In this document: piece after piece, positions 1-64,000 of the stretch
How positions within the stretch are numbered: the stretch's first letter is position 1
Layout: every line of letters starts with the position of its first letter
Source: Patescibacteria group bacterium
Lineage (GTDB): Bacteria > Patescibacteriota > Patescibacteriia > UBA10025 > JAHIVO01
Reading direction: 5' to 3'
Assembly: GCA_043808365.1 (NCBI GenBank)
Contig: JAZDEZ010000007.1
Span: 9,637 to 73,636 of the forward strand
DNA: 64,000 nt
Made by a program: the position numbers and the translations under genes
The notes under the pieces: generated by a model
Database searches by the model: none
Seen by the model: the letters and a program-made list of their open reading frames with translations, nothing else
What the model was told of the DNA's origin: nothing

Positions 1-1038
1 TTTCGGCACGGCGCAATAGGCTAATACTGCGGTACTGTCATACGCGCACTTGCTGGCCCAGGTCTGAATTTTTAGGTCCAGGTCGTTATTGCCGGCCGCG
101 TCGCCAGACGCGTCGACCAGATGGATGACCGGATTATACCGTGAACCGTCGGAATATACGGAATACAGTATTTGATCTCCCTGCGGCGACCAAATGCCCT
201 GGAACCCGCGGCCAAGCACGTCGAATGACTTGAAGTTTTCCTGATTCAGCCCGATCGGCAAAATCGTCAGTCCGGTCGCGTTGGCCGAATCCCTGAACAG
301 GGCCACGACCTGGCTGTTCGGGGACCAATTCACGTCTACCTTGCTGGCATTATCGCCCAGCGGCTCCACCAGCTGTACTTCCGAGGCGTCGGCATTGGCC
401 ACTGCCAGCCAGCGGGCGTTTTCCTGATCGCTGATGTTCAGGAAGCCAAGCTGGTCTCCGGACGGGGAAAATTCTATGCTGTCCCATTCTTTCGGCAATG
501 TCACCTGCTGTTTTTTGTCGAAATCATAGACGATCTGGCTCTGGTCGGGGAAAGATACGACCGCCTTATTGCCCTTTGGCGACCAGGTAATGTTCCTGGC
601 CTCCGGGAAAACCTTGTCTGACAATTCCTGGGGTTTGCCGTTTGGATCTAATTTGTAAAACTTGCCTTGCGCCGGGTCATAATACCGCAGTGAAGTCCCG
701 TCAGAGGTTAAGCTGACGCCATCTGCCTTCTGGTCAATTTCGGCTTTGGCGAACGTCTCACTGCCTCGGGCCACCTCGTCAATCTTAATCCCATTGACAT
801 TCGCCTGCTGGCGGTTGATATTGACTCCCTGGTTGACGTTGGTCACGACTCGGTTTACATTCACGGTGCCATTGATATTCGGCAGTCCGACATTTATGTT
901 CTGGTTAATCGCCCCATTAATGTTCTCATTGCCATTTTGCGGACTGACCAGATCCCTGATAAAGACAAAATAAATCAGGACACCCAGAGCCACGACCAGG
1001 ATAACGAAAGCGATGATGAGAAGTATTTTTTTATTCAT
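1..1038 (-). CDS. TolB-like beta-propeller (PD40/WD40-like repeat) protein with N-terminal membrane anchor; C-terminus runs off the left window edge
   Basis: Absent from the ORF track because there is no stop in the window. Hand translation from the ATG at 1036-1038 stays open for 346 codons to position 1: MNKKILLIIAFVILVVALGVLIYF... It then shows recurring blade-like motifs ITWSPKGNKAVVSF, IEFSPSGDQLGFL, VNWSPNSQVVALF and GIWSPQGDQILYS. It starts 5 nt after the stop of the upstream pilin-like gene. Confidence 0.6.
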   Translation of the reverse strand, partial: MNKKILLIIAFVILVVALGVLIYFVFIRDLVSPQNGNENINGAINQNINVGLPNINGTVNVNRVVTNVNQGVNINRQQANVNGIKIDEVARGSETFAKAEIDQKADGVSLTSDGTSLRYYDPAQGKFYKLDPNGKPQELSDKVFPEARNITWSPKGNKAVVSFPDQSQIVYDFDKKQQVTLPKEWDSIEFSPSGDQLGFLNISDQENARWLAVANADASEVQLVEPLGDNASKVDVNWSPNSQVVALFRDSANATGLTILPIGLNQENFKSFDVLGRGFQGIWSPQGDQILYSVYSDGSRYNPVIHLVDASGDAAGNNDLDLKIQTWASKCAYDSTAVLAYCAVPK

Positions 1039-1042
1039 ATAA

Positions 1043-2092
1043 TTAATAACATTTAGCGGAAGGAATTTTCCCGATGTATTTCTCGTCTTCCATGCCTGGC
1101 GGATGTTTTTCACCCGGTCCGTAAATAATCGGACTATAATCAACCAAATCGATGCCACAGCCCCTCTCATCATCCTGGCACTTTGTCCCCACCCGAATAT
1201 TATCATGAATTATCCCATCATCAAAAATCAAAAAACCGCAAAACTCGTCGGAATCACCTGTTGCTTGCCAATCTTTATCCATATATTTGACCGGTACGGT
1301 TTCGTCACAGGCAATCCAAGATTTATTATCTATGGTTCTAATAGATATATCTAGGGATCTCCTAGCCATTGTGCATATTTTAGATCCTCCGCAAGAAGAG
1401 GATGAAACAATAGTACACTGATCATCCTTACCACCATGCCAATAAGCCCCACAGGCTAACGCCCCCCCAAGTTTGCTATTTGATAAAGTACATATTTTTA
1501 TCCCTTGCCAAACAGTAGGATCGCCCAATTCGTTCTTGGCAATGGGCTGGAGTCCTGGCACTTTCAAACTAGTTATTTTTGGGTTTATGAAATTCAGAAT
1601 GACGTACGAGCCGAGGACCAGCGCCAATCCGATCATGGCCGAAGAAATCGTGTCACGGGCGTCCTGGAGCTTTGATGGGTTGCCGAACGAGACTGTGTAT
1701 TTTATCCCGCCATAAATCATCATGACGACGGCCAATATCCCGGCGATGCCCGCCAAGTACCGGTACATGTCCGCGATAAAACAGGACATGTTCTGGACGT
1801 AGGGGTATTTTTTACCAGTCTCGTCACCGGCCAGCATCTCTGTCACGCCGGGAATATGGTAGTTCAAACGAATGGCCGTTGATACGCATTTTTTAACAAG
1901 GCAATCGCTATCTTTGGTACAAACCTTATCAGTACCAAGACAGTGAGTAGTAATATGGCACTCGTCGCTCACCGAGCTGCTCGATGTCTGCGCGGAAGCT
2001 GGCGTAATAAAAACTAGCCCGAAATACCCGAGCATAATGGCCGGCACCATGCCGAGAAAGAAAGGCAATAGACGATTTGTACGTACGTGCAT
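1043..2092 (-). CDS. TrbC/VirB2-type (CPR 'T4SS pilin'-like) membrane protein with Cys-rich N- and C-terminal extensions
   Basis: 349-aa ORF with a signal/anchor ...GYFGLVFITPASA. Two central hydrophobic helices, YLAGIAGILAVVMMIYGGIKY and SSAMIGLALVLGSYVILNFINP, are joined by a short polar loop (FGNPSKLQDARDT), which is the pilin hairpin pattern. There are 6 Cys before the helices and 10 Cys in the last ~170 aa. The gene sits in the same string as VirB4 and PrgI-like genes. Confidence 0.5.
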   Translation of the reverse strand: MHVRTNRLLPFFLGMVPAIMLGYFGLVFITPASAQTSSSSVSDECHITTHCLGTDKVCTKDSDCLVKKCVSTAIRLNYHIPGVTEMLAGDETGKKYPYVQNMSCFIADMYRYLAGIAGILAVVMMIYGGIKYTVSFGNPSKLQDARDTISSAMIGLALVLGSYVILNFINPKITSLKVPGLQPIAKNELGDPTVWQGIKICTLSNSKLGGALACGAYWHGGKDDQCTIVSSSSCGGSKICTMARRSLDISIRTIDNKSWIACDETVPVKYMDKDWQATGDSDEFCGFLIFDDGIIHDNIRVGTKCQDDERGCGIDLVDYSPIIYGPGEKHPPGMEDEKYIGKIPSAKCY

Positions 2093-2100
2093 GTCAATAT

Positions 2101-2700
2101 TTATAAACTGCCTTTAGCCTGCCAGGCGGCATTATCCACCAGCCACGTCTCCCCTTCTTTGGCGAAATCCAGCACCAGCACCTGATAATAGGTAGATGTT
2201 CCATCAATAGTAACGCCTGTCTCACGGCGCTGGGCGCTGACATTAATTGTAGCCTTGAGCTTGGCGATGCTAGCGATACTGGTCGAGAGGGCATTCGTGG
2301 TTGTGGAAAAAAATGACGACGAGGAAGACTGCGCCTTTTGTGATGTCACGAAGCTGTCAGAAATGACCTGCATTTTCTTGGTCATGTACGGTTTCAGGTC
2401 AGTGATGTTCTGGAACCCGGCTTCAGACGAATAGCTGCCATAACGCTCGGTAAAAAGATTGGCCAGCCTGACCAGAGCCACTTCGTCGGTGGTGGCTGTG
2501 TTAGTAGCGGCGGGCTTGTTGGTCGAGGCGTTGATTATTACGACATCAGTATTTAATAGTGCCGTATTCGTATTGGCCGAATTGGTAGTCGGGGTGTCTT
2601 TGTTCGACAGGAGCCACCACGCCACGCCAGCGATGACCAGAACAATCAAGATGGCGGCGCCGATGAGCAAATTTCTCCTGGTTTGCGGGCTCATGTCCAT
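2101..2700 (-). CDS. bitopic membrane protein, function unknown (VirB8/PrgL-like topology only)
   Basis: 199-aa ORF with one N-terminal TM (LLIGAAILIVLVIAGVAWWLL), a Thr/Asn-rich linker and a ~130-aa C-terminal globular part. I recognised no diagnostic motif, so the assignment rests on topology and context. Confidence 0.55.
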   Translation of the reverse strand: MDMSPQTRRNLLIGAAILIVLVIAGVAWWLLSNKDTPTTNSANTNTALLNTDVVIINASTNKPAATNTATTDEVALVRLANLFTERYGSYSSEAGFQNITDLKPYMTKKMQVISDSFVTSQKAQSSSSSFFSTTTNALSTSIASIAKLKATINVSAQRRETGVTIDGTSTYYQVLVLDFAKEGETWLVDNAAWQAKGSL

Positions 2701-2742
2701 ATATCTTTTAATAAATAATAAATCTAAAACTGTAATTCTTTA

Positions 2743-2870
2743 ATATCCAATTCTCTGATATCCAATATTCAATGAATGTCCAATTATCAAATGACTGATT
2801 TTCAAACCTTTGCGAATTATTGCATTGGACATTGGGATTTTATTGAATATTGGTAATTGGTAATTTGTCA
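2743..2870. repeat. CCAAT-word palindromic intergenic element, copy 1 of 3
   Basis: The left half carries repeated CCAAT words (atatccaattctctgatatccaatattcaatgaatgtccaat). The right half mirrors them as ATTGG words (attggacattgggattttattgaatattggtaattgg). Complementary pairs checked by hand: ccaatattcaat/attgaatattgg and gtccaat/attggac. The element fills the gap between the VirB4 stop and the next gene start. Confidence 0.7.
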
Positions 2871-2904
2871 TATCAGGATTTGTTTCGTATTTCGTGTTTT
2901 GAAA

Positions 2905-4803
2905 TTAACCCATGGGTGCTTCATTCTCCGCTTGTGCGTCCTCAAATTCCTTCTTGGCCGCTTCGATTTCCAGGAGCTGTCGCGGGTCTGAGGTGATGAT
3001 ATGATCCTCGGTATACGACGCCACTACCTTGATGGCGGCGTGCTTGGCGCCGGCGAAAAATATGCCTTCTCCGACGCCGCATTCCAGCAATAGATATTTC
3101 TCCCCGTCCGTCAGCAGGAACGTCCTAGCGATCAGGTCGATGGCCGCCGGCGACTGCTTCATCAGCAATTGGAGCGAGGAGTTCGTGACGATCGCCTGTC
3201 CGTACGGCGAACGCAAAAAATCATTGACGTCCTGGGTGATGGTCGTCACGCCCAGGTAATACTTGCGGCAGCGTTTGACCAAAGCGTAAATAAACTTGGC
3301 CGAATCTTCCTGCTGCATCAGCCACCAGCCTTCGTCAATGACCAAAATGCGCTTTTTCATCTGCGACCGGACGGTATTCCACACGTAGGATACGATCAGT
3401 GAAATGCCGATCGGCTTCAATTCGTCTTCCAGATCCCGGACGGAAAAAACGACCAGCTGGTTGCTCATCTGGATGTTCGTCGGGTTATTCAAAAGGCCGG
3501 CGAACGTGCCTTCGGTATATTTTTTCAGGCGGACCACCAGGTCCTCCGCGCCGACCATGCCTTCCAGCACTTCCTCAAAATCCTTGAATAACGGCGACTC
3601 GACATGGGCCAGGTCCGCGTCCGCGGTAATGTCTTTTTTGGCGTACGTCTCGATGAGCGCCCGGTCAATCAGCGAATCCTCGGCGTGGGTGAACTGCCCG
3701 AGCATCAAACGCAATAACCCTTTCAATGTGATGATGGCCGAGCGGATGATGTCTGACGTCTTTTCGTCCTTGCGGGTCGGGCGCGGCAGGTCAAACGGGT
3801 TCAGCTTGCTTTCGGACGAGAGGGAGATGCTGATATACGTGCCGCCGACCGCATCCGAAAGATACTTATATTCCATTTCCGGATCAATGACAATCACGTC
3901 AGTGCCCAGCATCATGCTCCGCAATATTTCCAATTTTACCGCGTAGCTTTTCCCGGCGCCCGAGGTGGCGAACACGACTGAGTTGGCGTTCTGCAGGCTA
4001 AACCGGTCAAACAGGATCAGACTGTTGTTATGCCGGTTGATCCCGTACAAAATGCCGTTGTCGCTGGTCAATTCCGATGAAATAAACGGGAAAGAGGAGG
4101 CGCAGGGCGATGAGCTCATATTGAAAGATATGGCCAGTTCATCGTCCCCCAGCGGAAGAGTTGAATTGAAGCCCTGTTCCGCCTGGTAAAAAACCCGCTT
4201 GGTGTACACCAGCCGCGAGCCGAACATTGATTCGACTTTTTCCGTAATCTTATCCAGTTCATCCTTGCTCTTGGCGTAGACGGTGATATACAGGGCGAAC
4301 TGGAAAAATTTTTCGATTCCCTGCGTCAGGTCATCGCGCAGTTTCTCGATATCGCGGAGGGCTGTTTCCCGGATCGGGTCGCGGGGCGCGCCTTTTTCCG
4401 CGTCGCCCAAGATTTGCGCTTCCAGCGTACCGACCTTGTTGCGCAGTTGTTTCAAAATAATTTCAGAACTGATCGGGTAAAAAAACATCGAAATATCCAA
4501 AGGCACGTTCAGGTTGATGACCGGCGCAAACCAGCCGACCCGGATATACCGGGGGTACGTCACGACAAACAGCGTTCGCAGATACTGGGCCCCGAGCTCC
4601 AGGTACCGGGACTCAGTTTTCATCGAGGCCGGAGCGATCAGATCCCGGACCGTCACCACGCCCCGGCGGTATATTTTTTCCGATTCCAACAGCTCCTTTT
4701 TTTCCTCGATCTGCTCGGCCGCCAGGCGCTGCTGCTCATCCGGCGTCAGCTGGGGCGGCGCTTCGGTCGGGACGGTTTGGGTTTTTCGGTATAATTCGAC
4801 CAT
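2905..4803 (-). CDS. virB4: VirB4/TraC/TrbE-family type IV secretion ATPase
   Basis: 632-aa ORF. Walker A is VVFATSGAGKSYAVK and Walker B-like is KRILVIDEGWWLM, followed by GVTTITQDVNDF. The N-terminal region matches the VirB4 pattern (TYPRYIRVGWFAPVINL). Confidence 0.85.
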   Translation of the reverse strand: MVELYRKTQTVPTEAPPQLTPDEQQRLAAEQIEEKKELLESEKIYRRGVVTVRDLIAPASMKTESRYLELGAQYLRTLFVVTYPRYIRVGWFAPVINLNVPLDISMFFYPISSEIILKQLRNKVGTLEAQILGDAEKGAPRDPIRETALRDIEKLRDDLTQGIEKFFQFALYITVYAKSKDELDKITEKVESMFGSRLVYTKRVFYQAEQGFNSTLPLGDDELAISFNMSSSPCASSFPFISSELTSDNGILYGINRHNNSLILFDRFSLQNANSVVFATSGAGKSYAVKLEILRSMMLGTDVIVIDPEMEYKYLSDAVGGTYISISLSSESKLNPFDLPRPTRKDEKTSDIIRSAIITLKGLLRLMLGQFTHAEDSLIDRALIETYAKKDITADADLAHVESPLFKDFEEVLEGMVGAEDLVVRLKKYTEGTFAGLLNNPTNIQMSNQLVVFSVRDLEDELKPIGISLIVSYVWNTVRSQMKKRILVIDEGWWLMQQEDSAKFIYALVKRCRKYYLGVTTITQDVNDFLRSPYGQAIVTNSSLQLLMKQSPAAIDLIARTFLLTDGEKYLLLECGVGEGIFFAGAKHAAIKVVASYTEDHIITSDPRQLLEIEAAKKEFEDAQAENEAPMG

Positions 4804-4806
4804 GGC

Positions 4807-5493
4807 TTATTCGATATTTAGTTTGGAGATATCGACCAGTGGCTGCTGGTCATAAGTATCCGGGTTATAGGTGTTGTAGAAAAGCTCGATCAGGCCCTGG
4901 GTATCCAGTGGTGTCGCTTTGAGGCCGATTGAACTGAGGCCGTCAATGATATATTCCACGCGCTTTGATAATTCAACCCTGTTTTTATCAAATTTCTTCT
5001 GCTTAATATTGATAACCGTTGTCGGCGAAATCGCTTCCTTGAGTCTCGAAATAAACCCCTTTGACTTGATCGAACCGGTGGAATACGGCACCACGATATA
5101 AAAACGCTTGCTCATGATATCCGCCAGGGAAACGAGCTCGGCAATATACTGGCGGTATTCGCGCGTCTGCATCTTGAGCAGCTCATTCGTCTGCTCTTTC
5201 TCGATTTTCTTCAGGCGCTCGAGGTATTCATCAATATTGAGTTTCCTGGATTGGATGACGATCTGCAGGGAAAAATCCAAAGAATTCAAAAACTGGACAT
5301 ACCCCTGGATGACGGCATTCTGTTCATCCTCGGACTTGAGGGAAAAATTCACTGACGAAACTAAAACGACGCCGCGCAGCGTCCCATCTTTCAGGATCAC
5401 GGCATCGTCCTTGATTTCCAGGATATTCAAATATACCTGAGTCGAGGGCATCACGACTTTTCTGGCTGCTGGCTTGTCTTTCTTTTTGGCCAT
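4807..5493 (-). CDS. hypothetical protein, T4SS-module associated
   Basis: 228-aa ORF sandwiched between PrgI-like and VirB4, with 3-5 nt gaps. It has no TM segment and I recognised no motif with confidence. Confidence 0.55.
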   Translation of the reverse strand: MAKKKDKPAARKVVMPSTQVYLNILEIKDDAVILKDGTLRGVVLVSSVNFSLKSEDEQNAVIQGYVQFLNSLDFSLQIVIQSRKLNIDEYLERLKKIEKEQTNELLKMQTREYRQYIAELVSLADIMSKRFYIVVPYSTGSIKSKGFISRLKEAISPTTVINIKQKKFDKNRVELSKRVEYIIDGLSSIGLKATPLDTQGLIELFYNTYNPDTYDQQPLVDISKLNIE

Positions 5494-5498
5494 AGATG

Positions 5499-5930
5499 TT
5501 ATGACGATTGCTCTTCGCCTTCACGATACGACCCGCCGGTATCCACGACTAACGACAATTCTGACAGGCGGGATGCGGTCACGTGCTGTTTGATGGGCCG
5601 GGTCGGCGGCGGCGCCGGTTCTTTTTCTTTCTTGATTTTATTCGGGCTACCGTCCTTGTTCCAGACCTTCATGATCGGGCGGCGCAGCGTTTGGGTTAGA
5701 TTGAGCAGAAAATAATGGAAAGGCCGGCCGTTGATTTTCAAAAAGGCGAATGTGCCGGTCAGGGCGAAAATCAGGACACCCTCGATGGCAGCCGCCCAAA
5801 AACTGGCCAGCTTGAATACGATGAATATCATCCCGGCGCCGATAATAAAAATTAAAAATTGGCGGACCGTCAGTGGCCCGATAATTTTGGCTTCAACATC
5901 GAGGAATTGTGGCACGACAAATTGCTGCAT
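5499..5930 (-). CDS. PrgI-family (VirB3-like) small membrane protein
   Basis: 143-aa ORF. The N-terminus MQQFVVPQFLDVEAKIIGPLTVRQFLIFIIGAGMIFIV, followed by a second TM, is the characteristic PrgI-family opening. It lies directly upstream of the VirB4 pair. Confidence 0.7.
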   Translation of the reverse strand: MQQFVVPQFLDVEAKIIGPLTVRQFLIFIIGAGMIFIVFKLASFWAAAIEGVLIFALTGTFAFLKINGRPFHYFLLNLTQTLRRPIMKVWNKDGSPNKIKKEKEPAPPPTRPIKQHVTASRLSELSLVVDTGGSYREGEEQSS

Positions 5931-5931
5931 A

Positions 5932-7191
5932 CTATACGGCCAGCCGGCTGTTAAGGCTATTGATGGCTAAAAATTCATCTAATAATAAATAAGGCTGATT
6001 GCCCTGCATGCGCTTGCGGATGATTTCGGCGATAGCCAGGTTTTCCTCCATGCTTTCCCGCCCGATCTGCAAATAGAGTCGGCTGACGGGCGACTGCCTC
6101 CAGGCTTTTATCGCTTCAACCTTGACGGCCCACGAGTCGTGCTCCAGGAGGTCGATTTTTTCCAAAATTCGGTCAGCCGCTTCCGCCGGATTGGTGCCTT
6201 GGCGCCTGAATTCATCCAGGTCAATATCCGCCAATTCCTCAACCGGGCCCATGACCCTGGCCGGACGCCTGATGTCATTCACCTGCGGCCGGGCTTGTTC
6301 GACCTGACGCACCTGCACGATCCGGGGCATTTCATCTACCGGCCTGGTATACATGTCTGGTGTCGATACCGGCGCTGGTTTGGATAGTTCGGCTGGCTGT
6401 GGTTTGAGTTTTGGCAGAGGTTTTTGAATTTCTTTTTTTATTTCCTCAGCTAATTGGCCAATGTCCTCCTTGACCGTGGCGGTCGGCACGGCTGGCGGCG
6501 GCGGCTTGACCGGCTGTGGACGCGGGATAAATGCCGGGGGGGCGTCTGGCTTTGGCATGGCCGCCACGACCGATTCGATTGGCTTATGGACCGGCTGGGC
6601 GCTGATTTGTTTTTCCACAAATTGGATGATTTTTGCCGCTTGATCGGCTGGTATCTCCAGTCCGCCGATTTTCTTCGACCTGGACAATACCTCTGCCGTT
6701 TCCACGGAATCACGCAGGTCGCGCAGTCTGGACTCGATTACTTTACCAAAGCGTTTTTGCATGACATCATCCGTAAAACTCAGCTGAAAATCGCTGATCA
6801 CGGCACGCACAATTTCTTCCACTGACAAAACTGAATGGCCGGCCGGCGTCGCTACCATCTGGTTAAGCTTCGCCTGTTGTTCGTGAATCTCAAACTCATC
6901 ATCCGGTGCCATAAAGGCACTGGCATGCGGTGATGATGAAATCGGCGGTGCGGCTTTGATTGGCACTGCCTCTCGAAGAGGAGGTATTCCTGGCTGGGGG
7001 GAAACGACAGGAGGACGAACTGGCAGAACTCTTTGCGGCTGTGGGGGAGGGGTAACAGTCGCCTTTTTTACGGAAAAATCAGTAATTTTGTCATCCAAGA
7101 CCTTCTTAAACTGCCCGCTTTTGTCCTTTATTAAAAAACCGGCGGGCAAATCTGAATCCTGGTTTGCGCTATTCACGTTCAAATTATCCAT
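5932..7191 (-). CDS. proline-rich hypothetical protein; first gene of the T4SS-like string
   Basis: 419-aa ORF with long Pro-rich tracts (TPPPQPQRVLPVRPPVVSPQPGIPP; PDAPPAFIPRPQPVKPPPPAVP) and a helical C-terminal part. A near-consensus promoter lies ~50 nt upstream. Confidence 0.6.
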   Translation of the reverse strand: MDNLNVNSANQDSDLPAGFLIKDKSGQFKKVLDDKITDFSVKKATVTPPPQPQRVLPVRPPVVSPQPGIPPLREAVPIKAAPPISSSPHASAFMAPDDEFEIHEQQAKLNQMVATPAGHSVLSVEEIVRAVISDFQLSFTDDVMQKRFGKVIESRLRDLRDSVETAEVLSRSKKIGGLEIPADQAAKIIQFVEKQISAQPVHKPIESVVAAMPKPDAPPAFIPRPQPVKPPPPAVPTATVKEDIGQLAEEIKKEIQKPLPKLKPQPAELSKPAPVSTPDMYTRPVDEMPRIVQVRQVEQARPQVNDIRRPARVMGPVEELADIDLDEFRRQGTNPAEAADRILEKIDLLEHDSWAVKVEAIKAWRQSPVSRLYLQIGRESMEENLAIAEIIRKRMQGNQPYLLLDEFLAINSLNSRLAV

Positions 7192-7249
7192 AAATTAGCC
7201 AAACTAATGCTTTTCGATAGTTAATGAAATTAGCTGTTTGTGTGGCTTT

Positions 7250-7278
7250 ATTATATCATAATTTCACGAGAAAATCAA
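7250..7278 (-). promoter_or_regulatory. sigma70-type promoter of the T4SS-like operon
   Basis: The minus strand reads TTGATT (7273-7278), a 17-nt spacer, then TATAAT (7250-7255), counted by hand. The -35 box overlaps the left arm of the inverted-repeat module at 7273-7393. Confidence 0.55.
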
Positions 7279-7393
7279 ACCCGTTAGAAAATGCATAAAG
7301 AATCATTCCCTGATAGAAGGACAGTAATTGATATTAACTTCCCTTAATTGTATTAACAATAATTGTGCATTTACTAACGGGGTTGCCCCGAAT
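7273..7393. repeat. inverted-repeat-flanked ~120-bp promoter-upstream module, copy A (partner at 57101-57221)
   Basis: The arms are aatcaaacccgttagaaaatgca (left) and tgcatttactaacggggttgccccgaat (right). The 70-bp core at 7296-7365 matches the core of copy B at 62/70 positions, but only after reverse-complementing one copy (hand alignment). Confidence 0.7.
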
Positions 7394-7451
7394 ATAATCA
7401 GGAGCCTCCCACAAACACCCAAACGCGTGCCTTTTTTATTTCTATGGTAAT

Positions 7452-7488
7452 CCCCCTCTCCCTAAGAGAGAGGGCTCTGGGGTGAGGG
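7452..7488. repeat. GC-rich REP-like hairpin (CCCTCTC..GAGAGGG + CTCTGGGGTGAGGG), copy 1 of 3
   Basis: The stem pairs 7454-7460 with 7468-7474, followed by a ggggtgaggg tail. The same hairpin-plus-TGAGG design recurs at 48658-48688 and 51245-51290. A second perfect 8-bp hairpin, gcgcaagc/gcttgcgc, follows at 7495-7516. Confidence 0.55.
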
Positions 7489-7533
7489 AAGGTCGCGCAA
7501 GCAGAGACGCTTGCGCTCGGAGGATATGCCGAT

Positions 7534-7647
7534 GGTTATAGGTTGAAAGTTGAAGGATGACGGTACGGTTGAAGGTCCTAGGAGACGTATAACTTACAAC
7601 TTTCCTCCATACTTTCTTCCAATAACCTTTAACTTTAACCCTATAAC
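7534..7647. repeat. long palindromic element overlapping the stop of the ATG-grasp gene (terminator-like)
   Basis: The left arm is ggttataggttgaaagttgaagg (7534-7556) and the right arm is cctttaactttaaccctataac (7626-7647). They are complementary at 19/22 positions by hand. The right arm covers the TAG stop at 7641-7643. Confidence 0.5.
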
Positions 7648-8588
7648 GTAGTGATCGGCCTTGACTGGACTATAAAAAACTTACCCTTTTCCAGCGCCCA
7701 CTCGACGTCCTGGGGGAATTTGTAGTGCTTTTCGATTCGCTCGCAGATATGCGCAATCTCAACTATCTGCTTGCCTGATAATTTCTGTTTTTCCTGCTTG
7801 TCTGTTGGTACCGCGACGGTCTTTGATCCGCCGCCTAGTTTCTGGATGATCATTTCTTTCTGGATACCAACGTTTACCTCGGCGATTCCGCCGGTTTTCT
7901 TGTCATACACATACGTATCTGGCGTGACCCGGCCGGACACGACTGATTCGCCCTGGCCCCATCCAGCTTCAATCACGATGTGGTTGCGATTTTTTGTCAC
8001 TGGGTGGGCGGTGAAGGCGATACCGGCGATTTCAGAATTGACCATTTTTTGGATAACCACAGCGACGGACACTTTTTGGTTATGTAATTTTTTTTCGATC
8101 CGGTAAAAAATCGCCCGCGGAGTAAAAAGCGACGACCAGCATGTCTTGACCGTTTCCAAGAGTTTCGTTTTCGTAACGAAGAGGTAGCTTTCTAACTCGC
8201 CGGCCCAGGAAGCGGCAGAAGAATCTTCTGCAGTGGCAGAAGATCGTACGGCGACGAACGGGGATTTTAATTTTGAAAACTCCTTCAATACTTCAATGCC
8301 AATATCTTTTGGGAATTTCGCGCTTTTAATCAGTTTGCGCAGATTTGCGGACGCAGTATCAACCGACTTGATATTTTTCGGATTGACCTTTTTTAATTCA
8401 GCCTCGATCTTTTTATCAATCCCAGTGGCTTTGACGAATTGGTCAAAAGAGCCGGCCAGCACCACGCAGCCGGGCGGCACCGGAATGCCAGCCTGAATCA
8501 TCTCGCCTAAACTGGCGCCCTTGCCGCCGGCGATGTCGACGTTCTTTTTACCGAGCTTTGTAAATGGGAGGACGAATTGGATGGGCAT
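7641..8588 (-). CDS. stand-alone PpsA/PPDK-type nucleotide-binding ATP-grasp domain protein (PPDK_N only)
   Basis: The track ORF is 7641..8636. The likely start is MPIQFVLPF at 8588. Motifs present: GGKGASLGEMIQAGIPVPPG, VAVRSSATAEDS, AGIAFTAHPVT and FPQDVEWA. The protein ends at ...FIVQSRPITTL with no swivel and no TIM-barrel domain. Confidence 0.85.
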   Translation of the reverse strand: MPIQFVLPFTKLGKKNVDIAGGKGASLGEMIQAGIPVPPGCVVLAGSFDQFVKATGIDKKIEAELKKVNPKNIKSVDTASANLRKLIKSAKFPKDIGIEVLKEFSKLKSPFVAVRSSATAEDSSAASWAGELESYLFVTKTKLLETVKTCWSSLFTPRAIFYRIEKKLHNQKVSVAVVIQKMVNSEIAGIAFTAHPVTKNRNHIVIEAGWGQGESVVSGRVTPDTYVYDKKTGGIAEVNVGIQKEMIIQKLGGGSKTVAVPTDKQEKQKLSGKQIVEIAHICERIEKHYKFPQDVEWALEKGKFFIVQSRPITTL

Positions 8589-8725
8589 AACATTTGTAAA
8601 AAATTTTAATACCTTAATTATACGTACAATCAGCAAGGATTGACAAGCTAAATTAAATATGATACTCTTCCATGAATCTGAAACTCACAAATAAATCCTT
8701 AACAAACAGAATAGGTAGGTAACTA

Positions 8726-9520
8726 ATGGATCATTCCCAATCGATTTTTGTCGAAGACAGTACTTGGGCTGAGGTCGAAGCATTCCTTAAAGCTCAGTGT
8801 AAAAATGCCATTGCCGTCTGGGGCTGGGGCGCTACGGAACAGCACGGCCCTCGGATGATCGAAGGTACCGACACTTTGATCGCTGATCATTTCATGCGCG
8901 TCATCGCGGACAACCGCCCGGTAATCGTTTTTCCGACAATGCCGATCGGCATGAGCCGGCACCACGAAGCTTTCGCGGGCACGATGTCGCTTTCTGCCGA
9001 AGCGGCTACTAGCGTCGCCTGTTGCGTTCTGCGGTCAATCTACCGGACCGGGATTAGGAAGCTCTTTGCTCTCATGGGGCATGGCGGCAACGTAGCCCCC
9101 TTCAACGGTGCCATTACGTCCCTCGGCAAGGAAATCGCCGGGCTGAAAATCACTGAACACCTTGACGGGCTCTTTTATGAGACCGAGGGCGAACTCGGCG
9201 ATCTCATCAACAACCATTTCGGCGAAAAGCCGTCCCATGCCGGCGCCCTCGAGGCGTCTGTCCTCTACGCCATTCTGGACCAGATGAAACTTGGGAGTGA
9301 AGTAAGTCGCCTGATGAATATCCCGTTTACTGACGGCATGGTCACTCCTGGTATCCATGGCCAGGGTACGCAGGGAAGTGACCCGATCGCCTTCCAGCGG
9401 ATGTTCCCCACTGGTTCCAAGGGTGACCAGCGCAAGGCCGACCTTGACTTTGGAATTCGCATCCTCGACCTGATGAGCGATAGACTCCTCGCTTACTTCG
9501 ACGAGTTCTCTAAATCGTAA
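8726..9520 (+). CDS. creatininase-family amidohydrolase
   Basis: 264-aa ORF with WGATEQHGPRMIEGTDTLIA ... MPIGMSRHHEAFAGTMSL ... LFALMGHGGN, matching the creatininase/ArfB-family pattern (EQHGP..TD; GHGGN). Confidence 0.7.
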   Translation: MDHSQSIFVEDSTWAEVEAFLKAQCKNAIAVWGWGATEQHGPRMIEGTDTLIADHFMRVIADNRPVIVFPTMPIGMSRHHEAFAGTMSLSAEAATSVACCVLRSIYRTGIRKLFALMGHGGNVAPFNGAITSLGKEIAGLKITEHLDGLFYETEGELGDLINNHFGEKPSHAGALEASVLYAILDQMKLGSEVSRLMNIPFTDGMVTPGIHGQGTQGSDPIAFQRMFPTGSKGDQRKADLDFGIRILDLMSDRLLAYFDEFSKS

Positions 9521-9550
9521 GCGTACGTTTACGGCTTAGCGACAAACAAC

Positions 9551-9587
9551 AAGAACTCACTTGAACGATCGAGTGAGTTCTTTTTTT
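9551..9587 (+). terminator. rho-independent terminator between convergent genes
   Basis: An 11-bp stem, aagaactcact (9551-9561) with agtgagttctt (9572-9582), is followed by a T-run to 9587. Confidence 0.7.
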
Positions 9588-9595
9588 CCGAAAAA

Positions 9596-10948
9596 CTAGT
9601 ACCCGATGGGCTGGCCATTGTCGATCAGTTTGAACGTCGAGCCATCTTTCCGTTCGCATTCAACTGTTGGTTCGCCACCCCGATTCAATCCGATAACCAT
9701 ATCACAATGGACCTGAGCACCGTTGAAATTCGGATCCTCTGGCGTCCGGCCAAACGATCCGTTGCTGCCGACCGCCACATGTACAGTGCCGTATTTTTTC
9801 TCACCTTCACTTGACCCCCAGTGTTTGCGCGGCTTTTCTTCCAGCGCCCTGGCATTTGTCCCAATGCCCAATTCTGCCACGCGATAAGCGTCATTCTTCA
9901 TGTTATTTCCGCTGTCCAAATAGTCTTTCCACTTTTTATGTGCTTCATCACCACCGTCAGAGGCGACAATCTGGCCACGTTCAATGCGTAAAACTAACGG
10001 CTTACCTTTATCCAAAATGTCCTGATTCACATTACCACCCGTTGGCCCGTCCACGACGAGTCGTCCTTCGCATCCCTCCCAATCCGGCGAACATGACCAT
10101 TCGCCGATCGGATAGTTAGCCACCCGACCAGGCTTGTTAACATTGCCGTCTTCAATCTCCGTTAAATCTGGCCGGACTGGCACCCACAAATCAGTGCCAA
10201 GCGGTGTGGTGATATGCACCCGTTTGACGTCCTTCATCAGCTCACTAACATTTTTTGCCCGCTCACGGAGGTTTTCCACGTTTTCCAACACTGCACCTTT
10301 AGTCAATATGTCATACGGGTTATGGCCTTTGGTGATCGAGATAACGCGCGAACCTCGTGCTTTTGCCAACTGTTTCATTTTCAACCATTGGTCATCGGGA
10401 ATGCGGCCGCCCCACCGATCGAGCTTTTCTGCCGGAAATTCGCTCATGCCCCGTTCTGATAATGATCGCATCTTATCGCTGGAAACTACCTGGTCTATAC
10501 TTTCACGCTGGGCATGCGTATCGCCCCGGATGGCCGTACCCGTCTCTTTCGAGTGAGAACGCGACATGGACGTAATGATCAGTACCGGCCGGTCGCGCAT
10601 GGCCTCGCCAATGGTTTCGTTAAGCGGCGTAGCTGATTTTGGCGAAGCTTCCGTCACCATGGTCTTAAACAGCCGAGCTGCTGTCCGTTCCTTGCCGGCT
10701 TCAGAAACTTTTCCTTGGGCCGTTAATTCGAACTCCAACGCCTTGAGCATCATGGGATTTTCCGCCATGACCTTGGTATCGGTGACTATCAAAAATTCTT
10801 CCTGGCCCGGCTGCCAATCATAACAATCGATGATGTTGCGCGCTACTTGGCGCAGCCGTTCGTGTTCCTGGTTTGTTTCAGGAGAAAATTCCCTTTCGCC
10901 GTACTGTTCTGCCAGATGACCGTATTTTGCTTCTAAATTTTCAGACAT
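9596..10948 (-). CDS. M29 (aminopeptidase T/PepS)-like metallopeptidase-fold protein
   Basis: The track ORF starts at 11032 but overlaps the upstream gene by 80 nt. The start MSENLEAKYG at 10948 lies 4 nt after that gene's stop. The C-terminal pattern ELGIGTNARA...GEKKYGTVHVAVGSNG...NGAQVHCDMVIG resembles the M29 metal-binding region. Confidence 0.5.
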   Translation of the reverse strand: MSENLEAKYGHLAEQYGEREFSPETNQEHERLRQVARNIIDCYDWQPGQEEFLIVTDTKVMAENPMMLKALEFELTAQGKVSEAGKERTAARLFKTMVTEASPKSATPLNETIGEAMRDRPVLIITSMSRSHSKETGTAIRGDTHAQRESIDQVVSSDKMRSLSERGMSEFPAEKLDRWGGRIPDDQWLKMKQLAKARGSRVISITKGHNPYDILTKGAVLENVENLRERAKNVSELMKDVKRVHITTPLGTDLWVPVRPDLTEIEDGNVNKPGRVANYPIGEWSCSPDWEGCEGRLVVDGPTGGNVNQDILDKGKPLVLRIERGQIVASDGGDEAHKKWKDYLDSGNNMKNDAYRVAELGIGTNARALEEKPRKHWGSSEGEKKYGTVHVAVGSNGSFGRTPEDPNFNGAQVHCDMVIGLNRGGEPTVECERKDGSTFKLIDNGQPIGY

Positions 10949-10952
10949 ACGA

Positions 10953-11792
10953 TTATTTTCTACTATTAGCCGTTGCCACAGCACTGACAATGTGCCAAAA
11001 AAAGTCCTTTTCATTGCGTGTTCCATCCTCATACACTACGCCCAAATCGAGATATTGGCATGTTAATAATTCCCATCCTCCCAAATATAAAAGGGCTTTC
11101 AACCAGGCATTACCCACCAGACCCATGGATGGCACGATCAAATTTGAACCGTTCCAAACTGCCGTTTCATATTCAAAATAATATTCCATAGTGTCATATC
11201 CATTTTTCCGCAAGTACTCGGCCAGCTGTGTGTTTATGGAGGCTACAGAATCGAGTGAGGGGTACTTACCAACCTTGCTGGTCGGACGGAGACTGGACAT
11301 GATGCCGATCTTCGGCTCCAGGCCGATATCCTCCCGCATATACCTGATGGTCCGCTCAACCTCGTAAATCTTGTCTTCCAGCGTTAACCCCTGGTAAATT
11401 GAAACGGTCGTAGCACAAAATGTATATGGCGCTTTATGCAGGACTGATGCTGCGACTTTACGGTTGCTGGGCAACGGATCCCGACCAAATTGGCGATGAA
11501 ACTCGTCTAAAGTGAAAGAATCTTTCACCTGGCCACGGACGATGCCATCAACCTCACCATCTTTTAATAATTTAATCAATACCCCGCTGGCCTTGTCCTC
11601 GTCCGGTTCAACGATATTATTGAAACCATCGACCCGGGCGCCAATCACGGTCAAATCGGCGAACTCTAAAGCACGCCTTAGACTATCAATTGTTTCGGGT
11701 ATGGGTCGCTTGATAGTGATGGCGATTTTCCTTTTTTGTCTTTTCGCCCGCTCAAGGAATAACGCGGGAATGTCAGGCAGGTTATTCGTCAT
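10953..11792 (-). CDS. PTA_PTB (phosphate acyl/acetyl-transferase)-like protein
   Basis: 279-aa ORF. The N-terminal part LLKDGEVDGIVRGQV and the C-terminal part NLIVPSMGLVGNAWLKALLYLGG resemble the ...aD.l.kG and PDLEAGN..YK..q..gg segments of phosphotransacetylase-family enzymes. Confidence 0.45.
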   Translation of the reverse strand: MTNNLPDIPALFLERAKRQKRKIAITIKRPIPETIDSLRRALEFADLTVIGARVDGFNNIVEPDEDKASGVLIKLLKDGEVDGIVRGQVKDSFTLDEFHRQFGRDPLPSNRKVAASVLHKAPYTFCATTVSIYQGLTLEDKIYEVERTIRYMREDIGLEPKIGIMSSLRPTSKVGKYPSLDSVASINTQLAEYLRKNGYDTMEYYFEYETAVWNGSNLIVPSMGLVGNAWLKALLYLGGWELLTCQYLDLGVVYEDGTRNEKDFFWHIVSAVATANSRK

Positions 11793-12600
11793 AGAGGTAG
11801 ACCGGCTCGCTGTACAGGCGAACTCGGTTATTAGTTAATAATATGGCTATATGCCTTTTTAAAATGAAATTTTTCTTTGCCAGAGTTTCTTTCGAACGAA
11901 GGACGGAAAATGGCAGATTGACCCGTAAGGCTCTTTGAGGGATTATATGGCGGCTGATCCCGCAGGGAATCTTATACCCGCATCGGGCAAAATGCAAAAT
12001 GTCCTTTTTTGTGAAATTTGGGAAAATTACCAGTACTCTCACCTTATCATTATTTCGAATGTCACTCAAACGTTCATTAGCAACCCGAAAAAAACGATAT
12101 TTACCACGATACGTACCAACCAACGTATTTATGGACGATAACCGATCCATCTCATTCTTCGGTGCTCGCACTCCATGCCAACCACCATTAGATGAATGCA
12201 GATAAGCAATGAACTGACGTGAACGCAAATTTCCACGAGATTGGCCTGGTAATGCAATTAGGGACTTTGCAAAGATATTTTCGATTTTTTGCCACCAATC
12301 CGCCCAATCAGGCAGTTCAACTATATGATTCCATTTATCCAAACTCACTGCGGGGTTTCGATAATCTATGATCTGCACTACAATATCCCGGAAATGGAGT
12401 TTCCGCGCCACGGCCACACGGTTGGCTCCGTCAAGTAAAACAAATTTATCGCGACCCAATCTGGCTACCAATGGTGGATTGGTAAAAATTTTTACGGTTC
12501 GAAATCTCTTTTCCAGCCTGGCAATGCGTGACGGATCGGTAGTTTCATGGTCAACAATATCCTCAAGGTGGATAATTTTAAGGTTTGGGATAAGTTTCAC
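11782..12600 (-). CDS. ParB/Srx-superfamily N-terminal domain protein
   Basis: 272-aa ORF. IIHLEDIVDHETTDPSRIARLEKRF...PPLVARLGRDKFVLLDGANRVAVARKL fits the ParB-N/sulfiredoxin fold pattern (..LlDGhHR..a). There is no HTH and no obvious partition context. Its stop overlaps the next gene by 11 nt. Confidence 0.5.
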   Translation of the reverse strand: MKLIPNLKIIHLEDIVDHETTDPSRIARLEKRFRTVKIFTNPPLVARLGRDKFVLLDGANRVAVARKLHFRDIVVQIIDYRNPAVSLDKWNHIVELPDWADWWQKIENIFAKSLIALPGQSRGNLRSRQFIAYLHSSNGGWHGVRAPKNEMDRLSSINTLVGTYRGKYRFFRVANERLSDIRNNDKVRVLVIFPNFTKKDILHFARCGYKIPCGISRHIIPQRALRVNLPFSVLRSKETLAKKNFILKRHIAILLTNNRVRLYSEPVYLYDE

Positions 12601-12603
12601 AGA

Positions 12604-14178
12604 TCAATTTTTAATAATATTTCCCGATTGTAAATCCATGGTAACTTTATCTCCAGTCCTGAACTCTATAGTAGCATTTTTCGTACCAATAATGCAGGGT
12701 AATTTCAATTCACGCGAAATAATAGCTGCATGACAGGTCAGGCCGCCTTCATCTGTAACGATGGCTGTTGCCTTGCGCAACAATGGCACGAAATCAGGCC
12801 TGGTCATACTGGCCACTAGAATCCTGCCGGGCACAAACTTTTCTTTGTGCACATCTTTGACCACCTGCACTATGCCGCTGAACTTTTTTACTGGTGCACT
12901 GGCCACTTGGCCCGCGACCACGCCTTTTTTCAGCTGGAACTGGGATTGGATAGTATGGAAAATCTTCCGTGCCTGTTGGCCATAATATACTGTCGGAACG
13001 GCCGTTTGGCCTTTCTTTTCAATAAAATACACGGAGAGCGTCTGCCGGCCACGGATATGTTTTCTGCCTAGCTTTTTTCCATGTAACAATAAGTTCTTCA
13101 CATCAATTGGCAAGTAATAACGCACGTCATGCACCGGCAACCTAAACCGTTTTGCAATCTCCAGACAATACTGGTTCAAGCAGTCATTTCCGCGCAGCAT
13201 ATAGGTTTTCCGCTCGTCAATCCACTCGCCGAAAAACTGCACTAGCTTGAAGTGTTGCATTAAGCTTCGTGAAAAACGATATTTTTTTTCCAATTGTCGG
13301 TGTGTTTTGCTCAGCCGCTTTACTTTTGTTCGTAAACTTATCAATTCACGTGTAATTTCCTTATAGGATTTATACTTCACCTCCTCTTTTACTTTAGCAA
13401 AAAAATGTTCGGCCGAAAGCCGCAAAACAGTAGCGTACGAATTATTAGTCCAGTAGAACCTCCTACTTAAAACATTCAGCGCTTTCTGCCAATGCATATC
13501 GATGTCACAGATTTTCAACCGTAGCAACAGTCTTTTTCGCGGATAAAGTCCTAATGCGATCTGTAGAATTTCCTGACGTTCCTGTTCCATAAAACTAAGA
13601 TGGGCTGGCGTGGCCATCACTCTCGTAATCTCCAACACCTGGCCCTCTCGGATATTCGGTAATTCCTTACGCACTAAGGACTCTAACTCATATGCAGTGA
13701 AAACGTCGACGCATTCTGGCGTGACTACGTAGCGTGTGAAATCTAGATAATACTTCAAAAAAAGTTTATATGATTGCCATATCTGACGGTTTGATAGCTG
13801 TCTGGCCTGTCGTGAAAAAACCAAAGCGATATCGACGAATTTCTTATCAAAATCACTAAGACGGCGCTTCTTGACAAGGTACTGAGGGTCCCTTGTAATC
13901 TGGTTATAAATATACCAATATACTTTCGCTTTCTCATCCTGCGGGGTCAATTCATGAAAAAAATCTCCGGGCGTAGACACAAAAACGGACAACGTCAAAT
14001 ACTTCGGATGGAAGTACCGGCATTGCTCAACAAAACAGTGCAATGGATACATGACAAACTGATAAACCATGGGGGATTTTTCCTCCCACCAGGTATGGCG
14101 TTTGATGACTTTTAATAATTTCTGATAATTCATTTTTTCTTCATCAAGGCTCTGTTTTTCTAATAAACTAATTCCCAA
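12604..14178 (-). CDS. swivel-domain paralog 1 of 8: divergent N-terminal domain + C-terminal PEP-utiliser mobile (phosphohistidine) domain, no ATP-grasp
   Basis: 524 aa. The C-terminus is [49 protein letters not shown]. Internal islands are FYWTNNSY, EWIDERK and EIAKRFRLPVHDVRYYLP. Confidence 0.8.
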   Translation of the reverse strand: MGISLLEKQSLDEEKMNYQKLLKVIKRHTWWEEKSPMVYQFVMYPLHCFVEQCRYFHPKYLTLSVFVSTPGDFFHELTPQDEKAKVYWYIYNQITRDPQYLVKKRRLSDFDKKFVDIALVFSRQARQLSNRQIWQSYKLFLKYYLDFTRYVVTPECVDVFTAYELESLVRKELPNIREGQVLEITRVMATPAHLSFMEQERQEILQIALGLYPRKRLLLRLKICDIDMHWQKALNVLSRRFYWTNNSYATVLRLSAEHFFAKVKEEVKYKSYKEITRELISLRTKVKRLSKTHRQLEKKYRFSRSLMQHFKLVQFFGEWIDERKTYMLRGNDCLNQYCLEIAKRFRLPVHDVRYYLPIDVKNLLLHGKKLGRKHIRGRQTLSVYFIEKKGQTAVPTVYYGQQARKIFHTIQSQFQLKKGVVAGQVASAPVKKFSGIVQVVKDVHKEKFVPGRILVASMTRPDFVPLLRKATAIVTDEGGLTCHAAIISRELKLPCIIGTKNATIEFRTGDKVTMDLQSGNIIKN

Positions 14179-14292
14179 TTCTCAAATATCCAATATCTAA
14201 TGAATACCCAATGACTGAATTACTAATAACCAATTTGACATTTAGGAATTGTGATTTCATTGGTAATTGAAAATTGGATATTGGTAATTACC
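14174..14292. repeat. CCAAT-word palindromic intergenic element, copy 2 of 3
   Basis: The sequence runs cccaattctcaaatatccaatatctaatgaatacccaat ... cattggtaattgaaaattggatattggtaattacc. It shares ccaattctc....atccaatat..aatgaat..ccaat with copy 1. Confidence 0.7.
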
Positions 14293-14293
14293 A

Positions 14294-15760
14294 TCATATC
14301 TTCCTAACTATACCACTTGTAGCGTCAACTTCAATGCGATCACCGGTCTTGAAAACTTGTGTGGCAATTTTTGTGCCGACGATGCATGGCACGCCCAGCT
14401 CGCGCGCCACAATGGCGGCGTGGCAATTCAAACCGCCGTCATCAGTGACAATAGCCGCGGCCTTATGCATGGCCGGTACGTAATCAACAGTGGTCATTGA
14501 GGCGACCAGTACGTCTCCTTTCCTGATCAACGAGTTCGCTTCTCTCGCTGACATGGCACGTAACACCCGTCCACGCACCAGACCGTGGTTTGCGGGAATG
14601 CCTCGCACTTCAGCTTCTCGCCGTGCCCGGAGCTGGTCGAGTACCAACGCCTTCACCAACCGATAGGCATGACGGCCGGTAGCTTCCTGAAATTTATTCC
14701 CGTTTATGACCCACGTCAAGCCCGTTCGACGCGCCCGCAGCACCTTCCCGGACACCCGTTCCCCCCGCGAACACAATGAACGCACCTCATCATTCATATA
14801 ATAAACAATGCTAGCAAAAGGAATCCTGAAACGCCTGGACATCTCCTGTAATGCCTTGAATACGATTTGACTGCACCGCGTCTGGCCTTCTTTACGCCAG
14901 TCATGGAGCTGGGAAAATTGGTCGAGGATGGCGAAATACCGCCACAAAATTTTTCTCGGTAAATGGTACTTTCGGAATATCCGAGCCCGCTGCCGTAAAA
15001 TATCTGTTGCATAATTATCTATACGCCGTGCCATCGCACGCCTCTTGCCAGTTGACATTTTTTTTAACGGCCGTAAATCCCGACGCGCCTTTTCAGGCGT
15101 GATCACATGGCCGCCATCCCAACTCATCACGATCCAGTCAAGCCGGTTGAGTACATCTGTGAAATCCAACATTGAAACATATTGCTTACCGCTCAACCGC
15201 AATAACTCACGCTGATATTGCTGAACGACTGAAAGGTAGGCTGGCTTCATCATAGTGATCAAACCTCCTGGATCTGCAACCAAATGTCTATACGGCTCCA
15301 ATGCTTTGGCTAAAATCCCATCGAAATAATCATCAAAAAGATCGACCGTATATTCGGACAAGGTGATATTGTCCCAAAACATCCTCTTGCCTCGGGCATA
15401 TATTACATACAACTCCCTATCCGAAAGCCGCTCCGCGCGTAACATTTTATGCTTGAGGTCCGGCAGAGCAATGCGCATTTTATTCAGTGTCCGCTCAAAC
15501 TGCCTGACAAAACGAGAAAATACTCCCGGACGATGAATCCAGGCGCTGAACCAGCGGTGGAATTTCTTCTCCATCAGGTCCAGGTCTCTTGCCCACCAAA
15601 AATTATTGCCCACAAAAGACATCACCTCATAATGCCGAGAAAAATACGGATACTGCCTGACGTCACGCCTAAAAATCAGGTCAAGATAGGCAGAGATGCC
15701 CTGTGGGTAAACGCGGTCCCTAACGTAAACACGCCAATTGGTTTTTTTCACGTTTTTCAT
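14294..15760 (-). CDS. swivel-domain paralog 2 of 8
   Basis: 488 aa. The C-terminus is GDVLVASMTTVDYVPAMHKAAAIVTDDGGLNCHAAIVARELGVPCIVGT. The start overlaps the stop of paralog 3 by 4 nt. Confidence 0.8.
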   Translation of the reverse strand: MKNVKKTNWRVYVRDRVYPQGISAYLDLIFRRDVRQYPYFSRHYEVMSFVGNNFWWARDLDLMEKKFHRWFSAWIHRPGVFSRFVRQFERTLNKMRIALPDLKHKMLRAERLSDRELYVIYARGKRMFWDNITLSEYTVDLFDDYFDGILAKALEPYRHLVADPGGLITMMKPAYLSVVQQYQRELLRLSGKQYVSMLDFTDVLNRLDWIVMSWDGGHVITPEKARRDLRPLKKMSTGKRRAMARRIDNYATDILRQRARIFRKYHLPRKILWRYFAILDQFSQLHDWRKEGQTRCSQIVFKALQEMSRRFRIPFASIVYYMNDEVRSLCSRGERVSGKVLRARRTGLTWVINGNKFQEATGRHAYRLVKALVLDQLRARREAEVRGIPANHGLVRGRVLRAMSAREANSLIRKGDVLVASMTTVDYVPAMHKAAAIVTDDGGLNCHAAIVARELGVPCIVGTKIATQVFKTGDRIEVDATSGIVRKI

Positions 15761-17199
15761 CTGACGATTCTTACGATACCATGGTTAGCCCGCACCTCCA
15801 CGGTCATCCCGTCTTTTAACACTTTGGTGCCGACTTTTGTCCCGATGACACATGGGATGTTCAATTCACGGGCAACAATGGCTGCATGGCACGTGATGCC
15901 CCCTTCGTCAGTAACAATGGCGGAGGCTTTTTTTAAGGCAGGCATGAATTCCGGACGGGTCATGGAAGCCACAATCACGTCACCGCGACCGACTTTGGCA
16001 ATGGACAAAATATTTTTACAGACAATAACCCGTCCCATGGCCGTCCCGCCATTGGCTACTGTCCCATGGATGGCGCTCCCCGTAGAAGACGAGCGCTTCT
16101 CGACTTTACGCAGCAACGACACTAACCGCCGATACTCCCTACCGCTAGCCATATATTCATTGTTCCCTGCTAAAAGAACCAGGCATCCCCTCTGCCGAAC
16201 TATAAGCTCGTGCCGCAAACCAGCCACATCGTCAATCGATCGCAACCCGAACACCTCATTCACTCCCAACTGGTATATACATGATAATGGTAATCGTACC
16301 CGTCGGGCAACCTCTTTGGCCAATGTGTCCAAATAGGAAACATTCATAAGAATGTTCGCTTTACGGTCGTCTTGCCAAATGGTCGTGAAGTCAACCAAAC
16401 TGATCAACTCTTGGACATGCTTATTTAGTTTTAAACTGGCGATTAGAGCCTTCTTTTGCCGTTTTGCCTCATTGAACTTTTCCACATGCACACCGCGGGC
16501 CGCGTACAGCCGCCGCTGGAAATCTTTGACTGTCAGATGCTTCGGTCCAGTGTAACTGTTCTGGATCCAATAGTATCTCTTTACGTGGGACAACAGTCTT
16601 TTCTGTTGTTTGGATCGCGGCGATAAGGCTATTTGGTGCAACTCCGCTTCCTGTCGGCTTATAAAAGACGATTCTGACGGGGCGGTCAACGTGGTATACA
16701 GCTGGTTGAAATCCAGCCGCGGCCCGACTGCTTGCAGCAGGGCTATTTTGAACTCTTTTTCTACGGACATCCCAATCGACTCCACCAGATGCCCGACGCC
16801 GACCGTGTCGATCTGCGCCTGGAAGCTGGCTTTGAACCAAGCGACTAGCTCCTTTTCTGATAACTTTTTCAAATCTAACCGCCAAATTCTTACTTGTAAT
16901 GCAGAAACTGATTTTATCTTTGAATAATATAAACGCTTTACCTTTTCCAAATATTTCCTGTCGCGGATCATTTTGCGTCTCACGGTTTGCCAAATCTTTT
17001 TTATGTCCGTATTCAAATACGCCATTTCTCCATAACCGTTCTGGTAGTGGAATAAAAAAGCCGAATACCCAAAACCCAGATCCTTGGCCATGTGAATACC
17101 ACTAATGGCCGAGGGTCCTAAATACAGCGGCACGGCATTGAAACCCTGGATGTACCAATCTTTCTTAATGGACTTTTTTATTTTTTGCAGTGAAGTCAT
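15757..17199 (-). CDS. swivel-domain paralog 3 of 8
   Basis: 480 aa. The C-terminus is GDVIVASMTRPEFMPALKKASAIVTDEGGITCHAAIVARELNIPCVIGT. Internal islands are YYWIQNSY and IWQDDRK. Confidence 0.8.
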   Translation of the reverse strand: MTSLQKIKKSIKKDWYIQGFNAVPLYLGPSAISGIHMAKDLGFGYSAFLFHYQNGYGEMAYLNTDIKKIWQTVRRKMIRDRKYLEKVKRLYYSKIKSVSALQVRIWRLDLKKLSEKELVAWFKASFQAQIDTVGVGHLVESIGMSVEKEFKIALLQAVGPRLDFNQLYTTLTAPSESSFISRQEAELHQIALSPRSKQQKRLLSHVKRYYWIQNSYTGPKHLTVKDFQRRLYAARGVHVEKFNEAKRQKKALIASLKLNKHVQELISLVDFTTIWQDDRKANILMNVSYLDTLAKEVARRVRLPLSCIYQLGVNEVFGLRSIDDVAGLRHELIVRQRGCLVLLAGNNEYMASGREYRRLVSLLRKVEKRSSSTGSAIHGTVANGGTAMGRVIVCKNILSIAKVGRGDVIVASMTRPEFMPALKKASAIVTDEGGITCHAAIVARELNIPCVIGTKVGTKVLKDGMTVEVRANHGIVRIVR

Positions 17200-17204
17200 A
17201 TTGA

Positions 17205-18776
17205 TTATTTTTTCCTTTCAATCACCGTCACCACCCCGTGGTTGCCGTTGACCTCGACGATGTCGCCGTCATGCAGCACTTCAGTAGCGATCTTCGTTCC
17301 GATGACGCAGGGGATATTCAATTCTCTTGCCACAATGGCCGCGTGGCAGGTGACGCCGCCTTCATTCGTAACGATGGCAGCCGCCTTTTTCATGCCCATG
17401 ATGTAGTCCGGCCGGGTCATCACGGCTACCAGCACATCGCCGGGTTTTACTTTTTTCGTTTCGGTGGCGGACTTCACGATTTTAACCGGCCCGCGAGCCA
17501 CTCCCCGGTTTGCTGACAGGCCGCGGAAATCGTTGACCGCCTGCAACGATTTTTTCTCAAAAATCTTTTTAAACATGCCACGGGCATCCGAGGTAATGAC
17601 TTCATATTTGTCCTTGCCTATTTGCAGCCACAGGCATTTCTTCCACCGGTCCCGCGCTTCTTTGGGCGTCACAAACGGTTTTTTCGTAAACAGGGAATCG
17701 ACTTCCGGCGGCGCCAGATACTTCATTTCGTGTAATGTAAAGCCAAACCGTCTGCCGATTTCTTTCAGAATAATACTACCAAAATGCGTGGACCAGTAGG
17801 TCATTTTTTTCCGGTTATCCTGCCAATAGGTGAAATCCTCAGAAATTTCTAAGAGTACACGAATTTTTTTAGAAGGTTTCAGCTTTTTAATCAGCAACTG
17901 CTTTTCCCGCAAACTATTTTTTGGCGTATTTACAATCTGGTTAATTTGCTGGCCGATGTTAATGCCCGATTTGAACACTGCCTTCAGCTCCGCCACCCAT
18001 TTATCGACATCCAAATAATTGTTATGGACATAATTATTTTTACTCCAGAAATAATCCCGTTCCTGCTTTTCCAATAACTTAAAAATAACCGGATACCGGC
18101 GGACAATCTTCTGCAAGCTTCTAATCGGAAGCTTTCGGAAACTGCCGGCCAAAGCCGGTATTTTTTCAATCCTGAAAGCGATGCGCAACAAAGCTACTTC
18201 CGCCTCGTTGATGAACGAATGGTGCACCGGCGCGGTCAGCACGGAAAAATACCTGGACAATTGTTTTTCCAGTCCCCTGGATTTCAACAAAGTCATAAGC
18301 TCTTTTTGGATCAGGAAATCCGTACCAAGGGCGAAACCATCAATAATCGAACTTGAGGTAACGAACTTTAAATCGCGTTTAATATATTCATCGTACAACC
18401 TTACTAACGGCGCATTGTCCAATTGTTTCAGGTGATCCCAATCGGTCTCCAAGCACAAACCGTAAAATGCCGCTTCATCCTCTGACCAGCGCTTCATCAG
18501 TTTCTTGGTGAAATGGTTTTCGCGCATGGCCAAACCAACCAACCGTTTGGCAATACGGTCAATGTCCTCCTGGTCAATGTACCAGTCGGATTTGTCCTGC
18601 TCGAACAAACCAAAATGGCTGGTGGCGTGGCAGCCTTCTTTTCGCGCTTCCGGCGTCAGTTCAGCCATGGAAATGAGGAAAATAAAATGCGGTGCGCCGT
18701 CAAACCGTTGATGGTACCATTTTTTACGCTGGATATGCGGCAAATATCGTCTGAGTAACCCTTTTACTAAATGCAT
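17205..18776 (-). CDS. swivel-domain paralog 4 of 8
   Basis: 523 aa. The C-terminus is GDVLVAVMTRPDYIMGMKKAAAIVTNEGGVTCHAAIVARELNIPCVIGT. Internal islands are YFWSKNNY and YWQDNRK. Confidence 0.8.
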   Translation of the reverse strand: MHLVKGLLRRYLPHIQRKKWYHQRFDGAPHFIFLISMAELTPEARKEGCHATSHFGLFEQDKSDWYIDQEDIDRIAKRLVGLAMRENHFTKKLMKRWSEDEAAFYGLCLETDWDHLKQLDNAPLVRLYDEYIKRDLKFVTSSSIIDGFALGTDFLIQKELMTLLKSRGLEKQLSRYFSVLTAPVHHSFINEAEVALLRIAFRIEKIPALAGSFRKLPIRSLQKIVRRYPVIFKLLEKQERDYFWSKNNYVHNNYLDVDKWVAELKAVFKSGINIGQQINQIVNTPKNSLREKQLLIKKLKPSKKIRVLLEISEDFTYWQDNRKKMTYWSTHFGSIILKEIGRRFGFTLHEMKYLAPPEVDSLFTKKPFVTPKEARDRWKKCLWLQIGKDKYEVITSDARGMFKKIFEKKSLQAVNDFRGLSANRGVARGPVKIVKSATETKKVKPGDVLVAVMTRPDYIMGMKKAAAIVTNEGGVTCHAAIVARELNIPCVIGTKIATEVLHDGDIVEVNGNHGVVTVIERKK

Positions 18777-18902
18777 AGGGTGGATAATTTATGCAATAAT
18801 TATAGCTTTTTTTACACAAATTACCATTAAAGGTTTGCAAGGCTTTAGCTTTTCTAAAACCTGTCATGGAATTTAAAACACGGAATCGGCCTGTTTGCCA
18901 GC

Positions 18903-20402
18903 TTACTTTCTGATAATTCTAACTGAACTATGATTGGCGTTTACCTCAATCAAATCACCATCCTTTAACACTTTCGTGGCATTGCCGGTGCCGACCACGC
19001 AAGGTATGCCCAGTTCGCGGGAAACAATGGCCGCGTGGCAGGTTACCCCGCCCTCGTCAGTAATAACCGCCCCGGCTTTTCTCATGGCCGGCACGTACTC
19101 CGGACTGGTCATGGACGCCACTAAAATATCTCCCGGCTTGACTTTTTCAATACCGTCAATGCCCTGGACCACTTTAACGATGCCGACCAGCTTACCTGAT
19201 GACGCAATTACTCCTTCCAAAAATGCGGGCGCTTTTTTAATCCGTTCTAGGCGGGAGTTTAATAAATTCCTTGCTTTAACCCCCAATAATAGGTCAACCT
19301 TATCACCGTGCCAATAGGCTAACGAGTGTCGATAGCGTTTTTTCAGAACATCAATGCCAACTTTTTTTTCATTAACTAACGCGGCGGCAAGCTCATTCGG
19401 CAGATAATATTGGATCAACTCCCGGCTTACGCCAAACCGCCGGCTGATTTCCTCAAAAAGCGCCGAGATGTAGTAATGCGCCTGGGTGAATATTTCCTTT
19501 TTATAATCAAGCAAAAAAGCCGCTTGGCGCATGCATCGAAAAAGTTTCCTGTGATAGCCGTCAAGGCGCAGCCTGTCCTCGCATTGCTTCTGTTCGGCCA
19601 CAAGTTTGGTAAAATATTCTTTGCTTTTTTCCAGGTCGTTCTCGATATTTCTTTCTCTGATAATTTTCCCTAAAACCTTTTTGAAATAAGCCGCGTCCCA
19701 TGTGTATACGCCGTAATCATACGGCACCCAGAAATACCGATCAACATGCCTCTTGATTGACTTATTTAAATCTTTTTTTTTGCTGGTTATCGCACGATGC
19801 GCGATCCGCAACAGTTCATCCTCTTCTCTTTTGACAAACGACTTGATCGGAGAAGCAATTAGCAAATTATAATATCGCAAAGCCTCACACTTATCAGGTA
19901 CTATTTTTTTTAAATGCTTTTCAAGATATCCGGCCAGTATGTCATTCAGGCTTATGACCATCGGCTCGCTGTAAAGGTAGGCAGCTTCGTATCGGCGCAA
20001 ATATCCCTGAAACAGGCGGAATAATTGATGATTTGACGCTCGGCTGAAACCAATCCTGACAATTCCGCTGGCAAATTTCAATAATTGAGGGGCTAATTTT
20101 TTAAATTTGTTGATAGTCTTTTTGATAATCCCGGGATCTCTTTTAATCATTTGGAAACTCATTTGGGAGACTGCTTTTAATCCGCTGGCGGAAGCGTACC
20201 AGAACATTGTCCCGTTTTTATATGAGGCTATAGTGGGCCCAAAGCTCCTACCGGCGAATAATTTTTTCATTGAATAAGCGTAGACCCTGCCGATTACGTA
20301 AGCATTGGGTAAAAAATGGATTTGCTGCTTCTTTTGCACTAGTAAATAGTCTTGTTTCATACCGTCCACTCTCACATTGTATATTTGAAACTTATAGACC
20401 AA
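18903..20402 (-). CDS. swivel-domain paralog 5 of 8
   Basis: 499 aa; the start is uncertain, with an alternative MKQDYLL at 20360. The C-terminus is [49 protein letters not shown]. Confidence 0.8.
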   Translation of the reverse strand: MVYKFQIYNVRVDGMKQDYLLVQKKQQIHFLPNAYVIGRVYAYSMKKLFAGRSFGPTIASYKNGTMFWYASASGLKAVSQMSFQMIKRDPGIIKKTINKFKKLAPQLLKFASGIVRIGFSRASNHQLFRLFQGYLRRYEAAYLYSEPMVISLNDILAGYLEKHLKKIVPDKCEALRYYNLLIASPIKSFVKREEDELLRIAHRAITSKKKDLNKSIKRHVDRYFWVPYDYGVYTWDAAYFKKVLGKIIRERNIENDLEKSKEYFTKLVAEQKQCEDRLRLDGYHRKLFRCMRQAAFLLDYKKEIFTQAHYYISALFEEISRRFGVSRELIQYYLPNELAAALVNEKKVGIDVLKKRYRHSLAYWHGDKVDLLLGVKARNLLNSRLERIKKAPAFLEGVIASSGKLVGIVKVVQGIDGIEKVKPGDILVASMTSPEYVPAMRKAGAVITDEGGVTCHAAIVSRELGIPCVVGTGNATKVLKDGDLIEVNANHSSVRIIRK

Positions 20403-20506
20403 CTCATGGTTCGAATCGCAAATGTCCGTTTTATAAAAAAATTCTCTGCTGCCTTTTCACAATCCTATTTATGGTCCGCCAGAGGCGGACTCCGCGAGGT
20501 GCAATG

Positions 20507-20542
20507 TTACAATTTCTTTACAACACCTCGCTCCGCATCCAC
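20507..20542 (-). pseudogene. 3'-terminal stub of a lost swivel-domain paralog
   Basis: The minus strand reads gtg gat gcg gag cga ggt gtt gta aag aaa ttg taa, which is VDAERGVVKKL*. Paralog 8 ends VDAERGVVRKL*. This stub and its 3' flank (20473-20543) align at roughly 80% with 25390-25465 by eye. Confidence 0.6.
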
Positions 20543-20609
20543 CCCGCACCACTGAAGGGTGCGGGGTTGCCGTGAATTCTTTAGTGGTTCAGGGCACCGA
20601 CAAACACAA

Positions 20610-20672
20610 TTAATGTTTTAATTTCCGCACAACGCCTTGAGTAGCGTCAACCTCCACCCGGTCTCCGTCTGC
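20610..20672 (-). pseudogene. second 3'-terminal stub of a lost swivel-domain paralog
   Basis: The minus strand reads [20 protein letters not shown]. Intact copies end ...[20 protein letters not shown]. No upstream homologous body is present. Confidence 0.6.
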
Positions 20673-20758
20673 CGATTTCGTCACCAAAAACAAACGAAGT
20701 GCAGTTTGAGGTGGTGCGAAATCGAGCATCCCGACCCGCCACTGGGCGGGGAGGGATC

Positions 20759-22252
20759 TCACTTTTTTAACTTTTTAATAATACCTTTAGTCGCATCTAC
20801 TTCAACTCTGTCCCCATCCTTTAACACTTTCGTGGCCATTTGGGTGCCGACCACGCAGGGGATTTTCAATTCGCGGGAAACAATAGCCGCGTGGCAGGTC
20901 AGGCCGCCTTCATCGGCGATGATAGCCTTAGCCCGGCGGATGGCGCTGATGTATTCCGGAGCAGTCATAGTAGTGACTAAGATGCGGCCCGGGGGGAAGC
21001 GCCGCAGATCGGCGTGGTGCCGCACCAGAAAAACGCGGCCCCTGACCGGCTGGCCAGCTGAAAAAACAACCAAACCCTCCAGCTCCCTGCCTTTGGTAGC
21101 GGCTCGGCGCTGCCAATAGCGACGGCTGATTATTTGCGCGGCCCGCCCGGTGAAGGAGTGAAAAACTCTGCTGTTATAGTGCACGACAAACAGGCGCCGG
21201 CGCGATTTTAGCTCCTTAATCAGGCCTGCAGAGGGATGAAGGTTTATTTCCCGGTACCAGGCCATATGGTAGAGCGCCGGCGCCACTTGGTTGCGCCTGG
21301 AGAATTCATGCACAAATAAATCTAAATAATGAAGATAACAGAAAATCAAGCCTTTCCGCTGGTCCTGCCACCAGATGCAATACGCTAAACCATCACTGAT
21401 TTTTTTTATTAGCTTTTTCCGGCGCACCAGGGACAACGCCTGGCGTTGGTTAGTTTGGGCGAACGCCAGCTGACGGTAAATCTCCGATATCTGGCGGGCT
21501 GGACTTAATTTTTTCTTCATAAAATGCCTGATCCGGCCCAAGAAATGTGCCTCTGGCATGACCCGGACCGCTCCGTAACTATTCCCAATCCAAAAATATT
21601 TCCGGCAATGCGCCGTTAACCGGTGTTGAAAATCTTTTTTGCCGTAACGGCTGGCGACTTTTAACAAAGAAATTTCCTCCTCCTGGTAAAAAGACGGCTT
21701 CATCGGCGCGCTCAGGTGCGAGAGCGCGAGCATCTGCTTCTGTCCAGCCAGGCCTTCTTCGGCTAATTCCCGTTTCAAAATCGCCTCACCGCCGTAAGCG
21801 CTTATTTCCGGAACAACGCCGGGCTCCCAAAATTTAAAGATTAACCTGTTCAAGAGCCGCCAATCGCGCTCTAACGCCGCCCCTGACATTTTCCTCAAGG
21901 TCAGAGCGTCAAATTTCCCGCAAAAGGAATAAAGCCGGCTGACGCGCAGCTGCCACAGCTTGAAAAATTTCCGCCGCTTCCCGGTTAAAATTATCTTTCT
22001 GAACATCTCGCTGCCTGTTTTTTGCAACGGCTCCAATTCATTAACGAAAAGCATCCTGCCGCCCCTGAAAATCTCGTAGCCCGGGGGCCAAACATAGTGG
22101 TGAGGCCGGCCGGGATAATCGTGAAAAATCGACAGCCAAGCGTCGACATTTATCAAATACCCCGGGATAGGCCCCCAGCGGAAAAGCGGTTCTTTTAAAT
22201 CATGCATAATATCTATATTTTCCATTATTAAACGTAAAAAATCAAGCACCAT
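20759..22252 (-). CDS. swivel-domain paralog 6 of 8
   Basis: 497 aa; the true start is possibly MHDLKEPLF at 22207. The C-terminus is [49 protein letters not shown]. Internal islands are YFWIGNSY and WWQDQRK. Confidence 0.8.
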
Positions 22253-22438
22253 TACCGCTAAACAGGCGCCATGATCCGTCTACTAAAAGCAGCCTATTTT
22301 TAATAACCCAAAACCGTCCGGACAACTGCCAGCCTTTTCTAATGGCGGAATATGTGCAACAAAACCCGCGAGGAATAGTTTTCCTGCTCTGCCGTCCCCT
22401 CAACAAGCGCGCCTTCTCTCATCCTTGATTCCATAGAT

Positions 22439-23731
22439 TTATATCATTATTTCGTTTAACATTTTCTTGTCCTCCTCCATCTGTGCGATCAAATCTTCCT
22501 TGGACTGGAATTTTTTCACCTCGCGGATTTTCTCCAGCACCTCCACCCGTACCTCTTGGTTATGCAGTTCACCGTTGAAATTGTGGAGATACAATTCCAG
22601 CGATAATTTGTCATTGAAAGTTTCCTTGAAACCGAAATGCAGGAGCGCCGGATAAATTTTCCCATCAGCGGCTACTTTCGCGGTATAAATGCCATGGGTT
22701 AAATCCAAATCAGTCTTGTCCAGGTTCACCGTCGGCGTGCCCAAACTTTTGCCCCGGCCTTCGCCGGCAATAGCCTTGGCCGTAAAATTGACGGTTTTGA
22801 CCTTCCCGCGACGGACCACCATATACATAGCGCCAATCAAAACAATAGCGGCGCCAATCTGCGTGGCATTCAGCGTATTGTGGTTGAAAAAATAATCCAG
22901 AATCACCGCGGAGAACGGCCAGAACAGCTCGCAAATCGTGGCGACGGAAGCGCTTACCCGGCGCAAGCCAAAGTAGTAGAAGAACATGGCCACCGCGCCG
23001 CTGGTAAAGACAATCAAGGCGAACATCCACCACTGTGTACTGGAAACGATTGAATACTGGCTGAAACCGCTGGAAAAAATCAGATACACGCCAGTAATGA
23101 TAATGGTCAGCCCGAAACGTAATGCGGCCGTGCTCTTGAAATCCAAGTGATTAACCAGCCGCTTGCCGAACACCGTGGACGAACCGAAAGCAAATGCCGC
23201 TACAATTGCATAAAACGCGGCGCTATGCCAGAAATCGATGTCGCTCAGCACAAAGCCGTGTTTGCCAAATGCAAGAAAATAAGCGGCTACTACCGCCAGG
23301 CCCGCCCATGCATAAAACTGCTTGGAAAGTTTTTCCTTGAGCAACAAACGGGCTATTAATAGCGCAAATAGCGGCTGGAGTTTTTGCAAAATAACTACCG
23401 TGGCAAAGGTGACTACGCCGTCCATCGCGGAAAAAAATGCCTGGGTGATGGCCAATGTCCCCAGAAACCCGCCGAAAAAACTGACCCACATCGCCGCGCC
23501 CCAGCTTTTCCTGTCTAAATTCTTCAGCTGTCGCAGTCTGGGGATTAAAAATGGCACCAGTACGATAAATCCAAGCAAATGCTCGGTAAAAACGACCAGG
23601 CCGGCCGGCAAACTGTACAATTTTGGCCGGATGAACGTGCCGTCCAGGCTCCAGAACAAAGCGGCCAGCATTATTGCTAATGCTCCAACAAGCATGGTTG
23701 TATTGAATTTCTTGTTTAGCATCTGAGTCAT
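22439..23731 (-). CDS. fusion protein: 10-TM EamA/DMT-type transporter + C-terminal riboflavin kinase domain
   Basis: 430 aa. About 310 aa are polytopic with two EamA-like halves. The C-terminal part then reads GEGRGKSLGTPTVNL...HGIYTAKV...LELYLHNFNGELHNQEVRVEVLEKIREVKKFQSKEDLIAQMEEDKK. This matches riboflavin-kinase motifs (GrG..lG.PT.N; GvY; E.h...f.g.lY...i.v.f...iR.e.kF.s...L..qi..D). Confidence 0.75.
   Translation of the reverse strand: MTQMLNKKFNTTMLVGALAIMLAALFWSLDGTFIRPKLYSLPAGLVVFTEHLLGFIVLVPFLIPRLRQLKNLDRKSWGAAMWVSFFGGFLGTLAITQAFFSAMDGVVTFATVVILQKLQPLFALLIARLLLKEKLSKQFYAWAGLAVVAAYFLAFGKHGFVLSDIDFWHSAAFYAIVAAFAFGSSTVFGKRLVNHLDFKSTAALRFGLTIIITGVYLIFSSGFSQYSIVSSTQWWMFALIVFTSGAVAMFFYYFGLRRVSASVATICELFWPFSAVILDYFFNHNTLNATQIGAAIVLIGAMYMVVRRGKVKTVNFTAKAIAGEGRGKSLGTPTVNLDKTDLDLTHGIYTAKVAADGKIYPALLHFGFKETFNDKLSLELYLHNFNGELHNQEVRVEVLEKIREVKKFQSKEDLIAQMEEDKKMLNEIMI
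22442..22804 (-). other. riboflavin-kinase domain portion of the fusion ORF
   Basis: This is the last ~121 codons of ORF 22439..23731. The GEGRGKSLGTPTVNL motif is encoded around 22725-22770. Confidence 0.65.
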
Positions 23732-23746
23732 TGGTACATTGTAATG

Positions 23747-25309
23747 TTATTTTAACTTTTTTACAATCCCCTTTGTCGCGTCTACTTCAACCAAATCGCC
23801 GTCTTTCAAAACTTGTGTGGCGATTTTCGTGCCGATGATGCAGGGTTTTTTCAGTTCCCGGCTGACGATGGCCGCGTGACAGGAAATACCGCCCTCATCA
23901 GTGACAAATGCCGAAGCGACCTTCATGGCTGGCACATAGTCTGGCATGGTCATGCTAGTGACGAGGATATCCCCAAGTTTAACTTTAAAAGATTCCTTGC
24001 TAGAATGGAGTATTTTGACCGTGCCGCGGACGATCCCAATATATGCTGGCATACCTTTAATCTCAGACACGTTTTTAGTCGCGCCTTCAATATTATTCCG
24101 TATCATGCCTGCTAGCTGGAATGGAAGCAGGTATATTTTATTTTTATCAACAATAAATCCGTGGCCTCTTTTTCGACCAGTAATTGGCAACCTTTTAAAG
24201 AATGGCTTGGATAGAGCATCTAATGTCTCAAAATAGTACAATGCCATAATATCCTTCACGTTTATCGTCTTTGCGATACGCCACAAGATACTACGGATAC
24301 GGTACGCCCCTTCGATGATTACTTCGCGGCGGCGCAGTCGAAAATACGGCAAATCGCTTGCCAAACGGATCAAGGTGCGTGTTGATGAAGAAAACCTTAG
24401 TTCCCGCATCAGTTTCAGTTTTTCCTGCTTGGCCCTTTTTTCTTCCTTCATAAATATCGCATAACGCCTACATGGTTTATTTTTTACCATCTGGCGCAAT
24501 TCTACAATAAAATGCTTCAACGGCTCAATCTTCATTATCAAATAACTGTCTTCAGCCCAAGCGAATAAGTGAAAGATTTTTTCAACTTTTCGCTTGAGCT
24601 TGTTCAATGGAATCCTGCTCCACGATTTTTTTAAAATGTCCCGACGAAAGTTCGGTTGTTTAGCAATTTCCGCAGCTAAGACCATCATCGCTCTGTGTCG
24701 ACCTTCCAGTCCGGAAACACGAAATGGTCGGATCAGTTTCTGCAATATTTCCTGATATGCCGGCGAGGTCGGGAGGACAATCTTACCAAGCGCCTGTTCG
24801 ATGGTCTTGATAATCCAATCCTCCACGCCCAACGGCGGCCAAAGCGCACCCGCCACCATTTGTGATTCACGGACAAACACACTAAAAGCCCGGCGTAACT
24901 CATGGGGTGCATCTGTAGCCCCGTGCTGTTGTGCAACTCGGTCCATAATGACCAAATACCTAATGCACTCTTTATCGATTTCACGCAACATGCGTTTCAG
25001 AAATGAAATACTCCTACGGCACCGGTCTACCAGCAAATCGCGTAATTTAAAAAAATCCCCTTCCTCTGCATAGACATCTTCATTGAGTACTATTTGCACA
25101 CGCAAACAGTTATCATAGGAAAAGCGCGGATTTTTTAAAACTGCTCCCGTCCTGATCAGTGAAGTAAAAAGTGGAGAATTCGGCCGCTTTACGGCCTTGT
25201 AGAATTTTTTATCCTTCACAAGCTTGCGGAATACTGCTGGTACGACGTGATATCTCCTACCTTCAAAAGAATAAATTTTGAAAAATGGTAATTTGTTACT
25301 TGAAGTCAT
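23747..25309 (-). CDS. swivel-domain paralog 7 of 8
   Basis: 520 aa. The C-terminus is [49 protein letters not shown]. Confidence 0.8.
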   Translation of the reverse strand: MTSSNKLPFFKIYSFEGRRYHVVPAVFRKLVKDKKFYKAVKRPNSPLFTSLIRTGAVLKNPRFSYDNCLRVQIVLNEDVYAEEGDFFKLRDLLVDRCRRSISFLKRMLREIDKECIRYLVIMDRVAQQHGATDAPHELRRAFSVFVRESQMVAGALWPPLGVEDWIIKTIEQALGKIVLPTSPAYQEILQKLIRPFRVSGLEGRHRAMMVLAAEIAKQPNFRRDILKKSWSRIPLNKLKRKVEKIFHLFAWAEDSYLIMKIEPLKHFIVELRQMVKNKPCRRYAIFMKEEKRAKQEKLKLMRELRFSSSTRTLIRLASDLPYFRLRRREVIIEGAYRIRSILWRIAKTINVKDIMALYYFETLDALSKPFFKRLPITGRKRGHGFIVDKNKIYLLPFQLAGMIRNNIEGATKNVSEIKGMPAYIGIVRGTVKILHSSKESFKVKLGDILVTSMTMPDYVPAMKVASAFVTDEGGISCHAAIVSRELKKPCIIGTKIATQVLKDGDLVEVDATKGIVKKLK

Positions 25310-25341
25310 TTTTTAAAATTCATATTAAGTATAATGAGACA

Positions 25342-25371
25342 TTAATTTAATTTTTTAACAACGCCCTTATT
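25342..25371 (-). pseudogene. possible very short 3' stub of a swivel-domain paralog
   Basis: The minus strand reads aat aag ggc gtt gtt aaa aaa tta aat taa, which is NKGVVKKLN*. Family C-termini read TKGIVKKLK* and [10 protein letters not shown]. With only ~10 codons, chance resemblance is possible. Confidence 0.35.
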
Positions 25372-25426
25372 CGTCCTCCATAGGCGCCCGTCCGCCTCTG
25401 GAGGAGACTCCGCGAGACGTAATGAT

Positions 25427-26845
25427 TTATAATTTTCTTACGACGCCTCGCTCCGCATCCACCTCCACCCGGTCGCCATTTTTTAATACGCTCATCGCCT
25501 TATAAACGCCTATGACGCACGGTATTTTGAGCTCGCGCGAGACAATGGAAACGTGGGCGGTAATGCCGCCTTCCTCGGCCACTATAGCCGCCGCTTTTTT
25601 CATAATAGGCACGAAATCAGGGGTAGTGTTGTTAACCACGAGGATATTGCCTTTTTTGAATTTAGGAAAATCTTTCTGCGACCTGACAATACGCACTCGC
25701 CCACGGGCCAAGCCAGGGGAAGCCACGCGCCCCGACTTGAGCGAATGGCTAGTCTGGTAAAAACGAGATAGGAAATATTTTGCTTTTTTACCGTAAAAAA
25801 TTTCAAAACGCCCTTTATATGAATAGTACACATACAAGCCTTTTCTCTTTATTAAAACGTCTTGATCAGGCATCTGCCCGCTGGAAATCATGGTAAAAAC
25901 TTCCTCCACGCTCATCCGCCACATATCCCGGATCCTGACGCCGTATTTTTTCGACATGGCGGCAAAAACAGGCATGAAATAAAAATTCGCCAGATTTACC
26001 TGCAATTTGACGGCGTCCTTCAGGTATGGCATCATCGCTAACAATTTTCGTAACGGCCAGTGCCGACGTTTAACTAACATCCTAGCCTTATCCCGACGGC
26101 GTAAGCTTTGTTTTCGCTCAATATGCATTTCAGCCAGCACCTTTTCCGGCTGCCTGGAGCCCCAATACTTGATTTGCTGGATATAATAATTCAGCGGACG
26201 AGGCGCTTCATTATGCCAACCCATGGTACAAGCGCCAAATTGCCGATATATTTTTTTGGCCGAAGCGATAAGCTTCGTTTTTTTTCGGTCGTGCCGCCAG
26301 TGTAATGCGGCATGCAATATGGCCTCCTTTTCCTGCATAATGACCGAACTTTTTTCGGGGAATGACAGTGCCTGTATGATTTCCGCCGAAAGATAGCCAC
26401 AATGGTCGGCCATAAATTCCTGCAAAGCGGCATCCGTCTTTCTCAATATATTGATTCCCCTGATCGGCAGATACCTGGCCTGAAGATAGCATAAAAACAA
26501 ACAGCCCAATACCGAAGGCCGGACTTCGCCATGCCAATTATCAACCTCACTTTTTAGCGCTTTGACCGTCCGGCACGACTCCACATACTGCCGAGTAAGC
26601 CAGGCCGGGTGATTCCAATACCGTAAAAATATTTTTCTAAAAGGGCGCCGAAGGTTGTCTTTTGGATGGAAAAAATTAATGCGTTCTTTCCGGGAAACGC
26701 CGATGTAATTCGATTTCGGCAGGTATTTATCGCTATACGACACCGCATGATCAGCCGTACTCAATAATAGAAAATACCCCGGCCTGTCCGCGAAATCAAG
26801 ACAGTCCGTTTCCTGTAAGTATTTTTTACCCCAAATTTTCATCAT
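25427..26845 (-). CDS. swivel-domain paralog 8 of 8 (most divergent swivel motif)
   Basis: 472 aa. The C-terminus is [49 protein letters not shown], with the His retained. The start ATGATG overlaps the TGA of the upstream mini-ORF. Confidence 0.8.
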   Translation of the reverse strand: MMKIWGKKYLQETDCLDFADRPGYFLLLSTADHAVSYSDKYLPKSNYIGVSRKERINFFHPKDNLRRPFRKIFLRYWNHPAWLTRQYVESCRTVKALKSEVDNWHGEVRPSVLGCLFLCYLQARYLPIRGINILRKTDAALQEFMADHCGYLSAEIIQALSFPEKSSVIMQEKEAILHAALHWRHDRKKTKLIASAKKIYRQFGACTMGWHNEAPRPLNYYIQQIKYWGSRQPEKVLAEMHIERKQSLRRRDKARMLVKRRHWPLRKLLAMMPYLKDAVKLQVNLANFYFMPVFAAMSKKYGVRIRDMWRMSVEEVFTMISSGQMPDQDVLIKRKGLYVYYSYKGRFEIFYGKKAKYFLSRFYQTSHSLKSGRVASPGLARGRVRIVRSQKDFPKFKKGNILVVNNTTPDFVPIMKKAAAIVAEEGGITAHVSIVSRELKIPCVIGVYKAMSVLKNGDRVEVDAERGVVRKL

Positions 26846-26937
26846 ATTTTTTCAACCACCCCTTTAGTGGCATCCATGCTAATCAAGTAGCCTGGCATCG
26901 GTCCCCACCGAAACTGCGGTTTATTCCCGTCAATCAT
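26842..26937 (-). pseudogene. 31-codon mini-ORF: in-frame internal-deletion relic of a ninth paralog (N-terminus fused to C-terminus)
   Basis: Hand translation gives MIDGNKPQFRWGPMPGYLISMDATKGVVEKI*. The first 19 aa match the N-terminus of paralog 6 ([23 protein letters not shown]). The last 11 aa match the family C-terminus (VDATKG(I/V)VKKL). The TGA overlaps the ATG of paralog 8. Confidence 0.6.
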
Positions 26938-26943
26938 GCATCA

Positions 26944-26972
26944 ATTTTATCCGTTTTTAACTAAAAAATCAA
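26944..26972 (-). promoter_or_regulatory. sigma70-type promoter at the head of the paralog array
   Basis: The minus strand reads TTGATT (26967-26972), a 17-nt spacer, then TAAAAT (26944-26949). The mini-ORF ATG begins only 6 nt after the -10 box, so the message is leaderless or nearly so. Confidence 0.5.
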
Positions 26973-27033
26973 TTATAAAAAAACGCTATATTATGCTATG
27001 ATGACTATGCAATAATACCTTATTACTTCACAT

Positions 27034-27957
27034 ATGAGCACGGTAAGAGAACAGGAAAGGGCAAATAACGAAACCTGGGAAGGGAAGGAAAAAGTTAAGT
27101 TAAAAGTGACCGAGGACGAGACCCCGGGAGCGAACCCACAAAAGAAACAAGATACTGAATTAATGGATGAAAACGACATTAAGCGTACTCTATTCCAAAT
27201 AAAGCTGCCAACCCAGCCATCTAGTGACACTAAAAAATTAGGCCCGGACAATCAAACTGCCGCAGATGGTGGGCAGGCCCTCGCGGATAATACTCCTATT
27301 GTGGAACCGAATTCCTCACAAGAAAAGGCGGCCAAGAGTGCATGGGCTCAGCGGCAACAACAGTCAGCGCCGATGCAATCCATGCCGGAACAAATGCCGG
27401 GGGGGAAGGCTGAAGCGTCTTCGGACGGCACTGGAGAGAATGAAGAAGAAAATGAGGAGCCGGAAACTGTCGAAGACGAAGATTTAACCAAACGCGAGCT
27501 GTACCAGGAGCAATTATCAAAACAAAAACAACAATCTGCCCAAATGAAGGACGCCACAGTATCCGCCGAGGAATCAGGCGAAGGAGAAGCTGAGGAGCCA
27601 TCGAAAGATAATTTGATATTATTTTTCGCTGCGTTATTTGTTGCGGGAGCCAAAGACCTACTGGACCTCATTGGGATTGAAACCTTCGGACTTTTAGGCA
27701 CATTCGTCAATATTTTTATCAGCGGCGTTTTCGCGCTCATTCTCCTGCTCCGCGGTTCCAAGCTGAATAACAGTAAAACGATTATCCGGTATGTCATTGC
27801 CGGCATCGCTGAATTCATCCCGGTCGTCAACTTTCTCCCCATGTGGACGATCAGCGTGCTATGGGAAAAGCTGGAGAAAAAACTGCCGGCCAGCATGCAG
27901 GTTGTCAGCAAGATCGGAGGCGACGCTGGACAAAAAAACCAGCCTACAGTCAAATAG
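27034..27957 (+). CDS. membrane protein with long acidic low-complexity N-terminal region, function unknown
   Basis: 307 aa. The E/Q/S-rich N-terminal 190 aa are followed by 3 clear TM helices (LILFFAALFVAGAKDLL; FGLLGTFVNIFISGVFALILLL; VIAGIAEFIPVVNFLPMWTISVLW). I prefer it over the antisense 230-aa ORF 27348..28040, which is low-complexity Ser/Cys sequence. Confidence 0.6.
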   Translation: MSTVREQERANNETWEGKEKVKLKVTEDETPGANPQKKQDTELMDENDIKRTLFQIKLPTQPSSDTKKLGPDNQTAADGGQALADNTPIVEPNSSQEKAAKSAWAQRQQQSAPMQSMPEQMPGGKAEASSDGTGENEEENEEPETVEDEDLTKRELYQEQLSKQKQQSAQMKDATVSAEESGEGEAEEPSKDNLILFFAALFVAGAKDLLDLIGIETFGLLGTFVNIFISGVFALILLLRGSKLNNSKTIIRYVIAGIAEFIPVVNFLPMWTISVLWEKLEKKLPASMQVVSKIGGDAGQKNQPTVK

Positions 27958-28015
27958 GAAGGGTCGGACGAAGATATGCGCATGGCCGCGTAATAATCGT
28001 CCGATAGAGGTTTGT

Positions 28016-28630
28016 TCAATAACCAATTATTAACCTCCAATTGAAATATTGGTACGGTATTTTAGAGTATTTTCTCGGTAATTCCGTTTTAACCGGGTTG
28101 CGTTTGATGTATTGGATGACTGTTTCTAAATATTTATGCGTTGAAACGATCCGGGCGTAAAACCGTGTGTGCCAAATTGAAAACGGGATAGCGTACTGGA
28201 CGCGAATACGCTTGATAAAATATGATTTGATGCAATACATAAATTGAGAAATAGTATACTCCTTCGTGGGCGTGGGTTTCGTGGTCACCGCAGGCGCAGA
28301 GACCTGCGGTGGGAGGGCTATGGAATGTCGCTCATCGGTTAAACTATCGCGGGTCCCCGCCTGCCGAAGCCGTGCGGCGGGCAGGTCTGCGCCCGCGATG
28401 GGACTCCAAACCGCACCTGCGTTCCCATCCATTCGTTGCACCAACACATGCACATGGTCTGGCATTATTTGGTACGCCAAAATACCAAAACGCTTCAATC
28501 GGCCGGCATTAAACATAATTTCCGATAATAACTCCGCCATCTTTTCATCCTCGAACAACCCGAACCCCACCCGGGTACGGAATGTCACGAAATACGGGCA
28601 TTCATTTTGATATATTCTTCGTTGGGTCAT
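28016..28630 (-). CDS. IS200-like / RAYT-like Y1 HUH transposase
   Basis: The likely start is MTQRRIYQNE at 28630. The HUH motif is MPDHVHVLV, preceded by CPYFVTFRT. The C-terminal part is IKSYFIKRIR...WHTRFYARIVSTHKYLETVIQYIKRNPVK. The central GC-rich segment is an unusual insert. I identified no IS ends. Confidence 0.7.
   Translation of the reverse strand: MTQRRIYQNECPYFVTFRTRVGFGLFEDEKMAELLSEIMFNAGRLKRFGILAYQIMPDHVHVLVQRMDGNAGAVWSPIAGADLPAARLRQAGTRDSLTDERHSIALPPQVSAPAVTTKPTPTKEYTISQFMYCIKSYFIKRIRVQYAIPFSIWHTRFYARIVSTHKYLETVIQYIKRNPVKTELPRKYSKIPYQYFNWRLIIGY
28348..28397. repeat. GC-rich structured element inside the transposase ORF (partner at 44508-44558)
   Basis: The sequence is cgcgggtccccgcctgccgaagccgtgcggcgggcaggtctgcgcccgcg. 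The inner stem is gcctgcc/ggcagg(t) and the outer stem is cgcggg/cccgcg. It shares gggtcccc(c)gcctgcc-N10-cggcgggcagg with the intergenic copy. Confidence 0.55.
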
Positions 28631-28708
28631 AACAAAAACTTCCCGTGGTTTTATTGGGAAGATTGATATGTTTAGGTTATAACGACATCGGGGAATAGTC
28701 AAATAACC

Positions 28709-30040
28709 TTACGTCTCACTGACCAATTTCCGGTCAGCGATCTTGTTTTTTACCCATTCAAATTCACCGGTCTCGGCATTGCCGTACGCCATGCTCTGGT
28801 ATTCCCCGCCCGTCATCTGCCCGATTTCCACCCCGATCAGCGCGGATTCTGACCTAGAAATTCGCAGCCGGCTCTCTAGGATGAATTGGAGGAATTCTGA
28901 AATGACAGCTGGTGTCGTTGGGTCGTATTTCAAGTCACTGACCGCCAATTTTACCTCCGGCACCGGCCACCGTCTGGTATATTTTTTCGTAATGTATTCG
29001 GCGGTCGCGGCCCACCAGGCTGGGTTGGCTTTTAGGGACTCTGCCAGGGCTTTCTGCCGGGCCAATAATTTCAGGCAGGCGATCGATCGGAACTTATCGC
29101 CGGTTTGGACTGCTTCAGAAAGTTCGTGATAAATCGCTTGCGGCTCGCCTTTTGTATTCACGAGCACCTTGTCCTCCAGGTCCAGGATACGCTGGCGATT
29201 ACTTCGATACGTTTGGTATTTTTGCTTTAAACTTAGTAATGGGTCTTTTGCAACCGGCTGTTCCGTAAAAACAGACGTACGAGGCTCTGCTGCTACCCTT
29301 CTCATATCAGGAAATTTTTTTGCTGCGGGGCGGACGGTTGTAAATGCCCCATTTTCAAAAATTTTCAGTGACCCATCCTTATCCTTTATCGTCATACTCC
29401 CTTCATATCCCTCAATATCATATGTTGAATGATACAGCCATTGATAAATGGTAAATAGCATTTTCAGTTTTTCCTGGTCCGGTTCAGGCAACGACCTGAA
29501 TGAGACGTTTTTCGTGAAAAACTCGGTACTCCGCAGGGTATCAGTCATTTTCCCTTCCATGAATCCGCGGAAATCCTTCAGCCAGTTGGCTAATGTTGAC
29601 GGCTCTTTCGTACCGTCCGGATGGATGCGCGGCAGTGCTGACATGGGCCGCTGGCACTGTTCCATGGCTGTTTTGATTTCTGTCTTATACCCATCACGAT
29701 CTTCCGGCACCATGGTCATGAGCTTAAACCGAAGTTGTTCCCATAAATCAATGTCTGCCATCAGAACATCGTCCAAACGATCCCTGATAATTGCAGTCAC
29801 GTCACGGTTGCTTAATAATGGGAGCGCAATAAAATCAAGCTGACCCTTGAGCTTCAGTAGCTGTTGGTAAATATTCTGGTCACCACGGGAGGCGATGGGC
29901 AGGCGCTGACCTATTGCTGGTGAGAGCAGCAGAGCTTCCTTGCGTAAATGGAATTCAAAAACATCCTGCGCTGCCTGCTGCCACGTTTTAAGTTCCTGAT
30001 CGTCGACTTGTGATGATGTAAAAACCGGAATATCCTCCAT
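28709..30040 (-). CDS. hypothetical protein, last gene of the giant-protein operon
   Basis: 443-aa ORF that starts 10 nt after the stop of the 1727-aa gene. I recognised no motif. Confidence 0.6.
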   Translation of the reverse strand: MEDIPVFTSSQVDDQELKTWQQAAQDVFEFHLRKEALLLSPAIGQRLPIASRGDQNIYQQLLKLKGQLDFIALPLLSNRDVTAIIRDRLDDVLMADIDLWEQLRFKLMTMVPEDRDGYKTEIKTAMEQCQRPMSALPRIHPDGTKEPSTLANWLKDFRGFMEGKMTDTLRSTEFFTKNVSFRSLPEPDQEKLKMLFTIYQWLYHSTYDIEGYEGSMTIKDKDGSLKIFENGAFTTVRPAAKKFPDMRRVAAEPRTSVFTEQPVAKDPLLSLKQKYQTYRSNRQRILDLEDKVLVNTKGEPQAIYHELSEAVQTGDKFRSIACLKLLARQKALAESLKANPAWWAATAEYITKKYTRRWPVPEVKLAVSDLKYDPTTPAVISEFLQFILESRLRISRSESALIGVEIGQMTGGEYQSMAYGNAETGEFEWVKNKIADRKLVSET

Positions 30041-30049
30041 ATGTTTATA

Positions 30050-33000
30050 TTATTCTTCAGGCGAGCCGGCTGGTGGCGATGTTTGTTCACTGCCAGTCTT
30101 CTTCGCATCCGACTCTCCGCCTTTCTTCGGTGCCTTGTCACGGAAAAACTTGTACAAGTGCTCCATATTATACATGAACTTCTTCCATTCTTCGCTTTGG
30201 ACGCCAAATTGTCCCGTACTTCCTGCTTGCGCCTGTTTGGATAATGGCGAGGTAATATGCTTCACGAATGCCGCAGTATCTTTTTGACTGCCCTGAATAT
30301 TCTTTGACAGGTCCATGATTACCTTATTTACTTCATCCATGCTCCGCTGCGCGCTTTCACTGCTGATATTCACATTCTTCAATGTTTCCATTAATACCTC
30401 CAGGTGCTGGGCCGATTCTTGGACAGGCCGGCTCATGCTGACAGCCTCTGATGGCGCCACTTTCTCCATTTCCTGCCGGACTGCCTGGTCGATATTTTTC
30501 CTTTCGGGTTCTGGGGTATTTTTCTTAACTGCCTGGCTAGCCAGCTTATCAAGCTTGATCGTTTCTCCGGACTTGGCGAACTCCAATTGTTTGATCTGAT
30601 TTTCCCATTCGCCAATATCCCGCTTGATCTGTTCTGCTATCTTGCCACCGATTCCGAGCTTGAGCGACGTCTGGGCGCCGGCAATCTTTTGCTGCAATTG
30701 CGTAATTTGGGAATTCATCGGACTTTGGAGCTTGCCGAGCTCTGATTGCCAATTCGCCATATCCTGATTGATCTGTTCTGCCATCTTGCCGCCGATCCCG
30801 AGCCTGAGTGAGGTCTGGGCAGTCTTGATCTTCTCTTTTAGCTGTGCAATCGGTGATGACGCCTCAACTGGCTCAATATCTGGAGCGGCGGGTATTGGAG
30901 CTGGGGCAGTTACTGTTGGGGCAGGCTTGAATAAATTCTTGGCCTCGGGAATTTTTTCGGACATGTCCTTCATGATTGCGTCGATTTGTCCGGTCATGCC
31001 ATTGGTCAGCTCGGCAACCTGAGCCTGCCATTTGGCAATATCTCCCTTAATCGAATCGGCCATCTTCCCGGGGACGCCAAGCTTGAGGCTTGCATTGCCC
31101 CGCTTAATCTGATCCTGTAGCTTGGCCGCTTCACCTGAAAATGTTTCTGGATGTGCCATAATATTCTTCCGGGCGTTTTCCATCTCGGTAAATGCCGCTG
31201 AATAATCCGACCGGGCCAGCGCACTGTCAACTTTTGCGGCACTGGCATCATCCATGACCCGACTACCGCGTAAATTTTGTACTCCACGCTGTGCGCGCTG
31301 CCTGGATAACGTCACATCAATCTGGCTGTTTTTTTCTTCTGCCGTACCTGTCTTTTTTATGGATTTTTCCATGGCTTGTACGGCTACCAGCCTGGCTAAT
31401 TCCTCCTTCTCGTCAAATTCTGACAATTTTTGCTCACCGACCTGCACACGTTTACGCGCTTCTTCTATCTGTTTACTGATGGCATTAAAATTTTTACGGT
31501 GGCTATCAGCACCGGACTTATCGCCTGATCGTATGGCCTGCTGCATGAGCGCCTGTTCATTCTTCGCTTGGTCGGTCAATGAGCGGACTTTTTCACTTTC
31601 CTTACGCTTTAAGTCTTCTTGATCTTTTTCGGCTTTTTCCCTTGCCTGCTTCGCAGTATTATACTCATATGTTTTCGCATTAGCGTCACGCTGAGCGTCT
31701 TCAGCTTTTTTATCTAATTTTATGGACTTCTTGACTGTTTTCTCCCCTGCTTTTTCCTGCTTGCGGTCTGTCTTGAGCACTCGTTTCATGTCACCCTTGC
31801 TGATCTCTGCTGGCGGCTCAAGTGAATCAAAATCAAGACCCGGCTGGTTGACCTTGACCTTCTCAGCCAATCGCGCGAGTGCGGACGGCGGCAACGTGAT
31901 GGCCGAAATTGAACGATCGGCCCGATTCGTCGGTCCGGCATTGGCCAGGCCCTCGGCAAAGTACTCGCTTATCACCTGCGCTTCGGTCATTTTCTGGTTC
32001 GTCATTTTGCGTTTCACCTGCTGTGTGGCGATCTGCCTGGCTTCCGGTGACATTTCCTTCCAGATCTGCTTCTGCAGCTCGCCGTCCGGATCTTCCTGGG
32101 CCAACTGCTCATGCATATCCTCATGGGACAACACATGGCGGATATTGACACCGGTGCGGCCAAGGTTTGCCAATTTCAGTTTCTTGAACGTCTCGCCGTC
32201 ATTCACCTTGTCCTTAGCCCGCTGGAGTGCCACCAGGCGCTGGTTGTCTCCTGCTGTTCGTTCGCCTATCGGTTTAGCCTGCAGCTCTCCCATTTCCTGG
32301 TCGATCATCTCAAGCAATCGCGGCTTTATCTTGTCGAGGACGGCCGGATCGGAAATAAATTCACCGGCATTCTTGGACAAATCCATGCCCTCGACTTTCA
32401 GGTTCGAGAAATCCATACCAACGACATTACTGGAGCCTTTTGCCCCATAATTTGCCATACCGCGCAAGCCCTCTGTCCCGTGTTCAGCTTTATATTTTTC
32501 TAGCGCTTGCGCTTCATCAAACCGTTCCTGCTCCAGGAATTTGCCGCTGGCCGCGCCGGTTTTATATTCATCAGAAATGAAAAAGTCTGACTTGTATTTC
32601 TTCTGGTATTCTTCTGCCTTTGCTTTGGTGGCCTGGTATTGTGTTCGGTCTACGTCTTGCAATGGCGTACCAGTAACAGTGCCGCCAGGTGGAGTCGGCG
32701 GAGTGCCAGGTGCTGGTACGATCGCTGGTCCGGGTGTTGGGCCTGCTGGAGGGGGCGTACCGGCTACGGGACGTGCTCCTATCGGAGGTAAAGTACCTGC
32801 CAGTCGCTGGTGGCGTAAATTTTCTATTGCATCATGCTGGCCTTGTAGGAAATTATTATCATAATATTCTTTCTTTTCCACTTGAAATTGCGGACTCTTT
32901 TCGTCAGTGGTAAACGTTCTTCCTGTAGTTGCCGTTACATCCTTCTTCCACTCATCAAATTTACCAGTCAAATGTTCATCCCAAAACTTTTTACTGGTTT

Positions 33001-35233
33001 CCTCAAATGGTACCGAAACACCACCTTCAAATAAATTCTTTCGGTCTAATACTCTGGTCACCTGTCCAGTATTCGGGTCCGTTACAACAGGCTGCTTGGT
33101 ATACTGTTCCATTTTTTCAAGCTCTTCCGGTGTCATCTGGGCCATGCTTTCCCATATTTTATTATAAAGCACTGGCGCAATTTGCTTAGCCTCTTCTGGA
33201 TGATTCAGCATGACTGCGGCCCGAGCATTTGGCTGGAATCGGTTCGCATGAGCCGGGTCTATATTGCCTAGAGAAGCTTTACCGGCATCATGAAATCCAG
33301 CATCTGCCTCGACCCGCTTCGCTTGGCCATTTTTAATCATTTCTTTCTCCTGTTTTCTGGATACGTAAATCGGATTGCCCGTAGCAATGTCCATCAGGAA
33401 GCTGGTCTCATTTTTGTACGCCGTCCGGTGGTTTTCACGAGGGATGACTTGAGGATCGCGCTTGGCTTGTTGGGCAGCTACAGTATTCGCCCACCCTTCT
33501 ACCGTTTGCTCTGAAAACTTACCGGTATCCGGATTAAAATTGTATGCTCGGGCCATGCCCCATTGGCGGTTGCCCTCAGCGAGCTCACCGACGTCATTGC
33601 CGAGCCGGTATGCTTCCTGTTCAGTCATCCCGCCTTCCTTCATGAAGACATCGCGGATCAATGCCTGGTAATCTTTCGCCGAACCATCAACGCCGGTATG
33701 GTACCCTCGGCCGCGGACAAAATTATCAAAATCAGCCTGCTTGGCCAGTTTACGCGAAGCACCGGCGATCTTGTCCGGATTTTTCTCCTTGATGGCGACC
33801 TCCAGCTCCATGATAATTTCATCATCCTTATTGGACAATATCTTTCTTTCTTCCTCTGATTGGCGTTGCCGAACGGCCCGATCATGATAATTCGTTTTTT
33901 CCCGACTAAAAACCTTATGGAACATATCTTGAGCCGCCCCCTTTGGGGCTGCATAATGTTCAGCCTCTTTCTGCGCGCGCCAGTCCTTCCAGGCTTCTTT
34001 CCAAACAGTGGGGCGCAAAGTTAACGGCGCTTTGACCCCCAGCCTCTTCTGGATATTCATCTGGGCCTGGTCCGCTTTCTTGCCGACCGACTTCACGCCT
34101 GTCCAGCCGAGCTTGAGCGAGCCTGATCCTAATTTAGACATACTGCTCGACATGCTCCCGGCCCATTTGCCGGCGAAACCCCCGAGCGCCTGGGCAAACC
34201 CCATGGCCATGACCAGCAGGGCTACGGCAATAATGAAACCCATGATGCTTGACGAAGAAGATACTGTCCCTAAGCCGGCACTGATCAGTTCGCCATTTAC
34301 ATTTCCGCCCTGGCCGCCGCTCAAATTAATGACTGTTGTGGGATCGCCGGTCGATGTCGTAAGGATGGAGAGCGCCAGCCAGATGAAAAAAGCGAGGATC
34401 GGGCCGGTCGTCACCCATTTTCCGAACGTCGACCACCAGCGCGAAGCATACTGCTTGCCCATCGGCACCACGGCCAGCAGGTAAGCAAGCGGCGACAGGA
34501 CGATCAGCACCCATAGGTACACGATGCGCGCGATGAACACCACGATCATGGCCAGCATGACGAACAAAGCGACGACTAACAGAACGATAGCAAATAACGG
34601 CAGGCCAATCTTCTGCCAGTCACTGAGCGTAGACGTGGCTTGGGGAGCTGTCTTGTCAACAAATCCAAGCATGTCCTTCAATTGGAACATGTGGACAAAA
34701 TTACCCGCCGCCGAATCCTTGAACGCATTCACGAACGTCAACAGCACCACCTGGCTCACGTCAATCAGGAAACCGGCGATCAGCTTGGAAAAATTGATCA
34801 GCACCGCCATGATGATCAGCTGGGGCAGGAGGCGCTGGTATTTATATGATTCAATGCGCAGGATGGTGCCAAAGGCGATGATCAGCAGGACGGCCACGAA
34901 AAACATGTTGCACAGGTCGCGCACCACCACCCAGCCCTTGCTGACCGCGGCCGAACTGACAAAATCTTTGTACTGGACGATGCCGATCAGGATGTCTATA
35001 AGTACGACCAAAAACTTACCAAGTACTGAGGCGATAGCCAATAAAACTTCGGAGATTGTGAAAACAACGCTATCCCACGCCCATCCAAAGAGGTCTAAAG
35101 CATGCGCCGGCCGAACAGCGCCAAACAGGCCCGCGCAAACCACCAGCAGGATGAGCGCGACCGTCGTCCACCGCACCGCGCGCGGCTGGCGGGTAATGAA
35201 TAATTTTAATTTAAGCCAAATGAATTGGTACAT
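30050..35233 (-). CDS. 1727-aa polytopic membrane protein (VirB6/TrbL-like N-terminal topology) with long charged, repeat-containing C-terminal region
   Basis: The N-terminal ~450 aa hold about 8 hydrophobic helices. These are followed by a Pro-rich linker (PVAGTPPPAGPTPGPAIVPAPGTPPTPPGG) and an HEDMH motif encoded at 32111-32125. Three C-terminal repeats of type (T/G)AQTSL(K/R)LGIGGK(I/M)AEQI..D...W follow. VirB6 similarity is by topology only. Confidence 0.6.
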   Translation of the reverse strand: MYQFIWLKLKLFITRQPRAVRWTTVALILLVVCAGLFGAVRPAHALDLFGWAWDSVVFTISEVLLAIASVLGKFLVVLIDILIGIVQYKDFVSSAAVSKGWVVVRDLCNMFFVAVLLIIAFGTILRIESYKYQRLLPQLIIMAVLINFSKLIAGFLIDVSQVVLLTFVNAFKDSAAGNFVHMFQLKDMLGFVDKTAPQATSTLSDWQKIGLPLFAIVLLVVALFVMLAMIVVFIARIVYLWVLIVLSPLAYLLAVVPMGKQYASRWWSTFGKWVTTGPILAFFIWLALSILTTSTGDPTTVINLSGGQGGNVNGELISAGLGTVSSSSSIMGFIIAVALLVMAMGFAQALGGFAGKWAGSMSSSMSKLGSGSLKLGWTGVKSVGKKADQAQMNIQKRLGVKAPLTLRPTVWKEAWKDWRAQKEAEHYAAPKGAAQDMFHKVFSREKTNYHDRAVRQRQSEEERKILSNKDDEIIMELEVAIKEKNPDKIAGASRKLAKQADFDNFVRGRGYHTGVDGSAKDYQALIRDVFMKEGGMTEQEAYRLGNDVGELAEGNRQWGMARAYNFNPDTGKFSEQTVEGWANTVAAQQAKRDPQVIPRENHRTAYKNETSFLMDIATGNPIYVSRKQEKEMIKNGQAKRVEADAGFHDAGKASLGNIDPAHANRFQPNARAAVMLNHPEEAKQIAPVLYNKIWESMAQMTPEELEKMEQYTKQPVVTDPNTGQVTRVLDRKNLFEGGVSVPFEETSKKFWDEHLTGKFDEWKKDVTATTGRTFTTDEKSPQFQVEKKEYYDNNFLQGQHDAIENLRHQRLAGTLPPIGARPVAGTPPPAGPTPGPAIVPAPGTPPTPPGGTVTGTPLQDVDRTQYQATKAKAEEYQKKYKSDFFISDEYKTGAASGKFLEQERFDEAQALEKYKAEHGTEGLRGMANYGAKGSSNVVGMDFSNLKVEGMDLSKNAGEFISDPAVLDKIKPRLLEMIDQEMGELQAKPIGERTAGDNQRLVALQRAKDKVNDGETFKKLKLANLGRTGVNIRHVLSHEDMHEQLAQEDPDGELQKQIWKEMSPEARQIATQQVKRKMTNQKMTEAQVISEYFAEGLANAGPTNRADRSISAITLPPSALARLAEKVKVNQPGLDFDSLEPPAEISKGDMKRVLKTDRKQEKAGEKTVKKSIKLDKKAEDAQRDANAKTYEYNTAKQAREKAEKDQEDLKRKESEKVRSLTDQAKNEQALMQQAIRSGDKSGADSHRKNFNAISKQIEEARKRVQVGEQKLSEFDEKEELARLVAVQAMEKSIKKTGTAEEKNSQIDVTLSRQRAQRGVQNLRGSRVMDDASAAKVDSALARSDYSAAFTEMENARKNIMAHPETFSGEAAKLQDQIKRGNASLKLGVPGKMADSIKGDIAKWQAQVAELTNGMTGQIDAIMKDMSEKIPEAKNLFKPAPTVTAPAPIPAAPDIEPVEASSPIAQLKEKIKTAQTSLRLGIGGKMAEQINQDMANWQSELGKLQSPMNSQITQLQQKIAGAQTSLKLGIGGKIAEQIKRDIGEWENQIKQLEFAKSGETIKLDKLASQAVKKNTPEPERKNIDQAVRQEMEKVAPSEAVSMSRPVQESAQHLEVLMETLKNVNISSESAQRSMDEVNKVIMDLSKNIQGSQKDTAAFVKHITSPLSKQAQAGSTGQFGVQSEEWKKFMYNMEHLYKFFRDKAPKKGGESDAKKTGSEQTSPPAGSPEE

Positions 35234-35255
35234 GAAAAATGTTATTTACCCGCGC

Positions 35256-38200
35256 TTACAGACAGCTCGCGCCGACTTTGATGATTTTCCCGCTGTCAAT
35301 CCAATAATCAGGATCCGTGGCCCGCAGAGACAGTAAGGCCGTGTCTACGCCTTCTTCCACTCCTTGCCAGTCCCAATTGTCGATCACCCGGATGCGCGGC
35401 CGGTACCCGCCGCAGTTCGGGACGGTGTAGCTCTTGGAAAGCGTGATGGTGCCGGAATCGTACGTCCCGTCCAAAGTGACCGTGTCGTCGCCGGTACCCC
35501 CACTGGTCCACCCCCAGTTAACCTGGATGCGGCGGATCGGCTTCTGGTCTTTATCGGCCAGTATCTCGAAACTCAATTGGACTTTGTTGCCCGGCTGGAC
35601 TTTCACCGTATCCTTGGTCGCGTTCAGGACGTCTCCAGTGCCGATGGCAATATTCCTGACCAACGGCGGCACGCCGCAGTATTCATTCTGCCAGGCAGTC
35701 GGCCGCTCGACGCGCCGGCTCGAGGCTATGTACGGGCAGAGTGTCATTAACCTATAAAAATCATCCCAGTCGTCTGCTACAGATGACGACGGGCTATTAC
35801 CGTAATCGTTAGCCACAGGCATCCATACCCACCCGGTCTGCGCGCTGACTGGGCCGGCGAATAACGACCGCAGTTTCATGATCGCGTCATCATTGCAGAC
35901 GTCATTAGTATAAGCGCCGCCGTCAACATTGCACAGGCTCCGCGGGCCGGTGCCAATAGTGTCAGGCACCTGGGGACCGACGCACAGGCCTTGGTTATTC
36001 GGGTCGGACGCGGTATTGCAGGTAGTAGTGCCAATAATGGCGCCAGTATCACAGCAATCAGGGAAGCTGTTCTTACATGACAGTCCATGCCTGTTCCCGC
36101 CGCCGATGCACATTGTGCCATATCCAACGCCTTTCCATAGGCGGTACGGACTGCCACCGCGGATCCAAGCATTCGGGTTGGTTTTCGAGCTCTCGATATA
36201 AAGCGGCTGTTTGCCGACTTCAGGCCCATCACGGCTATCCCACAAGGGCGACGAAGGATCGCCCTCCGGCGCGACAATGCCGCCATAAGGCGCGAAATCC
36301 TGGGCATATTGATATAGAATCGCGTCAGTCGCGGTAGGCGCGGACAGCATCGGCCGTACGCGGTAGCTTGAATTCGCCTGGAGACGCGAGGCCCATGCCT
36401 TATTGGCCCCGTCTTCGTCCACCACCTGGACGATTTGCTCGCAGGTCTCGCGCAGGTAGAATATCGGCGCCACCCACATGCCGCCGTTTAGTGGCGAACC
36501 GTCAACCATGTCCACCCACAGTCCGCTAAAAAAGCTGGTCTGCGTACAAATACCTCCGGCACTGCAATCCGCATTTACTTCACAGGAGATGCCTCCTTGG
36601 GGGTTGAAATGACCAATATTGCACGTACCGAAAAGAGCTTTCACCGAAAACCAGTTATCGTTGTTTAGATCACATAGGGTATTGCCGCTGGATTTCCAAT
36701 TATGATACGGACTGGCCGGATCGCACTCTGTCGCGTTCCACCCGTTACTGGCGTTCAGCCTGACCATGACCCGGCCATCGTTATTCGTTTCAATCGGATT
36801 GGTGCCCCAATCCACTGCATCTGCACTCTGGTACAAGAAATCTAACCGTTCAACTTCCGACTTTTTAAAGTTGTCTTCGAAAACCAGATCAGTGAAAATT
36901 TTGTCAAAAATTATATGATTACCAAACCCGCAGACACCTCTAACTACGCCACCGCAAGTACTAATATTGGTTTGCATTGGCCGGCGGTATTTAAATTCCT
37001 CACCTAAAAGCGGCGATATATTCGGCAGTACACTTCTGACATATTCGCCAGTGAATGTGGTCAGGGCGCCGATCGGCCGGTTGTAGTTCCCGGTCGCGCC
37101 CACGCACATATAGAGCGGGCTCCGGCCCGTATACCGCGTTTGCGGCAGGGTCCCCAGGACATTGGCTTCGCCCCGCAGGAGATCCACCGGCCACCAGTTG
37201 ATGCAGTATTTTTGGTTGTTCGGGTCGCGCTCCAGGCAATACCCCGTCCAGCCCTGGTAGATAGTGTTCGTTTCGTCCGTATAGCTGCAGTAGCGCGAAT
37301 CTGATTTCGGGTACAGGCGGCAGGAGCGGGTAATCTTGGTGTAGTCATAGCAGACGCCCGGGGCGCAATCCGCGTCCGCCGTACAGGCTTTGCCCTCGTC
37401 TTCCGCGTCCCCGCCGCGGCAGCGTTTGTCCGCGTTTGACTGCAGTACGGGCTTCATGGAAACGTCATCCAGGTAAAACGTCAGCTCCGAATCCGGACAT
37501 GGCAGGGCGGCGCATGTCTTAAAAATGCGGATGTTCGTGGTGGAAAAATCCGTGAAAACATTCGCCGCGGTCTCGCCGGCCTTGAACGGGCCGAACTGGT
37601 ACTCCTCCCATTTGGGCAGGCTCTGGTTTTCCTGCCGCAGAACCGGGATAAACGGACTGCTGATATTCTGGTAGGCGACAGGATCCCCCCCGTTCGGGCC
37701 AACCAGAGCCAGCTGTACCTGGACGCGGTCATTGGCCGCCGGCTGGCCGCTTGGCCGCAGTTTGAATGAAATCACGTACTGGTGGCGCGGGATCAGCGAG
37801 TTGCCCAGGTCATATCCGATCCCGTCGAACTGCGCAGTCGTCCTGACCATGGCCACGTTATTCTCGTCCAAACCGCCGTTCGGGGAGGGTATCTGCCCGT
37901 TATTGGCGTCTTCTTCCGCCCAATAGATGTCCGCCCTAGTTCCTACTTCTGTCCATTTAGTGGAAAGCTCGGCGAGATCAATTTCAGTCGTGCCACTCGG
38001 CGTGTATGTCGGCGGCACGGTTGCCGGCAAAGTCTCATTCATATAGGTAAGCTTGTACGATAATTTCTGGTTTTCGGCATAATCACTGTCGCCGAAATCA
38101 GGATTCTTGATCAGTTCGCCGGTGTACGCCGTTTCCCCGAGCTCATTCATGGCCGGGATGGAGAAATCTCCCTGGATGATCTTCTGGTTCGGGGAGCAGG

Positions 38201-41200
38201 TATTGCCCGTCTGGCAGATGCCGCCGTTCTGGCACTGGCTGTCATTGAGGCAGGCGCGCGTCACGTCATTATTGCACCGGTCGCAGTCCGTATCCGCCTC
38301 GCAGATGAGGTTCTCGTTGTTCTGGCATCGCCTCCCCCAATCCAATCCAGCCAGCACCAGGCCGGACTTGTTCTTGATCTGGTCGACGAAGGCCGGGGTG
38401 TTATACGTCTGGTTCACCTGGTCGCTCCGGACCGGATGGACGCACTCGCCGGTCTGCGGATCCATCTTGTCGCACAATTCACGGGCGAGACAGAGCTGTT
38501 CCTTGGCCTGGTCCTTGTTCGTAAACGGCAGATATTCGCTGCAGTCCAGCCACTCGCCGCAGACGCGGTCGCGGATCACTTTCAGGATGACGTTAGAATC
38601 GCACGCGGCCGGATTTGAGCACGCGGCCGGTTCTTTGCCGTTCGCCGCCGATTGGCTGTCGTATTTCAGGGTCTTGTCCGACGTGTCATCAAACAGCCGA
38701 CAGCCCTCTTCGCGGCTGACGAGGCCGTTACAGCCGGTCCGGTCTACGCTGTCTGACAGATAATAGTAAGCCTGACAAGAAAATTGGGAATTATCATCTT
38801 TATCAATGACTGACACGCCATCTGGCAGGGAGGGATTGCAGTATTTAGGCGATGCGGGATCGGTAAGATCAGTCGGATCTTCCGGATCGCGGTATTCCGT
38901 ACAGCTAGAATATTGGGCTGGGCAAGTGCCGACCCAATTGCCGACCGGCCGCGGAGACAGCGGGAAGGCGGCATCGCACAGCGCGCCAACGCCAGTGCAG
39001 TCAGTATTACTATCGCACATGCGGCCTCTTGTACTGGGGTCGCTTTTTTCATTGCACGTACCGATGGCGCAGAACGCGCCAATGCCGGTACACGCGTCAT
39101 ATTGCGGGTCGGGATTGCAGGGCTGGTAGGCGTTGGCTGATTCTGACGAACAAATACCCACGGTCACCGGGCAGTCGGGCTGTCCGGCATTCGTGCCGGT
39201 CTTGTACCACCCGGCCGTGTTCTGTCCGGTGACTTTCTTGTACTCGCAGGTGCTGCCTCCCGGATCCTTGAAATAATACTTGGAGCTGGTGCTGGAGGAA
39301 TACTCTTCGCAGCCGATCTCATTGCTCAGGCAGATGCTCGAGCTGTAATTATCCGGATTATTTTTCAGGTAGGCATCCGTGAAGCTCTTGATCGTGCCGT
39401 TAGCCTCCAGAGTCCGCAAACCCATCTTCTCGCAACCCTTGTCAGACGCGGCACAGCTTTTCTTCGGGTCATTGACCAATGTCAGGACGCGGTCCTCCGG
39501 AATGATGCCATAGATCGGCAGATGCCGCGGCGCCGGTCCGCCCGCTAAATAGTTTTGGAGGTAGGTGATGTCCGCCATATCGATCACCCCATCGTCGTTC
39601 ACGTCGCCAGTGTCTGGGTTAGCCGGAGCTGGTCCGCCTTTGAGATAGTTTATCAGGTAAACTAAATCTAATACATCTATGTTACCATTATTATTGGCAT
39701 CGCCGCGGAGCGGCAGACGCCGCGGCGCCGGTCCGCCGCCGTACTTATAGTCAATGAGGTAGGTGATGTCCGCCATATCGATCACCCCGTCGCCGTTCAC
39801 GTCGCCTGTGTCTGGGTTGGCCGGAGCCGGTCCGCCCTTTGTGAGATATTGCAACAGGTAATTGATATCAACTATATCGATGAGACTATCATTATTGACA
39901 TCGCCGCGGAGGGTACCGACCGGCTCGTTCACCCCGAGCGTGACGCCAGTCCGGTAGGAGACAGGGAAGACCGAGGTGGTGTTGCGCGTATCGATCATCG
40001 CTTCACAGCCTATTTTCTCCGGAGCGCACAGATTGACGAATGATTTCAAGTAATGGGTGCCGAGCGCCCGGTCGCGGTACTGGTCGCACCCCTCGTACCC
40101 GGAACATAATTTGTAAGAGTCCTTGATCAAATATATATTTTGCGACACTTCGGTGATGACGATATTGTCTATGTAAAAAGCATTGGATGAGTATACCTGC
40201 AGCTGTACGCTTGCTAGGCTGGCGCCGGCCGGGACATACAGCGGGCCGAGCTTGAACTCATTCCAGTCGCCGGCGCGGGCTACCGCCTGGCCGGGAAACG
40301 GCAGCGCCGGTACGGTCACGAGAGCGGCGCCGATCGCGGTATCCGCAGCCGCCGCCTTGGCAAAGAATGAAATGGTATACGACTTGTCTTCGGCCATGCC
40401 CAGGCCGGTGCCGACGCTGGGATACGCGGCGCTGTTCGCCACGAGCATGGAGTGGCCTCCGATCACGGTTGACTCGTTGCTGTACAGCCCATTGCCGATC
40501 CACGGGCTGATATTGCCTGATTCGAAATCATTGCCATAGACACTGCGGTAATTATCCCCGGCATTCCCCTTGTACGCGCGGCAGCCGGCGTACTGCGCCT
40601 GGCAGGTTACGCCCTCATTAGCCACCATGTGGTAGAGGACATTCCCGCCGTCATTGGAATTCCGGTAGGCCTTGCACTGGTCAGAGGCGAAAATGACTTT
40701 TGATTTTTCCCGGTAAAAGACCGTGCCGGCAGCGTCAAAAAATTCCCGGCAATCCAGGTTCTTCTGCAGTTGCGACTCAATGCAATCGCGGTCTGACGTA
40801 CAGCTCGCGCCAGTCACGTTACATACATTGGCCACACACGTATCTGCAGTATTGACGCAAGAGGTGGCGGTAAAAGTTTCTTCCGGCTGGATTAACGTAT
40901 CTCCATTTATATCTGCCGACCGGTTATCAACACAGTTCGGCCAGTTCAGGGTCGGATCTGGCGCCAGCCATCCGGCTCCGTCCGGATCATAATCGCCACC
41001 CGTCTTTTCAGCCAGGACATTCATACACGGCGCATTGTCGACATTGCTCTGTTTCAAGGTGTATTTTTTCAATTGGTAGCCGAATTCATCGGACCCCTCC
41101 CAGGTGTAATAAGGTCGGACATCGGCCGCGTCCGCATTCACGCACAGCCTGATCTGGCTGTAATATTCTTTGCCTTCGCCGCCTGCCTGGACTTCCTCCA

Positions 41201-44200
41201 GGTTGGTATATTCCTCGCAACCGACGGCTGTCGCTGGACAGGTCTGGCCAGTGGACGCCACGAATGATATCGGGTCGCGGGCCGGACGGATGGGCATGGT
41301 TTCGGTCGGCATCTCCCGGTACGCCTGGCAGCCGAGGAATTCAGCCGGACACTGGCTGCAGGAGGCCGGGTCATTCGGGTCGCATAAGCTTGGGTTGGTG
41401 ATCGTGCCGGTAACCACGCGGGACGTGGTCATGGACGTATACGCCTCACAGCCTACTTCCGTTTGCTTGCAGGACAGGGCGAAATCAGCGCATTTGGAAT
41501 TATCCGTCGCGGTGTTACCAGTACATCCGAGATAGTCCGGCGGCAGGCGCAAATACGTCTTTGGCGACGATTCATATGCCTTATAATTTGTCGACGCGTT
41601 TACTTCCAGCTGGACATCGTCGATCAGGACGTCGCACTCGTCTCCGCTTGGCCGCTGAAGAACCGGGTAAAGCTGCCGTTTCAACGAATCAATTGACCAG
41701 GCACTGTCCGGTACGCTGACAAAACTGGCCGAGACGACGTACCGCGTCCAATTCGCGCCGGTCGTGATAGTCGCGTCCTGTGAATAATCCCAGGTGCAAT
41801 TCGCGTTGCCAGGATCGCAAACAAACGTAAATGCCCCGCTGACAGCCAGGACGCGTCCAAGTTTTGCCACTACCTGGCCGTTTGCCGGAGTACAGGCGGC
41901 ATCGCCAGATTGCTTCGCGTAAAACGAAAGGGTAAAGCTCTGGCCGTTCGTCGCCGTGCCGATATCCACCGGGTACAGCGTCGTGGTCCAGTGGCCGCCG
42001 CTGGCGCAATCCGCGTATTGGCGAATACGCGCCGCTGTCCGGCCGTCAAATGCAGTGGATACGGCAATCGTATGGTCACCGCATAAAGCTCCGCCCTCCA
42101 CCGCGCCGGCCTGCCATCCCGAGAAAATGTCCGGATCATAGGGCGGGCCGTCCTTGACCCCGTCAGTCATCGTGGCGGCATCAGCGGTGGTATTAAAATA
42201 TTCAAAATCAGAATTCTTCAGGAGATTGGCGCCGCGGCCGGCTACGCTGATCAATTCACCGCATCCTTCAGCCGACGCCTCGCAGGTTTGAACGTTCCGG
42301 TTCAGGTTGATCTGATCGCCACCGGCCGGCCAGGCCTGCGTGGTGCATGTCCATCGGTTTGCCGTCGCGTCCCAATCGCGGCAGTAATTCTGGCAGCCGA
42401 CATTATCCGCCGTACAGCCGTTCTTCTCAACAGTATCCATTAAATAAGAAACCTCACTGCCAGTGCGGCTGGAAAGCGCCAGACAGCTGGCATCCGCGGC
42501 TGTGCAGGCATTTCCGCTGAATTTATATATCGGCTTTTCCGCGACGCAATATCCCCATTTCTTGCATGATCCGTCGTCATTCTCGGCAATGCACGACTGC
42601 TCGTCCGCGCAATAATCCGCTTGGCGCTGGATGATATAGCCCGCGGCATCATTGCCGTCTACCGCCTCATCATTATTAGTATTAGACTGCTGTACAATTT
42701 CCCGTGATTCGATCTTGGCGCCGGCTCCGGCGCGATTGCAGGTTACAGCCGGCAGTTTCAGCACCCAATTCGGGTCGATCAAATGGTAAAACGGGGATTG
42801 TTGATTATCATAATCTTTGACAATTGAGTTGAGCGTATAATTTCCTCCGCTTATCTTTTGGATGTACTCTGCCGCCAATTCCCAGCCGACCGGGATGACC
42901 CGGTATTTCCTCAGGATGACCAAACTGCGGTACGGGTACCCGTCATAATACGCCGGCTCCACCCCGCGCGCGTTATAACCGAAAATTTTCGCCCCATCAA
43001 GCAGGCCGGCATCAAGCGCTTCCTGGACAGTCATCTTCTGCTCAATGGCCGCAGAAAATCTGCTGTCAATGACGCACGTATCGGGAGTCGGGTCATTTTC
43101 ATCCGGACAGCTGGAGATGCTGGACAGGACATCGCGTTCGCCCCCGATTATATAGTCAGTCTGCTTCAGGTCAGCCAGCTGTATTTTGGCCGCCAATACC
43201 CCCGACGACGTTCCGCTAAAACTGTCTGACCCGCGCGGCCCCGTGCCGACGGTCCGTTTACTGCCTCCGGGAGACGGCGCCAGCCCTTTTGTAAAAAATT
43301 TTTCTATAAGTTTTGAGGCAAGGGTGTTCGTGAATGTCCCGATAGCGTCCGCGATGGCGGTGCCGGTCTGTTTGCCGACAAAATCCAATGATGAAGGCAA
43401 TATTGCCGTCAATGAGCTTTCCACCACCTTGCCCGGTGTTTTTACCGTCTTGGATATCGAATTGATGACCGAATCGATGGGCCCGGTAATCAGCTTGGCA
43501 AACTCCGCCGCCTTCTCGGCCGCCGCCTTCTCTTTTTCGGTGGCATTGATGATCGACATGTAGATGCCGAGCTGGCTGGATTCGGGATTGAACGTCTTGG
43601 AAATTTCCGCCAGGTATAATTTTGACTTTTTCGCGCTGTCCAGGTTGGGTTCCCAGTCAGTCGTCGCGCTTTCGAAATTATCAATGATGCTTGAGAGCGG
43701 GCACGTAGAAGTGTACAACGGCGCATCCTGTCCGGTGACATCCTTCCTGGCCAATACTTGCAGCTGGATTTTCAACGGCAAATTTACCCCGAGAGTCTTA
43801 CTGATCGGGGTACAGAGGGTAAAACCGGCCACGCATTGCGGCGCGCCTTCAACTCCCGTATGAGTCCCAGCCAGCATCTGCTTGTCCGTCTCTATTGATT
43901 CTGGGGGGCAATTCTGCTCGTCGCACTCCAAGACAACGCACCCTAATGAGATACACTCATTCATATTGTCCAGGTTTGATTTGCAATCTTTTGAGGCAAC
44001 GCTTATCGGACATTTCAAATACACAAACGGACAATCTCTGTCGACTGCGCATTTTTGAAATGAACTCCCAAGGCATCTAGATTTCCCTGATTGCGTAGAG
44101 GCGATTTCATCCAAAATGTCGCCGACCGCCGCGTCGCCCGCGTCTTGGAGATATTTCTCCGGATTCTCCGGCCAGAGCGGCTTTTGGCCCGGCTTGCCAG

Positions 44201-44486
44201 TCGCGATTTTGGTGGCGACGTTATAAGCCAAATTATTCAGGTAGTTTTTCAGGACATTCTTGAAAGCCACGTCAGCGGCCTTTTTCAATACTTTGCCGAT
44301 CTTCTCAAAAATAGTCCGTGGGGCGTCTTTAACCGTGATGGTGGGAGTGGGCACGGGAGTAACCTGCGCGCGCGCCTGCCGAGGCGCCAGCGCAATAGGC
44401 AATATTAATTGCGCAGCAAAAAAGACCAGCACTCCGGCCAGGATCCATCGCTGTTTTCTATTGAATTTTTGCGTGCCTTTCGCCAT
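35256..44486 (-). CDS. 3076-aa Cys-rich secreted/anchored giant surface protein with two tandem dockerin-type modules
   Basis: A single uninterrupted ORF. The N-terminal anchor is [23 protein letters not shown]...ARAQV. Cys residues are very numerous throughout. It carries four EF-hand-like dockerin segments, and lectin/CBM-like stretches such as [11 protein letters not shown]. Confidence 0.8.
39520..39930 (-). other. dockerin-type repeat region (4 Ca-binding segments, forming 2 modules) within the giant ORF
   Basis: The four segments are [83 protein letters not shown] and [27 protein letters not shown]. Confidence 0.7.
39558..39836. repeat. two ~81-bp direct repeats (39558-39638 and 39755-39836) inside the dockerin region
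   Basis: The repeat reads gaggtaggtgatgtccgccatatcgatcacccc(a/g)tcg(t/c)cgttcacgtcgcc(a/t)gtgtctgggtt(a/g)gccggagc(t/c)ggtccgcc. I count about 6 differences by eye. Confidence 0.7.
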
Positions 44487-44507
44487 GATAAGCGATTAGT
44501 TGGGTTG

Positions 44508-44558
44508 CCTTGGGTCCCCCGCCTGCCTTGCCAGTTCGGCGGGCAGGCTTGACCCAGG
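44508..44558. repeat. GC-rich structured element between the TSP3-repeat gene and the giant gene (partner inside the transposase ORF)
   Basis: The sequence is ccttgggtcccccgcctgccttgccagttcggcgggcaggcttgacccagg. The inner stem is gcctgcc (44521-44527) with ggcaggc (44542-44548), and the outer stem is cttgggtc with gacccagg. Confidence 0.55.
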
Positions 44559-44619
44559 CTGGTTAATGACGAAACCAAGGGACCTCACCCGCCCTGATTG
44601 CAATAAAAAGGTTAATGCC

Positions 44620-45525
44620 TTAGGTGTTGGTATTCGTCGCTGTCTGCTGGATATTCTCGGCCAAACTGTCCAGATATATCTGCTTCAGCGTCGCGTCGTC
44701 CACCTGGTCCAGTGTGGCCTTATCCACGCCGCTCTGCTCGAGGAGAGACCGGATATCCGCGATGGAAAGATTTTTCAAATCTTCGTATGTGACCGTCTGG
44801 TTCGTACCAATAGCGTTAATATTTACCGTATTATTCGTAGTTGATGTTGTGCTATTCGTAACGGTATTTATGTTTGTCGTCCCTTCTTCCTCGGCTAATA
44901 CCTGCTGGTACCATTGCATCAGCGTCGCGTCGTCAACCTGCCCAAGTTCGGTCTCGGACACGCCAGAATCACGCAGTACCGCCCGCAGCTGTTCAGCGGT
45001 CAAATCCGTTCCGTCCGTCAATAAGCCGTTCGTCAGGTCAGCTGTGGCATTCATCGCCGAATTGGCGTTGGTATCCGCCGCCTGACGGCTGCACGTTTTG
45101 TCTTTCGGGCAATTCGGGTCCGTTGTCTGGTCAATCTCTTTTTTATCGTCGATCCCGTCCCCATCGCTGTCCGAGAGGTAAGGGCTGGTTTGAAAGACAT
45201 ACAGCTCGTCATAGTCCGAGATGCCGTCCTTGTCCGTATCTTTGGTCCGCAGACTCTCCAGGGTCTGGCTCGAGGCCTGATTACCCGCCGCGACAGTATT
45301 TTTCGTGGAAGAAGTGTTGGTTGATTTTTTTTCAAAAGGGCTCTTCAAAACTCGGCTCGTCTGCCATATACTAAAACCAAGGATAAGCACTCCAAATATT
45401 ACCAACCAGGTAAATACTTTTTTCCGCTCCTGATAATCACGCGTAGAAGCCGAAATAGAATTTTCCTGTTTTGGCTTACCTTGGCTATTTTCGTTTTTGT
45501 TTTTCCAAAATAAAAATGGTGACAT
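44620..45525 (-). CDS. membrane-anchored protein with thrombospondin-type-3-like Ca-binding repeats
   Basis: 301 aa with one TM (VFTWLVIFGVLILGFSIW). The Ca-binding stretch is DTDKDGISDYDELYVFQTSPYLSDSDGDGIDDKKE. There is an internal duplicate, LTAEQLRAVLRDSGVSETELGQVDDATLMQWY and LSIADIRSLLEQSGVDKATLDQVDDATLKQIY. Confidence 0.6.
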   Translation of the reverse strand: MSPFLFWKNKNENSQGKPKQENSISASTRDYQERKKVFTWLVIFGVLILGFSIWQTSRVLKSPFEKKSTNTSSTKNTVAAGNQASSQTLESLRTKDTDKDGISDYDELYVFQTSPYLSDSDGDGIDDKKEIDQTTDPNCPKDKTCSRQAADTNANSAMNATADLTNGLLTDGTDLTAEQLRAVLRDSGVSETELGQVDDATLMQWYQQVLAEEEGTTNINTVTNSTTSTTNNTVNINAIGTNQTVTYEDLKNLSIADIRSLLEQSGVDKATLDQVDDATLKQIYLDSLAENIQQTATNTNT

Positions 45526-45561
45526 TTATTGCCTCCATTATATCATATTAGGCCAAATATG

Positions 45562-46437
45562 TCAATTTGAACTTTGACCCATTTTTTTAAAAATCCGCGC
45601 CAGCCCAACCCAATCAACAACTGACAATTCCTGGGCGCGGGCCCTGGGGTTTAATCCATTATTTTCAAGGATTTCCCGCACTTTTTGGTCAGGCAGGCGC
45701 AGTCCAGAGGCGATGTTATTGTGTAATTGTTTTCTCCTTGCAGAAAAACCAATTTTGGCGATTTGCCACAATTTTGGCAAGCCATCCGGCCCCAGTTTCT
45801 TTAAAACTCCGTCAGCATCCTCACCGATATGGTCGATTTTCAAAATTGCCGAATCAACGTCCGGCTCAGGCCAGAAACATTTCCGGTTGACTGGCGCGAC
45901 AATGTTCGGCTCGCCGTATAATTGCACTGCCAGTGTCAGGAGACTAAATCCACCTGGCTTGGCAGTGACTCGCTCGGCCACTTCCTGCTGGACCATCACC
46001 ACCATGCAGGATGGCCGCGGCCGCTGTTCCAAAAAAAGCCTGAGGACCAATGAAGTGATATTATAGGGCAGATTTGAAATGAGTTTATATTTTTGGTCAG
46101 GAAATTCACGGGCCATCCTCGGCCATGCTTTAAATATATCGCCTTCATGAATAAAAATGTTATTATGCGCCCTCGCTATTTTTTTCAAAGCAGGAATAAG
46201 CCTCTGATCCATCTCCACGGCCGCCACCTGCTTCGCGTGCTTAGCCAATTCCGTCGTAAGCACGCCGAAACCCGGCCCAATTTCTAAAATAATGTCTTCC
46301 GATGATAAATCGGCGGCCTCCGCAACGGCATGAAGCACGGCTTCATCTATTAAAAAATTTTGGCCCGACCGCTTGTCCGGTCGGACATTGTACTGATTGC
46401 ATAAAAATGTAACCGCCTCGAGGGAGGCTAATTCCAT
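45562..46437 (-). CDS. rsmA: 16S rRNA (adenine1518/1519-N6)-dimethyltransferase RsmA/KsgA
   Basis: 291 aa with RSGQNFLIDEAVL, the SAM site ILEIGPGFGVLTTEL, and NLPYNITS. Confidence 0.9.
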   Translation of the reverse strand: MELASLEAVTFLCNQYNVRPDKRSGQNFLIDEAVLHAVAEAADLSSEDIILEIGPGFGVLTTELAKHAKQVAAVEMDQRLIPALKKIARAHNNIFIHEGDIFKAWPRMAREFPDQKYKLISNLPYNITSLVLRLFLEQRPRPSCMVVMVQQEVAERVTAKPGGFSLLTLAVQLYGEPNIVAPVNRKCFWPEPDVDSAILKIDHIGEDADGVLKKLGPDGLPKLWQIAKIGFSARRKQLHNNIASGLRLPDQKVREILENNGLNPRARAQELSVVDWVGLARIFKKMGQSSN

Positions 46438-46440
46438 ATA

Positions 46441-46565
46441 TTGTTAATTTCCAATTACCAAATTCCAATATCCAATCAATGCCAAATGACCAATTTCATA
46501 ATGTCTAATTGGACATTGATTAATTGGGATTTCATTGGAAATTGGATATTGGTTATTGGTCATTT
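46441..46565. repeat. CCAAT-word palindromic intergenic element, copy 3 of 3
   Basis: The sequence runs ttccaattaccaaattccaatatccaatcaatgccaaatgaccaat ... attggacattgattaattgggatttcattggaaattggatattggttattggtca. It fills the whole gap between the MFS stop and the rsmA start. Confidence 0.7.
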
Positions 46566-46566
46566 C

Positions 46567-47745
46567 TTACGTTGCATCTTTCATGAACATGTACATGAGC
46601 GAGCACAGGCCGGCCAGGATGAAAATCGGCACCCAGGGCGCGGCGAAAAATTGGATGATCAGCAATAAAACAGCGGCAGTCAGGCATTTCGCCACAGCGA
46701 TTGACTGCTCGTAAAACACGGTATACGGCAGTACGCCGTACTTGCGGGCCTGGTTATAGGTCATGGCTACCAACGGCACGAACAGCACCTCTTTTGAAAA
46801 ACGGGAAAATGTATCCAGACTGAAAACGTGCCAGACTTGGGTCGCGCCACCGCGAACCAGCCAGCTGGCGAAATAAAGAATACTGCCCACGCGCAATACA
46901 TGTTCTTTGCGATATTTGTCTACCGCCTGGCCGACGTAAAGAATCAAAAAACTCGTTATTAATGTGGCAAATGCCGCGACTATGCCGATTTTCAGATAAT
47001 CATTGATGACGAGATAAATGAATATTGGCCACAGAGTTAACACGATGAGCTCCTCACCGAAGCCGAGATACGCCAAAAAATTCCGCCGATGCTGTTTGTC
47101 CCACAATTCACGGAAGGCCTCGTTATATGAAAATTTCACCGGACTGTAAATTTCCTTGATGCGCAGCAGGGGGAATGCGGACAAAATAAAAAAAACAGCC
47201 ACGACGCTGAACAAAACGCTGAAATTCGACCATTCCAATATCGCGCCGCCGATGAACGGCCCGACAATAAAGACGATCATGTGCAGCGATTCAATGCCGC
47301 CCACTTCCCGGCCGCGCTGCTCTTTTGAGGAAAACTCGGCGAAATCCGCGTGATAAGCCGGCCAATACAGGGATTTCTGTACGGCAAAAAATAACGGCGC
47401 GATAAAAAAGAGCGGGGGGAATTTCGGGATGGCGAAAAGAGTGATGTAGTAGGCAATCAGGAAAAACTGGCTGTAAAAAATCGAGTGTTCATAGCCGATC
47501 CGGCCGACCCATCGACCGATAAACGGCAGGATGAGCGTATAGAGCGCGTACACCAGGAAATAAAAAAAGACCACTTGCTTGAGCGAATACCCGGCGATAA
47601 ACAGGTAAATCGGCTCAAATAAAGTAACCGCGGCTATGCCCAGGTCCATGAGGCCGACGGACCAGAACAGCTCTTTCAGGTCGCGCGACGGGTGCTTGGA
47701 AAAATAATGCGGCAGATGCAGCTGGAATTTCCTGAAAATCGACAT
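46567..47745 (-). CDS. MFS-type transporter
   Basis: 392 aa with about 12 hydrophobic helices in a 6+6 layout and a typical loop (GRWVGRIGYEH). The substrate is unknown. Confidence 0.65.
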   Translation of the reverse strand: MSIFRKFQLHLPHYFSKHPSRDLKELFWSVGLMDLGIAAVTLFEPIYLFIAGYSLKQVVFFYFLVYALYTLILPFIGRWVGRIGYEHSIFYSQFFLIAYYITLFAIPKFPPLFFIAPLFFAVQKSLYWPAYHADFAEFSSKEQRGREVGGIESLHMIVFIVGPFIGGAILEWSNFSVLFSVVAVFFILSAFPLLRIKEIYSPVKFSYNEAFRELWDKQHRRNFLAYLGFGEELIVLTLWPIFIYLVINDYLKIGIVAAFATLITSFLILYVGQAVDKYRKEHVLRVGSILYFASWLVRGGATQVWHVFSLDTFSRFSKEVLFVPLVAMTYNQARKYGVLPYTVFYEQSIAVAKCLTAAVLLLIIQFFAAPWVPIFILAGLCSLMYMFMKDAT

Positions 47746-47751
47746 GGCGGA

Positions 47752-48375
47752 TTATTCCTTGTGAGTTTTTATCTTTATCGGGCCTTCGCGCAAGATCTTC
47801 ACCTTTTTCCCGTCAATCTGCGCCACGGTTGACACGGGTATTTCCGGCAAGTCGCCGGCATCCAAGATGAGATCCGGCAAGCTTTCGGACTCCTGGAACA
47901 TATGCATGACGCATTCCGCGGAATAGCAGTTGCCGTGGCCGCTGATGTTGGCGCTCGTGGAGGTGAGCGGGCGGTCGCAGGCTTTCACGAGGGCTAAGGC
48001 CACTGGCGCGTCCGGAATACGCACGCCGATCGTCGGCAGCCCGAGCGTCAAGAACGGCGGGACGGTGCCTTTCTTTTTGAAAATTATCGTCAATGCGCCT
48101 GGCCAGTATTTTTTCATCAGATGCTGCTCTTCAGGCGTGACGTCGGCGATCCGGCCGAGCATTTTTGGCGAATCGATAATGACCGGCAGCGGTTTTTGCA
48201 TGCGCCGTTTCATGATGAACAATTTGCCGATCGACCGTTCATTCAGCGCGTCAGCGGCCAAGCCGTACGCCGTGTCAGTCGGATAGGCGACCACGCCGCC
48301 GTCAATAATGACTTTCGCGGCTTGCTTAATAATCTCCATTTCCGGCTTCTTTGGGTTTATTTTTATCACTTGCAT
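47752..48375 (-). CDS. tsaC: L-threonylcarbamoyladenylate synthase (TsaC/YrdC/Sua5 family)
   Basis: 207 aa with GGVVAYPTDTAYGLAADA, KRRMQKPLPVII, YWPGALTIIF, IGVRIPD and PLTSTSANISG. Confidence 0.85.
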   Translation of the reverse strand: MQVIKINPKKPEMEIIKQAAKVIIDGGVVAYPTDTAYGLAADALNERSIGKLFIMKRRMQKPLPVIIDSPKMLGRIADVTPEEQHLMKKYWPGALTIIFKKKGTVPPFLTLGLPTIGVRIPDAPVALALVKACDRPLTSTSANISGHGNCYSAECVMHMFQESESLPDLILDAGDLPEIPVSTVAQIDGKKVKILREGPIKIKTHKE

Positions 48376-48572
48376 AGTCGCATATTATTTATTTAAATAT
48401 TTTTTTAATGGAATTTTTCTATCGAGTCGAGAATGTAGCCGACGTACTCCTCGTACAGCTTCTCAAAGTCTGCCCCCAGGCTGATCACTCCCCGCCAGAC
48501 CTCCTCGAAATCCCGAGCGGTAGCAGGGGATTTTTTTAGCTAATATTGGAGATCCCTCATTCCATTCGGGAT

Positions 48573-48599
48573 GAGATTGTTGAATTATTCAACAATCTC
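48573..48599. repeat. perfect 12-bp-stem palindrome with no U-tract
   Basis: The sequence is gagattgttgaa-tta-ttcaacaatctc. It lies between the leuS stop and the tsaC start. No T-run follows on either strand, so it is not a canonical terminator. Confidence 0.5.
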
Positions 48600-48657
48600 A
48601 ATTATACACAATATCCGTCGTTGGTTGCATGGGTCATTCGCTAGTCGGTAGTATTCC

Positions 48658-48688
48658 TTCCTTCTCCCCCAGGGAGAAGGATCTGAGG
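48658..48688. repeat. GC-rich REP-like hairpin, copy 2 of 3
   Basis: The sequence is ttccttctccc-cca-gggagaagga followed by tctgagg, about 30 nt downstream of the leuS stop. Confidence 0.5.
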
Positions 48689-48717
48689 CCCGCTTCGCAG
48701 CGAGGCGAGATGAGAGG

Positions 48718-51700
48718 TCAAACCGCGATAGTGACTATCCGGCCTTTGATATACTTGGCCATCTTCGGCCTTTTACCGTCCAGCCATTTCTTAACCTTAT
48801 CACTGGCCAATGCCAGCCTCAGTACTTCTTCTTCATTGGCTTCCGTGGGGAAAGTTAGTTGGTCGCGCACCTTGCCATTGATCTGAACGGGAATAGAAAT
48901 CTCCTTTTCAATTAACCTTTTCTCATCTGCCACCGGCCAGGGCTCGCTGTCAATTAAATCCTGATGGCCAAGCTTTTCCCATAATTCCGCGGCAAGATGC
49001 GGAGCGAAAGGGGAAAGCAGTTTGAGGAATATTTCAATTTCATCCTTTGCCACCAAAAACTCCGCTGTCAAAACTTTTCCCTGGACAGTGACATCCTTGA
49101 AAAAAATCATCAACTGCGAAATGGCCGTATTAAACCTAAAATTTTCGATGTCCTCGGTGACCTTTTTAATTGTCTTATGCAATATTTGTTTCCGGCCCTC
49201 ATTTTGGACTAACACCCGCTTGTCGCCTTTGGCTAAGAGGGATGCGATGGTATTCCCCCATTGCCAAATGCGTTCCAAGAAACGGGTCATGCCGACAATC
49301 CCATTCGTATTCCACGGCTTGGCATCCTCAAACGGGCCCATGAACATCTCATACATGCGCATGGCGTCAGCGCCAAATTTTTTGATGACGTCATCAGGAT
49401 TGACCACGTTTCCGCGCGACTTGGACATTTTCTGGTTATCCTCGCCGAGGATCAAGCCCTGGTTTTTTAATTTAAGGAACGGCTCGTCCCCGCACTCTTT
49501 AGGCACCACGCCGATGTCGAATAAAAATTTGTAAATGAAGCGGGCGTACAAAAGATGCAACACGGCATGTTCCGCTCCGCCGACGTACAGGTCAACCGGC
49601 AGCCACTGTTTCAACTTCTCCGGGTCGGCCAGTTGTTTTTCATTTTTCGGATCGCAATAGCGCAGGAAATACCAGTTTGACCCGGCCCACTGCGGCATGG
49701 TGTTAGTTTCACGCTTGGCCTTGCCCCCGCACTGCGGACATTTCGTGTTCACCCATTTATCAATGGAGGCTAAAGGGGATTCACCCGTACCGGTCGGCTC
49801 GTACTTCTTGACATTCGGCAATTCGAGGGGTAAATCCTCTACCGGCACGGGCACCAGTCCGACCGGCATAGGCTTAATATCATTTAGGATTTCAGGGAAC
49901 TCAAGCACCCCGGCTGGTGCGTTGAAATGCCCTTTGCCGGAAAAAATCCTGACATCCGCTCCGAGCGGCTGGTAAGTCTTTTTGACTTCTAGCGGGATGT
50001 AGGGGTCGTTATCCGAAAAATAAATGAATGCATGTTTTGCCAGCTCTTTCACTTTTTTCCAATCGATTACCGTTTCGTTGATGGAAAAAATATCATTGAT
50101 CGAGTTCTCGGCCAGGCCGATTTTCTTCAAGGCGTCGCGTTTTTGCCCCTTACCGGTCGGTGCTATTAAAAATAACTTTTTTACCTTGATACTTTCCCGC
50201 TCTATGAACTTACAAATGACAGGTGCCGCCAAGCTATGGCCGATAAAAACAACATTATCGCCCAGGAGCGGTTTGAGCTTCCGTAATTCGTCCAGCCACT
50301 CTTCCAATCTTGGCCGGTCTGCATTCGGCAAATCCGGCGTTAATACCGTGTGGCCCAGCTTTTCCAGCGTTTCCCTGAACCATGGCAGCCAGTTTTCCTT
50401 TGAATGCCCGAAGATCCCATGCACGACGACAAACGTCTGCTTGTATTTCTTGGCGCACTCATCGCAATGCACGATCGGGATCGGTTCGCCCCAATACCGC
50501 TGACGCGAAAACAGCCAGTCACGGAGCTTGTAATTTACAGAAATTCCGGCTTTTCTTTTCGGGAAAAATGGTAGAATTTCCGGTATAGATTTTATCCCCT
50601 TGGCTTCGCTGAAATGATATTTACCAGGGATGAGATGAATTTCAGCTTCTGGCAGATTTTTTTTATAATACACCATGCTGTCGACGGGGATATATGGATC
50701 ATTTTCTGAGTGCACGATGATAAAACGATTCGCCAGTGTACGTATCTTTTCCCAATTCAAATTTTGTGTCTGATTCATTCTTTCAACCGAACCCCAATCA
50801 TAATCCGGATATTCTTTTTTTAGTTTCTCCCAATCTTGCAATGGGTTTGTCGGTGCAACAAAAATGACTGTATCGACTTTTTTACCCGATTCCTGGAGAT
50901 AATACAAAATCGAAGCGCACCCGAGACTATGCCCAACCAGTACCGAACTTTCATTTACCTGCGTGTCATAATGACGCAAAAAATCATTCCACGATTCTAA
51001 TGTCGGATGGCCTTCGCCCGGCATGGTTGGCACTATTGTCTCCCAACCATATCTTGCCAATTCCTCTTTTAACCACGGGAACCAATTTTCTCGTTTATGC
51101 CCACCAATCCCGTGGACGACAAGGCAAGTGTTTTCTGTCTGGCCTGCCTTTGAATTTAGTTGTTTTATTATTACGTCTTTAAACTTCACCGAGTCCATGC
51201 CGTCATACTGGCCGGAATTTACCATCTTCCCGTCACCAGAATAGCACCCCTCCCTCGCCCCTTTGGGGAGAGGGGTTGGGGGTGAGGGGGGGTCAATAAC
51301 TTTAACAATCGGTAATTTGAATTTCTTGGCAAACTCGAAATCCCTTTCATCATGCGCCGGTACGGCCATAATGGCACCGGTACCATATGAGCTAAGGACG
51401 TAATCCGCTATCCAAATCGGGATTTTTTTATCATTGGCCGGGTTGATGGCATAAGCGCCGGTGAACACGCCGGTTTTTTCCTTGGCCAGGTCAGTACGGT
51501 CAAGGTCTGATTTCCGTGTTGCTTCAATCTGATATTTTCCGACAATACTTCGTTGTTCCGGAGAGGTAATGTCATTTACTAACGGATGCTCCGGCGACAG
51601 AACGATGTACGTCGCGCCGAACAGGGTATCGGGCCGTGTGGTAAACACCTCAATAACATCGGACTCTAAACATTGGACTTTGGACTTTAAACCAGCCACC

Positions 51701-52461
51701 CATTGAGAATTTTCGGCTCTTTGTTCTCTGTTTTTTGTCCAAAGTTCAAAGTTGACCAACGCGCCCTCGCTCCGGCCGATCCAGTTTTTCTGCAATAGCT
51801 TAATATTCTCCGGCCAATCGAGTTTGTCTAAGCCGTGCAGCAATCTTTCGACATACCTTTCGTCCGTAATTTTTACCAGCCACTGCTTGATCTGCTTCTT
51901 CGTCACGACTGTACCGCATCGCTCGCATTTGCCATTAACCACTTCTTCGTTAGCCAGGCCGGTTTTGCACGACGGGCACCAGTTGATCGGCGCAAAAGCC
52001 TCATAAGCCAAACCATGCTTGAACAGCTGCACGAAAATCCACTGTGTCCATCTATAATACTTCGGATCAGACGTCACCACTTCCCGATCCCAGTCATAAG
52101 AAAAACCAAGTGATTGGATCTGTTTCCTCATGTTTTTGATGTTCTTCGCAGTAGTCACGGCGGGATGTGTGCCAGTCTTGATGGCGTAGTTCTCTGCCGG
52201 CAAGCCAAAGGCATCGAAACCCATCGGGTGCAGTACCGCTTTGCCCTTCATGCGCAAATATCGGCACATGATATCAGATGCCGTATACCCTTCCGGATGG
52301 CCGACATGGAGGCCTTGGGCCGAAGGATATGGGAACATGTCCAGGACATACTTTTTCGAGCCTACCGCCTTAGCACTATCGTCAATAGAAAAAAGACGAC
52401 GGCGCTCCCACTCGCGTTGCCATTTTTTTTCGACCGGAGAATGATGATATATCTTCGCCAT
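48718..52461 (-). CDS. leuS: leucyl-tRNA synthetase carrying two in-frame alpha/beta-hydrolase domain insertions
   Basis: The track ORF starts at 52473. I prefer ATG 52461 (MAKIYHH) because GGGAG lies 7 nt upstream. LeuS hallmarks present: the HIGH motif (GLHVGHPEGY), CP1 editing domain (TTRPDTLFGATY; AVPAHDERDFEFA), YKLRDWLFSRQRYWGEPIP and KMSKS (QKMSKSRGN). The length of ~1247 aa is about 400 aa more than the ~860 aa I recall for typical bacterial LeuRS. Confidence 0.9.
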   Translation of the reverse strand: MAKIYHHSPVEKKWQREWERRRLFSIDDSAKAVGSKKYVLDMFPYPSAQGLHVGHPEGYTASDIMCRYLRMKGKAVLHPMGFDAFGLPAENYAIKTGTHPAVTTAKNIKNMRKQIQSLGFSYDWDREVVTSDPKYYRWTQWIFVQLFKHGLAYEAFAPINWCPSCKTGLANEEVVNGKCERCGTVVTKKQIKQWLVKITDERYVERLLHGLDKLDWPENIKLLQKNWIGRSEGALVNFELWTKNREQRAENSQWVAGLKSKVQCLESDVIEVFTTRPDTLFGATYIVLSPEHPLVNDITSPEQRSIVGKYQIEATRKSDLDRTDLAKEKTGVFTGAYAINPANDKKIPIWIADYVLSSYGTGAIMAVPAHDERDFEFAKKFKLPIVKVIDPPSPPTPLPKGAREGCYSGDGKMVNSGQYDGMDSVKFKDVIIKQLNSKAGQTENTCLVVHGIGGHKRENWFPWLKEELARYGWETIVPTMPGEGHPTLESWNDFLRHYDTQVNESSVLVGHSLGCASILYYLQESGKKVDTVIFVAPTNPLQDWEKLKKEYPDYDWGSVERMNQTQNLNWEKIRTLANRFIIVHSENDPYIPVDSMVYYKKNLPEAEIHLIPGKYHFSEAKGIKSIPEILPFFPKRKAGISVNYKLRDWLFSRQRYWGEPIPIVHCDECAKKYKQTFVVVHGIFGHSKENWLPWFRETLEKLGHTVLTPDLPNADRPRLEEWLDELRKLKPLLGDNVVFIGHSLAAPVICKFIERESIKVKKLFLIAPTGKGQKRDALKKIGLAENSINDIFSINETVIDWKKVKELAKHAFIYFSDNDPYIPLEVKKTYQPLGADVRIFSGKGHFNAPAGVLEFPEILNDIKPMPVGLVPVPVEDLPLELPNVKKYEPTGTGESPLASIDKWVNTKCPQCGGKAKRETNTMPQWAGSNWYFLRYCDPKNEKQLADPEKLKQWLPVDLYVGGAEHAVLHLLYARFIYKFLFDIGVVPKECGDEPFLKLKNQGLILGEDNQKMSKSRGNVVNPDDVIKKFGADAMRMYEMFMGPFEDAKPWNTNGIVGMTRFLERIWQWGNTIASLLAKGDKRVLVQNEGRKQILHKTIKKVTEDIENFRFNTAISQLMIFFKDVTVQGKVLTAEFLVAKDEIEIFLKLLSPFAPHLAAELWEKLGHQDLIDSEPWPVADEKRLIEKEISIPVQINGKVRDQLTFPTEANEEEVLRLALASDKVKKWLDGKRPKMAKYIKGRIVTIAV
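49873..50439 (-). other. LeuRS insertion 2: YdeN/RBBP9-like serine-hydrolase domain
   Basis: The inserted sequence is QTFVVVHGIFGHSKENWLPWF...VVFIGHSLAAPV...FIYFSDNDPYIP...FSGKGHFNA. It sits between IPIVHCDECAKKYK and PVPVEDLPLELP. The Ser (GHSLA), Asp (DND) and His (GHF) triad is present. Confidence 0.7.
50555..51138 (-). other. LeuRS insertion 1: YdeN/RBBP9-like serine-hydrolase domain
   Basis: The inserted sequence is TENTCLVVHGIGGHKRENWFPWL...VLVGHSLGCAS...FIIVHSENDPYIP...IPGKYHFSE. It sits between ...IIKQLNSKAGQ and KRKAGISVNYKLRDW. The Ser, Asp and His triad is present. Confidence 0.7.
51245..51290. repeat. GC-rich REP-like hairpin, copy 3 of 3, lying in frame inside leuS
   Basis: The sequence is cacccctccctcgcccctttggggagaggggttgggggtgaggggg. 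On the coding strand it is translated as DPPSPPTPLPKGAREG, in the variable loop after KFKLPIVKVI. Confidence 0.5.
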
Positions 52462-52542
52462 ACTGACTCCCATAGTACCATTTTTTTACACTATTTTTCA
52501 AGGAATGCAAAAAAACACCCCACGATGGTCGTTATTTACCCG

Positions 52543-52571
52543 TTGACTAGGGTTACTCAACATGGTATGAT
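52543..52571 (+). promoter_or_regulatory. sigma70-type promoter for the LysM-M23 peptidase gene
   Basis: TTGACT (52543-52548), a 17-nt spacer, then TATGAT (52566-52571), counted by hand. It lies ~105 nt upstream of the start codon. Confidence 0.55.
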
Positions 52572-52676
52572 TCGAAGTTGAAAATAATACCATCCTCCAT
52601 AAGGCAAAAAATGGCCTAATTTAGCATTAATTTCACGCATATTTCTGAAACTTTAAAAAGAATCTTCCTCAAGACT

Positions 52677-53993
52677 TTGATGGCAATTTTGGAAGCGTTA
52701 ATATCGATTGGACGCGGCCTGGGATTTTTCATTTTGTTCATGTTCGGCAAGCCAATCATGGCAATCAGTAAATTAGTTTTCCGTTACATACTGGTGCCGC
52801 TCTATAGCACCTACCGGCTGCTAAAAACCAAATTTTCAGTCAGGTTCGCGCCCGCAAAGAACAAAATTATTTACCCCCTCTTGAATCGATCCACGATTCA
52901 TGTGCTCATAGGGGTTATTATAGTCGGCGTTATCGCCAATAACATCTTCATCAAGCAAACGCGCGCCGAGGAGTTCGGCCAAGGCACAATCATGGCGACG
53001 GTCACGACGAACCCGGATGACGTTGATATTACCGAAACAGCCGTGACCAGTACCCAAAAAATTCCCAAACATTACCAAGCCACCAGCTTGGCCAGCGAAG
53101 AAGGACAGGCGGTGGCCGGAGTTGGAGATGGCACGGATGGCGGGGATACTATCGCCATCACCTCCCAGGCTAACAATGCCGTGATTAAACCCAACATAGC
53201 ATCAACCACACAGGGAGAGCGTCCCCGCGAAAATGTCGAGTATTACACTGTCGAGGGCGGTGACACGATCAGTACGATTGCGGAAAAATTCGGCATTTCC
53301 ACCAATACCATCCTATGGGAAAACCGGCTAGGGCCGCGCGATCTCATTAAGCCCGGCGATAAATTAACAATACTTCCGGCGAGCGGCGTATCGCATCAGG
53401 TTAAAAAAGGCGATACGATAGTAAAAATCGCCTCACGCTACAGCATCCCCGCCGATACGATTGTTGAATATAATAAACTGGCCAACACAGACGATATTGA
53501 ACAAAATGAAATATTAATTATCCCCGGCGGGCAGATGCCTGAAGAAATCTCGCCAAGCGCGCCGAAGTCAACCTCGCCATCCAGCGGCTCATCCATTTTT
53601 AACATCCCGCCGCCAAGCCGCGTGGCTACCAGTGCCCGTTTATTATGGCCGACGCCGAGCCACAAGATCAACCAGTACTACAAAGGTTCGCGCCATACCG
53701 GCGTGGATATTGACGGCGACTATTCATCGCCGATTTATGCGGCTGATAACGGCCGCGTAGAATATGCCAACAAGGATAGGAGCGGCTACGGACTGCATAT
53801 TGTCATTAACCACGGCGGCGGAGTAAAAACACTGTATGGGCATGAAAGCAAATTGTTCGTAAAAGTTGGCGATTCTGTGAAGCGCGGCCAGACCATCGGC
53901 ATGATGGGCTGTACCGGGCGTTGCACCGGCACTCACCTTCATTTTGAAGTAAGAATCAATGGCGCCATAGTCAACCCATTGATATACCTATAA
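52677..53993 (+). CDS. LysM-domain M23 family peptidoglycan endopeptidase
   Basis: 438 aa; the start is TTG 52677 or ATG 52680. The protein has N-terminal TMs and two LysM domains (YYTVEGGDTISTIAEKFGIS; HQVKKGDTIVKIASRYSIP). The M23 core reads HTGVDIDG...GLHIVINHGGGVKTLYGH...GCTGRCTGTHLHFEV. Confidence 0.85.
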   Translation: MMAILEALISIGRGLGFFILFMFGKPIMAISKLVFRYILVPLYSTYRLLKTKFSVRFAPAKNKIIYPLLNRSTIHVLIGVIIVGVIANNIFIKQTRAEEFGQGTIMATVTTNPDDVDITETAVTSTQKIPKHYQATSLASEEGQAVAGVGDGTDGGDTIAITSQANNAVIKPNIASTTQGERPRENVEYYTVEGGDTISTIAEKFGISTNTILWENRLGPRDLIKPGDKLTILPASGVSHQVKKGDTIVKIASRYSIPADTIVEYNKLANTDDIEQNEILIIPGGQMPEEISPSAPKSTSPSSGSSIFNIPPPSRVATSARLLWPTPSHKINQYYKGSRHTGVDIDGDYSSPIYAADNGRVEYANKDRSGYGLHIVINHGGGVKTLYGHESKLFVKVGDSVKRGQTIGMMGCTGRCTGTHLHFEVRINGAIVNPLIYL

Positions 53994-54045
53994 AAAAAGC
54001 GCTAAAAAACAGTCCCGCGCTAAAAACGTCCGGGTTGTTTTGAAG

Positions 54046-54876
54046 TTATTTTTTCAGCAGGCGCCTGATCTTCTCAATAATCTCGTCAATGGTGAAATTT
54101 GATTTAATCAGGTAATCATCAGCGCCCAGCGTACGACCCTTCTCAACATCAGTTTCTTGGCCCAGATTTGACAATAGGATAATCGGCGTCTTGGCCACAT
54201 CCGGCAGCGCATTAGTCCGGACTCGCTTCAATATCTCGAAACCATCAATGCCCGGGAGGATGATATCCAGCAAGATGACATCGGGGTGGGTATTGACCGC
54301 CTTCTCAGAACCGCCCGGCCCGTCAATGGCCGTATCGACTTCGAAATTTTCCCTTAATAATTTCGTCACCAAGAGATCGCGCAAGAACTGGTCATCCTCA
54401 ATAATCAGCACGCGGGCTTCGGGCGCGGTATTTTTTGGCTTGGCGGAAAACTGACTTGTCATAACACTCGCCTCGACTACGTCAGTTTTTTGCACCCGGT
54501 GCAGCACGCTGTTCACCTTGCTGACCACCTCTTCCGGCGTAAACTGGGCCTTAATAATGTAATCTTTCGCGCCCAAATCAATCGCTTTGTCAATCTCCAC
54601 CGGCTGGCCGGAATTTGAAATGATAATCACGGGCGGAATTTTATTCTTGCCGAACTTTTTCTGCAAAGCCTCCAGTACCTCATACCCATTCAGTTTCGGC
54701 ATGACGATATCCAGCAATATGACATCCGGCGCTGCTTTGTCAATAATCGCCAATCCGGCTTCGCCGTCACCCGCGGAATACACCCGATAATTCTCCCGCT
54801 GCAGTTTTTTTGTCAGGACATCAACTAAAATCGCCTCATCCTCGATAATAACTACGGTCTTTTGTTGGTTGGTCAT
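54046..54876 (-). CDS. response regulator with two tandem receiver (REC) domains and no output domain
   Basis: 276 aa. REC1 reads VVIIEDE...DVILLDIVMPKLNGYEVL...AKDYIIK. REC2 reads VLIIEDD...DVILLDIILPGIDGFEIL...ADDYLIK. Confidence 0.8.
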   Translation of the reverse strand: MTNQQKTVVIIEDEAILVDVLTKKLQRENYRVYSAGDGEAGLAIIDKAAPDVILLDIVMPKLNGYEVLEALQKKFGKNKIPPVIIISNSGQPVEIDKAIDLGAKDYIIKAQFTPEEVVSKVNSVLHRVQKTDVVEASVMTSQFSAKPKNTAPEARVLIIEDDQFLRDLLVTKLLRENFEVDTAIDGPGGSEKAVNTHPDVILLDIILPGIDGFEILKRVRTNALPDVAKTPIILLSNLGQETDVEKGRTLGADDYLIKSNFTIDEIIEKIRRLLKK

Positions 54877-55592
54877 ATTTTTATCGGATTATTTATTGGG
54901 TCATCGTGCGGTAAAGACTGGCGGCGGTAAATGACTAACAAGAATATCACGAGATAGGACAAGAGCGACAGGACATCGGAAATATACACGATTATTGGGG
55001 TTTCGGCCGTATAATAAGTATACGCTGTCACTATTAAAAGCGCCAGGCCGAAAGACAGTCCGATTGAACGACGACGGACGATTGGGTCACGCGAACGGCT
55101 GCCCTGCCAATAGTAAAAAACCGCGCTGGGCAGAAGGACCCCGGTAAAGATCAGGGAGCTTAAAATGCTCACCACTGGATGGATATCCCAATTCGTCATG
55201 CTGTCGGCCGGATTATACGTCGGGTGGTTGAAAAAAATTACATTAAAAACGACCGCAATCACTGACAGGAGCACGACTGCCAAGAATGCTTGACGGACCA
55301 GCTGGCGGCGGAGGAAAAAAACGGTAACTTTGGCAAAAAAAGCTACACCGCCGTACAAAAACGCCTGCGCTACGACAAAACCAATGCCCAATACCAACGA
55401 GTTGTCCGGTACGGCCAGTCGCGGCACAGAAAAAAAGAAATATGAAAAAACCAGCAAGGTATACCCTTGGGCAAAATATAAAAGAACGGTATTATTCCGG
55501 TCACGCTGCCAGGATCGGTACAGCTGGTACCCGCAAACGGCGCAAATAATGCAATTCGCCAAATCTATCAATGGAGTGATGGGAATATTCAT
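54873..55592 (-). CDS. polytopic (about 7 TM) membrane protein, function unknown
   Basis: 239 aa lying between the HK and REC-REC genes. Its stop overlaps the regulator start by 4 nt. Confidence 0.6.
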   Translation of the reverse strand: MNIPITPLIDLANCIICAVCGYQLYRSWQRDRNNTVLLYFAQGYTLLVFSYFFFSVPRLAVPDNSLVLGIGFVVAQAFLYGGVAFFAKVTVFFLRRQLVRQAFLAVVLLSVIAVVFNVIFFNHPTYNPADSMTNWDIHPVVSILSSLIFTGVLLPSAVFYYWQGSRSRDPIVRRRSIGLSFGLALLIVTAYTYYTAETPIIVYISDVLSLLSYLVIFLLVIYRRQSLPHDDPINNPIKI

Positions 55593-55600
55593 GGATGATA

Positions 55601-57049
55601 TTAAATGCTTTTCATGAATTTTTCATACTGGGTATTGGCAACGGCAGCTATGTTCGGCCGCAGCGGCAAGGCAAAGAAAAAAGTAGAGCCCCGGCCCTCA
55701 ATACTGTCAAACCACACGGTGCCATGATGATTTTCAATGATATTACGGACGATAAAAAGCCCAAGTCCGGAACCGTCAGTCTGCATCCTGATCACATTAT
55801 CCGCACGGAAAAATTTGGAAAAAATCCTGCTTTGTTCACGGGCCGGGATGCCCACGCCAGTATCGGTTACACTAAAAACAACTTGATTGCCGTCAGACTG
55901 AATCCCGACGGTTACGTTGCCGCCTTGCGGGGTATACTTCACCGCATTATCAATGAGGTTCTGCAAGACAAGCCGGATTTTTTGGGAATCAATATATACC
56001 CGCGGTAAAAGTTGTGTGGATTTTTTATATTCAAAATTGATCTCTTTTTTCTTGATCGTATTATGCATTTCCTGGATGACATTCTCGACTAATCCGATGA
56101 GCGAGGTATGGACGAACCGATACTGGAACCGGCCTTCTTCAATGCGTGAAACATTCAATAAATCATTGATCAGCTGGATCATCCGTTCATTCGTCTGGTA
56201 CCCTTTATTCAGCAGGTCCGACTGCTGGGGATTTAATGGGCCCATATCGCCATCCAAGATCATGCGCAACACCCATTTGGTCGCCGATAATGGCGTCCGC
56301 ATCTGGTGCGAGGCCACCGAAATAAACTCCGTCTTCATTTGGTCCACTTCCTTCAAGCGGCGATTGACCTGGGAATAAATCTTATTCAGCCGGGCTAATT
56401 CCTGGTTGGCTTTCAACAGTTCCATCTCCACTGTTTGCAGGCTTCGCACGACATAACCGCTCCGGTAGCTGGAAATACCCATCAAACAAATCATAGTCAT
56501 GGACACCATGAATATGTATATTTTATTCAAATATAACGGCTGGGCGATAACAATAGTTGAAGCATGCGGCAATATGCCATGGAACTCCAGGATGACCATG
56601 CCGATAAGCATGCCGCCGCCAAACACAAGATTCAAAGGGGCGGCCACGCCGCTAAAATGCACGTTAGTGCCTACCAATTGCAACAGGTACAAAGCAAGGA
56701 AAATACTCTCAATACCGCCAGTCGCGTGGACAATCACCGAAATGACCACCATATCCAAAAACACGCCCAAATACGGCCAGAACTTTGGGTAATAAACAGT
56801 TCGGTAGACGAGGCTTGAGGTCAGGTTGAATATGAATCCGATGGTGGCGGCGATCAAGACGCCGATCAGGTCAAACTGGAACCCCACTTCATAGCCCACA
56901 ACGGCAATCACGGACACGGAAATGACCATGATATACCGGACTGCCACAGACCAGCGCAGACGCTTAAGCTTCTCCTCCTCACCGAGGCGGAGAATATTTT
57001 CGGTCTGCGTAATGGCCAGCTCGTCTTTTATTTTAGACTGCTCCTCCAT
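55601..57049 (-). CDS. membrane sensor histidine kinase
   Basis: 482 aa with about 6 N-terminal TMs. H-box is FISVASHQMRTPL, N-box is LIDNAVKYT, G1 is VTDTGVGI and G2 is GSGLGLFIV. Confidence 0.85.
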   Translation of the reverse strand: MEEQSKIKDELAITQTENILRLGEEEKLKRLRWSVAVRYIMVISVSVIAVVGYEVGFQFDLIGVLIAATIGFIFNLTSSLVYRTVYYPKFWPYLGVFLDMVVISVIVHATGGIESIFLALYLLQLVGTNVHFSGVAAPLNLVFGGGMLIGMVILEFHGILPHASTIVIAQPLYLNKIYIFMVSMTMICLMGISSYRSGYVVRSLQTVEMELLKANQELARLNKIYSQVNRRLKEVDQMKTEFISVASHQMRTPLSATKWVLRMILDGDMGPLNPQQSDLLNKGYQTNERMIQLINDLLNVSRIEEGRFQYRFVHTSLIGLVENVIQEMHNTIKKKEINFEYKKSTQLLPRVYIDSQKIRLVLQNLIDNAVKYTPQGGNVTVGIQSDGNQVVFSVTDTGVGIPAREQSRIFSKFFRADNVIRMQTDGSGLGLFIVRNIIENHHGTVWFDSIEGRGSTFFFALPLRPNIAAVANTQYEKFMKSI

Positions 57050-57077
57050 TTGTGATTTATTTTTATATTATATGTAT

Positions 57078-57106
57078 ATTTTATCATATTTTCCAATAAA
57101 AGTCAA
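57078..57106 (-). promoter_or_regulatory. sigma70-type promoter of the HK / 7TM / REC-REC operon
   Basis: The minus strand reads TTGACT (57101-57106), a 17-nt spacer, then TAAAAT (57078-57083). The -35 box overlaps the left arm of module copy B. Confidence 0.55.
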
Positions 57107-57221
57107 GCCCATTAAGAAAATGTACAATTATTGTTAATACAATAAAGGAAGTTTATATCAATTACTGTCCTTCTATAAAGAAATGATTTTTCATGCATTT
57201 TCTAACGGGGTTGTCCCGAAT
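57101..57221. repeat. inverted-repeat-flanked ~120-bp promoter-upstream module, copy B (partner at 7273-7393)
   Basis: The arms are agtcaagcccattaagaaaatgta (left) and tgcattttctaacggggttgtcccgaat (right). The 69-bp core at 57125-57193 is the reverse complement of the copy A core (62/70 identical). Confidence 0.7.
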
Positions 57222-57269
57222 GCAATGAATGACTCCTTTGTCATTACAAATTAAAAATCCTTTCCCAAT

Positions 57270-57301
57270 AAAAAACTGGTCTGAGTTTGAACTCAAACCA
57301 G
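57270..57301 (-). terminator. rho-independent terminator after small membrane-protein gene 1
   Basis: The minus strand reads ctggtttgagt-tcaa-actcagaccag, an 11-bp stem including one G-U pair. It is followed by TTTTTTA. Confidence 0.7.
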
Positions 57302-57323
57302 TCTGTATTCGCCGAGTAGCTGG

Positions 57324-57713
57324 TCATGCGATTGCACTCTTTGCCCCAAAAAAGGTGCTGAGATACGTCGTCAGAGGAATCACCAGAATGACACAGAAAA
57401 TGCCAGGAAGAAAGACGGAAAAGCCCGGTGCCGCCCATGCGAAGCCAACGAGGCATATGATGATTGCCTCACTGACAAAGATGACCCACCGATACTGTTT
57501 CATTTCCTTCAAGATACCTTTCCATGAAACCACCCAGTACTGTCCATCAATCACGACACAGCACTGAACTACAAAGTAGTTCATAAGCGAGAGGATGATC
57601 ACGAACCCAGGGACGAGCAAACGCATAGATGCATTGTGGATCAGGATAAAGCATGACGCCGCACAGGCAACGGATACGAAAAGTGTCCACCAGAAAAAAC
57701 GGTTTATCATCAA
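57324..57713 (-). CDS. small 4-TM membrane protein, tandem paralog 1
   Basis: 129 aa. It shares CAA.CF.LI.N, VIIL.M.NYF and V.VIPLTTY with the 57875..58264 product. Confidence 0.6.
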   Translation of the reverse strand: MMINRFFWWTLFVSVACAASCFILIHNASMRLLVPGFVIILSLMNYFVVQCCVVIDGQYWVVSWKGILKEMKQYRWVIFVSEAIIICLVGFAWAAPGFSVFLPGIFCVILVIPLTTYLSTFFGAKSAIA

Positions 57714-57818
57714 ACTTCCTCCTTGGATAAATAATGTACTATTTTATTAATTACTACTCTACGCCTCTTAAAAAATAAGTCAATCTCGTTAGAAATTATA
57801 TTAAAAATCCTTTCCCAA

Positions 57819-57851
57819 TAAAAAACTGGCCCGAAATATCATCTCGGACCA
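57819..57851 (-). terminator. probable rho-independent terminator after small membrane-protein gene 2
   Basis: The stem pairs tggcccga with tcggacca (7 of 8 pairs). It is followed by a T-run on the minus strand, in the same sequence context as the 57270-57301 terminator. Confidence 0.5.
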
Positions 57852-57874
57852 ATTATTCTGGCATAAAAACCAGG

Positions 57875-58264
57875 CTATCTGCTCACACTTCTAACTCCTA
57901 AATAACCGCTTGAGTAGGTAGTGAGGGGGATTACCACCATAACACTAACCACTCCGACTAGATGGACACTGGCATAGGGCAGTACCGCGACGACTACGAC
58001 GGCCAATAGTATGGCTATTTCTTGATAAATAATCCACCCGCGGTAACCGCTGGCGCGACGATAGAACTCAACAAATGACGACGCCCCCGGCCAACAACTA
58101 TTTTCAGCGTTGATTTGCATAGTGAAATAATTCGCCATGGTAAGAATAATGACCAGGATCGACACCATCCAATGCAGGAATACATTTTGGATCAGTAGAA
58201 AGCATCCGGCGGCGCACACAATGGCAATTAACAACACAAACACAAAATAACGGGTTATACTCAC
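57875..58264 (-). CDS. small 4-TM membrane protein, tandem paralog 2
   Basis: 129 aa with a GTG start preceded by AAGGAGGA. It is a paralog of 57324..57713. Confidence 0.6.
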   Translation of the reverse strand: MSITRYFVFVLLIAIVCAAGCFLLIQNVFLHWMVSILVIILTMANYFTMQINAENSCWPGASSFVEFYRRASGYRGWIIYQEIAILLAVVVVAVLPYASVHLVGVVSVMVVIPLTTYSSGYLGVRSVSR

Positions 58265-58339
58265 AACATCCTCCTTGATTTTGCAAATAACTATTTGTCT
58301 TTTTATTTACTACACTCTACGCCCAATGAATACCTGGTG

Positions 58340-59860
58340 TCAACTCGTCTGCGCCCGAAACTGCAGCGCCTCGGCCACATGCTCAGCTTGGATCTGCCCA
58401 GAATCAGCCAAATCGGCTATCGTCCGGGAAACTTTTAATATCCGATGGTAGGCCCGGGCAGAAAGATAAAAATGGTTCACTGCCTGCTTCAAGAGCGCGT
58501 GAGCTTCCGGCGCAGTCTGACAATACTGGTCAATTTGCTTCACTGACATTTCAGCATTGACCACAAGCGCTGTACCCTGGAAACGGTCAGTCTGGCGCAG
58601 CCGTGCCTGCAAGACCCGCTCACGCACGGCTGCCGAAGATTCGCCCTGCTTTGATTCGGCGATTTTCTCAAATTCCTGGCGCGGGACGGTACTATGGATG
58701 TCGATTCGGTCAAGCAATGGCCCTGAAATTTTCTTCTGGTATTTAATAACGCTTATAGCGCTGCACGTGCAGGCTTGATGCGGGTCATTGAGATACCCGC
58801 AGGGACAGGGGTTGCGCGCCGCGATCAGGGTAAAACGCGCGGGGAATTGGACAGAGCTGTTTGCCCGAGAAACGGTAATTACGCCATCTTCCAGCGGTTG
58901 GCGGAGGCTTTCCAATGTCTGACGGGAAAACTCGGAGAACTCATCCAGAAAAAGTATGCCCCGGTGCGCCAAGGATATCTCTCCCGGTTTTGGCCAGCTG
59001 CCGCCGCCAACCAGGGCCACCGAGGACGTGGTGTGATGCGGCGCGCGGAACGGCCGGTGATGGATGACGGGCGTATCCTTTGGCAGCTGACCCGCGACAG
59101 AATATATCTTGGTCACTTCCAATGATTCATCCAAATTCATGGTCGGCAATATGGTCGATGCCGTTCTTGCCAATAGTGTCTTGCCTGACCCGGGCGGACC
59201 AGTCATCAGGAAATTATGGCCGCCGGCCGCGGCAATTTCCAAGGCCCGTTTGGCCTGCTCCTGTCCGCGGATAAATGAAAAATCCATCGCTTCCGGCTCC
59301 ATGACAGTACGGGTCGGCCTCTTTTTTTTAAATAACGGAGCTGGTTGGCGGTGATTCAGGTGGTTGATAATATCTTCAAGATGACGAACGGCAAATATGC
59401 GCAAGCCATTGACCAGGGCCGCCTCGCCGGCATTAGCGGCCGGGACAAATAACTCTTTAATTCGCTTTTGTTTGGCCAGGCAGGCAATCGACAAAACACC
59501 GGCCACCGGCCTGACCCCGCCTTCCAAAGACAACTCGCCGATAAACAAGCTCTGCTCAATCGGCCAATCTGAACCGACTTCGCCTCGCGCCAGCAATATG
59601 GCCACGGCCATCGGCAGGTCATAACCTGACCCTTCTTTCCGCAAAGTCGCTGGCGCTAAATTAATCGTCACAACCCCCGTAGGCCATTCTGCGCCGCTAT
59701 TTCTAATGCCGGATTTTACCCGTTCACGCGCTTCCTGGACGGCCATGTCAGGCAAACCGACAATGATAGTCTTCGGCAAGCCAAGGCCTAAATCAGCCTC
59801 CACTTCTACAATTTGAGCATCCAGCCCGACTACCGCCGCAGACAACACTTTCACTGACAT
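58340..59860 (-). CDS. yifB: YifB/ComM-family Mg-chelatase-like AAA+ ATPase
   Basis: The likely start is MSVKVLSAAVVG at 59860; the track ORF starts at 59959. Walker A is LMTGPPGSGKTLL and Walker B is GILFLDEFSEF. The N-terminal Lon-like domain reads GLPDMAVQEARERV. Confidence 0.85.
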   Translation of the reverse strand: MSVKVLSAAVVGLDAQIVEVEADLGLGLPKTIIVGLPDMAVQEARERVKSGIRNSGAEWPTGVVTINLAPATLRKEGSGYDLPMAVAILLARGEVGSDWPIEQSLFIGELSLEGGVRPVAGVLSIACLAKQKRIKELFVPAANAGEAALVNGLRIFAVRHLEDIINHLNHRQPAPLFKKKRPTRTVMEPEAMDFSFIRGQEQAKRALEIAAAGGHNFLMTGPPGSGKTLLARTASTILPTMNLDESLEVTKIYSVAGQLPKDTPVIHHRPFRAPHHTTSSVALVGGGSWPKPGEISLAHRGILFLDEFSEFSRQTLESLRQPLEDGVITVSRANSSVQFPARFTLIAARNPCPCGYLNDPHQACTCSAISVIKYQKKISGPLLDRIDIHSTVPRQEFEKIAESKQGESSAAVRERVLQARLRQTDRFQGTALVVNAEMSVKQIDQYCQTAPEAHALLKQAVNHFYLSARAYHRILKVSRTIADLADSGQIQAEHVAEALQFRAQTS

Positions 59861-59989
59861 AATATTGATAAATAAGAATAAAACCTTCTCACAAACGTGG
59901 GAAGGTTTTATCTTTTTCTTCTTCAAAAATATAGTATCAAAATGACTACTTAAAGTCAAGTCTTTTATCGAAAAGCGCTAAAAGGACGA

Positions 59990-60022
59990 AATAAAATCAG
60001 GCTTAACGAACGCTAAGCCTGA
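59990..60022 (-). terminator. rho-independent terminator
   Basis: A 9-bp stem, tcaggctta (59997-60005) with taagcctga (60014-60022), is followed by TTTTATTT on the minus strand. It lies ~20 nt after the TGA at 60042-60044. Confidence 0.6.
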
Positions 60023-60041
60023 CAAATTGTCAGAGTGACTA

Positions 60042-60797
60042 TCACTCCTTAAAAAAAATCTTGCGCTCCCATCTATCAGCTTCCGCCTGGTAGTCCGGGC
60101 TCCGTGCGGATTGATGAGCCAATTCCCATGCCGCGCAAATGTAATGTTCGGCTAATATCTGGGCATTCGGATCATCAATCGCCAAATACGGATTATGGTA
60201 ATATTTCGCCCACGTCAGCCATAAGAAAAAACAACCCACCGTGTCATCCGACAGCACCTGCGCATTGAGATATTGCAAATCTTCACGCGCCACGGCAAGA
60301 AGTTCAGGCAAATATTCCGCGCTTTCTACGGCCGCTGTTGACCGCAAAAATCTCAAGATGAGATTGTTCGGATCATCCTTAACAGCCTGACTGATCCGCC
60401 CAAACGCCTTGCGCGCCGTCATATAAGGCGACTCTCCGCCAAAAATACTTCCCACAATCTTCAGGCCATTGACTATCTTGCCCTTGTCCCGCACTTTGAT
60501 CATCTGGACAGATCCGAGATACGCCTCCACCAGAGTGGAAGTATCGTGTTTTGCCCATTTCTCCAGGAGCTTTTCGGCCTTTTCGCGCATTTTTTTATCG
60601 CGGTTTTTGAAGGTGATATTATGAGCCAACACCACCATCGTCATCGTGTCCGGAGATTTGCCATGCTCCAACGAATCCAATACTGCCTGGGCCTGCTCTC
60701 CGAAACAAAAATACGGGGCCTGATCCACTGCAATAGCCGGATACGCCAATCCAACGCTAATCAAAGCACAAGAAACCAGCATTAACGCTAATCTCAT
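60042..60797 (-). CDS. secreted hypothetical protein
   Basis: The likely start is MRLALMLVSCALISVGLAYPAIA (signal peptide) at 60797; the track ORF starts at 60836. The protein looks helical and I recognised no motif. Confidence 0.55.
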   Translation of the reverse strand: MRLALMLVSCALISVGLAYPAIAVDQAPYFCFGEQAQAVLDSLEHGKSPDTMTMVVLAHNITFKNRDKKMREKAEKLLEKWAKHDTSTLVEAYLGSVQMIKVRDKGKIVNGLKIVGSIFGGESPYMTARKAFGRISQAVKDDPNNLILRFLRSTAAVESAEYLPELLAVAREDLQYLNAQVLSDDTVGCFFLWLTWAKYYHNPYLAIDDPNAQILAEHYICAAWELAHQSARSPDYQAEADRWERKIFFKE

Positions 60798-60886
60798 TAT
60801 TTCCTCCATTTGTATTGTAAAGATCAATTGAGCCATCTTACCAGCCCAATAGGATTACGTCAATACTTTCCTTGACTGACAGATAG

Positions 60887-61345
60887 TCATGAAATAATTG
60901 GCCGCCGGATTACTCGTACTGCCAGCCACACTGCCCCGGCCAAAATTAAGACATCGGCAATATTGAAAATTGGCCAGCCGGTAAGCGTCATGTAATCCAC
61001 CACATACCCGTACTTCAACCGGTCGAGCGCATTTGAAAAGGCGCCGATGATTATATAGGCTGATGGGAAAACAATCCACCATTCATGCTTGCGGTAGGCA
61101 ATCAACGCAATAAACACCAGGGCAACAATAACCACGGCCAATACGAAAACCAACAATGCCTGAGGGAGAAGTATGCTGTATGATATGCCATAATTCTTAG
61201 TAAAAATAAAACCCAATTTTTCTTTAATGACAAACAGTCCGGAATCCGCCAGCACATTCAGGGCCCACCATTTCAGGGCTCGATCAAGACAAAATAACAC
61301 AAATACCCCCGCCACCCCCAGAGAAGCGCGCCGGGTTAAATTCAT
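60887..61345 (-). CDS. lspA: lipoprotein signal peptidase II
   Basis: 152 aa with 4 TMs. Motifs: FTKNYGISYSIL and NALDRLKYGYVVDYMTLTGWPIFNIADVLI. Confidence 0.8.
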   Translation of the reverse strand: MNLTRRASLGVAGVFVLFCLDRALKWWALNVLADSGLFVIKEKLGFIFTKNYGISYSILLPQALLVFVLAVVIVALVFIALIAYRKHEWWIVFPSAYIIIGAFSNALDRLKYGYVVDYMTLTGWPIFNIADVLILAGAVWLAVRVIRRPIIS

Positions 61346-61356
61346 ACAGTGAAAGG

Positions 61357-61719
61357 TTACGCCTTATGGCCTGAACAGTTCATGCATAGGTTAGCCTCTG
61401 GAATTGCCAACAGTCTCTCCTCTTCGATCCCATTCCCGCATGTATCGCATATACCGAATTTACCGGTATCAATTTTTTCCAAGGCTGTGCCAATTTTTTC
61501 CAGGCTAGTCTCAAGATTGCGCTCCAGGGCGATGGAATCCTGAAAATCCGCTACCTCGATTGCATTATCCTCATCCTTTTCCCCAATATTCTCCCATTTG
61601 GCCTGGACGCGTTCTTTATTGAAGCTTTTTTCATGGGTGATGCCCTCAAGCTGGGAAGAAATTTTATTCTTTTGATCTAGAAGCTTTGCCTTCAGGGTGT
61701 CGATATATTGCTGGTCCAT
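61357..61719 (-). CDS. DksA/TraR-family C4 zinc-finger protein
   Basis: The likely start is MDQQYIDTLKAKLL at 61719. A coiled-coil N-terminus is followed by CDTCGNGIEEERLLAIPEANLCMNC. Confidence 0.7.
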   Translation of the reverse strand: MDQQYIDTLKAKLLDQKNKISSQLEGITHEKSFNKERVQAKWENIGEKDEDNAIEVADFQDSIALERNLETSLEKIGTALEKIDTGKFGICDTCGNGIEEERLLAIPEANLCMNCSGHKA

Positions 61720-61867
61720 AATGATTGTTTCTTGGTTTAATGTTAAATCCCTGGCCGTCAACTCGAATAGTATAGCAGGATTATACCAATCAAACCATAA
61801 ATTAACAAACCCCACGCCATTCACTAGATGAATGGCGTGGGAAGCGTTATCTGTAAACTGTCGACTC

Positions 61868-64000
61868 TTAGAAAGTGGGAATAGACGTGATATTTAGACC
61901 GCCGCGGAACCCGGTCGCGTGGGTGAAAAATGTCTTCAATGCAGTCCCGGCATAATTGAATACCCTGACCTGCGGGCCCATGCCAGCACCTGGCGCCGTG
62001 ACGATCTCATTAGTCCCGTCAGAATTGACGTCAGCCACGACTGTCGTGAAACTGCCGCGCAATCTCGATGAATACGCGAAAAAGCTCTTCAGGGCGGTGC
62101 CTGTGTAGGTGAATATCCTCACCTGCGGCCCGGCCTGGCTTTCCGGGGTGGCGATAATCTCGTTTGTACCATCCCCATTAACATCCCCGACGGCCGCATA
62201 TAGCCCGCCGCGGAACGTGGTGGCATAAGCCATGAACTTCTTAATGAGCCCGCCGGCACCATTAAATATTGCCACTTGCGGCCCCAGGCCCGGCTCAGGC
62301 GTAATGACGATATCTATGCTCCCATTGCCATCCGCATCTCCGGTTGTCACATGATACCCGCCGCGGATCGTCGTCGCATAGGCGAAGAACTGAGTTACGA
62401 CAGTACCGTCATAGTTGAAGACCCTAACTTGTGGCGCTGATTTTGAAGCGGGCACGGTAATAATTTCCGGCACCCCATCACCGTCGACATCTCCCGTGGC
62501 CATATTCACGCCACCGCGAAACGCCGTCCCGTACGCCATAAACTGCTTCTCAACAGTCCCGTTGCTATTAAAAATCCTGATTTGAGGGCCGGCTCCCGCC
62601 ATCGTTGATGTAATGATTTCCGCTGTGCCGTCTCCATCCACATCCGAGACTAGAAGATTCACGCCAGTCCGTAGCGAAGTGGCATAGGCGAAAAACTGTT
62701 TCAACAGCTTGCCTTGCAAGCTGAATATTCGCACCTGTGACGCTCCGCCGACTGCAGGTACGACGATGATTTCATTCACGCCATCGCCTGTGACGTCACC
62801 GTACGCCACCTGAATACCAAACCGCAGCTTGGAATCAAAGGCGAAAAATGAAAGTTTAATTTTGCCGTTCCCGTCCCATACCGTTACCTGAGGACCGCCT
62901 TTTGATGACGGCGTGGCGACAATGTATTGAGGACCACCGGCGGAAGCGGTGACCCGAGAGCCCGTTGCTAGGGCAAAATTTGTGAAATGGGAAACGCTGA
63001 AACAAACCTTGTGGTTCTCGAAGTCCTGGGTGGTGCCTTCTGGCAACTGCCAGGTGCCATTCGTAGAATTGTAATACTTGGCCACAATCGTATTCTCGTC
63101 AATCCCAATATTATCCAGGTACCCCTTGTCGTATGGGATGCAGATGGTCGCGTTCGAGTTAAACGTCTGGATCAACTGATTATTACTGTCCAAAGCCTCA
63201 AAATTCCAGGCAAAGTTGATCGGCTTCGTATCCTTGGTGTGCATTAAATTTACATCAGGTGTAGCCATCAAGGTCACATTCCCGCTGGTAGCCAGTGCAT
63301 TGGCCGGAATAGTGACTGTCGTGCCATCTGGCAGAGTTAATACCTTTTGCGTAGTGGCGTCAAATGATTCAGTCACGCCTTTCGGAATATTAAACAATCC
63401 TTCCTGCATCTTCACGCTTAAGGCAAGGGTTTGCCCTTTTGTGACTGATACCTGGTTCTCATCTGACCGGTAAAATTTGTCTGTCTTTGGATTATATGAA
63501 TCACAACCGACATTCCAAGTCCCGGTCGTTAATGGGACATTAGATACTCCGCCATTTGCTTCTTTGCCCGAATTACCGCCTTGTTCAGACCAGGCATGGC
63601 AGAAACCCATGTCAGGCTTCGTGCCATCCGGCAATAATAGAGTTACCGCTGCCGTGGCGTCAGCCGCACGGAATTGTAACGTTACTCCAGTCGCTGGTGT
63701 CGTTGGCGTAACGTCAACAGACGCCTCTTTTGGCGGCATGAAATTTCCGGAGAATTCCGGTGGCATGCCGGCATGTACGTCATATTTACCGGCGAGTACG
63801 GCGATTGAAAACCTGCCGTCCGCTCCAGTTTGCGTCCCGGTGTCGACTATCCGGGCGCCAGCGACATCGCCCTTGATCTTACTCTCCATCGCCCGGTAGT
63901 TATTCGCATTCACCCAGGCCCGCTGCATCGGCGTTCCGTCAGGCTGCAAAACAATGCCTGAAATTACCGAATCTGCTTTTAAGAGCGTAATTATTTTCGT
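61868..64000 (-). CDS. FG-GAP/VCBS-repeat surface protein; N-terminus runs off the right window edge
   Basis: About seven repeats of type GDV(D/N/T)GDG..EII..P..G.GPQVR(I/V)F...G.....F.AY......G follow an Ig-like/carboxypeptidase-regulatory-like region. The frame stays open from the TTG at 63949 to position 64000 (hand-checked), so the N-terminus is probably partial. Confidence 0.75.
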   Translation of the reverse strand, partial: TKIITLLKADSVISGIVLQPDGTPMQRAWVNANNYRAMESKIKGDVAGARIVDTGTQTGADGRFSIAVLAGKYDVHAGMPPEFSGNFMPPKEASVDVTPTTPATGVTLQFRAADATAAVTLLLPDGTKPDMGFCHAWSEQGGNSGKEANGGVSNVPLTTGTWNVGCDSYNPKTDKFYRSDENQVSVTKGQTLALSVKMQEGLFNIPKGVTESFDATTQKVLTLPDGTTVTIPANALATSGNVTLMATPDVNLMHTKDTKPINFAWNFEALDSNNQLIQTFNSNATICIPYDKGYLDNIGIDENTIVAKYYNSTNGTWQLPEGTTQDFENHKVCFSVSHFTNFALATGSRVTASAGGPQYIVATPSSKGGPQVTVWDGNGKIKLSFFAFDSKLRFGIQVAYGDVTGDGVNEIIVVPAVGGASQVRIFSLQGKLLKQFFAYATSLRTGVNLLVSDVDGDGTAEIITSTMAGAGPQIRIFNSNGTVEKQFMAYGTAFRGGVNMATGDVDGDGVPEIITVPASKSAPQVRVFNYDGTVVTQFFAYATTIRGGYHVTTGDADGNGSIDIVITPEPGLGPQVAIFNGAGGLIKKFMAYATTFRGGLYAAVGDVNGDGTNEIIATPESQAGPQVRIFTYTGTALKSFFAYSSRLRGSFTTVVADVNSDGTNEIVTAPGAGMGPQVRVFNYAGTALKTFFTHATGFRGGLNITSIPTF

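Follow-up and report, generated by a model that had tools for sequence, protein, structure and literature searches.

Promoter-upstream inverted repeats with oppositely oriented cores at two operons of an uncultivated Patescibacteria bacterium

The window, the 64-kb stretch of DNA that was analysed, is part of a MAG of an uncultivated member of the Patescibacteria (CPR). It carries on the minus strand a T4SS-like operon encoding a 419-aa protein (5932-7191, with its ATG at 7191), a PrgI-like protein, a 228-aa protein that has TraC-like orthologues in relatives, a VirB4/TraG-type ATPase, and a T4SS pilin. The 419-aa protein has no assigned function and is identical to the NCBI MAG protein V1668_01015, which is encoded on a contig of 138.6 kb. 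A PPDK_N gene is located upstream of this operon and is co-directional with it. A kinase operon beginning at an ATG at 57049 encodes, beside its histidine kinase, a 239-aa protein to which no function is assigned and a double-receiver response regulator, which consists of two receiver domains without an output or DNA-binding domain. Two paralogous genes encode 129-aa membrane proteins (36% identical to each other), and the second of them lies at 57324-57713. The sole recombinase-like gene found in the window encodes a RAYT-like HUH enzyme (28016-28631; score 72 bits, cut-off 80). The 3' end of this gene carries ATTGG repeats of another family. Another dispersed palindromic family exists in the same genome. 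As an earlier note on this DNA had stated for invertases, no tyrosine or serine recombinase domain was detected among the ORFs scanned in the window. Rfam returned nothing at the gathering threshold in the window, and a local match to U4atac (E = 0.4) was dismissed as chance.

Upstream of the T4SS-like operon, the kinase operon, and the second 129-aa gene lie related sequences, comprising two full copies (A and B) and one older, partial copy (C). Judged from its sequence, the element is a lineage-specific piece of promoter-upstream DNA of approximately 110-150 nt arranged around a 20-23-bp inverted repeat.

Copy A (7276-7385) abuts the promoter of the T4SS-like operon (7250-7278, minus strand), which has the -35 box TTGATT (7278-7273), a 17-nt spacer, and a TG-extended -10 box TATAAT (7255-7250). 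The promoter scan called this promoter, in accordance with the earlier description of a near-consensus promoter whose -35 box is overlapped by the arm. The promoter-proximal arm CAAACCCGTTAGAAAATGCA occupies 7276-7295, its final 3 nt being the TTG of the -35 box, and the repeat can be extended to 7298. The AT-rich core of 70 nt (7296-7365) follows, with the end adjoining the promoter, taaagaatcattccctgatagaa, designated X; it contains a weak motif, TTGATA-17-TATTAA, on the plus strand at 7328-7356. GTTAGAA and TTCTAAC resemble the core sites of integron attC-like sites, a candidate that was rejected because the polarity is wrong. Next to the core are the distal arm TGCATTTACTAACGGGGTTG (7366-7385) and a distal flank of the kinase-locus type (7386-7419), in which CCCCGAATATAATCA is followed by GGAGCCTCC and CACAAAC. 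CCCCGAATATAATCA pairs with the distal arm to form a small hairpin, CGGGG-TTG-CCCCG, at 7378-7390. The arms are complementary at 18 of 20 positions, or at 21 of 23 when extended, and copy A folded as single-stranded DNA has a z of -6.6 relative to shuffles.

Copy B (57104-57213) has the same layout at the kinase operon, where the promoter scan found TTGACT-17-TAAAAT with TG before the -10 box (57078-57106, minus strand). The TTG of its proximal arm CAAGCCCATTAAGAAAATGTA (57104-57124) is the TTG of that -35 box; this arm is the most decayed of all, with four differences including one indel. The core (57125-57193, 69 nt) is inverted relative to that of copy A, so that its other end, designated Y, adjoins the promoter. 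It is followed by the distal arm TGCATTTTCTAACGGGGTTG (57194-57213) and the distal flank (57214-57258), with a small hairpin across the arm and flank at 57206-57218. In both copies, the small hairpin is formed by the far arm with its flank only, and the near arms form none. The arms of copy B are complementary at 17 of 21 positions with one indel, which, like the 18 of 20 in copy A, bears out the earlier statement that each left arm is an imperfect reverse complement of its right arm. The fold z of copy B as single-stranded DNA is -3.8, and a canonical terminator was located by the terminator scan approximately 60 nt upstream, at 57273-57304.

Copy C (57778-57827, minus strand) lies upstream of the second 129-aa gene and has no partner arm. 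It consists of one arm, TATAATTTCTAACGAGATTG (57781-57800), which ends on the TTG of a TTGACT (57783-57778), and an X-like end (57801-57827). The arm is identical to the near arm of copy A at 15 of 20 positions, and the X part matches at 16 of 27 positions in register, a level reached by 0.025% of the 27-mers of the window. Over the whole 47 nt, 34 positions are identical, a score reached in none of 2000 shuffles. Copy C is thus 72% identical to copy A, compared with 87-89% between A and B. The X end adjoins the promoter in A and C, and the Y end does so in B. All three copies stand in the same register against a -35 box.

With three mismatches at most, the window contains three occurrences of the arm motif, against an expectation of 0.01. 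Outside the window, an arm pattern was searched for in species-representative genomes (596 Gb), a 20-mer of the core in JGI metagenomes, and both arm and core patterns in IMG/VR, and these public genome, metagenome, and viral collections yielded chance-level matches only. BLAST of all the fetched loci restricted the similarity to the query pattern itself, which identified them as chance matches. No second assembly of the organism was retrieved by exact look-up of two downstream proteins, and the 90% clusters of both proteins contained no second identical sequence.

Copies A and B were compared in both orientations. The right arm with its flank (7366-7393 and 57194-57221) is identical at 26 of 28 positions in the same orientation, exactly as counted previously, and the cores (7296-7365 and 57125-57193) match at 62 of 70 positions as reverse complements. 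Forward alignment of the cores gave 42 matches over 76 gapped columns, and the local alignment scores were 148 for the reverse complement and 59 for the forward orientation. The earlier claim that the cores agree only when one is reverse-complemented is therefore correct. This reverse-complement homology spans exactly from arm to arm; the inner arm ends move with the core, and the outer ends and the flank stay in place. Between A and B, 11% of positions differ and there is an indel, with conservation in the arms no higher than in the core.

The fixed flanks, which had been proposed from a few asymmetric bases, were put on a firmer footing. Beyond the far arm, A and B match in register at seven of the first 8 nt and at 11 of the first 15 nt, and only 0.03% and 0.015% of window k-mers of these lengths match equally well. 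A model in which the whole element is inverted gave no flank similarity (p = 0.3 and 0.7). The similarity of the A and B flanks is short and is significant in the anchored test only, with p of about 0.04-0.06 in unanchored local alignment. On the promoter side, the flanks of A and B are similar as well (p = 0.001), but this is uninformative, as a resemblance between T4SS-type and kinase promoters exists even in element-free relatives. The arms cannot choose between the inversion models either, because the four arms differ from one another at singleton positions only. Taken together, the sequence comparisons show that one inversion occurred between A and B; they do not show an operating switch. 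As A and C both have the X end proximal to the promoter, a single flip, in B, suffices for all three copies. The promoter-like motif TTGATA-16/17-TATTAA was rightly placed in the cores by the earlier note, and in both orientations, but the promoter scan did not call it, as its -10 box lacks T at position 6. In A and B alike, the whole TG-extended promoter is situated beyond the invertible part.

Relatives were examined at both loci. The T4SS-like locus was compared with those of R1 (L032-L034) and R2 (L035), whose gene products are 67-69% identical to those of the window; the R3 contig (L116) starts inside the gene and was hence outside the promoter comparison. In R1 and R2, PPDK_N likewise precedes the T4SS-like operon, and the spacer between them measures 137 nt versus 449 nt in the window. 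Homology reaches from the gene across the -10 and -35 boxes as far as 7282, a position within the near arm, and the T4SS-like promoter is conserved in the element-free L032 and L035. For the kinase operon, seven related loci were available: R1 (L046, L047), R2 (L045), R3 (L041), R4 (L043), R5 (L044), R6 (L115), and R7 (L117), with kinases 87-92% identical to that of the window. The spacer, -10 box, leader, and ATG are kept in all seven, and the -35 box in all six that reach past it (L041, L043, L045, L046, L115, and L117); contig L044 starts just after the -35 box, with the spacer, -10 box, and leader visible. The element is absent from all these kinase loci, and the sequences upstream of the -35 box are unalignable among them. 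Arm-like strings in relatives (TAATATGCT and GTAAGAAAAT) were considered as a conserved operator motif and were found by shuffling to be at chance level. As both orthologous loci in relatives lack the element, it was gained at both loci in the lineage of the window.

The distal flank of copy B is an ancestral, conserved block of the kinase locus. In gene orientation, the sequence ..AAGGAGTCATTCATTGCATTCGGGA is followed at the boundary of the far arm by CAACCCCG, and the same-locus partners in the alignment are ..AAGGAGGTCCTTCGTTTCACTCGGGC followed by CAATCCCCG in R6 and ..GAGGTCCTTCATTCCACTCGTGA followed by CAATGTCACG in R3. The flank of B is similar to that of R6 with p < 0.0004 and to that of R3 with p of about 0.0007. 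As two or three relatives carry them at this locus, the outer 8 nt of the far arm of B are likewise ancestral, its start CAAyCCCCG being common to R6 and R3 at the kinase locus, and the R3 locus is without any long repeat. The small GC hairpin retains its structure across different sequences (CGGGG-CAA-CCCCG, CGGGC-CAAT-CCCCG, and CGTGAC-AAT-GTCACG). Several species have the distal block GGAGG..CAYTCGNGNCAAY conserved at their kinase loci, R2 having just part of the motif. A small ORF in this block (AGGAGG, then ATT or GTT) was rejected, as neither frames nor starts are conserved among A, B, R3, and R6. The flank of copy A is also of the kinase-locus type (GGGAGGCTCCTGATTATATTCGGGG followed by CAACCCCG); it is oriented as in B and aligns with the conserved block of the R6 and R3 kinase loci (p of about 0.03 against R6).

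As the flank of B and the far arm's outer 8 nt, through their presence in R6 and R3, predate the element, the repeat arose in place. As copy A bears a kinase-locus flank and the T4SS locus of relatives lacks any, copy A is a segmental copy of the region upstream of the kinase operon, and since part of that flank is included, the copied unit is larger than the stretch from arm to arm. No target-site duplication is present (A, AAAAT...CCCCG; B, AAAGT...TCCCG), and trials at several boundaries gave none common to A and B. The caveat that a small MITE might have been inserted in both orientations can thus be largely set aside.

These comparisons make the following course of events likely. The far arm starts within the ancestral small GC hairpin of the kinase locus, which would have served as a seed and grown inward into the 20-23-bp repeat. 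The flank, far arm, core, and near arm through the -35 box would then have been copied in the same orientation to the T4SS-like operon, replacing the short hairpin present there in relatives; the probable route is ectopic recombination, with the similarity of the two promoters between -35 and -10 as its anchor. A later exchange between both arms would have inverted the core at the kinase locus (B), for which replication template switching and recombination between short inverted repeats are candidates. Both routes of inversion are known from other bacteria.

Structures abutting the -35 box recur in relatives with different sequences. The kinase promoter of R6 is preceded by a repeat made up of CAATCCCCGCACCATTCCA, a 56-nt core, and TGGAATGGTGTGGGGATTG followed by ACT, with 19-nt arms and one mismatch. 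It has only the outer CAAyCCCC in common with the repeat of the window, and no significant homology of the R6 core to the window core was detected in either orientation; within the R6 core, 16 nt of the kinase leader are present as a duplicate. The T4SS promoter of R2 has a hairpin of 9 bp with a loop of nine (AATCCCTTG-N9-CAAGGGATT followed by GAAT), and the kinase promoter of R3 has one of 9 perfect bp, extended to 11 pairs by the scan; both reach 2-3 nt into the -35 box. In all these cases (R2 T4SS, R3 kinase, R6 kinase, and the window), the 3' arm ends no more than 2 nt from the first T of the -35 box. By the perfect-stem statistic, the R2 T4SS, R3, R6, and copy A structures are each within the top 0.6-2% of background positions. 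Since the structure recurs at a fixed register with unrelated sequence, selection on pairing, such as that of a terminator or insulator, is favoured over a protein-recognition site. The hairpin is missing from the kinase promoters of R1, R2, and R7, and so it is dispensable.

The hairpins resemble terminators to differing degrees. The R3 hairpin was scanned as terminator-like, with its stem ending on TTG and the tail ACTTTTTGGT. The RNA folds of the window elements are dominated by the long stem, a stable 20-23-bp stem with a T-rich -35 box plus spacer immediately after it (UUGAUUUUCU in A and UUGACUUUUAU in B), and the tails ATTTTCTC and ACTTTTAT have five T in eight. The loop has 64-70 nt instead of the short 3-8 nt of an intrinsic terminator. 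As this is far outside the typical range, the scan called neither A nor B. The canonical terminator upstream of B also makes a second one look redundant. In read-through RNA from a co-directional upstream gene, the arms would pair into the long stem before the T-rich -35 box and spacer; the stem would end upstream transcription at the start of the promoter, and transcription of the operon would start from the fixed sigma-70 promoter that belongs to it. The loop of 64-70 nt would be a mere passenger, and its orientation would be immaterial. We tentatively suggest, with some doubt, that the element acts in this way as a terminator-like insulator fused to the promoter. This comes close to one option of the earlier note, a palindromic pair whose spacer orientation is irrelevant, except that the pair is taken here as a hairpin and not as two operators. 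The best explanation overall, combining a hairpin grown in place, a segmental copy, a flipped loop, and a terminator-like insulator, is one that we hold provisionally, at slightly below an even chance.

An active inverton would account for the opposite cores in another way, with a recombinase encoded elsewhere flipping both cores and thereby phase-varying the T4SS-like and two-component operons, which would have been caught in opposite states. Compared with published definitions and sizes of invertons (PMC11602134, PMC5903667), the inverted repeats bracket a segment that is flipped between fixed flanks, and the inner arm ends travelling with the core while the outer ends stay are consistent with exchange within the repeat. 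Arms of 20-23 bp are common to two loci, as in master-invertase regulons (Mpi and RecV), invertases are often encoded far from their sites, and surface or secretion operons and two-component systems are typical neighbours of invertible sites (PMC5903667). Promoter invertons such as fimS of E. coli, the Mpi-dependent ones of Bacteroides, and Cdi1-7 of C. difficile are alike in having repeats of approximately 20 bp around a short intergenic segment, in adjoining a surface or secretion operon and a two-component system, and in having cores in both orientations between fixed flanks. They differ in that both orientations are seen here at two paralogous loci, one at each. Moreover, the main promoter of A and B lies outside the invertible part, the core has no convincing promoter (its -10 box TATTAA is poor and fails the scan), and it measures 64-70 bp compared with 296 bp (fim) and 266 bp (Photorhabdus) for promoter switches (PMC5903667). 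The arms of B are degenerate and arms are conserved no better than the core, no tyrosine or serine recombinase domain was found among the window ORFs scanned, a single flip accounts for A, B, and C, and the R6 repeat, which has unrelated inner arms and core at the same place, fits selection on structure better than a conserved recombinase site. An active inverton is thus rather unlikely. A control block that binds a regulator appears equally improbable. The arms and the distal block would be putative binding sites, the spacer between them would be irrelevant, and copying would have wired the T4SS-like operon and the 129-aa gene to the control of the kinase locus. The same register of the arm against the -35 box at three promoters, the conservation of GGAGG..CAYTCGNGNCAAY at the kinase loci of several species, and the preserved orientation of the block relative to the promoter speak for this proposal. 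However, the arms are conserved in no relative, and orthologous promoters bear unrelated palindromes, not the usual picture for an operator; the operon's response regulator lacks a DNA-binding domain, the arm centres are approximately 90 bp (roughly 8.5 helical turns) apart, and no regulator was identified.

Independent insertion in opposite orientations of a MITE or REPIN-like element bounded by the arms, perhaps moved by the RAYT-like HUH enzyme, is agreeable with the reverse-complement homology from arm to arm, the missing element at orthologous sites in relatives, and the presence in this genome of both a RAYT-like gene and another dispersed palindromic family. The element has terminal inverted repeats without coding capacity, as MITEs do, and its geometry of two inverted ends of approximately 20 nt around a spacer of approximately 70 nt is that of a REPIN (PMC3337134). 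Several observations nevertheless speak against an insertion: the target-site duplication is missing, the copied unit does not run from repeat end to repeat end between unrelated flanks, the flank and outer far arm of B are ancestral at their locus, A shares that flank in the same orientation, with no similarity under the inverted model, the three copies have one register against the -35 box, and searches of the 596 Gb of genomes, JGI metagenomes, and IMG/VR gave chance matches only. By the published criteria for REPINs (PMC3337134), two inverted REPs would each have an imperfect palindromic core, the spacer would be non-conserved and extend the hairpin, and the cognate RAYT gene would be flanked by the same REPs. 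Here, the arms are not palindromic REPs, the spacer is unpaired, forming only small local hairpins and no hairpin of its own, and is 89% conserved between copies, and no arm lies near the RAYT-like gene. REPINs and RAYTs as described by Bertels and Rainey (PMC3337134, PMC3116915) are also alike in their intergenic location and single-strand hairpin, and unlike in that the copied unit here includes locus-specific flank and that 2.5 copies are known. We regard such an insertion as very unlikely. Still further down the scale is an assembly artefact, namely a core mis-oriented at one locus during metagenome assembly. The sequence comes from a MAG, and at small k de Bruijn graphs can be misled by inverted repeats, but the divergence between the copies (11% of positions plus an indel) makes them distinct loci, the arms of 20-23 nt are below the usual final k, and each side is flanked by unique sequence in synteny with relatives. 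An artefact is hardly credible.

Several other known systems share features with the element. The Correia elements of Neisseria are MITEs of approximately 100-150 bp with terminal inverted repeats that lie next to promoters, with ends supplying -35-like sequence. The size, terminal repeats, and promoter adjacency are similar, whereas the window element lacks a TA or other target duplication, its -35 and -10 boxes are ancestral and not supplied by the element, and the terminal 8 nt of one arm predate it at the locus. Intrinsic terminators that overlap the next promoter in compact genomes are alike in the GC-containing stem, the T-rich tract, and the co-directional genes, and differ in loop length; termination by the window element is predicted. 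In quasipalindromes, replication template switching yields inversion of the spacer and correction of the arms. The short repeats, spacer inversion, flanks that stay fixed, and inward extension of the repeat in a lineage-specific manner (window compared with R6) agree with such events, although the mechanism is deduced here from sequence, and RecA-dependent or site-specific exchange would leave the same traces. Overall, the element is a lineage-specific variant of known things, namely a promoter-abutting hairpin, a segmental copy, and spacer inversion between repeats.

Were the cores flipped by a recombinase encoded outside the window, the two loci would form a small invertase regulon in a CPR bacterium acting on the 64-70-bp core, which we consider improbable. 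A full-text search found the combination of "inverton" and Patescibacteria in no paper of the library covered, and an inverton here would count as the first report of an invertible control element from the candidate phyla radiation. Phase-variable tuning of a two-component system and of a T4SS-like apparatus, plausibly used for contact with other cells, would then take place in a minimal genome, and phase variation in these uncultivated organisms could be tested directly on existing metagenomic reads. For inverton callers that work without reads, the locus is a caution, as paralogous copies with fixed flanks and opposite cores establish one past inversion and not a switch. If the preferred reading of a hairpin grown in place and then copied is true, the locus would be a natural example of the turnover of promoter-upstream DNA in very compact genomes, in which a hairpin grows against a -35 box, is duplicated together with its flank at a second promoter, and has its loop flipped harmlessly.

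At the promoter of the histidine-kinase (two-component) operon in the related genome R6, the −35 box is abutted by an inverted repeat of its own, with 19-nt arms that differ by one mismatch and a 56-nt core (L115 1-200, Logan SRR22388171). Within this core, 16 nt of the kinase leader are duplicated (ATAATACAAAAATAAA), and the RNA fold gave a z of −4.6. For a second relative, R5, whose kinase is 91.7% identical, the contig (L044 1-60, JGI 3300037067) stops just inside the −35/spacer, 51 nt before the ATG. This end coincides with the start of the hypervariable, repeat-bearing DNA, so a repeat or heterogeneity at that position may be the cause of the break.

In the window, two tandem paralogous genes encode 129-aa membrane proteins, while relatives have one such gene. 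The 35-nt stretches behind the two genes, comprising the terminator tail and downstream DNA (57250-57284 and 57800-57834), are 94% identical, whereas the genes themselves are just 36% identical; this difference suggests that the intergenic DNA recently underwent gene conversion. At copy A, the inverted-repeat hairpin element before the T4SS-like operon, the promoter scan called an outward promoter-like site (TTTACT-17-TATAAT, 7370-7398, + strand, 10/12), which is built from the far arm (distal to the operon promoter) and its flank and faces away from the operon. Its counterpart at copy B, the element before the kinase operon (TTTTCT-17-TGCAAT), was not called by the scan. Paired GC-rich hairpins without T-runs, such as gcgcaagc..gcttgcgc and ccctctc..gagaggg, were found behind several genes (7440-7520, 48640-48717, 20403-20758, and 25310-25426) and may represent a local style of terminator or RNA end. 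Much of the additional 200 nt upstream of copy A is due to these hairpins.

The region 12604-26845 contains, on the minus strand, a tandem array of eight paralogous genes (approximately 470-525 aa each) that is interrupted by an EamA/riboflavin-kinase gene and adjoined by a stand-alone PPDK_N gene. Their 168-nt 3′ ends are conserved across the paralogues, which belong, by synteny with relatives, to the PEP-utilizer (PPDK-like) family. The leucyl-tRNA synthetase (1251 aa, 48718-52473, minus strand) carries a serine-hydrolase/alpha-beta-hydrolase domain inserted after the editing domain; the insertion was also present in relatives, one of which has an extra NUDIX domain. Two giant ORFs with internal repeats (1727 and 3076 aa, 30050-44486, minus strand) lie in a region with a GC content of 0.54-0.57, compared with approximately 0.48 elsewhere.

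The RAYT-like Y1 HUH transposase gene (28016-28631, minus strand) matched NCBIfam REP_Tyr_transpos with 72 bits, below the cut-off of 80, and the HVH and QYIKRNPV motifs are legible in its protein. A GC-rich palindrome, CCCCGCCTGCC...GGCGGGCAGG, is located in the middle of the gene (28355-28385), and a second copy lies upstream of the 3076-aa ORF (44517-44547).

Besides the hairpin elements of copies A and B, the window contains a second family of long, dispersed, intergenic palindromes of approximately 115-135 nt each (2735-2870, 14179-14293, and 46438-46566; also 28017-28041). CCAAT is abundant in their left halves and ATTGG in their right halves, with six CCAAT triplets observed against 0.03 expected, and the copy at 46438-46566 gave a fold z of −4.4. 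One copy lies within the T4SS-like operon (2701-2904), where relatives have just approximately 30 nt. As the RAYT-like gene also bears ATTGG repeats at its 3′ end, this CCAAT/ATTGG family, rather than the copy A/B element, may be the REPIN-like partner of the RAYT-like enzyme.

Follow-up and report, generated by a model that had tools for sequence, protein, structure and literature searches.

The window, the whole 64,000-nt stretch of DNA that was analysed, carries on its minus strand a gene (22439..23731) that starts with ATG and runs to a stop codon, encoding a protein of 430 amino acids, in which an ImpX-type DMT permease is followed by a riboflavin kinase. The NCBI gene call is identical to this ORF (P0001; 'EamA family transporter', Patescibacteria group bacterium, on a contig of 138.6 kb). 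Three parts are distinguished, all on the minus strand: a permease half (residues 1-307; 22811..23731), in which hydropathy, Pfam and the DMT fold define 10 transmembrane (TM) helices and two EamA repeats; a short basic linker, RRGKVKT (residues ~308-314; 22790..22810), which in the AlphaFold2 (AF2) secondary structure leads from TM10 to the first kinase strand; and a riboflavin kinase domain (Flavokinase, PF01687; residues 315-430 plus the stop codon; 22439..22789), assigned from Pfam, PDB matches and fold. The earlier note had read the ORF as a two-EamA permease with a C-terminal riboflavin kinase domain, and the profile searches bear this out, both families being matched far above their curated Pfam cutoffs: EamA in two stretches (residues ~11-307; E 1.2e-30, 107 bits against a cutoff of 28.2 bits), and Flavokinase at residues 314-428 (E 7.6e-27, 94.4 bits against 19.6 bits). 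The folds agree. In an AF2 model built from 51 family members (pLDDT 88, pTM 0.87), the TM10 helix ends at residue 307 and the first strand of the kinase begins at residue 315, and Foldseek matches the membrane part to the DMT transporters YddG (5i20; target TM 0.75) and LicB (7paf; target TM 0.81). It is thus confirmed that the gene fuses an EamA/DMT permease to a riboflavin kinase domain in one polypeptide.

The gene is embedded in an array of paralogues, as had been described from the letters of the window: six lie downstream (12604..22252, minus strand; 480-524 aa; Pfam and alignment) and two upstream (23747..26845, minus strand; 520 and 472 aa), all on the same strand as the fusion gene. 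The upstream pair combines an RPH-like substrate domain with a PEP-utilizers phosphohistidine swivel (Pfam PF00391, alignment and a PDB profile match), and the downstream genes belong to the same family. The eight paralogues (~470-525 aa) are only 21-26% identical to one another, and each consists of a divergent helical N-terminal part and a conserved PEP-utilizers phosphohistidine domain, without an ATP-grasp. The similarity of the array profile to rifampin phosphotransferase extends past the His domain (5fbs residues 626-866), and this enzyme is also the best fold match (5fbu; E 3.8e-13) for an AF2 model (pLDDT 77) of the paralogue at 20759..22252. A stand-alone PPDK_N ATP-grasp gene, outside the fusion protein, lies on the minus strand at 7641..8636 (Pfam PF01326, E 7.5e-99); a PPDK_N gene also accompanies the arrays in L022, L032, L034 and L057, and the protein is likely to be the shared ATP-binding partner of the array. 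Between the fusion gene and the stop codon of the upstream array gene, the sequence and ORF coordinates leave a spacer of 15 nt (23732..23746, minus strand; no Rfam match), which leaves no room for a riboswitch or a promoter region of its own and therefore implies co-transcription. A scan for promoters and terminators gave nothing informative, and the PADLOC defence-system models matched neither the fusion nor the array proteins. An IS200-like gene lies beside the array, suggesting a variable region.

The fusion is widespread. In a search of 5.8 billion proteins, all 120 of the best matches, from many independent assemblies, carry both Pfam domains; at least 1,414 homologues were found at E 1e-5 among the 8,000 candidates scored from that search, and a scan of one genome per species shows relatives in at least 471 species-level genomes. 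Among 80 fetched loci, 65 carry the fusion as a single uninterrupted ORF (including L040, where the ORF is cut by a contig end), and in three more (L041, L057 and L080) both halves are present, split by a frameshift. By their labels, most source records of these searches belong to Patescibacteria/CPR groups, for example Falkowbacteria, Saccharibacteria, Paceibacterota, Magasanikbacteria and Komeilibacteria, and a few to DPANN archaea; many 'uncultured Gammaproteobacteria' titles look like placeholders and were left aside.

The C-terminal domain has the fold of a riboflavin kinase: Foldseek superposes it from the AF2 model on the human enzyme (1q9s) with a target TM of 0.70 and an rmsd of 2.0 A, and the six-stranded barrel of the family is evident both from this match and from Pfam. 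Sequence matches in the PDB include T. maritima RibF (9e-15) and human RFK (1e-6). The riboflavin-kinase motifs that had been quoted for this domain correspond to three features of the human kinase, its GxGRG flap, its PTAN motif and its catalytic Glu86: T334 and N336, within the PTxN motif (PTAN in the human protein), align with T34 and N36, and E379 aligns with Glu86. T334, E379, R403 and Y349 are invariant in all 68 fused sequences, and N336 is retained in 66 of them. On the strength of these conserved residues, the kinase half is apparently active, namely, a catalytically intact, ATP-dependent riboflavin kinase of the bacterial type. Pfam finds no FAD_syn (FMN adenylyltransferase) domain in the ORF, and the NCBIfam RibF models match its C-terminal part only, all of them far below cutoff; the fusion protein, therefore, has no FMN adenylyltransferase domain. 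Moreover, no FAD_syn, rib or other flavin gene is present among the 46 window ORFs scanned (gene-like and at least 120 aa long, with overlapping opposite-strand ORFs skipped), which upholds the earlier statement that an FAD-synthetase domain is missing from both the ORF and the window.

Ten hydrophobic segments are seen by hydropathy in the permease half, and 10-TM DMT proteins have an N-in/C-in topology. The charge bias points the same way: averaged over 51 sequences, the predicted inside portions (the N-terminus, the even-numbered loops and the segment after TM10) contain 18.9 Lys plus Arg residues, as against 3.75 in the outside loops, such that, by the positive-inside rule, both termini, and hence the kinase, are predicted to be cytoplasmic. 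The kinase would, therefore, lie on the side of the membrane where a coupling of import to phosphorylation, as earlier proposed, places it. The span between residues 307 and 316 (exclusive) measures 6-9 residues in 66 of the 68 fused sequences, a linker so short that the kinase must sit directly below the permease.

The permease half can be assigned to a known family through ImpX of Fusobacterium nucleatum, which was predicted from FMN riboswitches and confirmed by complementation, as it restores growth of an E. coli ribB mutant when riboflavin is scarce (PMC4418817). The corresponding ORF was located by exact DNA match of the published F. nucleatum impX cloning primers (PMC4418817): at locus L084, the forward primer falls at 4672-4691 and the reverse primer, with zero mismatches, at 6049-6069, and between them lie an FMN riboswitch (4921-5036) and one ORF, of 299 aa, with two EamA repeats. 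The identity of this ORF as ImpX is secured by both primers and the riboswitch. Over 284 aa, ImpX and the permease half of the window protein are 41% identical (204 bits, E 2e-67), and ImpX scores about 249-260 bits on a profile of the permease half of the fused family; by sequence, then, the permease half belongs to the ImpX family. The two share the 10-TM architecture with two EamA repeats as well as the signature stretches LQKLQP, FGSxTVFGKR and YYFGLR. ImpX departs from the fused family at some permease positions where that family never varies (R35, E50, N194 and H195), and consequently the substrate range could differ in detail.

The earlier note had proposed a riboflavin importer of the EamA/DMT type, with RibN, reported to be an EamA/DMT riboflavin importer of Proteobacteria, as its precedent. 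The 41% identity to ImpX supports an importer of this type, and ImpX, rather than RibN, is the documented closest relative. RibN is itself a characterized riboflavin transporter of Proteobacteria, and the same 2015 survey recorded ImpX solely from riboflavin-prototrophic Proteobacteria, Firmicutes and Fusobacteria (PMC4418817). FMN-riboswitch control varies among the known riboflavin transporter families (PMC4418817), such that its absence does not exclude membership of the ImpX family.

Unfused orthologues of the window permease (~315-330 aa; 51-54% identical) occur in Cloacimonadota, Marinisomatota and Fidelibacterota, and in one Patescibacteria genome (L045). In three Cloacimonadota chromosomes, which are related and represent one lineage, the permease is the last gene, 18 nt after ribH, of an operon with the order FMN riboswitch-ribD-ribE-ribBA-ribH. 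Neither a riboswitch nor rib genes were found near the unfused copies of Marinisomatota, the neighbours being dnaA, cupin and umuDC. In a neighbour-joining tree rooted on ImpX, computed without support values, the unfused copies fall among the fused ones, which is suggestive. For the window itself, no Rfam family reaches the gathering threshold anywhere in the 64 kb, and no FMN riboswitch was found near the gene or its operon even at E<=1, in agreement with an inspection by eye that had seen none; the same holds for three fused CPR loci, with the consequence that regulation gives the CPR members no independent support. Similarly, no flavin-related neighbours of the fused gene were found in the 68 loci, where the recurrent neighbours are AdoHcy hydrolase, a PfkB kinase, SAM synthetase, an unknown ~500-aa protein and T4SS-like PrgI/TraG. 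A 'RibD-like' neighbour cluster was rejected, as it consists of small dCMP-deaminase-type proteins.

An exhaustive profile search of 1.84 billion representatives yielded 256 clusters at E<=1e-30; among the best 150 of these, most are unfused ImpX-like proteins of ~300 aa, and about 17 are full-length fused. One cluster, P0142 (428 aa), has the same permease family followed by PF01982 (CTP-dependent riboflavin kinase) instead of PF01687, and its contig carries archaeal RNase P Rpp14. Altogether, there are four such permease-PF01982 clusters (P0142 and P0270-P0272), which are 47-49% identical to each other. The characterized PF01982-type archaeal riboflavin kinases use CTP (PMC5397151). Judged from the domain assignments, this is apparently a second, independent joining event. 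That two kinase families catalysing the same step have been fused to the C-terminus of one permease family argues strongly that selection has acted on riboflavin uptake in combination with phosphorylation. In a further cluster, P0177, a HAD hydrolase occupies the place of the kinase.

Overall, we consider it probable, from the sequence-based evidence, that the protein imports riboflavin and phosphorylates it to FMN, thereby retaining the vitamin through metabolic trapping. The earlier note had put forward a physical coupling of import to immediate phosphorylation, and this idea draws support from the homology to ImpX, the orthologues in rib operons, the PF01982 fusion, the topology and the catalytic residues alike. 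Riboflavin, if substrate and direction are those of ImpX, would cross the membrane through the ten-helix carrier; TM10 would end in the cytoplasm, where, 6-9 residues later, the tethered kinase would convert riboflavin and ATP to FMN. Charged FMN is presumably no substrate of the permease and, thus, could not return: being anionic, it would be trapped, rendering the facilitator effectively unidirectional. The fusion would make this trapping obligatory, and the outcome would resemble group translocation. The two halves may also be kinetically coupled, or channel riboflavin from one to the other, and the organism may depend on external riboflavin.

A more ambitious version of the coupling would have the kinase dock on the cytoplasmic mouth of the permease, take riboflavin from it directly and gate its cycle, giving an ATP-driven, PTS-independent group translocation. 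The short conserved linker, of 6-9 residues, and the presence of a second kinase family fused at the same position would both fit such a coupled translocator, which we nonetheless put forward only tentatively, as a possible but unlikely refinement.

Alternatively, in a reading that adds to the importer-kinase model rather than replacing it, the fusion would work with the RPH-like array and the ATP-grasp protein as an operon module that phosphorylates scavenged molecules; put more widely, the gene may be part of an operon-level 'phosphorylate what you scavenge' module with a split RPH-like array. The fusion gene lies inside or adjoins such arrays in 12 of the 68 fused loci, including ones labelled archaeal, always co-directionally, often with overlapping reading frames, and at sequence identities down to 51-59%; in the window, the gap to the upstream array gene is only 15 nt, and a stand-alone PPDK_N gene recurs in these clusters. 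However, no array was found within 10 kb in the other 56 loci, and, with the array as the starting point, three examples from other genomes lack a fusion gene over the same distance. An obligatory link between array and fusion is, therefore, rejected, and the linkage is best described as recurrent but facultative. Furthermore, many of the loci with an array group together in two or three permease-tree clades and so do not count as independent events; elsewhere, the fusion gene is most often accompanied by methionine-cycle and T4SS-like genes, and the IS200-like gene beside the array points to a variable region. A joint function with the array is, on balance, doubtful.

A different role for the C-terminal domain is improbable, but deserves consideration: instead of providing a catalytic riboflavin trap, the kinase-like domain could serve mainly to sense a flavin or nucleotide and so gate the permease, or the true substrate could be a riboflavin analogue such as roseoflavin, a deazaflavin precursor or lumichrome. 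There is precedent for the reuse of riboflavin kinase domains as regulators in the archaeal kinase/regulator RbkR (PMC5397151), and ImpX lacks several permease residues that never vary among the fused proteins. Conservation of the catalytic residues in 66-68 of the 68 sequences would not, however, be expected of a pure sensor; moreover, the fusion of a second kinase family at this position speaks for selection of kinase chemistry on riboflavin, and the riboswitch controlling the orthologues is of the FMN class.

It is very improbable that the protein is a flavin exporter that releases FMN or riboflavin made or processed in the cell, serving, for example, extracellular electron shuttling or supply to a host. 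Many DMT/EamA proteins do export their substrates, there are weak NCBIfam matches to YedA and YddG, and the co-transcription of the Cloacimonadota permease with biosynthesis genes is a layout that could suit an exporter. On the other hand, FMN riboswitches turn genes off at high FMN, a logic that suits an importer and not an overflow exporter. A kinase on the cytoplasmic end has no obvious role in export, and rib genes are absent from the scanned ORFs of the window. Additionally, ImpX, to which the permease is homologous, sustains uptake in a riboflavin auxotroph (PMC4418817). Finally, the notion that two genes, a permease and a kinase, have been joined through an assembly or sequencing frameshift error, for which one could cite the split ORFs at L041, L057 and L080 and the stop directly after TM10 in L045, is effectively refuted, the artefact envisaged in the earlier note being contradicted by the same continuous architecture in 120 of 120 best matches and 65 of 80 species-level loci and by the conserved length of the linker.

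Uptake of riboflavin with conversion to FMN, thus, remains the favoured function of the fusion protein. Neither the permease nor the kinase is a new family, and public databases already contain fused proteins, filed under generic names; a full-text literature search, with most subscription journals outside its coverage, turned up no description or test of the fusion. The fusion is apparently undescribed and untested in the literature, albeit a common design in Patescibacteria.

CPR bacteria and DPANN archaea are believed to live at the expense of other cells, and few routes by which they take up cofactors are known. The fusion would provide a concrete, testable vitamin B2 route in CPR, in which one protein, encoded by hundreds of species-level genomes, would both import riboflavin and turn it into FMN. 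It also extends the ImpX family, previously seen only in riboflavin producers, well beyond its earlier phyla, and it furnishes a gene-fusion argument for the function of ImpX, in that the fusion has apparently arisen twice, with two kinase families. Moreover, it offers a clean model for whether covalent coupling of a carrier to a kinase alters the energetics of transport, and the label 'EamA family transporter' that these proteins now bear could give way to a specific function.

Of the systems with which the fusion protein can be compared, ImpX is a stand-alone protein of ~300 aa with an FMN riboswitch upstream, as is likewise the case for the unfused Cloacimonadota orthologues of the window protein, whereas the fusion carries a C-terminal kinase and has no riboswitch. 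Additionally, it occurs in Patescibacteria and in MAGs labelled as DPANN archaea, beyond the phyla in which ImpX was surveyed. The kinase half has its fold in common with the C-terminal module of RibF and with monofunctional kinases (PF01687; 1mrz from T. maritima, 5a88 from C. ammoniagenes and 1nb0/1q9s from human), together with their catalytic motifs, namely, the Gly-rich flap, PTxN, GxY, the catalytic Glu and an Arg in the C-terminal region. Bifunctional RibF, however, has an N-terminal FMN adenylyltransferase, which the fusion protein does not, and these enzymes are soluble or part of RibF, whereas the kinase of the fusion is tethered to a membrane transporter. The PF01982 fusion resembles that in the window in its permease family, the C-terminal position of the kinase and the enzymatic step, but its kinase belongs to another Pfam family, and it is rare (four clusters) and archaeal.

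For metabolic trapping, the precedents are pairs of separate transporters and kinases, RibM/PnuX with flavokinase and PnuC with NadR. These pairs, the PTS and, as proposed here, the fusion share the same logic: the substrate is phosphorylated on arrival and cannot leave. In the RibM/PnuX and PnuC systems, transporter and kinase are separate proteins, whereas the fusion joins an ATP-dependent small-molecule kinase covalently to its carrier. The PTS, in turn, draws on a phosphorelay from PEP, whereas the fusion would use its ATP-dependent kinase.

The array surrounding the fusion gene comprises eight divergent paralogues (window 12604-26845, minus strand; mutual identity 21-26%), each of which carries both a rifampin-phosphotransferase (RPH)-like substrate domain and a phosphohistidine swivel domain; an ATP-grasp domain is missing from all eight. 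Downstream of the array, a single stand-alone gene (7641-8636, minus strand) encodes a PPDK_N ATP-grasp domain. Taken together, the array and the PPDK_N gene resemble a split phosphotransferase, RPH/PEP-synthase-like, whose acceptor modules come in many alternative versions; this layout recurs at loci L022, L032, L034 and L057 from other genomes. Among relatives, P0495 is fused to PPDK_N, and P0417 and P0499 are fused to UDP-GlcNAc 2-epimerase; additionally, the arrays of L091 and L092 end in HAD hydrolases.

At 1043-7191 (minus strand), the window carries a type IV secretion-like set, namely, a T4SS pilin, a TraG/VirB4-type ATPase and PrgI. At many other CPR loci, the fusion gene is followed by genes for AdoHcy hydrolase, a PfkB kinase and SAM synthetase, and then by the same PrgI and TraG genes; thus, the window array appears to be an insertion into an otherwise conserved gene order.

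Genes for IS200-like Y1 transposases adjoin the window array (28016-28702, minus strand), lie within that of L091 (11544-12107) and occur at L088 (568-930), on an archaeal contig that bears a different riboflavin kinase fusion (see below).

The bacterial-type (PF01687) fusion is also found inside RPH-like arrays at L001, L009 and L044, which belong to MAGs labelled Woesearchaeota, Nanoarchaeota or 'archaeon', where it shares 56-57% identity with the window protein. This suggests that the fusion gene, perhaps together with the array, has been transferred between CPR bacteria and DPANN archaea; alternatively, mis-binning may be responsible.

One Falkowbacteria genome carries a tandem pair of fusion genes (L020, 9992-12587). 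In a Patescibacteria genome (L045, 3726-4670), the permease reaches a stop codon directly after TM10, its last helix, such that the kinase domain is missing; the usual downstream neighbour gene comes next.

Elsewhere in the window, a leucyl-tRNA synthetase of 1,251 aa (48718-52473, minus strand) contains an inserted alpha/beta-hydrolase (Ser_hydrolase) region at approximately residues 451 to 635, and a second hydrolase-like stretch beyond this insert. Two giant ORFs, also on the minus strand, encode a protein of 1,727 aa with no Pfam match (30050-35233) and one of 3,076 aa with dockerin and CBM_4_9 domains (35256-44486); this stretch has a GC content of 0.54-0.57, above that of the remainder of the window.

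Outside the window, ImpX-like permeases are also joined to other enzymes. P0177 (574 aa) has a C-terminal HAD-family hydrolase, and might act as a transport-coupled flavin phosphatase. Moreover, archaeal proteins (P0142, P0270-P0272; L088 8001-9287) unite an ImpX-like permease with a riboflavin kinase of the CTP-dependent family (PF01982), and are counterparts of the CPR fusion in which the kinase half derives from a different family.

What the first reader, a model, noticed from the sequence alone, without database searches (positions are those of the whole stretch)
48718..52461. Leucyl-tRNA synthetase with two paralogous alpha/beta serine-hydrolase domains inserted in frame
Seen:
- The ORF has all LeuRS hallmarks: HVGH, the CP1 editing domain, YKLRDWLFSRQRYWGEPIP and KMSKS. 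It is about 400 aa longer than the ~860 aa I recall for typical bacterial LeuRS.
- The excess is two ~190-aa blocks. Insert 1 (nt 50555-51138) lies just before the KLRDW segment. Insert 2 (nt 49873-50439) lies just after IPIVHCDEC.
- The two blocks are homologous to each other: VVHGIGGHKRENWFPWL and VVHGIFGHSKENWLPWF.
- Both keep a full Ser-Asp-His set: GHSLG and GHSLA; SENDPYIP and SDNDPYIP; GKYHF and GKGHF.
- This pattern is typical of the YdeN/RBBP9 serine-hydrolase family.
- The LeuRS sequence resumes seamlessly after each insert. There are no intein junction residues (no terminal His-Asn, no block A/B motifs).

Inference: these are functional esterase or thioesterase-like modules grafted onto surface loops flanking the catalytic core. 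Possible roles are extra hydrolytic proofreading of aminoacyl esters or an unrelated moonlighting activity. I know of no described LeuRS with such domains.
Basis: partly seen in the sequence, partly recalled or inferred. Interest (0 to 1): 0.75.

Follow-up and report, generated by a model that had tools for sequence, protein, structure and literature searches.

The report
LeuRS carrying two embedded serine hydrolases
An essential leucyl-tRNA synthetase from a candidate-phyla-radiation bacterium has two complete, apparently active YdeN/RBBP9-type serine hydrolase domains inserted in frame, and it belongs to a large, apparently undescribed class of such synthetases that host small hydrolase enzymes in several alternative loops.

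Summary
The ORF at 48718-52473 (-) is one contiguous 1251-aa bacterial LeuRS with intact HIGH, KMSKS and CP1 editing motifs. It carries two PF06821 (YdeN/RBBP9) alpha/beta hydrolase domains. Insert 1 sits at the C-terminal boundary of CP1. Insert 2 sits between the two CxxC knuckles after RQRYWG.

Both inserts keep Ser-Asp-His. Insert 1 superposes on YdeN (TM 0.85) and evolves under dN/dS of about 0.05.

It is not an intein, intron, split gene or likely chimera. The same domain is embedded in contiguous LeuRS ORFs in 17 of 80 species-representative loci and in about 55 protein clusters, all Patescibacteria where a taxon is named bar one Gammaproteobacteria-labelled MAG. It occupies at least six different slots, often alongside NUDIX or Ham1-like domains.

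In one syntenic relative, two free-standing hydrolase genes sit just upstream of an insert-free leuS. The window's two inserts belong to different domain clades. Insert 2 is a clean insertion of about 595 nt absent from the closest relatives, and the C+D pair was found nowhere else.

Function is unproven. The family's known chemistry is hydrolysis of alpha-aminoacyl substrates with a free amine. Slot variability favours tethered small-molecule hydrolases over a geometric extension of tRNA editing. No paper describing this architecture was found.

The parts
48718..52473 (-). Complete leuS ORF (1251 aa plus stop). The probable true start is the ATG at 52461.
   Evidence: TIGR00396 scores 1003 bits. 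The frame is contiguous.
51145..52473 (-). LeuRS N-terminal half, aa 1-443. It holds the Rossmann fold first half with HVGH (52297-52308), the Zn-1/CP1-hairpin knuckles CPSC and CERC (51967-51978, 51916-51927), and the CP1 editing domain (51157-51789) with TTRPDT (51625-51642) and AHDERD (51340-51357).
   Evidence: Model pLDDT is mostly above 85.
50542..51144 (-). Insert 1 ('slot C'), aa 444-644. This is a PF06821 serine hydrolase domain (aa 447-640, nt 50554-51135) plus linkers, placed at the C-terminal boundary of CP1 just before VNYKLRDW. Predicted triad: Ser516 (GHSLG, 50920-50934), Asp592 (SENDP, 50695-50709), His620 (KYHF, 50611-50622).
   Evidence: The stand-alone model has pLDDT 95.8. 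Its best fold match is YdeN 1uxo, TM 0.85/0.88. dN/dS is 0.054 against L003. GC3 is 0.40 against 0.56-0.62 in the core.
50452..50541 (-). 30-aa LeuRS 'bridge' between the inserts, SVNYKLRDWLFSRQRYWGEPIPIVHCDECA. It forms the start of the second Rossmann half and the first CxxC of the second zinc knuckle.
   Evidence: One search aligns it to Tt 414-443. One search gives coordinates.
49861..50451 (-). Insert 2 ('slot D'), aa 675-871. This is a PF06821 serine hydrolase domain (aa 678-868, nt 49870-50442) plus a Lys-rich N-linker and an 'MPVG' C-linker, placed between HCDEC and LVPVPVEDLP. Predicted triad: Ser747 (GHSLA, 50227-50241), Asp823 (SDNDP, 50002-50016), His849 (KGHF, 49924-49935).
   Evidence: pLDDT is ~86-98 in the full-length model. 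At DNA level it is a clean ~595-nt insertion relative to L001, L003 and L004. GC3 is 0.58, like the host.
48718..49860 (-). LeuRS C-terminal half, aa 872-1251. It holds the second CxxC (CPQC, 49729-49740), TMPQWAGS, KMSKS (49417-49431), the anticodon-binding domain and the C-terminal domain. The leucine-specific domain is absent.
51670..51741 (-). A ~23-aa extra loop at the N-terminal boundary of CP1 (aa ~245-268, 'slot A' position), absent from T. thermophilus LeuRS and modelled with low confidence. This is the position where many relatives carry a hydrolase or a Ham1-like domain.
   Evidence: One search shows a gap in Tt opposite query ~246-268. One search gives pLDDT below 50 for residues 258-269. 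Searches show slot A use in relatives.

Best explanation
Shown: this is the organism's genuine, contiguous leucyl-tRNA synthetase, from a Patescibacteria/CPR bacterium. It has an intact synthetic site and an intact CP1 editing site. Two complete lid-less alpha/beta serine hydrolase domains of the YdeN/RBBP9 family (PF06821) have been inserted into it. One lies at the C-terminal boundary of CP1. The other lies between the two CxxC knuckles of the second zinc module. It is one member of a large class of CPR LeuRS that host small hydrolase domains (PF06821, NUDIX, Ham1-like and unidentified ones) in at least six alternative loops.

Inferred mechanism: each insert folds as an autonomous domain on flexible linkers. 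Each uses its Ser-Asp-His triad to hydrolyse an alpha-aminoacyl ester or amide with a free alpha-amine, which is the only chemistry demonstrated for this family. I think the substrates are most likely diffusible aminoacyl compounds connected to LeuRS chemistry. One option is release of leucine or other hydrophobic amino acids from scavenged peptides or esters for charging. Another is disposal of mis-activated or edited by-products such as aminoacyl esters or thiolactones. On this view the tether provides co-expression and co-localisation with the synthetase, not a precisely aimed third editing pocket for the tRNA 3' end.
For: Identity and integrity:
-.

Independent fold:
- Insert 1 alone models at pLDDT 95.8 and matches YdeN and RBBP9.
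- Insert 2 has pLDDT ~86-98 in context.

Catalytic competence and selection:
- Ser is kept in 38 of 38 embedded domains, His in 38 of 38 and Asp in 36 of 38.
- dN/dS for insert 1 is 0.054, against 0.078 for CP1 and 0.02 for the core.

Family chemistry:
- RBBP9 forms an aminoacyl-Ser intermediate, needs a free alpha-amine and cleaves aa-AMC and N-terminal residues (PMC8866121).
- It also cleaves the valyl ester valacyclovir (Shenoy 2020, cited in PMC7730578).

Link to LeuRS specifically:
- In a scan seeded only with a hydrolase motif, 17 of 80 loci were fusions and all 17 were to LeuRS.
- In the syntenic locus L002, a free-standing copy 47% identical to insert 1 overlaps the start of an insert-free leuS, and a second copy lies two genes upstream.
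- That free-standing copy nests within the embedded clade.

Against a geometry-dependent role:
- The domain occupies slots A0, A, B, C, D and E.
- The same domain lineage sits in different slots in sister LeuRS: L013 in slot B and L070 in slot D, each 59% identical in both domain and core.
- NUDIX and Ham1-like small-molecule hydrolases use the same slots.
- CP1 motifs are retained in ~67 of 75 hosts.
- There is no charge shift relative to free-standing copies.
Against: - No biochemical data exist for any bacterial or archaeal PF06821 protein, so the substrate inference rests on human RBBP9, which is only ~20% identical.
- RBBP9's alpha-amine-binding Glu108 is not clearly conserved in the alignment.
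- Free-standing copies show no conserved aaRS neighbourhood. Only L002 and possibly L066 lie near a LeuRS among 64 loci. The family therefore has a LeuRS-independent role in most genomes.
- The trees are NJ without support values.
Confidence: 0.4

Rival explanations
1. Extra proofreading. One or both hydrolase domains deacylate mischarged aminoacyl-tRNALeu, or hydrolyse non-cognate aminoacyl-adenylate, in cis or in trans. They would act as a third quality-control site beside CP1.
For: - The family hydrolyses alpha-aminoacyl esters and amides with a free amine, and aa-tRNA is such an ester.
- All slots cluster around the CP1 boundaries, the 'neck' and the adjacent zinc module rather than the termini.
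- That neck lies next to the synthetic site and tRNA C74, and it governs the CP1 swing (PMC4138327).
- All fusions found are to LeuRS.
Against: - At least six slots, and slot changes between sister lineages, make a conserved path for the CCA end unlikely.
- CP1 editing motifs stay intact.
- NUDIX and Ham1-like domains in the same slots have no obvious aa-tRNA substrate.
- Embedded domains are not more basic than free-standing ones, and insert 1 has net charge -5.
Confidence: 0.2
2. Pure passengers. The hydrolases, like the NUDIX and Ham1-like inserts, have housekeeping roles unrelated to leucylation. The CP1 region of LeuRS is simply an unusually permissive insertion hot-spot in CPR. Embedding gives constitutive expression in tiny genomes or protects against gene loss.
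For: - Several unrelated enzyme families share the same loops.
- One relative, P0270, carries three different enzymes.
- Free-standing homologs are widespread in CPR and DPANN with no conserved neighbourhood.
- The mosaic, cassette-like pattern: insert 1 is 85% identical to L003 but 59% to L001, while the core is 93% to both. Insert 1 also has deviant GC3.
Against: - The fusions are exclusive to LeuRS in a hydrolase-seeded scan, 17 of 17, although IleRS and ValRS share the CP1 architecture.
- Embedded copies form clades separate from the bulk of free-standing ones and have about a dozen clade-specific residues.
- In L002, leuS is tightly coupled to two free-standing copies.
Confidence: 0.3
3. 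Non-catalytic modules. The domains are retained as structural or regulatory elements, for example a docking surface, an amino-acid sensor or a stabiliser of the CP1 swing, without turnover.
For: RBBP9 was first known as a binding protein. The inserts sit on the CP1 hinge, whose mechanics matter for activity.
Against: The full Ser-Asp-His triad, the HG oxyanion motif and the GxSxG elbow are conserved in essentially all 38 embedded copies. That is hard to explain without catalysis.
Confidence: 0.05
4. Artefact or mobile element: a chimeric assembly, an intein, an intron-encoded ORF or a transposon-borne passenger.
For: The exact protein is not in the 15-billion-protein collection. The C+D pair was not found elsewhere. 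Read support could not be checked.
Against: - The ORF is in frame and continuous, and LeuRS resumes exactly after each insert.
- Each junction type occurs independently in other assemblies, including 200-840 kb contigs and a single-cell genome.
- There are no intein or Hint Pfam hits and no His-Asn junction.
- There are no Rfam intron hits.
- There are no flanking repeats or target duplication.
- dN/dS is 0.05.
Confidence: 0.03

Closest known systems
Canonical bacterial LeuRS (T. thermophilus 1H3N/2BYT; E. coli 4AQ7/4ARC)
   Same: Same enzyme family and domain order: Rossmann fold with HIGH and KMSKS, a zinc-containing CP1 hairpin, a CP1 editing domain with the T-rich motif and the conserved Asp, an anticodon-binding domain and a C-terminal domain.
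   Different: It has two extra ~190-aa hydrolase domains, at Tt 408/414 and at Tt 443. It also has a short extra loop at the N-terminal CP1 boundary, and it lacks the leucine-specific domain.
YdeN (B. subtilis, 1UXO) and human RBBP9 (2QS9, 7OEX), Pfam PF06821 Ser_hydrolase
   Same: Same minimal lid-less alpha/beta hydrolase fold (TM 0.85 and 0.78), the same Ser-Asp-His triad and GxSxG elbow, and a similar size.
   Different: The known members are free-standing ~185-aa proteins. Here the domain is inserted inside another enzyme, twice. Sequence identity is only 20-24%. Conservation of RBBP9's substrate-binding residues is not established.
Free-standing trans-editing factors and appended editing domains of aaRS (AlaX, YbaK/ProXp, ProRS INS, D-Tyr-tRNA deacylase)
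   Same: The concept of an additional hydrolytic module associated with a synthetase that acts on aminoacyl esters.
   Different: The folds and catalytic mechanisms are unrelated. None is an alpha/beta serine hydrolase, and no sequence similarity was detected. Activity on tRNA is not shown here.
[quoted passage not shown]
   Same: A serine alpha/beta hydrolase specific for alpha-aminoacyl esters. Its natural substrate is a by-product of aaRS editing (PMC11312131). It serves as a functional analogy for a by-product-disposal role.
   Different: It belongs to a different alpha/beta hydrolase family, has a lid, is ~290 aa and is not fused to a synthetase. This is an analogy only.
aaRS with extra enzymatic domains, e.g. 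NCBIfam NF040702 'isoleucine--tRNA ligase, N-acetyltransferase domain-containing'
   Same: Precedent for a class Ia synthetase carrying an unrelated enzyme domain. The model appears in the hit list.
   Different: A different synthetase and a different domain (GNAT). I did not examine where that domain is attached.

Membership tests
Bacterial leucyl-tRNA synthetase (TIGR00396 leuS_bact) | Whole-protein score above the curated equivalog cutoff | tested here: met
   1003.3 bits against a cutoff of 548.4. E 7.9e-215 to T. thermophilus LeuRS 1h3n.
Bacterial leucyl-tRNA synthetase (TIGR00396 leuS_bact) | Class I signature motifs HIGH and KMSKS | tested here: met
   HVGH at aa 56-59 and KMSKS at aa 1015-1019.
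Bacterial leucyl-tRNA synthetase (TIGR00396 leuS_bact) | CP1 editing domain with the T-rich motif and the conserved Asp | tested here: met
   PF13603 E 4.6e-61. TTRPDT at 278-283 and AHDERD at 373-378.
Bacterial leucyl-tRNA synthetase (TIGR00396 leuS_bact) | Leucylation and editing activity | not testable with these tools
   No second leuS lies in the 64-kb window. Activity is inferred from intact motifs only.
Pfam PF06821 Ser_hydrolase (YdeN/RBBP9) | Each insert scores above the Pfam gathering threshold on its own | tested here: met
   71.1 and 69.6 bits against a cutoff of 22, covering profile positions 2-168 of 172.
Pfam PF06821 Ser_hydrolase (YdeN/RBBP9) | Lid-less minimal alpha/beta hydrolase fold matching solved members | tested here: met
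   The insert 1 model (pLDDT 95.8) matches 1uxo at TM 0.85/0.88, rmsd 1.9 A, and RBBP9 at TM 0.78. Insert 2 was not fold-searched on its own, but it shows a confident alpha/beta pattern in the full-length model and is 35% identical to insert 1.
Pfam PF06821 Ser_hydrolase (YdeN/RBBP9) | Ser-Asp-His catalytic triad in register | tested here: met
   S516/D592/H620 and S747/D823/H849. The corresponding columns are invariant or nearly so in 38 embedded and 65 free-standing copies.
Pfam PF06821 Ser_hydrolase (YdeN/RBBP9) | Hydrolase activity on alpha-aminoacyl substrates | not testable with these tools
   Known only for human RBBP9 (PMC8866121). Conservation of its Glu108 amine-binding residue is unclear.
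Intein | Hint/intein splicing domain, N-terminal Cys/Ser/Thr and C-terminal His-Asn followed by Cys/Ser/Thr | tested here: not met
   No intein or Hint family among the Pfam hits. The junctions read ...GQTE|NTCLVV... / ...KAGIS|VNYKL... and ...DECA|KKYKQT... / ...MPVG|LVPVP..., with no His-Asn.
Group I/II intron or other structured mobile RNA in a CPR gene | Match to an intron covariance model, or flanking repeats | tested here: not met
   No Rfam hits in the window at gathering thresholds. There are no junction-flanking repeats. The inserts are in frame and under purifying selection.
Split LeuRS (Aquifex-type alpha/beta subunits) | Two separate genes encoding the two halves | tested here: not met
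   The window has a single ORF. The apparent 'halves' among relatives were gene-calling artefacts (P0001, P0012) or a frameshift (L005).

The most novel reading that the evidence does not exclude
CPR LeuRS may be a platform on which small hydrolase cassettes (PF06821, NUDIX, Ham1-like and others) are repeatedly captured, exchanged by recombination and relocated between loops of the same protein. That would be domain-level mobility inside an essential gene. In this reading, the serine hydrolases form a previously unknown, LeuRS-coupled quality-control or substrate-supply activity, such as a third hydrolytic site handling aminoacyl species that CP1 does not clear. The window, with two hydrolases from different clades in two slots, would be the most elaborate hydrolase-bearing form seen so far.
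Probability: 0.2. Interest if true: 0.88.

Novelty: new variant of a known kind. Interest (0 to 1): 0.72.

Why it matters
Aminoacyl-tRNA synthetases are among the most conserved and best-studied enzymes, and the bacterial LeuRS architecture is treated as fixed.

A widespread, lineage-specific class of LeuRS with active-looking enzymes inserted at the mechanically critical CP1 neck raises several questions:
- How much insertion can that hinge tolerate?
- Do organisms with tiny genomes that scavenge their amino acids need extra aminoacyl hydrolysis at the synthetase?
- How does a whole domain get inserted, swapped and moved between loops of an essential protein?

The finding also gives the first genomic functional lead, a link to LeuRS, for the poorly understood YdeN/RBBP9 family. 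Finally, it flags a systematic annotation problem. Gene callers truncate these genes at internal Met codons, and pipelines label them 'alpha/beta hydrolase' or 'class I tRNA ligase family protein'.

Tried and rejected
1. Split-gene origin. P0001 (791 aa) and P0012 (890 aa) looked like C-terminal halves starting in an inserted domain. Reading the loci showed contiguous ORFs of more than 1060 aa and 1158 aa. L005's two pieces are a simple frameshift.

2. Other C+D double-hydrolase LeuRS. A junction-spanning query against metagenome contigs gave L083 and L084, but these are NUDIX (B) plus hydrolase (D). The exhaustive representative search gave no hit above 360 bits. The only double found, P0241, is a tandem pair in slot A.

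3. Exact-sequence look-ups of the window protein with both possible starts found nothing.

4. Conserved neighbourhood of free-standing copies. No gene family recurs in more than 6 of 64 loci. The aaRS neighbours are one bacterial LeuRS (L002), one archaeal-type LeuRS by sequence inspection (L066) and one IleRS by sequence inspection (L077). This is anecdotal.

5. Flanking repeats, target duplication or microhomology at the junctions. Only chance-level repeats were found. A 20-nt similarity (50441-50460 against 51317-51336) reflects Lys-rich AKK(F/Y)K linkers.

6. Electrostatic signature for RNA binding: none.

7. The first full-length MSA (A3) mis-aligned the short hydrolases, so insert 1 was poorly modelled. 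I re-modelled it alone.

8. The first genome scan with the 19-sequence alignment failed because it had no conserved stretch. I repeated it with six closer sequences.

9. Literature searches for any description of LeuRS with hydrolase or NUDIX inserts, or for a YdeN function, found nothing relevant.

10. The ~130-aa slot-D domain of P0002, P0013 and P0018 gave no convincing Pfam assignment: one sub-threshold hit, no family above gathering score.

Full report
**1.

The minus-strand ORF 48718-52473 is a single uninterrupted frame of 1251 aa.

The ORF scores 1003 bits on the NCBIfam equivalog for bacterial LeuRS, against a cutoff of 548. It aligns end to end with T. thermophilus LeuRS 1h3n at E 8e-215. 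The HIGH motif (HVGH), the CP1 T-rich motif (TTRPDT), the editing Asp motif (AHDERD), KLRDW, RQRYWG and KMSKS are all present.

Pfam reports two PF06821 Ser_hydrolase domains. Scanned alone, the inserts score 71.1 and 69.6 bits against a gathering score of 22. They are 35% identical to each other, E 8e-40.

Against 1h3n, the extra sequence falls at query 443-644, between Tt residues 408 and 414, which is the C-terminal boundary of CP1. It also falls at query 675-871, at Tt residue 443, between HCxxC and the VPVPE...CPxCG half of the second zinc knuckle. The leucine-specific domain (Tt ~592-637) is missing.

**2. The inserts are real, folded and apparently catalytic**

Insert 1 hits B. subtilis YdeN at E 2e-15 and human RBBP9 at E 1e-6 by sequence. 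Modelled alone with a 109-sequence single-domain MSA, it gives pLDDT 95.8. It superposes best on YdeN 1uxo (TM 0.85/0.88, rmsd 1.9 A) and on RBBP9, including the RBBP9-Phe complex 7oex (TM 0.78).

In the full-length model (residues 1-1190, pLDDT 82, pTM 0.80), the LeuRS core and insert 2 are confident. Insert 1 is poor there only because MAFFT misplaced the short homologs in that MSA.

The predicted triads are S516/D592/H620 and S747/D823/H849. Across 38 LeuRS-embedded copies, Ser is kept in 38, His in 38 and Asp in 36, the same as in 65 free-standing copies.

Between the window and its relative L003, insert 1 has dN/dS 0.054. CP1 has 0.078 and the catalytic core 0.022. dS is ~1.1-1.8, so the estimates are rough. 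The insert is therefore not a decaying passenger.

**3. Not an intein, intron, split gene or likely chimera**

No intein or Hint family appears among the Pfam hits, and the junctions lack His-Asn. Rfam finds nothing in the window. No repeats flank the inserts.

At DNA level, insert 2 is a clean ~595-nt insertion. In L001, positions 2114 and 2116 are adjacent where the window has 49855-50449. The insertion replaces the 'GN' codons between HCxxC and VPVPE, with native LeuRS sequence on both sides and no target duplication.

Both junction types occur independently in other assemblies, including contigs of 212-840 kb and the single-cell genome of Ca. Paceibacter normanii. Read support itself could not be checked.

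**4. It belongs to a large class for which no description was found**

A search with the two-insert segment returned ~20 Patescibacteria proteins combining LeuRS and PF06821 domains, several also with NUDIX.

A scan of one genome per GTDB species, seeded only with the hydrolase motif ENW[FL]PW[LF][KR], returned 80 loci. In 17 of them the domain is embedded in one contiguous LeuRS ORF of 914-1197 aa, two of them cut by a contig end and one by a frameshift. None is fused to anything else.

The hosts are labelled Patescibacteria, Liptonbacteria, Saccharibacteria, Levyibacteriota, Paceibacter, Harrisonbacteria, Parcubacteria, Magasanikbacteria and Falkowbacteria. One locus (L042) comes from a MAG labelled Gammaproteobacteria. 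The other 63 loci hold free-standing genes of ~185 aa in CPR bacteria and DPANN archaea.

An exhaustive HMMER pass over 1.84 billion cluster representatives added ~55 LeuRS-plus-hydrolase clusters.

Mapping the breaks onto a LeuRS HMM gives at least six slots:

| Slot | LeuRS HMM position | Location |
|---|---|---|
| A0 | ~207 | Upstream of slot A |
| A | ~240 | WIGRSEGA to TTRPDT, the N-terminal CP1 boundary |
| B | ~366-374 | A C-terminal surface loop of CP1 |
| C | ~410 | C-terminal CP1 boundary (window insert 1) |
| D | ~444 | Second zinc knuckle (window insert 2) |
| E | ~652 | Seen in P0259 |

The same slots also hold other domains:
- NUDIX in slot B in L001, L003, L005, L042, L075, L082 and others.
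- Ham1/ITPase-like domains in slot A in P0263, P0270 and P0269.
- Unidentified domains in slot D of P0002, P0013 and P0018, slot B of L012 and slot A of P0283.
- P0270 (1344 aa) carries Ham1-like, NUDIX and the hydrolase together.

Gene callers often start these genes at an internal Met, as with P0001 and P0012. Sources name them 'alpha/beta fold hydrolase' or 'class I tRNA ligase family protein'. Six literature searches found no description of this architecture (and 48 for the domain-insertion survey).

**5. Evolutionary pattern**

In an NJ tree, which has no support values, the embedded domains cluster apart from the bulk of free-standing copies. The window's two inserts fall in different clades. 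Insert 1 groups with the slot-C set (L003 85%, L004 70%, L005 63%, L001 59% identity). Insert 2 groups with a mixed B/D/A clade, where its best matches are ~50-52% identical. They are therefore not a recent in-situ duplication.

The four closest LeuRS relatives all lack insert 2. Three of them carry NUDIX in slot B instead.

The window is mosaic with respect to these relatives:

| Window segment | Identity to L001 | Identity to L003 |
|---|---|---|
| Catalytic core (aa 872-1050) | 93% | 93% |
| Insert 1 | 59% | 85% |
| Anticodon-binding / C-terminal part | 82% | 38% |

Insert 1 has GC3 0.40, against 0.56-0.62 in the core and 0.58 in insert 2. L003's insert shows the same dip, 0.39 against 0.56. 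This looks like cassette-level recombination.

L013 (slot B) and L070 (slot D) are reciprocal best matches in both the domain (59%) and the core (59%). The same domain lineage thus sits in different slots in sister hosts.

The locus L002 is syntenic with the window (leuS, then Sua5, then MFS). It has an insert-free 814-aa LeuRS whose start overlaps the stop of a free-standing hydrolase, P0121, that is 47% identical to insert 1. A second free-standing copy lies two genes upstream. P0121 nests inside the embedded clade. This is a Rosetta-stone-type link between the hydrolase and leuS.

The C+D pair itself was found nowhere else. The only other double is a tandem pair in slot A, in P0241.

**6. 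How it most likely works**

The only biochemistry known for PF06821 is from human RBBP9. It is a Ser-nucleophile enzyme that forms an aminoacyl-enzyme intermediate, requires a free alpha-amine and cleaves aa-AMC and N-terminal residues (PMC8866121). It also cleaves the valyl ester valacyclovir (Shenoy 2020, cited in PMC7730578). This chemistry, hydrolysis of an alpha-aminoacyl ester or amide, fits several LeuRS-related substrates.

The CP1 neck, where slots A and C lie, is next to the synthetic site and tRNA C74, and it controls the CP1 swing (PMC4138327). That fact, together with the exclusivity of the fusions to LeuRS, argues for a functional link.

Four results argue against a precisely aimed third editing pocket:
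- The domain works from six different slots and changes slot between sister lineages.
- It shares these slots with nucleotide house-cleaning enzymes.
- CP1 motifs stay intact in ~67 of 75 hosts.
- The embedded copies are no more basic than free ones.

I therefore favour tethered, autonomous alpha-aminoacyl hydrolases acting on diffusible substrates linked to LeuRS chemistry (confidence 0.4). Candidate roles are amino-acid supply from scavenged peptides or esters, and disposal of mis-activated or edited by-products. [quoted passage not shown]

The rivals are pure passengers in a permissive hot-spot (0.3), true extra aa-tRNA proofreading (0.2), a non-catalytic role (0.05) and an artefact (0.03). 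The identity, fold, triad conservation, selection and distribution are shown. Substrate and coupling are inferred.

**7. Verdict**

The finding is real and unusual. It is a new architectural variant of a very well-known enzyme, and the window holds the only example found with two hydrolases in two separate slots. Function remains open but is directly testable.

Noticed in passing
L001:70-3252, L003:1-2862, L005, L042, L075, L082/L083, L084, L163:3197-6673: Many CPR LeuRS carry a NUDIX domain (PF00293) in the CP1 C-terminal surface loop (slot B), often together with the serine hydrolase. The window's slot B is uninserted and has the same length as in T. thermophilus.
   Followed up: partly
P0263 aa 245-462, P0270 aa 247-449, P0269 aa 188-393 (P0313 aa 247-451 looks similar by eye but was not scanned): A Ham1/ITPase-like domain (PF01725, E 1e-7 to 6e-6) is inserted at the N-terminal CP1 boundary (slot A) of some LeuRS. 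P0270 (1344 aa) carries Ham1-like, NUDIX and the Ser hydrolase in one LeuRS.
   Followed up: partly
P0002 aa ~366-500, P0013 aa ~271-400, P0018 aa ~197-332; also L012 ORF aa 539-663, P0283 aa 258-429, P0362 aa 314-532: Further inserted domains of ~125-220 aa occupy the same LeuRS slots and have no convincing Pfam match (only sub-threshold hits). The slot-D one shares a conserved 'ETRALNP(D/E)EPDRYFG' motif. Their identity is unknown.
   Followed up: partly
P0001 vs L001:70-3252; P0012 vs L163:3197-6673: Gene callers start these fused genes at an internal Met inside an inserted domain, producing truncated 'alpha/beta hydrolase' or 'class I tRNA ligase family' proteins. The true ORFs are contiguous full-length LeuRS.
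   Followed up: yes
window 48411-48630 (leuS-Sua5 spacer): The spacer holds degraded remnants of a 156-aa gene of unknown function that is intact between leuS and Sua5 in L001 (3272-3742). One remnant covers 35 aa at 80% identity and another the first 10 aa at 90%. This looks like a pseudogene or deletion scar.
   Followed up: partly
window 50554-51135 (insert 1) vs rest of gene; L003 hydrolase segment: Insert 1 has GC3 0.40, against 0.56-0.62 in the LeuRS core and 0.58 in insert 2. L003's orthologous insert shows the same dip (0.39 against 0.56). This could mean foreign origin, recombination or a codon-usage effect. It is unexplained.
   Followed up: partly
window 48721-49320 (aa 1051-1251) vs L003: Mosaic divergence. 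The catalytic core is 93% identical to L003, but the anticodon-binding and C-terminal part is only 38% identical (82% to L001). This suggests recombination within leuS among related lineages.
   Followed up: partly
window 51670-51741 (aa ~245-268): A ~23-aa low-confidence loop (TKNREQRAENSQWVAGLKSKVQCLES) sits exactly at slot A, where relatives carry hydrolase or Ham1-like domains. It may be a linker scar of a lost insert or a pre-adapted loop.
   Followed up: no
window 49417-49431 region; Tt LeuRS 592-637: The leucine-specific domain is absent from this LeuRS. The alignment to 1h3n jumps from Tt ~592 to ~637 around KMSKS.
   Followed up: no
L005:5030-5075: The LeuRS of this relative is broken by a single frameshift in the slot-A linker, giving two overlapping ORFs. 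This is either a sequencing error or a pseudogene.
   Followed up: partly
P0241 aa 23-212 and 223-413: One LeuRS carries two hydrolase domains in tandem within slot A, plus a NUDIX-like insert in slot B (by sequence motif; not Pfam-scanned). This is a different way of doubling the domain from the window's C+D arrangement.
   Followed up: partly
L014-L082 (free-standing copies): Free-standing PF06821 genes closest to these inserts are concentrated in small-genome symbionts: CPR bacteria, and DPANN archaea such as Woesearchaeota, Micrarchaeota, Aenigmatarchaeota and Nanoarchaeota. They have no conserved gene neighbourhood.
   Followed up: partly
window 1-64000: ARAGORN found no tRNA or tmRNA genes and Rfam gave no gathering-level hits anywhere in the 64-kb window.
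   Followed up: no
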